This document shows, in pieces, positions 1 through 39,758 of a stretch of DNA of 39,758 bases (positions within the stretch are counted from its first letter, which is position 1; each line of letters opens with the position of its first letter). Location of the stretch: positions 1-39,758 of the forward strand of contig JAQGDQ010001465.1 of assembly GCA_030141605.1 (NCBI GenBank), read 5' to 3'. Both the position numbers and the translations under genes were made by a program. Under the pieces are notes generated by a model. It saw only the letters and a list, made by a program, of their open reading frames with translations, was not told the origin of the DNA and did not search any database. This DNA is from Tubiluchus corallicola. Lineage: Eukaryota > Animalia > Priapulida.

Positions 1-777
1 AATAGGAAGAGAGGAGAGGATAATTACCAAAGAGTTCCATGGTCGCTGCAGCTGTACCAACAGGCTATCATCATGTCGTGATACCGTGGGTCCAGTTATC
101 CAGGATCACATCTCAAGAATCAAGAAACAACACCGGAACAGATTGCTGGGGCTCACGCATTGCAGACTCCACCACCAGAGTGTTAGAAACAAGGATCCAG
201 GGTCTCGAAACGTCTCCGTTTACTCCTATACTGTAGGAGTCAGCAAATGACGGAGAAAAGGAGAAAAGTTCCTCGTTCTCAGTCTTCAGCTAGGCAACCT
301 TCTTAGGCAGTTCCAAACTCCACCCAACAACCGTCATGATCTACGTGGCCAGATTACGAACACGACGAAGTTTCCTGCATACTAGTAACACTGCCAAGGA
401 ACCGTCTGGTTTCCTCTCAGAGAAATTTGATTACACTGAGAACACCAAAACTAACAAACTCATTATGAGATCTCAAAAGTTACGAGACCTCAAACCTGCT
501 GCAACAAAACGTGTAGCTTCAAAACGCAGCTCAAACCCGTAATGGCGGCAATAAGGAAAAATCACGGTTCAAAGCTTTTCCAGGAGCGCGAAAATTATCC
601 ATTAACCATTCAAGACATGTGACAGGAAGCTCGCCATCAAACAGGGAAAAGGGGAGAGGTATTAAAGGATGGACAGAAAACCAACCCAAACATAAAACAG
701 AAATGAATATTTTATTTGGAGTACAAAATGAACTTTAGCATAATTTTAATACGGACGAGGACGTCTGTGACGTCACA
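1..777 (-). repeat. 3' LTR (partial in window)
   Basis: Matches 7696-8472; ends TGTGACGTCACA; adjacent to PPT. Confidence 0.95.
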
Positions 778-781
778 GAAG

Positions 782-791
782 CCCTCCCCCT
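782..791 (-). other. Polypurine tract
   Basis: Minus strand AGGGGGAGGG 4 nt before the TG of the 3' LTR. Confidence 0.85.
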
Positions 792-1729
792 AAGAGTGTG
801 GCAACACTCTTAACCAATGGACGTATTAAAAGTATCTGGAGAGCATTTTGGTACAACATACATACATCATGGACACAATGCAAATTTAAAATAAGTGGTT
901 TAGATTTAACAGATCCTAACTACTATGCTGGAACAGGGGTCACAAATCTCTATTACTATTAAAAGTATATACAATAGCACACACACAAAAAAACAAAAAA
1001 AAAATTGCAACTGACAGGTCATTGAACCAATATGAAAAGAATTGGTAATGGTAATGTCAATCATTGCATCACAAAATTACAATATAGCTCAAAAGAACAT
1101 CACCAAAGTTAAGTACTTGCACAAACACAATTCACAAAATTCTCCTGAGAGAAGCCGAAAGAAGATACCCTAAAATGGTTATATGAACCACATTAAAGGT
1201 TAAATGTACATTGTACTAAAAAGACACTGCTAGCAGATTTTAACAGTGTGAGTGCTCAATGACCACACTGGGCTTCAACTCAAACATGGATATGTCCTCA
1301 AATCAGGAAATCCTAGCTACGATTAACAATAACAATGTCGTCTCACAAACAACAAGAATTGTAACCAAACATCGCTCAACGTCCTTCCATATGAATACAA
1401 GAAAGGGTGACTACGATAAGAGCAAATTGTGAAGAGTAATTTGTATTTGGTAACAATAAAGTAAGAGAAAAACTCTCACCTACCTAATGACTACACAGTA
1501 ATACAAATAATTTTCATATTCGTCAGTGCAGCTAGAATTAGCAACAATAAACATCAACAAAAGCATTTATATACACGACTACTACAAGAATTCCATTACA
1601 TCAATATATAAATCGTGAAAGTGTCAAGTGACTCAATGTGAGCCAAAAACCAATGTTTAACGCTAAAAGCAAGACTAACAGATATTATGCGATCTAGGAA
1701 AGGGAAAAAAAACGTTCTCCATTTTCGAA

Positions 1730-4700
1730 TCACAAACGCGACAGAGCATCCGCCACTCTGTTTTCACAACCAGGGACATGTTCTATATCAAATGCATATT
1801 CACTCAATTTAAGTGCCCAGTGGCATAATCTACGATTTTTCGTTTTCATTTTATCTAATGCAAGCAAACTGCGCTGATCAGTACGAACAGTAAAATGTCG
1901 ACCTTCCAAGTAGTATCTTAGTTTCTCAACACTAAACACTACACTCAAACATTCAAGCTCCACCACAGAGTACCTAGTCTCTGGCTGAGTCAACTTGCGA
2001 CTAATATATGTTACTGGCACTTCAGCTAACCCGTCTCCCTTATCTTGAGACAGAACAGCCCCTAAACCGATAAAGCTAGCATCAGTGGTTAGGTAAAAGG
2101 GCTTAGTAAAGTCTGGTGAATGGAGTACGGACTCGGAAGATAATGCATCTTGAAGCTGACGAAAGCTACTTTCAGTGGCCTCAGTCCACTCAACTTGGAC
2201 GGGGGCATACTTTTCAGTAAGAGCATGGAGAGGCGCAGCGATGCTACTAAAATGGGGGATAAAACGCCTATAAAAACTGACCGTACCCAAAAACCTGCGC
2301 ACCTGCGTTTTTGTCTGTGGGCGCAAAAATTGACGTATCCGTTCTACTTTGGATAATTGAGGTTTAAGTCTATTTTTCCCCACTACATATCCCAGGAATT
2401 CAACTTCCTGTTGTGCAAAATGACATTTTTTAGGTTTAACTGTCACTCCAGCCTTGCGAATGTTGTAAAGTGTGTAATCAACATGCTTTAAATGATTAGT
2501 CCAGTCCGGAGATTTAATGATAACATCATCAATATACCCACTAGAACAATATGAAACCGGATCTAATATGCGGTCAATAAGAGACTGAGCCGAGGCAGCA
2601 GCATTCATTAACCCAAAAGGCATAACAGTAAACTCAAATTTACCGAAATTAGTAACAAAGGCTGAAACAGGCTGAGATTCCGGGGCCAATTCAATTTGCC
2701 AATAGGCTTTTGACAAATCTAGAGTTGATATCCACTTTGCGCCATGAAGATCATCAATCATGTCGTCTGGACGTGGTGTTGGATAAGGTGAAAATATTGT
2801 TCTCTTGTTCAAGGCTCTGTAGTCAACACATGGACGCCACTGGCTAACGCCATCCATAGGAGGCTTGGGAACAACTAGCATTGGAGATGAATACTCCGAA
2901 TCCGAACGACGAATGACACCTAAGTTTAACATATCTTTGACTTCTTTACGGATAATATCTAAACGAGCTTGAGGTACTCGATAAGAATGCTGTTGGACAG
3001 GGGTCTTGTCATGAAGGTTAATGTAATGTTGAACCAATTTTGTTCTGCCGGGAAGATCGGTAAACATCTGGGGGTATGAATGGAATATCTTCCTCATTTG
3101 TTCCTTAGCTTCCTCAGATAAATAGTCAGGCAATTCGACATCCTCTACAGATTGTGTGGCAACTGCAGTTGGGAAAAATGCATACTCTGGAAGATCACAA
3201 GCTTCGGTTTTGCCAGAACCTATCTTGTTACAAGTCTCTTCAACTTCTTGCCAGTTAACAGAAGCATCATCCCTGTCTTCATTGTGTAGAGCCATAAGAA
3301 CAAGTTCTTCTTCTCTATCAATGTAAGCTTTAAGTCTGTTAGCATGAAACGTACTTAAGCTTCTCCTACTTCCAGGCTTACCTAGCTTGACTCGATAAGT
3401 GCATTCAGAGAGTTTGTCAACTATGGGGTATGGACCACGCCACGTGGTTGCCATCTTACTACCCTTTTTCATCCGTTGAACAAGGACTTTATCACCAATA
3501 TTGAAACTACGTTGCTTAGATACACGATCAAACCAAGATTTTTGAGCAAGTTTAGCCCTCCTAAGAGAATTGTGTGCATCCTCTAAGGTTTCATCCAATG
3601 TGTTTATGATACGGGAGACATAGTCATCCACGTCTTCCAGCTCAGGTAGTTTCTCACAGCCCCACCGCTCTTTCAACATAGCTAAAGGGCCCCGAAGTGC
3701 GTAACCAAAAACTAATTCATTGGGGGAGTAATGAGTAGATTCCTGGGGAACTTCACGATAGGCAAACAGAACGAATGGAATAGCCAAATCCCAAGGAAGG
3801 TGGGGATGATCTTGAATAAGTTTTCTGATAGAGGCTTTGAGTGTGGAATTGTATCGTTCAACAAGACCATTGGTTGAAGGGGCATAAGCAGAAGTATAGA
3901 TACCTTTGACCCCAAGCTGTTCTTCCAACTGGTGAGTAAGCTTGGAAGTGAACTGAGTTCCTCTATCAGTCAGGATTTCTTTTGGAATGCCATATCTGCA
4001 GCAAAATTCCACCAGTTTGTTTAGAATAGTTGTTGTTTCAATATTTGGGATGGGATAGCAATCCGGATAACGAGTGGCGTGATCTACAATCACTAAAGCG
4101 TACTTATTCCCATCTGGAGTACGACTAAGAGGACCTATGATGTCCATGCCAATGCGGAAAAATGGCTGCTTTGGTATTGGTAAAGGACGGAGAGGAAGCC
4201 TATCACCTCTCTGTAAACGACCATTTTTCTGACATGAAGGGCAAGAACGGCAGTAACTCCGCACAGCATGTTTTATCTTGGGCCAAATGTATTCCATAAG
4301 AATACGGTCTGCTGTTTTCCTAATGCCTAGGTGACCCGCCATTTTGTTATCATGAGCAATTTCAAGGACTTGGCGCCGACGAGATTTAGGAAGAACCAAA
4401 AGTTCTCTAGGTTTGCCAGCCTTGGTGTGCTTGCAGAGATAATAAAGCATTCCATCTTTAAGGAAATATCCTTTTCCATTCTGCTCTGCAATTTCAAATG
4501 TTGTAGCGTGATCAATGTAGTTTGCTAATGAAGGGTCATTATGTTGTTCTTGTTTGAGTTGTTCAAACGAGACAGTAATCAACTGAGCCTGCTCTTGCTT
4601 GAATTTATTTAGGTTAGAATGTTCTTGTGTAGAATATGTACTGTGTTCAAGTTGTTTATGTAACTCTTGATCACGTACTGCTTTAGCCTGCAGTTCTGCA

Positions 4701-6619
4701 GCTTTTGCACGTGTAACTGCAAAACTATCAGAGATTTGTGCATCGCTAGACGATTTCAATTGTTCGTTGTCTGAGATTTCTGTATTATTATCAGCTGGGC
4801 CTTCATGAAGGTTTGATTCATCATTAGGTGTAAAAGGCCTCAGTGTTGATAAATAATCATTGCCCAATAAAAGTTCAGCTGGGAGGTCAGACATCACACT
4901 AACTGTAAGCCAACCAGCGAAGTTAGGACCTACAACTTTAATCTCTGCTGTACGACATGGCTCGACATGACCATGCACACATCTAACAGGTTTAGGGTCA
5001 GACTTCAGATACTGATCTTTACCAACAAAACGTGGGTGGATCATAGAAACTGTGGCACCACTGTCTCTTTGCCCCAAAACAGGAATGTCATTCACAAGAG
5101 CCTCAAACATAAACGGTATATTATTAACTGGAATGCCTTGAAGTTTATTAGAACTAGTGTATGTTGATTCGTGATCACAACTACCAAACAAAGTCTTAAC
5201 CGGAGTTTTATTTCTGCTGGTTTTGTTTGCCTTGTTAACAATATTAGTTGCATTTTGCCCATTGTTATTTTGGTGATTGTTCCGCTGTGATGCTTGGCAC
5301 TCTGGTCTTCTGTGACCAGGCTTACCACATTTATAACAAACTATCTTCTGTTTGTCATCAAGTTTATTATCAGAAACGTTTACTAAGGTATTGTTATTGT
5401 AAGGTTGTTTCTGAGAAAATTTTTCTGTTTTCCAAGGAGTAAAAGAGTGATTCCTAGAGTCAGTCTCCTTGGAGCTAATAAATTTGTCAGCCTCCATGGC
5501 CATTTCAAGACCATTCTCAAATTCGTGTCTTTTTAGCCATGTGCGGACATCAGATGTTAAATTATCCATAAACTGTTCCATAGCCATGGCTTCAAAAAGC
5601 TTGGAATAGGAATCAACAGCATTAATTGCTTCACAGAAATCGGTTAATGCACGAACCACTTTTAACCAATACTGATGACATGTTTCGTTGTGACCCTTAG
5701 TAAGAGCCCTAAAGCGTTTCCGGTAAGCATCTGTTGTTAAAATGTAAGCAGCTAAAAGAGACTTCCTTACATAAGAATAATCTTTAATATGCTCCTTAGG
5801 TATTTGCTGATATGCGTCAGCAGCTCGGCCAGATAAAGCAGGACCTAAAAGGGCAGACCAATTTGCCTCGGGAATATCATTAGATGTAGCACACGATTCA
5901 AACCAATTCAAATATCTCTGAATGTCATCAGACGATTCACGAAAACCTCGGACTTTCATTCTACTAGATGGGTTGGCAGGTACAACACAAGTATTTGTCA
6001 AAGCCGCACTTCTGTTTAAAAGTTCTAATTTCCTTAACTCAAATTCCATCTCTTCCTTGCGCATGCGCTCATCACGTTCACCTTGCTCTTTTTCATGCTG
6101 CAAAATGTCACGAACCAAATTGGGATTCATACCTTGAAGATTCTCAAGAGAAAACCCAGAAATACCACACAGTTTATCATTACCCCATCCACTGGAGGTA
6201 GGAATAACATTTTGTGGAGGTTTAAGAGCACCATCTTCAGTACCAACACCTTTTCCTGACTGAGAAATCTCCAGCCAAGTAGTAGAGAAAGGATCTTTTG
6301 GCTTAACACTTTGAAGAGGTGTACTAGCCTGGCTAATTTTGGAAGATTCTATAATTCGTTCAGCAACCGAACCAGGTGACTTAATTGATGTATCATGCAA
6401 TGTGTCAGTTTTATCAGAATTAATAAATGTTTTTCCCTGTAGAGGAACTTGTTGCATTTTAAGAATATGCTGTTGTGCTTTAATTATATGTTCAATTAAT
6501 TCTTGCTTACTGACATGGGTAACATCGACAAGTAAATGAAGTGTGCTTGCTACCCTGGAAAGTTCATCTTTTTTCATTTTATCTAACTGTGTCTTGTTGT
6601 AAATAGTTGCTTCAGCCAT
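1730..6619 (-). CDS. Gag-Pol polyprotein (capsid/SCAN-like, CCHC knuckle, aspartic protease, integrase, RT, RNase H)
   Basis: First ATG 6619 (MAEAT). Knuckle CYKCGKPGHRRPEC; protease RDSGATVS; IN HHCC (AHDNKMAGH..CRSCPSC), DDE (MDIIGP, TDRGTQF, VERYN) and WRGPYP; RT YIDD; RNase H TDAS..ELE..TD..ADALSR. Confidence 0.97.
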   Translation of the reverse strand: MAEATIYNKTQLDKMKKDELSRVASTLHLLVDVTHVSKQELIEHIIKAQQHILKMQQVPLQGKTFINSDKTDTLHDTSIKSPGSVAERIIESSKISQASTPLQSVKPKDPFSTTWLEISQSGKGVGTEDGALKPPQNVIPTSSGWGNDKLCGISGFSLENLQGMNPNLVRDILQHEKEQGERDERMRKEEMEFELRKLELLNRSAALTNTCVVPANPSSRMKVRGFRESSDDIQRYLNWFESCATSNDIPEANWSALLGPALSGRAADAYQQIPKEHIKDYSYVRKSLLAAYILTTDAYRKRFRALTKGHNETCHQYWLKVVRALTDFCEAINAVDSYSKLFEAMAMEQFMDNLTSDVRTWLKRHEFENGLEMAMEADKFISSKETDSRNHSFTPWKTEKFSQKQPYNNNTLVNVSDNKLDDKQKIVCYKCGKPGHRRPECQASQRNNHQNNNGQNATNIVNKANKTSRNKTPVKTLFGSCDHESTYTSSNKLQGIPVNNIPFMFEALVNDIPVLGQRDSGATVSMIHPRFVGKDQYLKSDPKPVRCVHGHVEPCRTAEIKVVGPNFAGWLTVSVMSDLPAELLLGNDYLSTLRPFTPNDESNLHEGPADNNTEISDNEQLKSSSDAQISDSFAVTRAKAAELQAKAVRDQELHKQLEHSTYSTQEHSNLNKFKQEQAQLITVSFEQLKQEQHNDPSLANYIDHATTFEIAEQNGKGYFLKDGMLYYLCKHTKAGKPRELLVLPKSRRRQVLEIAHDNKMAGHLGIRKTADRILMEYIWPKIKHAVRSYCRSCPSCQKNGRLQRGDRLPLRPLPIPKQPFFRIGMDIIGPLSRTPDGNKYALVIVDHATRYPDCYPIPNIETTTILNKLVEFCCRYGIPKEILTDRGTQFTSKLTHQLEEQLGVKGIYTSAYAPSTNGLVERYNSTLKASIRKLIQDHPHLPWDLAIPFVLFAYREVPQESTHYSPNELVFGYALRGPLAMLKERWGCEKLPELEDVDDYVSRIINTLDETLEDAHNSLRRAKLAQKSWFDRVSKQRSFNIGDKVLVQRMKKGSKMATTWRGPYPIVDKLSECTYRVKLGKPGSRRSLSTFHANRLKAYIDREEELVLMALHNEDRDDASVNWQEVEETCNKIGSGKTEACDLPEYAFFPTAVATQSVEDVELPDYLSEEAKEQMRKIFHSYPQMFTDLPGRTKLVQHYINLHDKTPVQQHSYRVPQARLDIIRKEVKDMLNLGVIRRSDSEYSSPMLVVPKPPMDGVSQWRPCVDYRALNKRTIFSPYPTPRPDDMIDDLHGAKWISTLDLSKAYWQIELAPESQPVSAFVTNFGKFEFTVMPFGLMNAAASAQSLIDRILDPVSYCSSGYIDDVIIKSPDWTNHLKHVDYTLYNIRKAGVTVKPKKCHFAQQEVEFLGYVVGKNRLKPQLSKVERIRQFLRPQTKTQVRRFLGTVSFYRRFIPHFSSIAAPLHALTEKYAPVQVEWTEATESSFRQLQDALSSESVLHSPDFTKPFYLTTDASFIGLGAVLSQDKGDGLAEVPVTYISRKLTQPETRYSVVELECLSVVFSVEKLRYYLEGRHFTVRTDQRSLLALDKMKTKNRRLCHWALKLSEYAFDIEHVPGCENRVADALSRL

Positions 6620-7266
6620 TCTGCATGAAAACACACAACTTATAGATCACTTTGATCACACTTGCGTGTATGTACACCAAAATATTATCAAACAGTCATG
6701 CATAATGTCAACCACCGCTTAAAAGGTCGCGCATAATTAATATTCGTACCAAAAGTATATTCTGCCTACTGTCAGTAGCATACGACTCGTATGTGTGCCG
6801 CACTCAAGAGAGCAGAAATACTTCAAGAAAAAGAACAATAGCGGGCGAGCTAAATTATGGGCACTCAACCACAACCTCAAGGAAAACTAAAAATGCTCTA
6901 CAAACAGTCTCAAAATTTTATAAGTATGGAACTACTACAAATTCCCTACACATAATTGCGAGCTGTAGGCTTTGCAATTACAGCAAACTTCTAAGCCAAT
7001 AAATCAAGAACATATTTGGACTGAAAAGATCAACAAAAGTGCCCTGTACAGTTAACGAAAGTAATAAATTTGGCTTCCTGGGTCTGTACGCAAAGCTCTA
7101 GTTTAACGCAACTATATAGCAAAATACTGTATTGTGCTATAAACAGGAAACGACTTCGAAACCTAAACAATTCACGTAAATACATTAAGCACAATTTTAG
7201 GCCACTCAGTCATAAAATCCAGTAACAACCAGTAAACAAACCGTTATCACCAAAAAACTACTGGTA

Positions 7267-7279
7267 ACTTCTGACACCA
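7267..7279 (-). other. Primer-binding site, tRNA-Leu type
   Basis: Minus strand TGGTGTCAGAAGT 2 nt after the 5' LTR; complementary to the tRNA-Leu(CAA) 3' end ACTTCTGACACCA. Confidence 0.85.
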
Positions 7280-7281
7280 AT

Positions 7282-8472
7282 TGTGACGACCACTGGCACC
7301 ATTTTGACTCTCTATGGTGTATTGTATAAAAGAATAAATAGTTTTGTCAGGAATGCAAAATAGGGGTTGTCTTTTACTTTATCCGAGCACGCCAGAGTTC
7401 ATCACATGTGGATAAAAACAATTTTTAATACTAATTTTTAAGGCAAGGGGTTTTTATCCAGACTTTTTTTAACGAGGGTCCTAGTAGTTTGATTAAAACT
7501 GATGCTATTTTAGGCCGTTATAATTTGTACTTAGAAATGACGAGGACGAACAGAAGGACAAACAAACGTTATTGCTTTTCTTATAAAAAAAACGTGCAAA
7601 AATTATTTAATGGTAATTTCAAAAATAATATTTTCTGTAAATTACTTATATACACACATATGATGAAAGAATTCAGTTAACCCCATCCCAGGTATAATAG
7701 GAAGAGAGGAGAGGATAATTACCAAAGAGTTCCATGGTCGCTGCAGCTGTACCAACAGGCTATCATCATGTCGTGATACCGTGGGTCCAGTTATCCAGGA
7801 TCACATCTCAAGAATCAAGAAACAACACCGGAACAGATTGCTGGGGCTCACGCATTGCAGACTCCACCACCAGAGTGTTAGAAACAAGGATCCAGGGTCT
7901 CGAAACGTCTCCGTTTACTCCTATACTGTAGGAGTCAGCAAATGACGGAGAAAAGGAGAAAAGTTCCTCGTTCTCAGTCTTCAGCTAGGCAACCTTCTTA
8001 GGCAGTTCCAAACTCCACCCAACAACCGTCATGATCTACGTGGCCAGATTACGAACACGACGAAGTTTCCTGCATACTAGTAACACTGCCAAGGAACCGT
8101 CTGGTTTCCTCTCAGAGAAATTTGATTACACTGAGAACACCAAAACTAACAAACTCATTATGAGATCTCAAAAGTTACGAGACCTCAAACCTGCTGCAAC
8201 AAAACGTGTAGCTTCAAAACGCAGCTCAAACCCGTAATGGCGGCAATAAGGAAAAATCACGGTTCAAAGCTTTTCCAGGAGCGCGAAAATTATCCATTAA
8301 CCATTCAAGACATGTGACAGGAAGCTCGCCATCAAACAGGGAAAAGGGGAGAGGTATTAAAGGATGGACAGAAAACCAACCCAAACATAAAACAGAAATG
8401 AATATTTTATTTGGAGTACAAAATGAACTTTAGCATAATTTTAATACGGACGAGGACGTCTGTGACGTCACA
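7282..8472 (-). repeat. 5' LTR, 1191 bp
   Basis: TGTGACG...CGTCACA inverted termini, next to PBS. Confidence 0.95.
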
Positions 8473-8791
8473 TATATATATATATATAAACGTATATATA
8501 TACACATATATACACATATATACATATACATACATATACATACATACATATACATACATACATATACATACATATACATACATAGATATACATACATATA
8601 CATACATACATATACATACATACATATACATACATACATATACATACATATACATACATAGATATACATACATATACATACATACATATACATACATACA
8701 TATACATACATATACATACATACATACATATACATACATATACGTACATACATATACATACATATACATACATACATATATATATATATAT
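8473..8791. repeat. Compound (TA)n/(TACA)n microsatellite
   Basis: Direct reading. Confidence 0.98.
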
Positions 8792-9423
8792 ACAGTTCTC
8801 CTTAATTACTTCGTGTTGATTAACTTGACTTTCAAATATTACATTGTGTCTTCTTGCTCATTTCTTCATCTCATTCCCTCCCTTTTTAGGCTTGTTACAG
8901 CATTGAAATAGCTTAAATTTCCCTCTAATCTTACTGTACTTATTTGCTTCTGAAAGACCTTTTACATTAATAGTGTTCTAGTTTTCTGTATTTAAGCTGT
9001 GTACGACAGGTCTGCTTTGGACATTTAGACCTGTGGGCTAGCCAGGCTAATTGTTCTGCTGTGTTTTAGTATAGTGCTATTTTAGTATTGATAACAATTA
9101 TGTTATTTCAGTATTGATAATTATGTTATCTATGTGTACCTGATAGTATAGATGTTATAATATAATTCCTCGTGACTTGTTAATAATTGTTTTTTTTTAT
9201 TTTATAGAAAAGGCTAACATGCTTATTACTTGTGGGCAAAGTTTAATTTCAGTAACTGCTCTCCCACCCATTTCCTTGCCCACAGAAATAACATGAAAGT
9301 ACAACATGATTATTAACATATTCAGTCAGATGGCTTTCAAATACGCTGTGTCCATAATCAGAAAAAATAAACCTGAAAAGAATGGAACTGAGAAATTTAA
9401 AAAGAATGAAAAAACAATAATAA

Positions 9424-9828
9424 TGTGACGGATCCGGGTCCTTTCCAGGCGCCGACCCGTCTCCTCAGGATGTATCCCACTTCTGACACCAGTGTCACGG
9501 ATCCAGGTACTTTCCAGGCGCCGATCCGTCTCCTCAGAATGTGTAGAGCGGCATACAAGTTATGAAATACTTTACAACAGACGAGAAAATTAAAAACAAT
9601 ACGAATGTAAAATAAACTTTAATGCACAACCAGTAGCTCCATGACATGTGAACAGATTTTTGTATAAAAATCAGCAAACCTACAGCATTCACGCTTACAG
9701 ACAGAAAGGCCAGGTTGGTATCGTCAAATCATGGCATGCCATCTGTTTTATACAGGTACATTTGCATTACTGGGCTTCTCAACCATACCCATTACTAACA
9801 TTGGGGGTTGGTCATAATCTGCCTTCGT

Positions 9829-9832
<4 letters not shown>
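9424..9832 (-). mobile_element. Deleted LTR-element relic: one ~340-bp LTR (9493-9832), 18-nt tRNA-Leu PBS (9474-9491) and the last ~50 bp of the second LTR (9424-9473)
   Basis: 9424-9473 repeats 9493-9542; ATCCCACTTCTGACACCA lies between; termini TGTCACG..CGTAACA; minus-strand TATAAAA (~9750) and ATTAAA (~9620). Confidence 0.75.

Positions 9833-9906
<74 letters not shown>
9833..9906. repeat. (AAC)n(AAT)n microsatellite
   Basis: Direct reading. Confidence 0.97.
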
Positions 9907-9907
<1 letters not shown>

Positions 9908-10111
9908 TTTTTGGAATAACGGATTAAAACAAATCCAAGAACTTCGGCTAAATAGACTATTCGTTGATTAAATTAACGCTTTTTCTAGTTTACTACATTG
10001 CCAGCACTCAATCAGAAAAAATGGCACATAAATCTCTGAGATTTTGCATTGCTTATAGTTAATTTTCACAAGTTCACGTGTGGAACTAAAAAAGTCCTCG
10101 CTTCACAAAAC

Positions 10112-10182
10112 TGCATCGGCCGGGAATCGAACCCGGGCCGCCCGCGTGGCAGGCGAGCATTCTACCACTGAACCACCGATGC
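10112..10182 (-). tRNA. tRNA-Gly(GCC)
   Basis: GCATCGGTGGTTCAGTGGTAGAATGCTCGCCTGCCACGCGGGCGGCCCGGGTTCGATTCCCGGCCGATGCA; complete cloverleaf; T4 Pol III terminator immediately downstream. Confidence 0.97.
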
Positions 10183-10585
10183 TTACCTTATTTACGTTTT
10201 AGTTAAATTTTTATTACTATCAAATCTCAGTTGTCAAAATTTGTCTATTGCAATGTGCAAAATTTCTTTGATTTTTAAGAAGTTATCGTCAGATGAAGAT
10301 GACGTCAATATTTTAATGTCGTTTTTAGAAATGGAGTGACCAGTGGGTGACCAGCAAACTCTTTTATAGCGATGGACACAGTGTGTTTGAAACCTATCTT
10401 AGTAAATGTGCGTTATTAAATTATCTTTGTGCGTCGTTTCTTTGCTGTTTTTGTTAATCAAAATGTCAAGAATCCAGAAAAATCAGAGGTTATTCTACCC
10501 GTCTCAGAGGATGTTTTTGTGTGAATAGATCATTAAGAACCTGTTACGTGGAAGTTGAAGTCGGAAATAGATCTGCCAAGTTGAA

Positions 10586-10850
10586 TAGGCGTACGGGGCC
10601 GATTTTTCCACGGGGTACTGAGCCGCATTTGCCCGAAAAATACAGTTCGAACCCGAAAGGAGCGCAGGTCAACTTCAAGTCAGGGAATTGCCTCCCAACA
10701 CCCCCACCCCCACCCCATGATCAAGAAAATTGCCTGGATTTCGGCGCCTCATTTGGTGGCATGGAGAAAATTCGAGATTTCCTTTTATGAAAAATATTAT
10801 TTAATTTTTATCATCATTTGACGGCGCCCGAAATATTCATTCTCCCGTAC
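10586..10850. mobile_element. Possible degenerate MITE
   Basis: GC-richer island with GTACGGG/CCCGTAC inverted ends and recurring CCCGAAA motifs; no TSD seen. Confidence 0.3.
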
Positions 10851-11711
10851 AGTGGATAGTGCGTTGTATTGGTTGTGTGTAGCTGCTTATTGATACTTGA
10901 GGAATGGCAAAGCTATGAAGAGTCTGATTATAAAATGTCACGTTTATTAAACATCAACACAATAAATATAATAGATAGCAATGCCAAAGACCCCTGATCT
11001 AACGGCTCTCTGTATGCTCTGGCTCCCAGAATTAATCTGGGACTAATTTTTCTTTGCTAGAACCTTACCTAGTTCATTTTTTTCTTGTTCCAAGCAGGAT
11101 CCTGCTAGTAAACCACTCTACACTAGTGTAGATTTATGCATCATTAGATAAAGTCTATGTAAAATAACTTTAACAATAAATGTGTTTTTTTCTATGAAAC
11201 GACTTCTCTAGAAAAAATAATTGCTCAGTGAGAAAAGTAGTCAAGCCAGTTTACCAAATAAAAATACTCAAATTCGAAGTATTCACCCATCCATACTCTG
11301 TGCAAGGTCGTCGTTGCTTAACTAAGGTAATCAAGCACATGTCATGACCACTCATTTATTCTCCACCTCCTTTAATTATAAGCAATTCTCTTCCATTTTA
11401 CTCAGCAAGTCAGGTGTTCTGGGCATTTTGCGTGGTTACCTCGTTATGGGATACACCAGGTGGGGTTCATATTTGAGTTTAGCAAAAACCTCTTGAAGAT
11501 TGCTCGACAGCTTCCCTAGAAGTGGCTGCCCTTCTGAGATATGTAATTTAAGGTATATAATATATACCGTGCTAAAAGAGAGGGAATAAGAAAAAAAATT
11601 AACGATTTATTTGGACTTTACCAAATTAATAAGGTTATTTGACAATTGCAACAAAATTCTGGGCGGAAGAAATGTACTGCCAATCAAAAGTATATAGCAG
11701 AAGACTTCCAC

Positions 11712-11777
<66 letters not shown>
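11712..11777. repeat. (TTA)n microsatellite
   Basis: Direct reading. Confidence 0.98.
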
Positions 11778-11778
<1 letters not shown>

Positions 11779-13054
11779 TCCTACTACCATTATTGTTTTA
11801 TTTTATTATTGTTATTTTCATTACCAATATTATTAGTTTTATTGTTATTGTTGTTATGTACATTTTCGAATTTTTTTGCATAGCATTCGAATTATATTCA
11901 TTTGGTTCAATGAACTGTAAACAATCAACAGTAATTTTTTGGTCTAATAAAACAACTATGACTTATGGTGCATAAAATAAACTTTTGCTAGGCGGTACAA
12001 AAACAACAAGTAGTTTATGCAATGATTTATATTGCAGTATTCTGCAGTATTATTCAATCAGCTGAGATTCTGTTATGTTTTCTATATTCGGCATTAGAGT
12101 GTGCTGCGTTTCTAGTACATTGTCGTGGTTGTTGATAGAAAAAAGCAGTATGACAACACCAACTTTCATAGATTTTAATGGTGCGTCGCGCTTTATGTAA
12201 CTCTATTCTGTGTTTCAAGTTTGCACTTTTTGCTCGACACCACGTGAGTTGTCTTGAATGTCGTACTTTTATCGAGAATGGAGTTGAAATAAAAAAAAGA
12301 TTTTTATAAGTTATTGCTTCATCATTCTCTTGGTTTTGCTTCAACATGTAAGGTATCAATTAGAGAGTTTATGCAGTTATTTTTCTTGCAGCAGTACTTA
12401 TTTGATAGATTCTTGTGATGTAGTACTAGTAGTTATGTTAATTCTGTGAACGTGACCGTTGAACGCCAGTTATTGTTCTTGGCTTTTTGCCAAGTCTGTA
12501 TAAATAGTTTGCAGTGCAGCGTCGACGACGGCGTCAGCTTACCGGACTTAAAATATAATTATAAAAGAAGTTTACATAATATCAGAAAGGTAAATATTTT
12601 GGAGCACTTGCAGTTTAGATGGTTCTCCTCACACACTACTACCTATATCAGTCCCACTGCCGATCCTCTACCTCCTCACTCCCAATACCAACACCACCTA
12701 CGAAATTATAGGATACAGAATAATTTATTTGTCTTAATTACAGTTAACGTAGCTTTAACAAATGTGCCAGCTAAGAGAGACGGTGTGGTGAAAAGACCGA
12801 ACGGTCATCAAGTCTACCACCCTCTTACTAAGTTGATAACAAAACTCTACTCAGGTTAGCACTGTGAGCTATGTAAAATGAATGTTAAAGACTTAAATGT
12901 TATTTTACCTAAAGCATTATTCTTGTATTGCAACAGTTGTTAGTCAGCAGTATGTGAAAATGATTTTAAGTTTCAAATTGAAAATTAATCAACACTTTGT
13001 TATTTAGCATAACTATTAGCTAATACTGACCTCATGCAGTCATAAGCTAGGGAT

Positions 13055-13525
13055 GCACAGCTAGGGCATGCACCACTTACCACAGGTTTGACTATAAGCA
13101 CAGCTAGGACATGCACCACTTGCCACAGGTTTGACTATAAGCACAGCTAGGGCATGCACCACTTACCACTGGTTTGACTATAAGCACAGCTAGGGCATGC
13201 ACCACTTACCACAGGTTTGACTATAAGCACAGCTAGGGCATGCACCACTTACCACAGGTTTGACTATAAGCACAGCTAGGGCATGCACCACTTACCACAG
13301 GTTTGACTATAAGCACAGCTAGGGCATGCACCACTTACCACAGGTTTGACTATAAGCACAGCTAGGGCATGCACCACTTACCACAGGTTTGACTATAAGC
13401 ACGGCTAGGGCATGCACCACGTACCACAGGTTTGACTATAAGCACAGCTAGGACATGCACCACTTACCACAGGTTTGACTATAAGCACAGCTAGGGCATG
13501 CACCACTTACAGCAGGTTTGACTAT
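13055..13525. repeat. 43-bp minisatellite, ~11 copies
   Basis: Unit GCACAGCTAGGGCATGCACCACTTACCACAGGTTTGACTATAA. Confidence 0.97.
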
Positions 13526-13708
13526 TTAGCATTTCACTAAATTCACATCTGCAGACTGGATAATCATCTAAGCATAACGTAATTCCATAAATACATTTTG
13601 AGTATCTCAAATCTTAAACATCTGGAAATATTAACAAACACCATTATCAGAATATGAAATGCTTAAAGAGCGTAGAATTATAAATCAACTTGCGGATTTA
13701 GATGATTA

Positions 13709-13860
13709 TTAATAAGTATAACAAGAAATAATGTTTATTAATATTTGAAGATTATTATAGAATGACATCTTTACTGCTATTTTTAAAGATGGAGAAGATC
13801 TAACAGAAGATTCAAGACTATTCCACAACTTGATACCCAAAAATTGTAATAATTTAAACC
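13709..13860 (-). pseudogene. LINE (CR1/L2-group) ORF2 3'-end fragment
   Basis: LQFLGIKLWNSL..SSPSLK resembles the conserved G.KLWN.LP C-terminal motif. Confidence 0.5.
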
Positions 13861-13983
13861 ATGAGATATTAAAAATTTCCCAAATCCTCCATACTGCCCA
13901 CCTGCCGTATCGCAAACTCGCCAAAACTAATTCATTGACTAACTGACTAGATTAGCTAGCTAACTAGTAAACTAATTAACTTC

Positions 13984-14253
13984 GACCAGACGGTTTAGTC
14001 TGGTGGTAATGCGTCTGCTTTCCGCCTGGGAGGTCGTGAGTTCAAACCAGCAGCCGGGTCATACCAGAAACTTTAAAAATGGTACCTTCTGTTGCCCTGC
14101 CTGACGCGTGGTATTTAGGGTAAAAGTGGGGTAATGATAGTCTCTGTTATGCAGTTGTAGGTTGTTATTTACAGCCGGCGATAATAGCTCTTTGAGCTAA
14201 TGTTAATTGTTGACCCAAAAGCTGACTTTAAATAAAGATTATTATTGTTATTA
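13984..14253 (+). mobile_element. tRNA-derived SINE (central block resembles the MetaSINE-type domain)
   Basis: A-box-like TAGTCTGGTGG, B-box GTTCAAACC, GGGTCATACCAGAAACTTTAAAAATGGTAC core, AATAAA plus (TTA)n tail. Confidence 0.7.
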
Positions 14254-15027
14254 ACTAACTAAAACCTTTTTTGTACGGTATGAAACCTCAAATAACTGTA
14301 TGTTCCGATATTTATTTTATAAACCGTAGCACAGCTTTTATTGTTTTGAACGAGAAACGAAACTTACAGACAAAGCCGGTACAGTATGTTACTTACTGTC
14401 ACACGCGGACGCTACAAAATGGCGCACATTGAGAAAATTCGCCCGAAACTGGTTAACTTTTCAGTTTACAGTTTGATTCTTTTTTGTGAAAGGTTGTCAC
14501 TTCCTAGGCTGTGGTGCACAGTAGTAGATAAAAAATGTCGCTCGCTGCTAACTCCCAAATCAAAATATTTCATCAAATCGGTCCATCTTAGTCCGTTCTC
14601 ATGATGCTAACAGTAAGTTTTTTAAAATGATTTTTTTCATAAGTAGAAAGTATGTTTCAACTTTTCTTTACATCAGTGTGTAGATAAAGGATGCATCTTT
14701 CTATTGTTTCCCGACTTTCAGCAATATTTCTCATTTAGGCGATGTGAGAGTGCGTTAAAAAAGGACCACCTAAACTACAACTTAACCAATAAAATGTTTC
14801 TGTATAAGATATTTGTTTCATTAATTTAGATTTGTTTCAAATCTAATGGAATAAGGCAATTATTCTGTGTTAATTACAAGGTAAATAAGTAAGTGCAGTG
14901 TACAATATTTTAAATTTCGTGATAATAGTATAGTCCAATTTTGTAATAGCCAGATAAGTAGTTTAAGCAAAACAGGTGACAATGTTGCTGCAACAACCAG
15001 ACTTTCAGTTTCAATGCTTATCACACA

Positions 15028-15455
15028 CAGGGGCGGAACTAGGGGGAGCGAGGGGGGGGCGCCCCCCTGCAAAATCGGACAAATAATTTTTTTTGCAGTG
15101 AAAATTGTAGTTCGCATGTAATCATTTTCAATATGAATTAGAATTAGGTAAAAAAATGTTTGGTAGCTTCAGTGTATTATTTTCTTAAAACTTGTGTGTG
15201 ATAAATTTCTGTAAATAACAATTTAGTTAGAGGCACATTAATAACGTTAGGTTAACTGAGAGTTAATTTTCTCATTATTGCACTGTCCGCTACGCCGTCC
15301 TACACACATGCTAATTATAGGCCTGCATGCAGTATAAAAGGGGTTAAAAATTGGCTTAACCATTATTTAACCACTTCGGATACCTCGCCTACCCCCCCCC
15401 CCCCCCCAGAAAATTTTTGCGCCCCCCCGCCTTCCCACATCTAGTTCCGGCCCTG
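15028..15455. mobile_element. Non-autonomous hAT element (MITE)
   Basis: 15-bp TIR CAGGGGCGGAACTAG / CTAGTTCCGGCCCTG (1 mismatch); 8-bp TSD ATCACACA at 15020-15027 and 15456-15463. Confidence 0.92.
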
Positions 15456-16356
15456 ATCACACATAATTTGTACTATAAGGAAAGCTGAGATGATTCTTAC
15501 TGCCTAAATACAGTAAAATTGATTACTTCGGTATTAGGAATAAGAAGTAGCAATACTAAATATGGAACTACGCAGTATGGTACACATAAAAATTTAATAC
15601 TTGGCATTAGGTGTGCTGCTTCCAGTTTTGGAATGTGTAAAAATGATTGTTAACGTGGGTAGAAAAATCACCCGGGTACCATTTGTCGTGAAGCTCACGG
15701 TGTCATATGTCATTATTTTTGTTCATTATGTCATATTATTACATTCTCTATTTAAAACATAAAAAAATCCCACACAAGAAATTTCAGCTGTAAAATAAGT
15801 CTATTTCTTTATATACAGTCTAAACTTTCATCCTTGAACTATGTAGTATGCATAACATTTACCTTTCATTGAATTGCTGGCTTCCTTGCTTCATAGAAAA
15901 CTTACCTGGGCAGTTGGCTGTCAGAGATCATTGAATAAGCATGTGTTGTTACTGATTTGTATAAATAAACTCACCTGTGTTCTACCTATGCTGATGTCTT
16001 AGCAATTTTACCTTCAGAAATTCTTCATATCATTTTCATATCTGGTTGCAAAGATTTAGCAGCAGTTGGTATTTTTATTCTTGCTTTTAAACGAGTGTGA
16101 ATATGTATTTGCATAATGCTAAGGTGTTTATTATAATTGGTCATAATTATCAGTAGCATCATTGTGCATATATGCATATATATATATATATATAGTTTAT
16201 TGACAAATTCACCATTTTCTACAGTCAGGTAAAATAGCAAAACATAACATATAAAACGATTTGTCCATTGACAAGCGACATGCATCATTACATGAAATAT
16301 AATTTTAGTGAGATATTAACTGTAATTGTGAAAATTTATGTGTGTTTGAAAATTAA

Positions 16357-16650
16357 TCAAAGATCTTTATTTCCACTAACTTTATCGAGTTTATACAAAT
16401 ATTTGGATTTGTTTACAGTAAGTTGTGTCATCAAGGAGTTAATATGTTCAAAATAGTCACCATATCTAGTTACAGGACATTCTAAGACCGCATGAGTAAG
16501 AGTTTGAACAACATTCAAATCACAAAACTGACATTCTATTTTCCTGTCTGGTCCTGCTCCACAATACATACAGCCAGCGAATGTTAATCCCATAGTCACG
16601 TATTTACATTCATTTGCGAAAATATCAAATTTAAATCTCAGACAAAAAAC
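16357..16650 (-). pseudogene. LINE ORF2 C-terminal fragment with CCHC finger
   Basis: CQFCDLNVVQTLTHAVLEC. Confidence 0.55.
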
Positions 16651-17356
16651 TTTTACATCATTTCTGACTTCTTAGAAATAAAATTTTTGTGATTTGAACG
16701 ACTTACCTGTATCCTCCATTGTTTATGGTGCAATTTTATTCCTACAAAGAAGTAATCTACTTTGTTTATGGTGCAAAATTGATAAATATTATATGTATAT
16801 TATTATATGTATAATATATATAAGTAAACAAATATATAAATAAATATATATATTATAAGTAGGCAGGATGTTCGCGTATTATTTATATATATAATATATA
16901 AATTTTCTAGATCGTTGCATATTTTGTGATGTTGTTTTAGATGATATTTTATAAAAGCCCGCGCTTTTGAAACTGTATATATATATACATATATATATGA
17001 TGATAAACGAACCGCGAAGTAGCGAGGGAACACTCTACATTTGCCATTTTGAAATGATACACATTCCCGTTGTCTAATTATGAGCTGTGACACTGTGTTT
17101 ATTTACTAGGTGCATTTATGAAAGTTGCTGTTTGACTGGCAGCGTTGCATTTGAATTGGAGAACTAGGAAGCAATACAGGTATGATTTGCTAATCGAATT
17201 TGACCACCTGCAATCATGAGATTTAGGAAGAAGCTGATGAGTTGGACCAGACATCAGGTATGGGCGTGTCTTCAAGCAAGGGGTGAGTAAGAAACCTATT
17301 TTAACATTGATTGTAATTGAGCTTGATCCTGTTAGTGACGAAGTATCGAATAAAAT

Positions 17357-17577
17357 CATTTTGATAGACGGGTATTTGTAAGACTTGGCATGAAATGACA
17401 ATGCGGGTTTTGGAATATCTATTTCAGAAAAGTTGACATTTTGATAGACGGGTATTTGTAAGACTTGGCATGAAATCACAATGCGGGTTTTTATAATATC
17501 TATTTCAGAAAAGCTGACATTTTGATAGACGGGTATTTGTAAGACTTGGCATGAAATCACAATGCGGGTTTTGGAAA
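17357..17577. repeat. 80-81-bp tandem repeat, ~2.7 copies
   Basis: CATTTTGATAGACGGGTATTTGTAAG.. at 17357, 17437 and 17518. Confidence 0.93.
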
Positions 17578-17619
17578 TCACTGTTGCTGGGATATGTAAT
17601 TAGTGTTGCTTGGACAATA

Positions 17620-18290
17620 ACCAGTATGTGTAGTAAACAGACTTCATTAAATTTATCCAGAAATAGATTGTAAGCTGCTTCAGGATCTGAGATACTATAT
17701 AATTCCTCCCAGTTGACTGATTCTATATCACTTATTAATTTATTTTTTACATGGTTATTGTATATTACTTTGTCGATATTATTAGTTTGAGATTTTGCTA
17801 TGTTTAAGTCGATGATTAAGAAAATTGGTAAGTGATCGGTGACATCTACTAAGAGATTGCCAGCTCTAAACTGATGCTGTATAACATTTGTCAGAATATT
17901 ATCAATTAATGTAGAGCTGTATGCTATAATTCGAGTAGGACAAGTAATAACTGGAAAGACATAGTTAGTAATAATAGTCTCAAGAAACTCTGCCGTGTCT
18001 TGATGCGAAGAGTGATTCAATAAGTTCAAATTGTAGTCCCCTAACAAAAATAACTGCTTATTTTGTTTATTTATTATTGATAGATTAGTAGCTAACTGAT
18101 CAATAAATGTTTGTGGGTTTTGCCCGGGGGGGGGGGGGGGTTCTGTAGATCACGCCGACTACTATGTTTTTGCCTTTTACTTTGTGAATTTCGATAAAAA
18201 TACTTTCAAGGTCAGAGTTATTTGATGTTAAGTCGTTTCTCACTACAAACAGGAATTGGTAAAAAATCATTTCTTACCTTATTTCTGTTC
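17620..18290 (-). pseudogene. Decayed LINE ORF2, AP-endonuclease domain (CR1/L2-group)
   Basis: LGDYNLNLL, PTRI..STLIDNILTN, TDHLPIF; broken upstream by a G-run and truncated downstream. Confidence 0.85.
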
Positions 18291-18333
18291 TTAAGTTATG
18301 TTTAATGTCTTATAACTTTATCAAGGTAAGTGT

Positions 18334-19241
18334 TCATTTAATCATGATGCCAGTACTCTGACTCGTTGATCTCCTAAGTTGAATCGGCACATCTGGCTTA
18401 GATGGTGTGACTGGTTTCCCGGGTTCATCAAGAGCATTACTCCTAAAAGGTGTAGAACTGCTCTTTGAAGATGAGGGTCCTTCATTGAACATCTCCGTGT
18501 ATGGTCCAGACAAGCGTTTCTCCTCACTAAAAGCAGATGAATCATCACAAAAACTTTTATGTAGATCATCCAAATTAAATACTCGAGTAATCTTGTTATT
18601 GTTATCCTTAATGAGAATCTTCCCATCCAACGTCCATACACCTTTGATTCTATTTTTATCGCGTAAATTTTGGGCTGCCCTCGCAACTTCCATATTAGGT
18701 CTGGTTAGGTCTTCATACACTTTGAGGGGAGGAAGTGGTTTTTTTGCTTTCCTACTTTCTCTCACCAAATTTTTTACTGCTAAGATCACATCTCGTTTGT
18801 AGTCATATCTAATGAATTTACACAAGATTGCTCTGTGTTTGCTTCCACTGCCCTTCCCAGTACGATGGCATCTTTCAATTGCGCTTTTATTAATGTGATC
18901 CAGCTTAAGATCTCCATTGCAGAAGTTCACTACTAAATCATGTACGTTCTTGTCATCATGTTCTGGCACATCGAAGAATCTAACGCTGCATCTCCTACTA
19001 TATTGTTCTAAGTCTTTTGTCGTAGTTGTTTAATTTCTCCACGCATCTCATTGACATCTTCTTTCACTTGCTTGATCGTAACTTTCGGAATTATTGAATT
19101 TATAACTAACGAGAGCGCATGCAGAATTTCTGGAGAGACTGTAGCGTTTCCTTGACTTTTGAGTTCATTTCTAAGTTATTAATTTCATTGACAATTTGCT
19201 CATCATCTATAATAGGCTTGTCTTCTTCAGCAGACGACATC
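18334..19241 (-). pseudogene. Decayed LINE ORF1 (RRM/CTD, Transposase_22-like) of the same element
   Basis: LEQYSRR, IERCHRTGK..RAILCKF, VYEDLT, WTLDGKILIK; 5' part frameshifted. Confidence 0.8.
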
Positions 19242-19963
19242 ATTCAGACTAGTACACGTTGTTCCTTGTATTAAATCAGTTATTCCAGCAACATCATAGA
19301 CATAGTTAATCATAGAATATCATTTTAGCGATTACTTCTAGTTGCCATAACAAAACACAGAAACGTTTAGTGCATATTTCCTGTACATTTAAATTTACTG
19401 TATTTTACTGTAGGATGTAGTATACAGTTTGAGTTTAGAGAGCAACCTGAAACACTTGCGTTCATCTCGGTTGCTGAACCAATGAATCAGTACAGTATAG
19501 GTAAAAAAACGTTGATGAAGTCAAATTAACCAAATAAAAGAGTTGCTGTATGACACCTTGAAAGCTTGGCTTGTTAAGGTGGCACAAATGAGTGAATGAA
19601 AGAATGGTTAGGGTTAGTAGACATGATGGAATGGAAAAAAATAGTAAGATTAGGGATAGGAAGAAGGAGGGAGGGGAGGATGAGTGAATGAATTATTATA
19701 TTATTATTATTATAATTCTTTATTTAAAATTTAAAATTGAACGCATATACAAATATTTACATAAAATACATACAGGGACCCTCTATTTGCAGGGTATGAT
19801 TAAAAAAACTTTGTAAATAAAATAGCTGTTATATTCGCAAGACTTTTAAATACCAATAAATCAATATACCAATAAAAGAACAACTAAAATCAAATAGTAC
19901 CAATTTACACAAAACGACCTGTATAATATAAAAGTGACAGATATAATATAAAAGTTCAATAAT

Positions 19964-22900
19964 TTATACTAAAGTTTGTAAAAACGAATCACAAACTAAC
20001 TCAGAGAAAGCAACTAGCAGGTTTTTGTCTCGAGAGGTATAAATTTTACTAATGTTTTGAAATTGTAGGCTATTTGTGAGCGCTAATCTTTTATTTTCGT
20101 CGACCAAAGTACAATTAAAAAGCAAATGTTCAACTGTTTGTGCTTCCTCTGAGCATATACAGGCATTTTCGTGTATGTATCCAATTTTAAAAAGAAAATC
20201 TTAAAAGTTACCTTGCCCTAATAAAATACTACAAGATAGTTTTTCTAACCTTCTGCTATTTGTATGAAAAGGAAGGTCTAGTGGAGTTAAAAATACATTT
20301 TCAGGAAGAATAGACAACTCCTGGCATTGGTAGCGAGTACGGCATCTATTTTTCCATAGGTGTGTTATAAAATGCTCAATATCCTGTTTTTTGTACTCAA
20401 GGATATTCAGTGGTATACTACCGTAATCAATAGTACGTGAATTATAATTTTTACATAATTTTAAATATTGACCACTAGAAGCCAGTAATTCTCGAATGAA
20501 ATGTCTATGACCGATTGTGGGATCACGACTAATCTCTATTATATGACTTTTGACTAAATCTGAATCCGACATTGCTAGAGATTTTAGCATAAATTTTACT
20601 GTGATTCCCTTAAATATAATATCAAGTGGGGGTAGCCCACAAATTAACTCTAGTTTGTCTTTTGAGGGGTGAAAGTGACAACCAGTAGCAGTTTTCATAA
20701 CGTCATACAACAGATCGTCAAACAATGAGTGCTTTCTTACCATCCAGGCTGGAGCAGCATACATTATAATTGGTAAAACTAAAGTCTTAAATAGAGCAAT
20801 GATAACATTGAGACTGAAACCTTTATACAGCATGCTCTTACGCTTAATTGACATCCACCTATTCCAAGCTTGTCTTCTAACCTTACTTACGTGATTTTCA
20901 AATGACAAATTACTGTCGATTGTAACTCCTAAAACTTTACTACTTTGCACGTAACTAACATCATTGGTTCCAAATTTTAAGCAGTCGTTTAAATCATGAA
21001 GGCCAAATGGAATTACTTCAGTTTTTCCTTGCGAGCAATTTATTATCTGCCGCCATTTAAAACACCAATTATAGAGTTTATCACAACACAGCTGACTAGT
21101 TCTAAGCGTTTCATTTTCGGAAGAACAAGCTACAAGTATTGTTCCGTCATCTGCATATTTAAAATTATCAGTATTTGATATTGCTAAGATTTCGTCAAAC
21201 ATGTCGGACACATAAAAATTAAATAGCACCGGGGAGATGACTGACCCCTGTGGCAGACCTATCTTACAACAGTATTCCTGAGAAGTATAGTTATTGACCT
21301 TGATGCGCACATTCCTTTCATATAGAAAAGTCTTAATAAGACCCAGAATTCTACCTTTAAAGCCGGCCTCATATAGCTTAAACAGTAGACCATCCAACCA
21401 GACGCTGTCAAAAGCGCGCTGGAAATCACAGCAGATAGACAGACAGACATCATTTTGTAGTAAATGCTGTTGAATATTTGATATTAAGCGAATCAAATAG
21501 CGACCGGTATTGCGACCTGCCATGAAACCTTCCTGCACTTCGTCTATCAGATCATTTTCAAACATGTAAGTTCTCAATCGATTTGACAGTAAACGTTCAG
21601 CAAATTTGCCAAAATAGGATGAGAGCGTCAGGGGTCGAAAGCTACCAGGATCCGTATAATTTGTTTTGCCTTCCTTTTTAATGAATATTACATTGGATTC
21701 ACGCCAAACCCACTCGCTTTTACTTAAACAAAGATTACACAAGTATAGAAAAACGGCCTTGGCCCAGAAGCCAAGGTGTTTAACCATCAGTGGATGAAAG
21801 CCATCGTAGTCGGTGCTTTTGCCCTGCGTGACTGTTTCTTTTATTGCAATGTTTAGTTCATCCATTGTAAAGTTACCGTTTATAGCAAGGGGCACCATGC
21901 CTCTATAATCATAGCGAGAAACTTCCCCCTCTACTTGCTGCTGCCAAAAATAATCGAAATTTGCACCGTTTACGTGATCTCCACTTAAAAAATTTTTGTA
22001 TAGTACCTCACAAATATCTTGATTTTCGCTATATATGTTTCCTTCATATTTTAGCATGCCGATATCTGAATTTGCTCTACCAGTAAATATTTTCTTATAT
22101 TCTCTCCAGAATGCATTACTTTTACGAACATTTAAGTTGACACACTTTTTACAAAGCCAGTTATCAGCAGCTGTGCGAAGTTCTTCATCAAACTTAGTCT
22201 CTTCTTCAAGATACCGGTTCCTATTGTGAATATTAGAATGCTTTAGATAGATTTTTCTCAACCTTCGTACATTGTTTGACAAAAGAACTTAAGTTTTGAG
22301 TCCAAAACGGTTTTGAGTGATTACATATAACTTTCTTTGGTAGTACAGCTTCATTGCTGTTTTTTATTAATTTCTGAAACAACTGCCACAGCTCAATAGG
22401 GTCCTCTCGCATTATAGCATCGTTAAGGAGCGCAAAATTAGAGCGCAAACTATTTTCTAAATAACCTGACCAGCTATGCCAGTTACTGCTTTTGAAATCG
22501 AAGACAGTACGCTTTGCTGTTGTGCTACAGTTATGGAAAGATGCACCTAACTTAGTAATGACTGGAAAGTGGCCCATTAACGGAGCTCCACTAAACAATT
22601 CAACCTCGTCGTCAACGCTTTGTGTCACCGGTAATGACGCAAGATTGTTTGTTAGCAATACAATATCAATGATGCTTTTGCCGTGGGCTGATTTAAATGT
22701 TTCAACCAACGGTGCAACAGGCAGTACTGGATATGTGCTAGACCAAACAAAGTCATTTAAAAGTTGCCCATGTGAGTTAGTTTTTACATCCCACATAAAA
22801 CTTCTACTATTCAGATCTCCAGTTAACATAACACCGTCTAGGCTTTGTTGATCAGAAAATAGGCAGGCCTTTTTGAAAGAAGCTAGCATTGATTGCATGT

Positions 22901-23255
22901 GCTCGACTTTGTTTGGCAGAACATATACAGAAGCTACAATCATTTTCAAACCTTTGCCTTTAACTAAAACCCAAATTGTATCTGTGTTGTTATCTTCTAA
23001 TTCGTGTAGTCTGCAACTAATCAATCCATTTTTTACGAATACTGCACATCCACTTGTATTTGGGTCCTTATTTTTGACATAACTTTGATAATTAGTTAGA
23101 GTCACATCATCGTATTGTTTAGCTTTCACTTCCTGTACTGTAACAATATCAAAGTAGTAGGAGTTTACATATTTGTCTAACGCATATTGTGAACGAACAG
23201 AAAAAGTATTGATATTAATTTGGCATACACTGAGACACCTAGAAGATGCAGCCAT
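19964..23255 (-). pseudogene. LINE ORF2 (APE-RT-CCHC) with one frameshift (~22283) and one in-frame stop (20201-20203)
   Basis: CQININT, VTVQEV, GDLNS, SIIDI; FRPLTL, DFQRAFDSV, GLPQGSVISP, YADD; CICSEEAQTVEHLLFNC in frame after the TAA. Confidence 0.92.
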
Positions 23256-23410
23256 TAGATACGGTTAAGTCTTTTTAACTGATCTAAGTATGTAGAGCAA
23301 TTCTTGGAATTGGCTTCGTGCTCACTTTTGCAATTGTAGCGCTTTATCTCTTTTCTGTTGCATTCAGATGTTTTATGCAGATTTCCGCATTTACCACAGT
23401 TGGCTTTTAT
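23255..23410 (-). pseudogene. LINE ORF1 C-terminal zinc knuckles
   Basis: CGKCGNLHKTSEC..YNCKSEHEANSKNC; stop overlaps the ORF2 start (TAATG). Confidence 0.85.
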
Positions 23411-23609
23411 AGTGAATGAAAGAATAGTTAGGGTTAGTAGCATGATGGAATGGAAAAAATAGTAAGATTAGGGATATGAAGAAGGAAAATAGGAGAAGAA
23501 ACGACCACAGTGTATGTTTAATTTACATAGAAGTATATTAAAATAGCATTATAATTGATTGGAGGCCATATATTTCGACTGCATGAGACATGGAACCATT
23601 AAAATTGTA

Positions 23610-24075
23610 TTATAAGTATGAATCCAAAATGGTCCTTTTCAAGTACTTTTTGAAACTATAAATAGTTTTGTGTATTTTTACTTGGGCACTTATTTTATTC
23701 CAGTTATTGGGGGCTGTGAATTTAATAAAGTGCCTGGCACTATTAGTACGAGAGTAAGGGACATGATACTCGTTGAACCTTGTAAAGTAATGTTTAGGAT
23801 TTGCTGTAATGGGATTTGCAAAGGAAGTCGGAAACAAGGTGTAGTATGTCTTGTACATATAAAGAGACAAGTGATATATAACCAAGTCTTCGAGAATTAT
23901 TATACCGCATTCATTAAATAAGGACGTACCAACAGTGATACGTTTAGATAAATTGTTTAATATTCTTGTAAACTTTCTTTGATGCTTAGATAAGCTTACT
24001 AAGTTGGATGGATAAGATGTAACCCATATAATGCAGAAATAATTAATACCGATGAATTATAAAGTGTTATAAGAT
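23610..24075 (-). pseudogene. LINE (CR1/L2-group) ORF2 3' fragment
   Basis: YFTR..RTN..IKFTAPNNWNKI...SFKKYLK. Confidence 0.7.
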
Positions 24076-24242
24076 GAGATCTGTGTAATTTATATCCCGG
24101 CCTTCCTCGTGAATGCTTCCATGGATACATGTATGTTTATGTATGTTTACATCATCGGTTGTTATGTAATTACTGATTTTAATTTAGTGGTAATTAATAT
24201 AGTTAACAGTATCTCTGCCGGTTGGTCGACTTCCCGATCGAA

Positions 24243-24966
24243 AACACCTCCTTCAGTGTCCATTTTTACTGTTTCCTCTAATCTTTTCTTATACCTTTGT
24301 ATCTCTTCTCTTTCGTTTGCCACCTTCCTCTGCAAATCTCCTGTTTCTAACTCTTGGCTTTCTGCAATCTCTTCCAGTTCCTGCTGGTTGGGAAGGAAGG
24401 GAAGGAGGGATTTTTGAAGAGGGTGCGGGGCTTTTTTCAGAAAATGATACAGCAACATTTTTTAAACACAAAACTGCCTTGTGTAACGTCTCGGCAACAT
24501 TTGTAACTTTGTTAGAAACTTTATAGAACATTTAACATAAATCTTTCTTGCTTATTAATCTGTTGATTCACAAGGACTGCTGCAATGATAAGTCTAGAGA
24601 ATGTAACGCCTCGTGGCTTGCCCGCTAAAAACAGTGAGGGGAAACCTTAGTGAGCACAAACAATAAAATATAAACCATAGATAAGAACACGTCACAGGTT
24701 TTGCAGTTTTTATTAAGATTACTCATGGAGTGCTAAGTTTAGAAATACTAACACCTCCTTCAGTGTCCATTTGTACTGTTTCCTCTAATCTTTTCTTATA
24801 CATTTGTATCTCTTCTCTTTCGTTTGCCACCTTCCTCTGCAAATCTCCTGTTTCTAACTCTTGGCTTTCTGCAATATCTGGTTGGGAAGGAAGGATTTTT
24901 GAAGAGGGTGCGGGGCTTTTTTCAGAAAATGATACAGCATCATTTTTTAAACACAAAACTGCCTTG
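24243..24966. repeat. ~220-240-bp direct duplication (24243-24481, 24750-24966)
   Basis: Shared AACACCTCCTTCAGTGTCC...AAACTGCCTTG with indels. Confidence 0.9.
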
Positions 24967-25184
24967 CACGCCTTAGTTTCTCCGACAGTAACCAACTCTC
25001 TTAGCGCTATTTTAATTGCAAGTTTCTTTTATGCACAACTTCCTTTACGGCCCATTTCGGTCATCAGTGAAGCTCTGCTAGTGCCCACTACGACATTAAT
25101 CGTAGCTGTATCAGCTTGTTCTTACAAGTGCATAATACAACCTGGGCTACTACACCTTTGCCACTTTTTCCGCTTTTGTAACTA

Positions 25185-26259
25185 CAGTCAATACAGTTAA
25201 GGGAGTGCTCAAAAAGTCCATTATAACGAGAGTCCATTATACTGAGGGGTACCATATCTGAAGCCAGACTACCCTGCAATAGAAACAATAGGATTATAGA
25301 AATCAACAGTAAAATGAAATAATTTTTATAATCGAACGTCAAATGGTTTATTCAAATGCCATATTTGATACAAGGCTGAATCTATAATTTTGTTAGATGA
25401 ATTAGTCAGCTACCGTCCAAAAAAATCTGTGATTTTTGCCTGTTTTTTTGCGCCGGCATCACTCGCGATCTACGTGGTGATGTTCTGTTCTAGCTCAGCG
25501 ATCACATCGAGTACATCAGTTCCTTTATTTGGACAGAAGTCTCGCACATATCTGAGGTGCTCCATCGCTTCACTCCCTGAACAGGTTTGAGTTACAGTAA
25601 CGTCACTTTCAGTCCTCTGGCTGGTCCTGCTCACCACCATCATTCACGTCTGTAACGTACTGTATGATCTCTCTCCCGGTCAAGTCACTCTCGTCTGTAG
25701 CCAGCTCCGAATCACAACTCACATACTTCTCGAACGTGGTTTCCGATAAGTTTAGTTCAGTGGCGATGAAGTCCCAAACGTTTCTTTCTTGTACAGGCAT
25801 CGTCAGTGACACATCAGAAAATGATGCATCAACATAATTTTGTTTCAGTGCCATTTCTCCAAGTGCCAAAGCAATCTTATTCAAGTGCCAAATTACGAAA
25901 TGTTTCAAGTGCCAAATTTTTATTCCCAAAAAGTGCCAAATGGGCCAACTTGCCGTGATGAACCTTCCCGGAAAGCTGAAGCTGACCTGGGTATTCCCGG
26001 AAAATTGATTCTCAGAAGTCTATGCTCCAAAACGACCAATGCACCTACAGTGCACCAGCATCAACTGTGATCACATGTGGATCCATTATACATGTGTCCA
26101 TTATAGTGGGGGAGAAAATGCACTGGGGAGCAGAAAATAAGTCCATTATAGCGAAAAGTCCATACCGAGGGGATAAAAACAAAGAAAAACGATAGCTGAA
26201 AAACGGGAAAGGAGAAAACGTCCATTAAACCGAGGGTCCATTATAGCGAGGTTTGACTG
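25185..26259 (-). mobile_element. Tigger/pogo DNA transposon remnant
   Basis: Transposase C-terminus (FEKYVSCD..EII; KKQAKITDFF, PIP-box-like); TIR ..CGAGGTTTGACTG followed by TA at 26260; TA-CAGTCAA at 25183; GTCCATTATA subterminal repeats. Confidence 0.75.
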
Positions 26260-27057
26260 TACACTGTAATTAACCACTTCGGAAAGTGTGACGAATCGTT
26301 TAGCACAGTACCAATGACTACATGACTACCAATGCTTTGACGTTAATATGAGCACATGCAAATCATTTCTAAGATTTTAATAGGTGTTTTTAATAAGCAA
26401 ATCTACACTAAATTTATAATGATTACTGGGGCTTGCCAATTGCTTCACGTCAATTTTACTTCAGGTTATAGATTAGTAGTGCGGTAGACTTTAATTTTAA
26501 TATTCAATAAATTAGTATAAATTTAATCAATTTAAATGAAATTATTCATTCATCGCAGCCTATATCAAAATCGTAATTACATATTATGTTTTCCTTATGT
26601 TTCCCTGCTATTATTACATCATTTACTTTATTACATCAATTTCATTAAGTCATCTACAAAAGCGCGCATAACTTTAATATATTTTTCATTTAAGTAAGGT
26701 GAGTGTGTTAATGACCGTATGGTCGTACACTCACCTCACACTACTCAAATCATTTTATTTATTGTTTATTTATGTGTACAATATTGTATTTTGATGTGTG
26801 AATATAAAATTCATAGTTCATAGTTTAATTTTAATCCAGACTGTCAATCAACCGTAACAATTTTCTCACCTGCGAACAATTTTGTTCCCTTTTATTTTAG
26901 TACTGATGTATTGAGTCTGCCAATAGAGGCGTAATAAAAGCTTTGTCATCATCATCATCAAAATTCGTAGTCTCTATTCTGTATAACTGTTCTGATTTGG
27001 TTTGTAGCTGGTCTGTCAAGAGTCTAGTCCCGCCTGTACTCTGATCTGTTACTAGCC

Positions 27058-27501
27058 TGTTTGGGCTTTCAAAACCAAATTTTAAGCTAGATTACATTTT
27101 GCTCTTTCTTCCTTCTTTATTTACCAAAACGTATCATTCCATCTAAACAAAACCGTAAACAAATGACAAAAAATAAATAACACTAGCCAAAAGTCAATTT
27201 TACATAATTCAGAGTTTCACACTGCACCGTCGCATTAATCAATAAATAGCTGTTATCAAATAGTAAATTTAAATTTTATAAAGTAATTTGAGTATATACG
27301 TACGTTATTAGCCCCAAATCATAAGCAATTGCAACAGATAACGACAACATTTAATCAACCCACCATGACACGTCCTCACTTCACACGCCTCTGACACCGA
27401 TCAAACTGATCACGTGTCCAGGCCAAAAAATCACCACAAGGTGGCCAAAGCCAACAGCAAGTGGAGGCCGCAAAGCACGCCAATGCCAGATTTCCAGTAC
27501 A
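27058..27501. repeat. ~444-bp interspersed repeat, copy 1
   Basis: Close direct match to 35238-35680. Confidence 0.93.
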
Positions 27502-27628
27502 TAGCCTGTTTGGGATCTCTTTATCAACTTGAGACATGTTCAATCAATGGTCTGTGACTGGCCTGTGTGGGTTCTCTTGTCTAAAACTTGATTTATCAGA
27601 GGTATGCTCTGCGCCTGGTCTGTTTGGG

Positions 27629-27756
27629 CAGGGTCGGCCTTAGGTAATTGAAGGCCCTAGGCGAAGTGAATTTGGTGGCCCCAAATGAAATAGAAAAATA
27701 AAAAATAAGTTATTAGTTGTTACCTGCAGTCGTAAGAAAATAAGATAAGATGATCC
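27629..27756. mobile_element. hAT-like MITE terminus abutting the viral insert
   Basis: CAGGGTCGGCCTTAGG..GGCCCTAGGC start typical of GC-rich hAT MITEs; partner end not found. Confidence 0.4.
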
Positions 27757-28137
27757 GTTTATCTCCGCTCGGTTAGAGGCACCGAGAGCTAGAGCTGCAG
27801 TTGCTTCGGCAATGGCTGCTGTAGACATGATTAATCCTAAAAACCTTTTCTTTCTGGGAGTGTAATTGGACGAGTTCTGGTTGCCCTTGTCCTCGAACAA
27901 ATTGTAACGCACATTCCAGGCTTTCGTCATTTCTATCCTGACTACTTTAAATGATTGAGCGACTTGATAACCCAGAGGTTTGGGATCTGTAATGATGATC
28001 CCATAAGTTGCTAACACATCCTGGTGTTTATATATAATGTCCTGCGACACCTGTGGTATTATGCTCTTAACACTGATGATAGTTTCTTGGCTTGAAGAAA
28101 GCAAACTCAAAAAGAGAAGAACCTTATAATACTCCAT
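27757..28137 (-). pseudogene. F-like copy 5, 3'-truncated after ..SNRAEIN and reading into flank (stop at 27640)
   Basis: Identity to the other copies ends at 27757. Confidence 0.9.
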
Positions 28138-28170
28138 TTTGACTTCATTTTTTTTTTTTTTTTTTTTTTT

Positions 28171-28872
28171 TTAAAAATTTTTTTTAAAATAAGGACTATG
28201 GCGAGTGCTGTCTGCTGTTGTATTCGACTTTCTGACATGCGTTATCGGCTCAACAAATCTCCGTGCTGAGAATACCTTATACCTTATAGAATTAAGATAG
28301 TCGTGCAACCTGAGCATATCAGTAGCATGTGCTACCATTAAGCTATGTACTTCATCATTTATACCTCCAACTATCCTTTCTAGCTTCTCTAGATCGTGTC
28401 CCAATATTCCGATCTCCTTATTCACGATCTGCACTTCATGTTCGATGATCCCTTGGTTTTGTCGTAGTTCGCTCATTTTAGAGTTCAGTGAGTTTATCTC
28501 CGCTCGGTTAGAGGCACCGAGAGCTAGAGCTGCAGTTGCTTCGGCAATGGCTGCTGTAGACATGATTAATCCTAAAAACCTTTTCTTTCTGGGAGTGTAA
28601 TTGGACGAGTTCTGGTTGCCCTTGTCCTCGAACAAATTGTAACGCACATTCCAGGCTTTCGTCATTTCTATCCTGACTACTTTAAATGATTGAGCGACTT
28701 GATAACCCAGAGGTTTGGGATCTGTAATGATGATCCCATAAGTTGCTAACACATCCTGGTGTTTATATATAATGTCCTGCGACACCTGTGGTATTATGCT
28801 CTTAACACTGATGATAGTTTCTTGGCTTGAAGAAAGCAAACTCAAAAAGAGAAGAACCTTATAATACTCCAT
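28171..28872 (-). CDS. F-like fusion glycoprotein copy 4, 233 aa, no TM
   Basis: Signal peptide, RKKR/FLGLIMSTAAIAEATAALALG, heptad repeat, sequons NSS/NYT/NTT; ends KKNF-TAA. Confidence 0.8.
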   Translation of the reverse strand: MEYYKVLLFLSLLSSSQETIISVKSIIPQVSQDIIYKHQDVLATYGIIITDPKPLGYQVAQSFKVVRIEMTKAWNVRYNLFEDKGNQNSSNYTPRKKRFLGLIMSTAAIAEATAALALGASNRAEINSLNSKMSELRQNQGIIEHEVQIVNKEIGILGHDLEKLERIVGGINDEVHSLMVAHATDMLRLHDYLNSIRYKVFSARRFVEPITHVRKSNTTADSTRHSPYFKKNF

Positions 28873-28879
28873 TTTGACT

Positions 28880-28880
28880 T

Positions 28881-28928
<48 letters not shown>

Positions 28929-29617
28929 TTAAAATAAGGACTATGGCGAGTGCTGTCTGCTGTTGTATTCGACTTTCTGACATGCGTTATCGGCTCAACA
29001 AATCTCCGTGCTGAGAATACCTTATACCTTATAGAATTAAGATAGTCGTGCAACCTGAGCATATCAGTAGCATGTGCTACCATTAAGCTATGTACTTCAT
29101 CATTTATACCTCCAACTATCCTTTCTAGCTTCTCTAGATCGTGTCCCAATATTCCGATCTCCTTATTCACGATCTGCACTTCATGTTCGATGATCCCTTG
29201 GTTTTGTCGTAGTTCGCTCATTTTAGAGTTCAGTGAGTTTATCTCCGCTCGGTTAGAGGCACCGAGAGCTAGAGCTGCAGTTGCTTCGGCAATGGCTGCT
29301 GTAGACATGATTAATCCTAAAAACCTTTTCTTTCTGGGAGTGTAATTGGACGAGTTCTGGTTGCCCTTGTCCTCGAACAAATTGTAACGCACATTCCAGG
29401 CTTTCGTCATTTCTATCCTGACTACTTTAAATGATTGAGCGACTTGATAACCCAGAGGTTTGGGATCTGTAATGATGATCCCATAAGTTGCTAACACATC
29501 CTGGTGTTTATATATAATGTCCTGCGACACCTGTGGTATTATGCTCTTAACACTGATGATAGTTTCTTGGCTTGAAGAAAGCAAACTCAAAAAGAGAAGA
29601 ACCTTATAATACTCCAT
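28880..29617 (-). CDS. F-like copy 3, 245 aa with poly-Lys tail
   Basis: Same sequence; reads through poly(A) to the junction TGA. Confidence 0.75.
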
Positions 29618-29624
29618 TTTGACT

Positions 29625-30344
29625 TCATTTTTTTTTTTTTTTTTTTAAATTTTTTTTAAAATAAGGACTATGGCGAGTGCTGTCTGCTGTTGTATTCGAC
29701 TTTCTGACATGCGTTATCGGCTCAACAAATCTCCGTGCTGAGAATACCTTATACCTTATAGAATTAAGATAGTCGTGCAACCTGAGCATATCAGTAGCAT
29801 GTGCTACCATTAAGCTATGTACTTCATCATTTATACCTCCAACTATCCTTTCTAGCTTCTCTAGATCGTGTCCCAATATTCCGATCTCCTTATTCACGAT
29901 CTGCACTTCATGTTCGATGATCCCTTGGTTTTGTCGTAGTTCGCTCATTTTAGAGTTCAGTGAGTTTATCTCCGCTCGGTTAGAGGCACCGAGAGCTAGA
30001 GCTGCAGTTGCTTCGGCAATGGCTGCTGTAGACATGATTAATCCTAAAAACCTTTTCTTTCTGGGAGTGTAATTGGACGAGTTCTGGTTGCCCTTGTCCT
30101 CGAACAAATTGTAACGCACATTCCAGGCTTTCGTCATTTCTATCCTGACTACTTTAAATGATTGAGCGACTTGATAACCCAGAGGTTTGGGATCTGTAAT
30201 GATGATCCCATAAGTTGCTAACACATCCTGGTGTTTATATATAATGTCCTGCGACACCTGTGGTATTATGCTCTTAACACTGATGATAGTTTCTTGGCTT
30301 GAAGAAAGCAAACTCAAAAAGAGAAGAACCTTATAATACTCCAT
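29625..30344 (-). CDS. F-like copy 2
   Basis: Same sequence; ATG at 30344. Confidence 0.75.
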   Translation of the reverse strand: MEYYKVLLFLSLLSSSQETIISVKSIIPQVSQDIIYKHQDVLATYGIIITDPKPLGYQVAQSFKVVRIEMTKAWNVRYNLFEDKGNQNSSNYTPRKKRFLGLIMSTAAIAEATAALALGASNRAEINSLNSKMSELRQNQGIIEHEVQIVNKEIGILGHDLEKLERIVGGINDEVHSLMVAHATDMLRLHDYLNSIRYKVFSARRFVEPITHVRKSNTTADSTRHSPYFKKNLKKKKKK

Positions 30345-30354
30345 TTTGACTTCA

Positions 30355-30385
<31 letters not shown>

Positions 30386-31067
30386 AAGGACTATGGCGAG
30401 TGCTGTCTGCTGTTGTATTCGACTTTCTGACATGCGTTATCGGCTCAACAAATCTCCGTGCTGAGAATACCTTATACCTTATAGAATTAAGATAGTCGTG
30501 CAACCTGAGCATATCAGTAGCATGTGCTACCATTAAGCTATGTACTTCATCATTTATACCTCCAACTATCCTTTCTAGCTTCTCTAGATCGTGTCCCAAT
30601 ATTCCGATCTCCTTATTCACGATCTGCACTTCATGTTCGATGATCCCTTGGTTTTGTCGTAGTTCGCTCATTTTAGAGTTCAGTGAGTTTATCTCCGCTC
30701 GGTTAGAGGCACCGAGAGCTAGAGCTGCAGTTGCTTCGGCAATGGCTGCTGTAGACATGATTAATCCTAAAAACCTTTTCTTTCTGGGAGTGTAATTGGA
30801 CGAGTTCTGGTTGCCCTTGTCCTCGAACAAATTGTAACGCACATTCCAGGCTTTCGTCATTTCTATCCTGACTACTTTAAATGATTGAGCGACTTGATAA
30901 CCCAGAGGTTTGGGATCTGTAATGATGATCCCATAAGTTGCTAACACATCCTGGTGTTTATATATAATGTCCTGCGACACCTGTGGTATTATGCTCTTAA
31001 CACTGATGATAGTTTCTTGGCTTGAAGAAAGCAAACTCAAAAAGAGAAGAACCTTATAATACTCCAT
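30355..31067 (-). CDS. F-like copy 1, no stop, in frame with copy 2 (480-aa fused ORF)
   Basis: ATG spacing 723 nt = 241 codons. Confidence 0.72.
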
Positions 31068-31075
31068 TTTGACTT

Positions 31076-31114
<39 letters not shown>

Positions 31115-31151
31115 TAGTATTATTAGTGTTAGTGTAAGATAGTTATACTGC

Positions 31152-32045
31152 TTACGGAATTCCAAGTGAAGCACCACTTACTACTTGTGAGTCAGGTGGT
31201 AGTCCGGATCGGATGGAACTTTTGTGAGATGGCAGAGAAATTAAGCGTTGAGACGGGTTGCCAGAGAAATGAGACAACTGACTACCTAGCTCTTCCATAG
31301 TAGAAGATAATTGTTTCATGTGTAAGCATATGTCGTTGATATCTTCTTCAATTTTTATTATTCTCTTTCCAAAATCTTGCTGCATCTGATTGATGTTATT
31401 ATTAGCTTGATTAATTTTCTCAATCATTTCATCTTTACAATTACCAATTAGTTTTGTCATACTCTTCATGATTATTTCTAATTTTTCAGAGCTATCAGGA
31501 AAAGTGGGGGATAGTTCTCTGGGGTTAAGCACAGGAATTTCTTTATCAAGAGTTGAGAGGTCTGCTCGGTGTTCTCTAGCCTTTGGGATAGGGTAAGCTT
31601 TTGGTACTGCTCCTGTCTCTAAAGTCTGTGTTGGTTGATCAGGTTTATCTGAAATGATAGTTACAACTTTATTGTGTGTTTGAGGCGTTATAGGTCTTAA
31701 ACTGCTCTTAGGAAGATCTCCACAAATTGGAAGACTTTGTTCCTCTTTATAATGCAGTTTCGGTAAATCTGGTATATCTATCCAGTTTGGATTTCTTGCC
31801 TTTTCTCTTTTTTGAGTCTCATAGCTAATAAAGCTCAGGAGCCTGGTGGAAAATGGACCACTTCTAGGGTCTACTTGGCTCAACTGTTTTTCAAGAGATT
31901 CTATCTTCATGAGTCTGACAAGACCTGCTTCTTCTAAAAGATGGGTGATTGTTTTTTTGATACCATCTCGATTGAGAGTCTTCTTCATTACATCAATATT
32001 TCTTAGGCCCTTGAGAATCTTTGTAGCACATTCAAGCTGGTCCAT
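31152..32045 (-). CDS. Putative viral phosphoprotein (P-like), 297 aa
   Basis: N-terminal amphipathic helix MDQLE..KGLRNIDVMK, Pro/Ser/Thr-rich middle, C-proximal coiled coil; own gene-start, 3' UTR and A33. Confidence 0.6.
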   Translation of the reverse strand: MDQLECATKILKGLRNIDVMKKTLNRDGIKKTITHLLEEAGLVRLMKIESLEKQLSQVDPRSGPFSTRLLSFISYETQKREKARNPNWIDIPDLPKLHYKEEQSLPICGDLPKSSLRPITPQTHNKVVTIISDKPDQPTQTLETGAVPKAYPIPKAREHRADLSTLDKEIPVLNPRELSPTFPDSSEKLEIIMKSMTKLIGNCKDEMIEKINQANNNINQMQQDFGKRIIKIEEDINDICLHMKQLSSTMEELGSQLSHFSGNPSQRLISLPSHKSSIRSGLPPDSQVVSGASLGIP

Positions 32046-32068
32046 GTTGACTTCGATTTTTTTAGATA
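32042..32068 (-). promoter_or_regulatory. Viral gene-end / intergenic / gene-start junction
   Basis: TATCT AAAAAAA TC GAAGTCAAC ATGG; the start motif recurs before every F copy. Confidence 0.75.
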
Positions 32069-32076
32069 AAACTATC

Positions 32077-32544
32077 TCAACTCAATATTAGGTTATTGAT
32101 GCTCTTTAGAAGAGTGGTTCCGTTTTGAATCTGAACCAAAAATTGAGGCCAGACTAGATTGTTTTCCTTTCTTCGATTCACATTTCCGCAATAAGGTGTC
32201 TGTTCACTAGTGCTTTTTGTTGGCAAGGTTTCTCCTTGAAGTTTAGAAAACGCCAGTTGTAACTTTTCCAAACACTCTCGCAAAATTTTGAGCTCAAACA
32301 TTATATCATTATTTGTGGTTTGTGTTTCCCTTTCATTTGTTTTTTCTTGCAGTTGGGGGTAAATAGATGAAGAAGTAGCTCTGTAAAGTGGAGCTGATGG
32401 TATTATATAATTTCTAATACATATTTCTGGATTTCTCCAATGATAAATAATATTTTTCTCGCCTTCTTTAAATAGTGAAAAATTAAGTCCACAGGGACAA
32501 GGAGCATGGTTGATGACAGGGCCACTCGGGCAGTCTGTTGTCAT
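32077..32544 (-). CDS. Unknown viral ORF X (155 aa from ATG; may be 5'-truncated) with late-domain motifs
   Basis: PSAP and YPQL motifs, short coiled coil; followed by TATCT-A7 gene end. Confidence 0.55.
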   Translation of the reverse strand: MTTDCPSGPVINHAPCPCGLNFSLFKEGEKNIIYHWRNPEICIRNYIIPSAPLYRATSSSIYPQLQEKTNERETQTTNNDIMFELKILRECLEKLQLAFSKLQGETLPTKSTSEQTPYCGNVNRRKENNLVWPQFLVQIQNGTTLLKSINNLILS

Positions 32545-32568
32545 ATGGATTTTGAAATATTCCAAATA

Positions 32569-32691
32569 GCTTACCGAACAGAATAGAATAGAGCAAAGCC
32601 TGAAGTGTGAACAGAGCTGCAATGAAAGACACGACCACTGACAAGGGTCTACAGCAGACCTTCCCTTTTTATAAGCTCAGGTGTGCACGTG
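32569..32691 (-). promoter_or_regulatory. Putative Pol II core promoter plus 5' exon and splice donor
   Basis: CACGTG (32686-91), CACCTG, TATAAAAA (32673-66), TCAGT initiator (32641-37), G/GTAAGC at 32574. Confidence 0.45.
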
Positions 32692-33419
32692 ACTAGTGGC
32701 TCCCACTAACACAAGGTCAGAATAAGAGTCTATGTGGTAGATAAAGCCACGTTCACACGCACACCTGAGCAGTCTGCTGTATTCCCCTGCCAGTATTACA
32801 CTATCTCATCACAGCCCTGCAGTACAATATTATTACTTTTACACATCATTCTTACAACATTCATACTGCTTGTCCCCAGGCCTACACATAAATTTGAGTA
32901 CATTTTTGTAAAGGACGAGCAGCAAGACGCTTACTTCATTCAGCGAGGCGAACACAACTTTATTGATTATTTATTTTATTGATTATTTACTAGTTGCAAC
33001 AGCAATACTTGAAAAAATCTTTCCAAAAACAACGTCAGAATGGGAAATAATGTTGGTGGAAATGACACCCGCAGTGCGATAGAGAGCTTATGTAATACGA
33101 GATAGTGATGCTATTGAACAATCTTTGGACTTAAACTTAATAAACATGAAATAACAAACTTAAACTTTTCTCTGCCTCGAGGAACTGAAAAAAACGAACG
33201 ATGAATTTTTTGTTACCGCTTCGCCTCCGCTTTAGTTTCTGAGATTTACGGGAACAATTTTTTAATTGTCTGTATATAAAAAAGACAATAGATAGGTATA
33301 AAAACAATAAAAAGTTCAGTTAGGAGCCGTTAGAACATTTTTGCCATACTGCAACGGAGCCGTTAGAACGTTTTTGCCATACTTCAACTTTCTGACTGGT
33401 ACAATAGCAGTTATTATTA

Positions 33420-33520
33420 TAGTAAGTAAAGTAAGTAAGTAAGTAAAGTAAGTAAGTAATTAAGTAAGTAAAGTAAGTAAGTAAGTAAGTACGTAAGTAA
33501 GTAAAGTAAGTAATTAAGTA
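33420..33520. repeat. (AAGT)n microsatellite
   Basis: Direct reading. Confidence 0.95.
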
Positions 33521-33597
33521 AAAACATACTAGAATGAACAGTATAAAGGTGCATGTAAACTTTCTGTTTAGGAAATATATATTTACTTTTACATGCT

Positions 33598-33706
33598 GTA
33601 CACACACACACGCACACGCGCACACACACACGCACACGCACGCACACACACACACATGAATATACAGATACATGTATAAACATACATGAATATACACATA
33701 CATACA
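33598..33706. repeat. (CA)n/(TACA)n microsatellite
   Basis: Direct reading. Confidence 0.93.
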
Positions 33707-34507
33707 TTTACTGACATACTTATTTAGTCAAATGCCAGGTAAGTACGTACTCACATAGCCGCATGTGTACGCCATGTTGAAAATTTAAAAAATATTGTCT
33801 TACCTTCGAATTTTTCAATAAAAACGACATTATAGCAACCATCAATAATTACAGAGATCACTTGAGATATGAGCAATGAAAGATAAATGATATTCATAAA
33901 AGATATTAAACAATGAATTCGCACTATATTTAATAACATTAACTTCGCACTCTCACCTACGTCGCAAAAACTAGGGGGGACTGTACATCGCTTGTCCTTT
34001 TATACCGAAAGTGGCTTCGGACGGGTCCATTTTAACAAGAAAGGGTGAAGTCTTTGGCTACTGAGTGTTCTTATAGTTAGAAACACAGCAGTAGGTCTAG
34101 TTAACATGGGTATTTCAATACGGAACAATCAACAACAGCTGTATGTGTACCCGGCTGCAATACAGCCTACGTTTTGATAAGTTAATCATGGCCGCTAAGC
34201 GACTCTTGTGCTTGTGTGGTATTAATTCTTTCACGCTTGTCGTTTTTGGAAAAAAACGAGTATGTTTCCTTTCAATATTTTAAAAAGCAGATTGTTTTTA
34301 CCTAAAGTTTCAGATTGGGTCCGCTTTTCTTTTAATTAAACCACTTATATAACTTGAATGTACACGTATGTTCAAAAATAAATGATAGATAGATAAATAA
34401 ATAAATAGAAGCTGTGCGTTATCCATCCACGCCCACTGAAGTCTCCAAAAACTCCAAAGTCGTCCAGTCCACGTAAGATGATTACCAGATGGAGGTTCAT
34501 TCTAGAG

Positions 34508-35060
34508 CAGTGGTTCCCAACCTTTTCCTTGCCAAGTACCCCTTCTAAATTAATATTATCGACATTTTTTTATTTTAACTTTTCTTGAAAACATGAATTT
34601 TATCACTGATTATTAAGAAATACGTAATTTGAACAACTTTCTCGAATATGAAAACATCAATACAAGGAAACGTGATCTCCACAGCAGTCATAATTAATGC
34701 ACACGCTGTTCTTGATGATTGTCAACAAGTTTTTTGATATCAGGTTTAATTGTTGATATTGCGACTCGCATGTCGCTCCTCAAATCCAAACGATTTCTTG
34801 CCTTCGTCTTCAAATGTAGCATTGCACTGAAGCCTAGCTCACATTTGTATGTTGTCACAAATGGAACCAACACCTCGAAAGCCGCAATTTTCAGTCCATT
34901 GAAGTCTGCACCTAGCTGTGCCCAGAACTTCTCTAGTGACGTGGTCTTGAACTTCATCTTCTCAACTTCACATGCTTGCAATTCAATCAGAAGTTCTTTG
35001 CTCGCATCGTCATCTGGCGGTTCATCAATGTCAAAAGCAAAAGGATGACGAATCCACTTT
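34508..35060 (-). mobile_element. hAT Buster/Charlie 3' fragment with transposase dimerisation domain
   Basis: WIRHPF..FW..PFVTTYKCELGFS..KTKARNRL..DMRVAIS; TIR CAGTGGTTCCCAACC preceded by TTCTAGAG (NTCTAGAN target). Confidence 0.9.
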
Positions 35061-35237
35061 AGAATCCAATTAGTATAAAACCAACTTCTGGGTCAAGTTA
35101 TCGTAGACATATGTGGGCACCAACGATTAAAAGAGGCTTTCCACCTTTGCACTATATTGTAGTGCTATAGTGCCCTATGCTATATTATTATTTATGCTTG
35201 GTTTTTCGAGTCTTGTGAACATTTTTATAATAGCATA

Positions 35238-35680
35238 TGTTTGGGCTTTCAAAACCAAATTTGAAGCTAGGGTAATTCTGCTCTTTCTTCTTTCTTTATT
35301 TACCAAAACATATCATTCCATCTAAACAAAACCATAAACAAATGACAAAAAATAAATAACACTAGCCAAAAGTCAATTTTACATAATTCAGAGTTTCACA
35401 CTGCACCGTCGCATTAATCAATAAATAGCTGTTATCAAATAGTAAATTTAAATTTTATAAAGTAATTTGAGTATATTCGTACGTTTTTAGCCCTAAATCA
35501 TAAGCAATTGCAACAGATAACGACAACATTTAATCAACCCACCATTAAACGTCCTCATTTCACACGCCTCTGACACCGATCAAACTGATCACGTGTCCAG
35601 GCCAAAAAATCACCACAAGGTGGCCAAAGCCAACAACAAGTGGAGGCCGCAAAGCACGCCAATGCCTGGTTTCCAGTACA
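35238..35680. repeat. ~443-bp interspersed repeat, copy 2
   Basis: Close direct match to 27058-27501. Confidence 0.93.
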
Positions 35681-36087
35681 GTCTAATGATGTTCACTGTT
35701 TAATTCTAAGACATCCACTTCGTCGTCACTTGCTGAATCGTCTAAAAAATTTCTTCATCATCTTAAAGCTTAGCCACGTGCACAGTTAAAGTTCCCGTCA
35801 TATTACTAAATGAAGAATGTCCACAAACTTCAATATGAACGTTCCTCAACAGATCGTTCGAAAAATCTCTTTGCAGAACTGTAGGTCGAATTGGAGGTTT
35901 GCAGCACACATGGTGCTGTCAGAAACTTGACTGTACCTGGTCCAGTGCGTTTTACTCATGTGCGATTAAGCAGTTTGCCCTAATTTTCACATTTCGTTTC
36001 CTATCGGCTCCTAGCTTGCATCCTTAAACAATTCCAGTTCCAGCATGGAAGTCTGAGCACTTAAAGAAACTCAGCCATCTATAACCA

Positions 36088-36221
36088 TATTTATAACAAT
36101 TGCATTTGCATGGCATGTATTTATAACAGTTGCATTTACATGGCATCCATTTATAACAATTGCATTTACATGGCATCCATTTATAACAATTGCATTTACA
36201 TGCCATCTATTTATAACAATT
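36088..36221. repeat. 30-bp minisatellite, ~4.5 copies
   Basis: ATTTATAACAATTGCATTTACATGGCATCC. Confidence 0.92.
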
Positions 36222-36679
36222 GGCACCAGCTACCTTTACTGGAAGAGATCTTAGCAGCCTGCACTATTGATACCATTATTATGTCATGGGGCAGGCCAGC
36301 TTTCTGACTCATTTTACTGATCTGTGGCCCATTGAACCCGCACGTGAGCTGTGGCCCATTGAACCCATACAGTAATTATATTCTACAAATAAGAAATGAG
36401 TTTTTTTTTCATTTCCTCCTTATTTTTTCCATCTAAAATACATACGAGTATAAATAAATTACATTTGACTCAACTTTTTGTTAAACAGTATGTTTACCAT
36501 TGAGAACTACCCATTGAGACAACAGATGAAAATTAGTGTTGCAGTGTAAAATCCTAGAGAATTTTCGTATAGCTTTGCTATTTCTGTCGCTGTTCTGTTT
36601 ATCATTATTGTGGCTACGTCTGTGCATTAAAATGTGCACATTCCCATTACGTATATCCGTTTTGATACTCTCTCTCTAA

Positions 36680-37107
36680 GTGTGTCTCGGCGTGCCCTCG
36701 CGGCGGGTGTGTCTCGGCTTACCCTCGCAGCGGGTGTGTCTCGGCTTGCCCTCGCAGCGGGTGTGTCTCGGCTTGCCCTCGCAGCGGGTGTGTCTCGGCT
36801 TGCCCTCACAGCGGGTGTGTCTCGGCTTGCCCTCACAGCGGGTGTGTCTCGGCTTGCCCTCACAGCGGGTGTGTCTCGGTTTACCCTCACAGCGGGTGTG
36901 TCTCGGCTTGCCCTCACAGCGGGTGTGTCTCGGCTTGCCCTCGCACCTGTTGTGTCTCGGCTTTCCCTCACAGCGGGTGTGTCTCGGCTTACCCTCACAG
37001 CGGGTGTGTCTCGGCTTGCCCTTGCGGCGGGTGTGTCTCGGCTTGCCCTCGCGGCGGGTGTGTCTCGGCTTGCCCTCGCAGCGGGTGTGTCTCGGCTTGC
37101 CCTCACA
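36680..37107. repeat. 27-bp GC-rich minisatellite, ~16 copies
   Basis: GGGTGTGTCTCGGCTTGCCCTCGCAGC. Confidence 0.96.
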
Positions 37108-37281
37108 CCGGGCTGTGGTTCATCAACTATCAGTCCGATCCCAGCAGGGTGGACAGCGGGGTCCCTCTCTGCTTCTGGATCGTTTGCATCTGAGCAGTCA
37201 GAGACTGTCCCTCTCAACTTCTGCTGCCATTTTAGCGGCGGTGTAGTGGGCGGATTTCCAAATTTTACATGTACCTCATAT

Positions 37282-37540
37282 TTATATCAACCAAGCAATG
37301 GGGAGGCTCTGATGGAGGAATTTGGTGAGCCCCATTGTGTTGGGTTGGAATTCGAGTTCCTGCTCGGCCATGAGCCTTAATTCATAACCTGTCAATGGTG
37401 TACCGGCGCCATCGGCCCTCCTCCCCCTGGGTCCAGGGAGACTTGTTATATTCGACAGGATGAGCCCACCTTCTGTGCTGTTGGCATCTCGCATGCGTGT
37501 TAAAGATACGGAAGCATTCAGGACAGCGGTGAGCACCATC
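37282..37540 (-). pseudogene. R2-like (RLE) non-LTR N-terminal fragment: C2H2 finger and Myb-like segment
   Basis: HRCPECFRIFNTHARCQQHRRWAHPVEYN; ELRLMAEQE..KFLHQSLP in a shifted frame. Confidence 0.65.
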
Positions 37541-37594
37541 CTGTGACGACTCTCTACCACCGCTCGCTTGATCTGTTTCTTCAGCTACTCTGTT

Positions 37595-38000
37595 GGAACA
37601 ATGCCTGTAATGGTAGTAGGTGCTCTGGTGGAACAATGCCTGTAATGGTAGCAGGTGCTCTGGTGGAACAATGCCTGTAATGGCAGCAGGTGCTCTGGTA
37701 GAACAATGCCTGTAATGGTAGCAGGTACTCTGGTGGAACAATGCCTGTAATGGTAGCAGGTACTCTGGTGGAACAATGCCTGTAATGGCAGCAGGTGCTC
37801 TGGTAGAACAATGCCTGTAATGGTAGTAGGTGCTCTGGTGGAACAATGCCTGTAATGGTAGCAGGTGCTCTGGTGGAACAATGCCTGTAATGGCAGCAGG
37901 TGCTCTGGTAGAACAATGCCTGTAATGGTAGCAGGTACTCTGGTGGAACAATGCCTGTAATGGTAGCAGGTACTCTGGTGGAACAATGCCTGTAGTGGTG
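37595..38000. repeat. 35-bp minisatellite, ~11.5 copies
   Basis: GGAACAATGCCTGTAATGGTAGCAGGTGCTCTGGT. Confidence 0.97.
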
Positions 38001-38374
38001 CAATGGCCACAGGTTTTCACACTTCACTCATCAGAATTCAAGCCTATGGACGCCAATCCATGGCTTACTTTCACATGAGATTTCGCCAACTTCCAGTTGG
38101 GAATTGCTTTGGCATAAACAGGATAACGGTCACTGTCCTGCACAGGATAATTTAGTGTTATCATTGTTCTAGTCTCTTTGCCCGTAAACAGACCGAAAGT
38201 CGACGCCTAGGCATCTCGCGCTGCCTGGTCATTTCCATGTACCCTACCGGCATTTTCTTTATCATTTTTGCCAACTAATAACTGGTTCTGCCACTAAAGG
38301 TAGTCAGCCTAAAGTGGGGGGTTTCTTCCCACAGACGCCATGCGACGAGACAGTGGCAGAGCTGCAACGTCTCT

Positions 38375-38640
38375 TTACGTCAGGAGAATTGGCTCGTACT
38401 TCAGGGCTTTGTCTCTGCACCTAGCCCTTGGCAAATCGATGTTTCCTGCTGCAGAGATGGTCGGATCGATGATGTACGTATGACCATCCTTGGTCCCCAG
38501 GATGTCGGGATGTAACCTGGTTCTGTTGACCTCGAACGACGGTTCCCTGACGACCATGATCCATTTTTCGAGAGGGCTTTGGCGAGCACATCGCCCAGTG
38601 TATTATGCCGTCGAGATACGGCATTTTGTATCAAGTTACA
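38375..38640 (-). pseudogene. R2-like restriction-like endonuclease fragment (frameshifted)
   Basis: RRHN..VVREP..LHPDIL..YIIDPTI..KALKY. Confidence 0.8.
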
Positions 38641-39758
38641 CTGTTGAAGTACGAGAACCTAACTCTCTGCGTGACTCCCGCACCTACGGCATCTCCTGTT
38701 TGCTTTGGGTACAACAGTTTGCTTGTTACTGCAGTGGCTGAGAGGAATATTGATTAAATGTTGTTCAAAGATCAATATTGGTGGACTGCCAACAGAAAAG
38801 GAACATTCGGCTGCAGTCATTATCTACTTTTTGTTCCTAGTGTCTTTGGTATCTTAGCTTTCCTTTTCTGAAAGGGAGAAGTTTCAGTTAATGCGGAAAT
38901 GTCTATATATTATTATCTGCAATCGTATCAGTAACTTCCACTTCCATGGCGACATCTTTGTAGTTGGCATATGGTCAGGGTGCATAAGATTATGGATATG
39001 TATAAAATAAATAAAATAGCTTATTTTATGGATTTTTGAAGTTTTATTTTATGGATATCAATAAAATAAGAAATAGACTATATCTGGAACAAGATGCCCA
39101 GGGGGAAATCAATTAAAAAGTAAAAACAGGAGTGCTTGAAACGTGTTTTTAAACACTCAGGACTTAGTTTTTTAATTTCATCAGTTTAGTTTTAATTTTA
39201 TCGGTTTCATATCACTTCAAATTTAATCAAATTTTACAAGACAATGCCTTGTAATTCATCACTTCAGTTCAAGTAATTCGTCTATTTGGTACGAATGTAG
39301 AATGCCCTCTAGGCTGCAGTTTCCGATCCAATGCCTGTATTCAGTTTTGAATGCCTTGACACGCACAAAATCGTGATATGATATGATATGATATGGTTCA
39401 GTATCTATTTGTAATCATCTTTGTTTACTTCTCTTTGTCTTTCAGTTGCAATGCAGCAGGTGTTTGTGAAAAATCAAATATGTTGGACTTTGCATTTTCA
39501 GCCAGCTTCTTGCAACTACCAGAAAGTTGTTATGGTTTATTAATTTTTAGTATAGTTTATCATTGTGTAATTTGACATTGAAATTAAAACTAGGGTTAAT
39601 TAAATAATTTGACATGATTTTTGTCACAAACTTAATATGTTTCCAGACTTGCTGTAACATCCAGCTCATAAAATGATCTTATGATGCCCCTTTTCAAAGA
39701 AGTATGCTCCTGTTACAGGCGCTGTGAATTTTCCTACATAATGTTTGTCATAGATTTA

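Follow-up and report, generated by a model that had tools for sequence, protein, structure and literature searches.

Paramyxoviridae genes are separated by a conserved three-base intergenic spacer, a matrix gene lies between P and F in Paramyxoviridae and Pneumoviridae, and Aliusviridae are insect-associated. A class I fusion switch at the base of Paramyxoviridae and Pneumoviridae has been suggested to accompany the move to vertebrates, in the preprint of Petrone et al. (bioRxiv 10.1101/2024.12.15.628590), and class I proteins are also carried by Aliusviridae (PMC12583693). The glycoprotein of Bornaviridae is of class III (PMC13293379). Fish bornavirids (carbo- and culterviruses) have GA[A/C] starts directly beside A-tract stops, with the glycoprotein directly after P; X/P and G are co-transcribed in culterviruses, and truncated glycoprotein duplicates without a transmembrane segment exist in little skate bornavirus. 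Bat EBLL-1 exemplifies LINE-type capture of a mononegavirus mRNA, termination signal and poly(A) included (PMC4865735). Styela rustica patchyvirus 1, a mononega-like virus from a tunicate, has a complete, exogenous genome; its glycoprotein belongs to class II (alphavirus E1-like), and the ORFs that precede the glycoprotein gene are unassignable. Paramyxo-like F proteins also occur in host DNA, including that of many invertebrate phyla, as errantivirus F-type env and lokiretrovirus Env. Invertebrate Ty3/gypsy elements widely carry an F-type env that has a furin site and a fusion peptide (PMC13524379), and the preliminary description of the present locus went too far in treating an F-like gene in the DNA of an invertebrate as a surprise.

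We describe here a 4.8-kb insert on the minus strand of repeat-rich animal DNA, carrying three gene types (A, B and F-like) within the window, that is, the whole 39.8-kb stretch analysed. Our main reading, to which we give a probability of about 0.7, is that the insert is a recent DNA copy of an mRNA of an undescribed, divergent non-segmented negative-strand RNA virus with the genes A, predicted P-like B and likely class I F. In the text of the literature covered we found no account of this virus, nor of a paramyxo-type F in any invertebrate mononegavirus; the genus labels in Viro3D Fig. 3C could include such a case.

Gene order and junction signals

The three intronless ORF types of the preliminary description are all present, on the minus strand. 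None of 500 shuffles reached at least 155 aa for A and B, or at least 228 aa for F; the sense strand of the cassette is A-rich. ORF A (32077..32544, 155 aa) has a Cys/His-rich N-terminal part, PSAP and YPQL motifs that we take to be late-domain-like, and a short coiled coil. A longer gene has probably lost its 5′ end here, leaving ORF A as its 3′ part, since no start motif precedes ORF A and the frame is open upstream. The A/B junction (32046..32070) consists of a T-rich run, A7, TC, GAAGTCAAC and ATG, an unexpanded, genome-like stop-start signal. ORF B (31152..32045, 297 aa) is intact, with a predicted helical N-terminal part, a disordered middle, a long coiled coil at residues 185-261 and a disordered tail, and is predicted to be phosphoprotein-like by architecture only. 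At the B/F junction (31068..31116), a T-run is followed by an internal A33, T, GAAGTCAAA and ATG.

What had been taken for one F gene is in fact an array of four identical copies, with no mismatches among them over 684 nt, and a partial fifth. Copy 1 (30355..31067) is truncated and runs into A27, copy 2 (29628..30344) ends in A8-T3-A19, copy 3 (28883..29617) in A8-T3-A37, and copy 4 (28148..28872), with a 233-aa ORF whose stop is at 28171, in A8-T5-A25. The partial copy (27757..28137) comprises the first 381 nt and is cut abruptly, with no poly(A). An apparent joint of 28491 to 27757 was discarded; it only reflects a query starting and ending inside the repeat unit.

We counted six occurrences of A(7+)-T(C)-GAAGTCAA-N-ATG in the window, both strands included, and every occurrence lies within the cassette, which bears out the repeated start and stop signals noted earlier. 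These six represent only two independent junction types (A/B and B/F), and the probability that the 8-mer would reappear by chance at the second type is about 6e-5. Neither AATAAA nor ATTAAA was found within 40 nt of any of the 10 listed A tracts. The genes are thus separated by conserved stop/start signals, as in Mononegavirales, with an A tract and GAAGTCAA-N-ATG at both junction types, an arrangement that fits mononegavirus stop-start transcription. The spacers between A tract and start motif are TC (A/B) and T (B/F), 1-2 nt in place of the three bases of Paramyxoviridae.

The F-like gene and searches for relatives

F-like copy 1 encodes a signal-peptide-like start, RKKR at residues 95-98, a hydrophobic fusion-peptide-like segment from residue 99 and a heptad helix, as in the F proteins of Paramyxoviridae and Pneumoviridae (PF00523). 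The LATYGII and RKKR/FLGLIMSTAAIAEATAA motifs and the heptad region reported in the preliminary description were all recovered on the minus strand, at the coordinates given there and in the order of a class I protein: first a polybasic cleavage site, then an N-terminal fusion peptide, then a heptad repeat. A single-sequence model predicts a long helix with pLDDT >90. The first-ranked match in the ESM Atlas is a Fusion_gly cluster (score 0.95, 207/256 features) composed of 92% viruses, most commonly Negarnaviricota, and seven of the ten best family-bearing matches belong to the family or clan of Fusion_gly; the Atlas recognition value of 1657 is below the 2300 mark, and the second-ranked set, at 0.93, is a Baculo_F-type cluster whose members are mostly eukaryotic. 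In Pfam, Fusion_gly (PF00523) is the best match at E=0.0021, its 16.9 bits falling below the cut-off of 29.8. The PDB search gave eight matches at E<=10; six of them were F0 chains of fusion glycoproteins, whose alignments cover the cleavage site and the fusion peptide, with E>=0.24 for parainfluenza F. Converging weak-to-moderate matches of this kind, none decisive alone, make it likely that the F-like ORF is a class I fusion gene.

Every F copy is truncated. In contrast to the F proteins of Paramyxoviridae and Pneumoviridae, the 228-233 aa encoded in the insert lack a second heptad region and a transmembrane anchor as well as disulfide-forming Cys; the first 228 aa contain no Cys and no transmembrane segment, and hydrophobic 19-residue windows exceed 1.5 only at the fusion peptide. 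Such a protein would not serve as an anchored fusogen. Because the copies are truncated, these absences describe the insert and not the source virus.

Comparison of predicted folds was uninformative. The single-sequence fold of F has a pTM of 0.32, and Foldseek and VIA-align returned only non-significant or generic coiled-coil matches (best VIA-align Z 7.5); in BFVD, morbillivirus F appeared at rank 3 with E=1.7. The single-sequence fold of ORF B likewise had no significant match with Foldseek, a check that the preliminary description had suggested. Comparison of F with longer proteins confirmed none of 3,845 candidates at E<=0.1. The sole HMMER match among 1.84 billion representatives, a 2,716-aa protein of Bodo saltans virus, was rejected as a coiled-coil match only.

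For ORF A there was no notable match in Pfam, NCBIfam or PDB, and for ORF B none of 1,337 protein candidates was confirmed as a homologue; Pfam identified no gag or pol domain in either, and the NCBIfam matches were coiled-coil noise only. In the Atlas the best score for ORF B was 0.86, and its nearest Pfam-bearing cluster, at 0.79, was BDV_P24, a weak likeness to Bornaviridae that we treat as a lead only. Of two pattern matches in a search of viral contigs, neither was confirmed, and a metagenome contig, the only one of 50 to pass tblastn, was set aside as GC-rich and bacterial-looking. The matching N and L genes that had been proposed as a check were not found in the window, and these searches detected no homologue of ORF A or ORF B.

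The insert combines features of several described systems. Its starts beside A-tract stops and its order of P-like gene then glycoprotein recall fish bornavirids, and its TM-less F copies the little skate duplicates; unlike in culterviruses, a stop-start signal separates B from F, and unlike the class III bornavirid protein its glycoprotein is class I-like. It also differs from Paramyxoviridae and Pneumoviridae in having a coiled-coil ORF and no recognisable matrix gene before F, with no attachment protein, N or L. Endogenous bornavirus-like elements are mRNA-derived and retain a termination signal and poly(A), as is likely for the present insert, and differ in that no target-site duplication was found here. 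Styela rustica patchyvirus 1, likened by description only, shares the probable invertebrate association and the unassignable ORFs upstream of the glycoprotein; its own glycoprotein and its exogenous state set it apart.

Flanks, copy number and competing explanations

Upstream of the cassette lies a high-copy repeat (32555..32830, minus strand), the boundary between virus and repeat falling within about 32554-32600. This repeat has a TATA-like box at ~32673-32667, a TCAGT at ~32641 that resembles an initiator and, at ~32575, a GGTAAG that resembles a 5′ splice site, and no ATG occurs from the TATA-like box to the ATG of ORF A. Its summed contig depth is about 250,000 in run X1, against 266 for ORF B (ratio ~940). 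The left flank is the end of a very high-copy repeat (27629..27756, plus strand) that begins with CAGGG at 27629, presumably a hAT-like terminus, and reaches a depth of 294,000 in X1; it is absent from another haplotype, and in X1, X2 and X3 the contigs diverge from the window sequence behind 27628. By depth ratio, both flanks are present in roughly 600-1,100 copies. A search for a target-site duplication was negative: TGTTTGGG stands just before 27629 and does not recur after the right-hand repeat. The window contains both LINE and Gypsy elements, neither tied to the insert by such a duplication. The closest protein relatives of the window LINE are 34-39% identical. CpG o/e is 0.38 for A and B together, 0.70-0.86 for the flanks and 0.75 for F, a host-like value distinct from that of A+B (p=0.03); judged by flank CpG only, the host is probably an invertebrate.

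The cassette sequence is present in four of the six listed runs, from two studies; no RNA run was listed with it, which says nothing about expression. Runs X1, X3 and X4 possibly come from the source sample; X5, which bears the same species label, covers two of 30 bins, neither a viral part nor the single-copy flank, and is therefore uninformative. ORF B has a depth of 266 in X1 and 11.4 in X3, against 154-260 and 9-19 for haplotype-specific flank contigs, which is close to single-haplotype depth, as for one copy per cell. The F:B depth ratio is 24 in X1 and 8 in X3, which are runs of one sample, against 4.5 in the assembly. In X2, a DNA-like run from the second study, F and B occur with one listed substitution but are joined differently (32153 to 30452); relative to the flank, contig depth is about 5x for B and 45x for the 5′ part of F, so the array is more amplified there. 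Among the listed contigs, none bridges either host junction by at least 31 letters on both sides.

It is unlikely that the sequence, although viral, is somatic or extrachromosomal cDNA (concatemers or circles of an ongoing infection) or an assembler mis-join and not an inherited insert. The varying F:B ratio, the other joints in X2, the ease of mis-joining at repeats of such copy number and the lack of a bridging contig among those listed would all suit this explanation, whereas the depth of ORF B close to that of the haplotype-specific flanks in X1 and X3 argues against it, and near-identity across two studies two years apart would be easier to explain by an inherited allele than by an RNA virus that evolves freely. 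A further explanation, improbable too, takes F to be the env of a host retroelement (errantivirus or lokiretrovirus-like), A and B to be accessory ORFs, and the whole cassette to be a rearranged retro-copy of the RNA of that element, whose LTR would be the TATA-bearing repeat. No retroelement RNA is known to have an A tract and a shared start motif between its genes, and this counts against it, as do the lack of gag or pol domains in A and B and the depth of ORF B in X1, unlike that of a multicopy family. The gag-pol-env order between two LTRs is absent as well, the flanks matching neither one another nor the Gypsy LTR of the window. In its favour are the host-like CpG of F, the Baculo_F cluster at Atlas rank 2, the TATA and splice-donor motifs upstream, the wide occurrence of F-type env in invertebrate Ty3/gypsy elements and a match of lokiretrovirus Env to PF00523 (PMC7947760).

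Least probable is a true divergent member of Paramyxoviridae or Pneumoviridae as the source virus, possibly with a vertebrate host. The F0 chains that head the PDB matches and the morbillivirus F in BFVD point that way, and paramyxovirus EVEs occur in teleost fish (PMC11521997); against it stand the 1-2-nt spacers, the Cys-free F, the flank CpG, the lack of any relative by HMMER and an ORF directly before F that is predicted to be helical and coiled-coil and not a beta-rich matrix protein. The paramyxo/pneumo placement of the preliminary description is not shown: searches for N, M, an attachment protein and L were negative, no homologue of A or B was detected, the fold searches were non-significant, the spacers are not of paramyxovirus type and many invertebrate Gypsy elements have an F-type env. 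Its other part, a fresh record of an undescribed negative-strand virus, is supported by the stop-start junctions, by A tracts that have no host poly(A) signal before them, by the top Atlas match, by the identity of the copies and by the recurrence in two studies.

Proposed origin and significance

On our main reading, a viral mRNA copied into DNA, the A tracts would have been made by viral polymerase stuttering on U tracts, as suggested by the absence of AATAAA and ATTAAA near each of them. The A-B-F source would be a read-through messenger RNA, since A/B keeps the genome-like A7-TC and B/F has the expanded A33. A host retroelement, such as a LINE or Gypsy element, probably reverse-transcribed this RNA, which was inserted between high-copy repeats. 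The poly(A)-flanked, truncated F unit was then probably amplified in tandem, by slippage or unequal exchange between A tracts; growth at the DNA level is indicated because every F-F joint repeats the T-GAAGTCAAA of the B/F joint and the copies are identical. If the TATA-bearing repeat upstream fires, it could give sense RNA, possibly a source of small RNAs.

The locus is most likely the fossil of a recent infection. More tentatively, and at somewhat less than even odds, it may reflect a current or very recent infection of an invertebrate by an undescribed mononegavirus with a paramyxovirus-type F directly after a P-like gene, with germline entry and F arrays expanding differently between individuals behind a host promoter. 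This, if true, would contradict the arrival of class I fusion with vertebrate hosts in that part of the order and would show antiviral-type EVE amplification in progress. If real, an invertebrate virus that combines stop-start transcription with an F-type gene would directly test the proposal of Petrone et al., and would bear on a possible movement of F between gypsy env and mononegaviruses. The insert is unusually fresh, with transcription signals and internal poly(A) kept and an arrangement that differs between two studies, and is therefore a tractable case of non-retroviral RNA capture and amplification.

Layout and junction signals of the cassette

The 4.8-kb cassette lies on the minus strand (32544-27757) and is composed of ORF A (155 aa), ORF B (297 aa) and four copies of a likely class I fusion-type (F-like) unit, followed by a partial copy of 381 nt ending at 27757. 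The four units show no mismatch over 684 nt at spacings of 723-745 nt, and all F copies are truncated. Not one of 500 shuffles of either region matched the observed ORF lengths. The three intronless ORF types with repeated start/stop signals noted in the preliminary description are present: GAAGTCAA-N-ATG begins ORF B and every F copy, 1 or 2 bases past an A tract, and all six occurrences of this pattern in the window are confined to the cassette. Chance recurrence of the 8-mer at a second independent junction is ~6e-5. Neither AATAAA nor ATTAAA was found within 40 nt upstream of any of the 10 listed A tracts. ORF A is without the start motif and its upstream frame is open, so its 5′ end is probably cut off.

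ORFs A and B are A-rich and CpG-poor (o/e 0.38), compared with 0.75 in F (p = 0.03) and 0.70-0.86 in the flanks; vertebrate CpG o/e typically lies below this flank range, which makes an invertebrate host likely.

Predicted proteins

The F-like protein (228 aa) has a signal-peptide-like start, three N-glycosylation sequons, no cysteines and RKKR at residues 95-98, adjoined from residue 99 by a hydrophobic segment that is the sole 19-residue window above 1.5 hydropathy. The class I signature of the preliminary description is recovered, with Fusion_gly as the best Pfam family at a score below the cut-off (E = 0.0021, 16.9 bits vs 29.8). F0 chains account for six of the eight PDB matches at E ≤ 10 (best E = 0.24). 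The top-ranked ESM Atlas cluster is Fusion_gly (score 0.95, 207/256 features, 92% viral), a score weakened by a recognition value of 1657, below the 2300 mark; a mainly eukaryotic Baculo_F-type cluster is second (0.93). Protein and contig database searches returned no true relative. The preliminary description had looked to structure to separate a viral F from a retroelement env, and here the single-sequence model, one long helix with pTM 0.32, gave no significant fold match. From these motifs and profile matches, the F-like ORF likely descends from a class I F.

For ORFs A and B, no homologue besides coiled-coil noise was found in Pfam, PDB and NCBIfam, nor any for ORF B in a large protein search. 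Predictions for ORF B give a helical N-part, then a disordered middle, and a coiled coil called with confidence at 185-261, the layout that mononegavirus phosphoproteins have. Of the Atlas clusters that bear a Pfam family, bornavirus P24 comes nearest to ORF B (0.79, a level flagged by the tool as often chance). ORF A contains PSAP and YPQL, which we take to resemble budding late domains.

Sequencing runs and genomic setting

The stretch was found in four of six listed runs, three of them sharing a single sample and study, possibly the source sample, and X2 coming from a second study. In run X1, one 1,500-nt contig spans 31141-32584 with zero differences at depth 266, close to the haplotype-specific flank contigs (154-260), while F contigs reach ~6,300. 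X1 gives an F:B depth ratio of 24 and run X3 one of 8, against 4.5 in the assembly, so the F array may be collapsed, or more F copies may be located elsewhere. In X2, F and B are present with a single substitution listed and a different joint (32153 to 30452), its contigs breaking at 30749 and 31308; relative to its own flank, B stands at ~5x and the F 5′ part at ~45x, though contig depth reflects copy number only roughly.

Both flanks are very high-copy repeats (~600-1,100 times the depth of ORF B), and a second haplotype diverges from the window sequence at 27628. None of the listed contigs bridges either host junction under a 31-letter rule, so it is the assembly that supports integration at this exact site; a target-site duplication was not found at the insert. 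In the right-hand repeat lie a TATA-like box and motifs resembling an initiator and a splice donor, and the first ATG is that of ORF A. Past the last partial F copy lies a pyrimidine tract (27700-27757, minus strand) that ends in CTGCAG and looks like a splice acceptor. Judged by these acceptor-like and donor-like (~32575) motifs, the cassette could sit within an intron of a repeat-driven transcript. We also noticed a direct duplication of 444 bp (96%) on either side of the cassette region (27058-27501 and 35238-35680), which may record transposon-driven rearrangement; TGTTTGGG starts both copies and also directly precedes the repeat end at 27629.

The AT-rich window further holds an intact Gypsy element (1-8472) with one 1,629-aa ORF (1730-6619, minus strand), presumably Gmr1-like from its integrase-before-RT order, with a SCAN-like domain (E = 6e-7); its two LTRs (1-777 and 7696-8472) match each other at 100% identity, indicating a very recent insertion. 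A minus-strand LINE (20201-23255) has two neighboring frames that encode endonuclease and RT, its best relatives being only 34-39% identical. Also on the minus strand are a hAT transposase C-terminal remnant (34697-35092, Dimer_Tnp_hAT E = 0.0004) and a tRNA-Gly(GCC) gene (10112-10182). A short ORF at 18334-18693 matches Baculo_FP_2nd weakly. The satellites include minisatellites of 43-nt (12969-13613), 27-nt (36572-37219) and 35-nt units (37512-38103).

Origin and affinities

The cassette is real and recent, and we consider it most likely, with a probability of roughly 70%, an endogenous copy of transcripts from a non-segmented negative-strand virus that is divergent and has a glycoprotein of the F type. 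In mononegavirus antigenomes the ORFs follow one another with stop-start signals in between, and polyadenylated mRNAs result (PMC10101049); bornaviruses are described as reading through termination signals (PMC5834213). A read-through viral RNA with internal stutter poly(A) would have been the template, which the unexpanded A7-TC junction beside an A33-T junction fits; host reverse transcriptase would then have turned it into DNA, as was inferred for bat EBLL-1 (PMC4865735), and the F unit would have been amplified at the DNA level between A tracts. The T-GAAGTCAAA seen where B meets F recurs at every F-F joint, which together with the identity of the copies favors such amplification over the joining of separate mRNAs, an argument that fails if the mRNA itself starts at the T of T-GAAGTCAAA.

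The part of the preliminary description that proposed an undescribed negative-strand lineage is supported by the stop-start junctions and identical copies; the paramyxo- or pneumovirus label is not. Teleost paramyxovirus EVEs are reported as RdRp and nucleoprotein pieces (PMC11521997). In Viro3D, class I proteins occur in a Mononegavirales clade and also, in long form, in Aliusviridae (PMC12583693). A class II protein is reported for a tunicate virus that branches basal to the paramyxo- and pneumoviruses, and the authors of that study tie the change to class I to vertebrates (bioRxiv 2024.12.15.628590). Like the cassette, bornavirids of fish and reptiles have GA[A/C] starts by A-tract stops and the glycoprotein placed after P, but their G is class III instead of F-type (bioRxiv 2023.08.23.554433, PMC13293379, PMC5834213). 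Many invertebrate errantiviruses have an F-type env (PMC13524379) and lokiretrovirus Env matches the same Fusion_gly family (PMC7947760), so finding a gene of this kind in invertebrate DNA is not new by itself. The cassette is set apart from these elements by its stop-start architecture and by the lack of gag-pol and of an LTR pair; it works as a mononegavirus EVE does and should not be classed with the paramyxoviruses or pneumoviruses.

Follow-up and report, generated by a model that had tools for sequence, protein, structure and literature searches.

A probable mRNA-derived non-retroviral EVE with a poly(A)-joined array of fusion-protein-like units in the priapulid Tubiluchus corallicola

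A stretch of 39,758 nucleotides from the priapulid Tubiluchus corallicola (contig JAQGDQ010001465.1, assembly GCA_030141605.1; hereafter the window) carries a probable mRNA-derived non-retroviral EVE, the source of which is likely an undescribed negative-strand RNA virus. The insert is composed of four full F-like bodies and one partial body, linked head to tail via poly(A) tracts, and then of two further genes. On balance, we lean towards the explanation that the insert, one X-P unit plus 4.5 F-like units, is cDNA of virus mRNAs made by a host retroelement reverse transcriptase (RT), and that the F repeats are one template re-copied, not separate mRNAs. Very young EVEs with their junction chemistry still visible are rare. 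In the present one, the start and stop signals of an unsampled virus, whose fusion piece is paramyxovirus-like, are intact; it also holds a poly(A)-to-gene-start join of two different viral transcripts, and its amplified forms differ between two samples. With it, two questions can be tested: whether RT jumping, RNA circles or DNA duplication joins and multiplies RNA-virus cDNA when an EVE is first formed, and whether arrays of this kind supply small-RNA immunity.

The layout of the array is given in Table 1. On the plus strand, GACTTC ends at 28146, 28881, 29626, 30353 and 31076; a single A follows at all five junctions, and then T runs of 25, 37, 19, 27 and 33; no other T or A run in the window is as long as 12. 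Our recount agrees with the initial annotation on these junctions and T lengths, on an array start inside F (the 390-nt match begins at exactly 27757), and on a fifth junction that enters the P-like unit, where T33 is followed by A3. It departs at the right end, since the insert had been taken to stop at 31110 and in fact reaches about 32555, taking in the P-like gene, a 155-aa ORF and, between them, a native gene-end/intergenic/gene-start junction. The four full bodies, 692 nt each, have 0 mismatches in all six pairs. Units are bounded by viral gene-start and gene-end signals, and a gene start is joined to an A tail at each junction (5/5), the tails being A19 to A37 vs the native A7. These tails had been described as oligo(T) runs; the run lengths hold, but plain poly(A) does not, since A/T8/A interruptions are present in three of them. 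In the mRNA sense, an A8-T interruption (A8-T3 or A8-T5) is common to three of the four F tails, so that three architectures are represented (A8-T5, A8-T3 twice, and none), and every tail length differs. The uninterrupted tail at junction 4 ends TTATTT-An in the mRNA sense, similar to the native gene end TTATCT-A7.

Table 1. Features of the insert and its flanks, by position in the window
Feature	Position	Strand	Description
Left junction	27749..27756	+	last 8 nt before insert; equal to F-unit 8-mer 40 nt before breakpoint
Partial F-like copy	27757..28146	-	5' 390 nt of unit from gene start; cDNA begins mid-gene; exact match from 27757
Junction 1	28147..28189	+	A-T25-A5-T8-A4
F-like copy 1	28190..28881	-	692 nt; ORF 28171-28872, 233 aa
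Junction 2	28882..28934	+	A-T37-A3-T8-A4
F-like copy 2	28935..29626	-	identical body; ORF enters tail as poly-Lys
Junction 3	29627..29661	+	A-T19-A3-T8-A4
F-like copy 3	29662..30353	-	identical body
Junction 4	30354..30384	+	A-T27-A3, without A8 interruption
F-like copy 4	30385..31076	-	identical body; in frame through tail into copy 3 (480-aa fused ORF 29625-31067)
Junction 5	31077..31110	+	A-T33; F gene start to poly(A) of P-like unit
P-like transcription unit	31111..32054	-	gene start GAAGTCAACATG; ORF 31152-32045, 297 aa; gene end TACTTT-An
Native-looking gene junction	32049..32069	-	gene end TTATCT-A7, intergenic TC, gene start GAAGTC
Upstream gene 'X'	32064..32555	-	ORF 32077-32544, 155 aa, 6 Cys
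Right flank	32556..32800	-	high-copy host repeat; TATAAAA at 32673 pointing into insert in mRNA sense

The insert has transcription signals of a likely negative-strand virus. The full gene-start motif GAAGTCAA(A/C)AT occurs six times in the window, each time within the insert, and the shorter TCAA[AC]AT occurs 29 times on both strands, six of these where the F and P genes start. One TCAAAAT, at 32555-32549, coincides with the inferred right junction and is likely a remnant of the X gene start. The gene-end/intergenic/gene-start junction, together with a start motif common to F, P and probably X, is a stop-start transcription signature, and the native-looking X-P junction is a read-through or antigenome-sense copy. 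The predicted 297-aa protein has a Pro-rich middle and a C-terminal coiled coil, and "P-like" is a label given to it by features and position alone; no family cluster was reached at 0.9, and the nearest, BDV P24 at 0.79, is a lead only. No viral N or L gene is found in the window.

The F unit is an N-terminal F-like piece only, not a full-length F gene. The copy-1 protein, the ORF of which ends at a stop within the tail, has a signal-like N-terminus, an RKKR/FLGL cleavage and fusion-peptide-like segment, and a long helix. Its likeness to paramyxovirus F0 (PF00523) is a weak similarity in sequence and features: the hydrophobic N-terminus, the basic cleavage site with the fusion-peptide-like segment after it, and the long helix are alike, and the features tested (cleavage site, fusion peptide, heptad helix) are present. 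The Pfam match to Fusion_gly (PF00523) has E 0.0026 and 16.6 bits, below the cut-off of 29.8, and PDB F chains, about 490-520 aa vs 233 aa here, are matched at E 0.25-0.65. In a protein atlas, the protein scored 0.95 to an F0 cluster, with low recognition, and 0.93 to a second cluster, mostly eukaryotic, with Baculo_F in 15% of members. The helix is predicted for residues 94-207, with pLDDT >70 for about 121-200, within a single-sequence fold of pLDDT 60 and pTM 0.31; Foldseek with this low-confidence fold gave 0 of 174 matches at E<=0.001. Paramyxovirus F0 has a full ectodomain, a C-terminal TM anchor and F2-F1 disulfide Cys. All three are absent from the 233-aa protein, which has 0 Cys, no C-terminal TM and only two hydrophobic windows (residues 6 and 100). 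The earlier claim of cDNA capture from virus mRNAs is upheld for capped gene-start-to-poly(A) units of a likely negative-strand virus, but the description of these as several complete viral mRNAs is not supported, since the F unit codes only this piece.

Searches for relatives returned no homologue among 3826 candidates for longer forms of F, 1337 for P and 296 for longer forms of X, and viral contigs held no match for F or P. Against 1.84 billion representatives F had no true homologue and one match only, a 2716-aa protein aligned in 13 stretches, best over the coiled-coil part, which we read as chance. Among 50 metagenome stretches one match (L001) was likewise judged chance and rejected as a relative, being a GC-rich bacterial-type locus with 48 residues matched.

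At the left junction neither a poly(A)/T tract nor a target-site duplication (TSD) was found, and the 8-mer match noted in Table 1, with a chance of 0.0065 (within ±100 nt, either strand), is a possible templated insertion. A TSD search of 27601-27770 against 32201-33300 gave scattered 7-8-mers only, none at the junctions. Canonical LINE TPRT does not describe this insert, as there is no TSD and no poly(A) at the host junction where the cDNA starts, mid-F at 27757. The right-flank repeat has a bin depth of 117962 in run X1, in which the unique P/X contig ends at 32584. The flank gives the impression of an LTR by its look; the window's Gypsy LTRs do not match it, and a link to them was rejected on that ground. 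An Rfam scan of the window gave a single tRNA, far from the insert.

Read data were available for two runs of one sample (X1 and X3), a sample of another study (X2), and another sample with the same species label (X5). The array did not collapse to one copy in the reads, an outcome raised in the initial annotation: F contigs were 24x deeper than the P/X contig in X1 (6279 vs 265.7) and 8x deeper in X3 (93-95 vs 11.4), although contig depth is not copy number and the F:P ratio is threefold different between these two runs of one sample. GATC sites are denser in the F unit (6 in 692 nt vs 3 in 1474), which could bias depth if X1 is a proximity-ligation library. The X1 P/X contig, 1500 nt long, runs from P through X to 32584 and so crosses the inferred right junction with host DNA by about 30 nt, and its flanking contigs have depths of similar order (140-187); no contig among those listed spans the left junction or the whole array.

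The X2 library may be other than genomic DNA, and its arrangement is different. Its P contig (depth 109.7) has 0 differences in 875 nt, its F 3' contig (189.7) 1 in 327 nt, and its F 5' contig (903.9) 0 in 318 nt. A mid-gene joint leads from X at 32153 through six extra letters to F at 30452. Each of two separate depth bins points to a P-3' contig of depth 911 that covers 31141-31308; this contig and its link to F 5' come from bin arithmetic and equal depths, and the listed joints show neither. We infer a P-3'/poly(A)/F-5' segment with mid-gene ends at about 8-fold over the remaining P. Because of this arrangement, with its mid-gene joint and inferred segment, the insert would appear to be amplified independently of mRNA ends. 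The insert is uncovered in X5, as is 32180-32513 in X2, though a coverage hole proves nothing, and polymorphism of the insert among samples is only suggested.

Re-copying of one F template with at least one switch fits best, because four F picks in a row are improbable and because the first copy lacks a tail and starts within the gene. At f=0.2, four successive picks have a probability f^4 of 0.0016, and in PIV5-infected cells all viral mRNA is reported as only 1.5-8.2% of poly(A) reads (PMC6694822, available text). Copying would have started inside a short polyadenylated F-like RNA; a start mid-F without a tail would be expected of a template with no usable 3' end, and circRNA-derived pseudogenes are described as mostly lacking poly(A) (PMC4897178, available text). 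The same F template and junction may then have been copied repeatedly, with slippage altering homopolymer lengths, either by RT rolling on circular or re-used RNA or by later tandem duplication mediated by poly(A) tracts, a process recorded for non-retroviral EVEs after integration (PMC13756089, available text); the explanation leaves RT rolling and DNA-level duplication undivided. At a T run the cDNA would have switched to the poly(A) tail of a read-through mRNA of X and P, which would then have been copied almost as far as its gene start; LINE-1 capture of read-through viral mRNAs with start/stop signals and poly(A) is documented (PMC10288550, available text). For the join between the F 5' end and the P poly(A), an RT template switch is the best reading; every template was copied to its 5' gene start, probably including the X-P read-through unit. 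The cDNA would have been joined to chromosomal DNA without a TSD, and the inherited insert would have been rearranged and amplified differently in another sample, as X2 partly shows. Re-copying is favoured by the identical junction base at 5/5 junctions and by A8-T3/T5 in three of four F tails. Against it, the three tail architectures and differing lengths would also be expected from independent molecules, and the T3 vs T5 difference is not easy to reach by DNA slippage while bodies remain without substitution; zero body mismatches cannot discriminate between the models. RT template jumping, as proposed in the initial annotation, survives at the very least for the F-to-P join, but not as serial jumps for the F-F repeats, for which its own alternatives of rolling re-copying and tandem duplication are a better fit.

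A single RT event with serial end-to-end jumps over six distinct viral mRNA molecules is unlikely, if still credible. Here the constant A would have been added without a template, as a +1 A that may pair with the 3'-terminal U of uridylated short tails; such tails would also explain the U runs; short oligo(A) tails with about 3 U are reported on cellular L1 mRNAs (PMC6191937, available text). All templates reach the gene start, with tails that differ in length and architecture, and R2-type RT makes serial end-to-end jumps in vitro, untemplated addition being maximal with dATP and jumping being most efficient when a +1/+2 overhang can pair with the 3' end of the acceptor (PMC8594491, PMC8857657, available text). 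The same work weighs against it: R2-type jumping favours pairing (PMC8857657, PMC8594491), an overhang of +1 A would pair only with a 3'-U tail and not with an acceptor ending in A, and jumping in vitro is suppressed at high dATP (PMC8594491). Four F picks in a row would be needed, with no host or other viral mRNA between; three tails have an identical A8; and the mid-gene-bounded amplification inferred in X2 could not be so produced. On the odds of f^4, the A8 in three of four tails, the +1 A mismatch and that amplification, the case for five independent templates is weak. The boldest version is distinctly unlikely: a host RT strung six viral mRNAs in vivo, the +1 A selecting U-ended tails marked by antiviral uridylation, and the record is now an individual-specific, expanding tandem repeat beside a promoter-like host element. 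If true, the germline holds a tape-like record of infecting-virus transcripts.

A quite improbable reading dispenses with any jump: the virus P adjoins F with a one-base intergenic U, a read-through with intervening poly(A) was retroposed, and F was multiplied by A-tract slippage or unequal exchange. T also directly follows the A run at the native X-P junction (A7-TC-GAAGTC), and the P-3' and F-5' depths in X2 are nearly equal (911 vs 904). Read-through mRNAs are common and intergenic length is variable in some paramyxoviruses and RSV (PMC6694822, PMC9648745), and some bornaviruses have the glycoprotein gene directly after P (PMC5834213), according to the available text. However, one transcript must then hold a clean read-through (A7) and another with 33 A. 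Intervening poly(A) is not known outside in-vitro work on VSV, where it has reportedly been seen, and among literature titles no paper on it was found. The intergenic sequence would be T here but is TC between X and P. It is very improbable that viral cDNA or an amplification chimera was placed in a host contig with inflated copy number: no listed contig crosses the array or left junction and long homopolymers are error-prone, but F is 8-24x deeper than P in two runs, the single 1500-nt contig at depth 265.7 passes from P through X beyond the inferred right junction, and the same sequence is present in a sample of another study. It is exceedingly improbable that the F-like unit derives, as an env-type mRNA, from a host retroelement and not from a negative-strand virus. 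The mostly eukaryotic atlas cluster with Baculo_F and the lack of N or L in the window are in its favour; the stop-start junction, the start motif common to F, P and probably X, and the lack of a sequence match to the window's Gypsy element stand against it.

Known systems resemble the array only in part, and a poly(A)-joined head-to-tail viral mRNA array was not found described in the titles and abstract openings of mostly open-access papers. As far as the available texts describe them, endogenous bornavirus-like elements (N/X/P read-through and X/P mRNAs; PMC10288550) are likewise cDNA keeping start/termination signals, a read-through junction and poly(A), but are single, old and TSD-flanked, whereas the present insert lacks a TSD, starts mid-gene without a tail, fuses two transcripts at poly(A), repeats one unit 4.5x at zero divergence, and likely comes from a virus whose F-like protein is of class I and for which no relatives were detected. 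R2-type non-LTR RT jumping in vitro (PMC8594491, PMC8857657) shares end-to-end joins of fully copied templates and an untemplated-looking base; here, in contrast, only a tail with a terminal U would match the +1 A, which does not fit an acceptor ending in A, the repeats are of one template species, and no R2 element or RT is tied to the locus. CircRNA-derived pseudogenes (PMC4897178, available text), reported with LTR-rich flanks, share a non-colinear 3'-to-5' junction of one RNA and no poly(A) at the insertion end, but derive from back-spliced host exons, whereas the present junction is viral poly(A)-to-gene-start and repeated, and a circular F RNA is hypothetical. The totivirus-derived STORM tandem EVEs (PMC13756089, available text) are also adjacent RNA-virus gene copies, ascribed to post-integration duplication; they are at least 15 My old, diverged and domesticated, while the present array shows no divergence, and gene start and poly(A) mark the exact limits of its units.

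The insert, a virus-like cDNA with its genes on the minus strand, is real, very young and derived from an unsampled virus. Its layout agrees exactly with the initial annotation: its first plus-strand base is 27757, which lies 390 nt inside the F-like unit as measured from the gene-start end, and GACTTC ends at 28146, 28881, 29626, 30353 and 31076, followed each time by one A and then, at junctions 1 to 5, by T25, T37, T19, T27 and T33. Nowhere else in the window does a run of T or A reach 12 nt. The four full F-like bodies measure 692 nt each, with no mismatch in any of the six pairwise comparisons. The tails are not plain homopolymers: A5-T8-A4 lies between T25 and the F body at junction 1 and A3-T8-A4 between T run and body at junctions 2 and 3, while T27 at junction 4 is followed only by A3 and T33 at junction 5 leads into the P-like unit.

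The gene-end/intergenic/gene-start pattern of the insert is the hallmark of stop-start transcription in non-segmented negative-strand viruses (PMC6694822). Read on the minus strand, ORF X is followed by TTATCT-A7, TC, GAAGTCAACATG and the P-like ORF, and the P-to-F joint reads TACTTT-A33, T, then GAAGTCAAAATG opening F. All six occurrences of the full start motif in the window fall within the insert. Its last seven letters are also present at 32555-32549, where the host repeat begins, as implied by the unique P/X contig of sequencing run X1; with 29 occurrences of this 7-mer in the window (both strands), this is a suggestive sign of an X gene-start remnant. Since these letters lie there, the X-P unit, with its right limit at ~32555, probably derives from a read-through mRNA that was copied nearly as far as its own start. 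P and X are labels from position and features only; homologue searches including viral contigs, and a protein-atlas comparison for P, returned no homologues.

The 233-aa product of the F unit is hydrophobic at its N-terminus and carries RKKR/FLGL, a segment resembling a fusion peptide, and a long helix. Support for a fusion protein is weak but consistent: Pfam Fusion_gly gave E 0.0026, under cut-off, five of the six PDB matches (E 0.25-0.97) were fusion-glycoprotein chains, and the top protein-atlas match was an F0 cluster (0.95, recognition low). The product lacks both a TM anchor and Cys; the unit is therefore not a complete F gene, and the initial view that complete viral mRNAs had been captured is not supported for F. 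Its end may be the viral gene's own or that of an early-terminated transcript. No relatives were found in longer-form, viral-contig and metagenome searches, nor among 1.84 billion representatives, where the sole match, a coiled-coil resemblance, was dismissed as chance.

Read evidence consists of assembled contigs, whose depth does not equal copy number. X1 and X3 represent one sample; X2 comes from a different sample and study, and its library may not be genomic DNA. Depth in X1 and X3, respectively, was 265.7 and 11.4 for the P/X contig, 140-187 and 6-7.6 for flank contigs, and 6279 and 93-95 for F. The array thus did not collapse to one copy, the outcome named earlier as refuting it, F depth being far above P/X in both runs; F copies beyond the 4.5 assembled may exist, though the depth ratios disagree (24x vs 8x). 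In X2, the viral sequence matches the insert with one difference across three contigs (875, 327 and 318 nt), but the structure is unlike that of the window: one contig joins X at 32153, via 6 extra letters, to F at 30452. Depth was 903.9 for the F 5' part (27819-28136) vs 189.7 for the 3' part. Four bin means were reproduced exactly by the contigs listed, and two further bins independently imply, at depth 911, a P-3' contig that spans 31141-31308 and is absent among them. Most simply, the 3' end of P, poly(A) and the 5' half of F would form one segment that stops within genes at both ends and stands ~8-fold above the remaining P; we infer it only, as no joints closing it are among the contigs listed.

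To our knowledge, viruses do not place F after F, and the F-F junction is therefore host-made or post-integration. We lean towards re-copying of one F template plus a switch onto the X-P poly(A). Repeated copying of one template would explain both the single shared junction base and the common odd tail. A circular F RNA, if involved, would yield the tail-less mid-gene start, for which circRNA-derived pseudogenes offer a comparison (PMC4897178), and the F repeats would end where the cDNA switched, at a T run, to the X-P poly(A). Later tandem duplication via A tracts could give the same outcome, and, judging from X2, the insert sequence is subject to amplification that has nothing to do with mRNA ends. 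Counting against re-copying are the three tail architectures and five differing tail lengths, which keep alive the initially proposed serial jumps between separate viral mRNA molecules, a model we consider unlikely. Such jumps would gain if viral tails ended in U, and uridylation is a known antiviral process. Short uridylated A tails are present on cellular L1 mRNA (PMC6191937).

On the other hand, serial jumps require F to be picked four times in a row, with a probability of 0.0016 if the F share is 0.2; in PIV5-infected cells all viral mRNA made up 1.5-8.2% of poly(A) reads (PMC6694822). They also require three tails with A8 in common and an overhanging A that meets an acceptor ending in A, whereas R2-type jumping (PMC8857657, PMC8594491) is most efficient when the +1/+2 overhang is complementary and was suppressed at high dATP; the array is only a candidate product of it. 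Read-through of a native P-F junction that left poly(A) between the two genes, plus duplication, is a further route: in the native X-P junction, too, a T follows the A run, and P-G adjacency occurs in some bornaviruses (PMC5834213). It would require two unlike read-through events in one transcript, and we consider it quite unlikely. An artefact is very improbable, and a retroelement env even more so.

No tail was present at the left end and flank comparison found no TSD at the insert junctions, so that the insert differs from canonical TPRT on both counts. The array works like EBL-type mRNA capture, read-through units included (PMC10288550), and resembles tandem EVE arrays in its working (PMC13756089). 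A poly(A)-joined viral mRNA array had no match by title or abstract start in the literature searched, most subscription papers lying outside its scope; the insert is informative on mechanism. The 8 nt preceding 27757 equal an F 8-mer that precedes the breakpoint by 40 nt (chance 0.0065), a hint of templated insertion. The right-flank TATA box could drive insert expression.

Coordinates of the insert's ORFs and of surrounding features
Feature	Position	Strand	Remarks
ORF X	32077-32544	minus	155 aa
P-like ORF	31152-32045	minus	297 aa, C-terminal coiled coil
Right flank, high-copy repeat	32556-32800		TATA box facing insert, oriented toward X-P-F in mRNA sense
Gypsy-type LTR retrotransposon	1-8472		
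Gypsy terminal repeats	1-777, 7696-8472		777 nt, 100% identical
Gypsy single open frame	1730-6646	minus	1638 aa; SCAN, zinc knuckle, protease, integrase, RT, RNase H
LINE	20201-23264	minus	Two overlapping frames: endonuclease 22233-23264, RT 20201-22288
Possible ORF1-like frame	18334-19029		
Further LINE-like fragment	17505-18149		
Minisatellites	13055-13525, 36680-37117, 37588-37999, 36088-36222, 17357-17576		Periods 43, 27, 35, 30 and 81 nt
Direct repeat	27058-27501, 35238-35680		444 nt, 96% identical; flanks insert on both sides
tRNA match	10112-10182	minus	Single
hAT transposase C-terminal fragment	34694-35092	minus	Dimer_Tnp_hAT E 0.00037
Stretch present twice	24243-24481, 24750-24966		~230 nt, 89% identical, ~500 nt apart

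The window holds eukaryotic retroelements, namely the Gypsy element, whose LTR matches are identical, and a LINE with endonuclease and RT, which makes an animal host with recently active RTs likely; no tie between the insert and either element was found. The 444-nt direct repeat was rejected as a TSD, being a dispersed host repeat by read depth. The Gypsy-type element, its integrase ahead of RT, is one we take to be Gmr1, and it is likely recent because its terminal repeats are identical.
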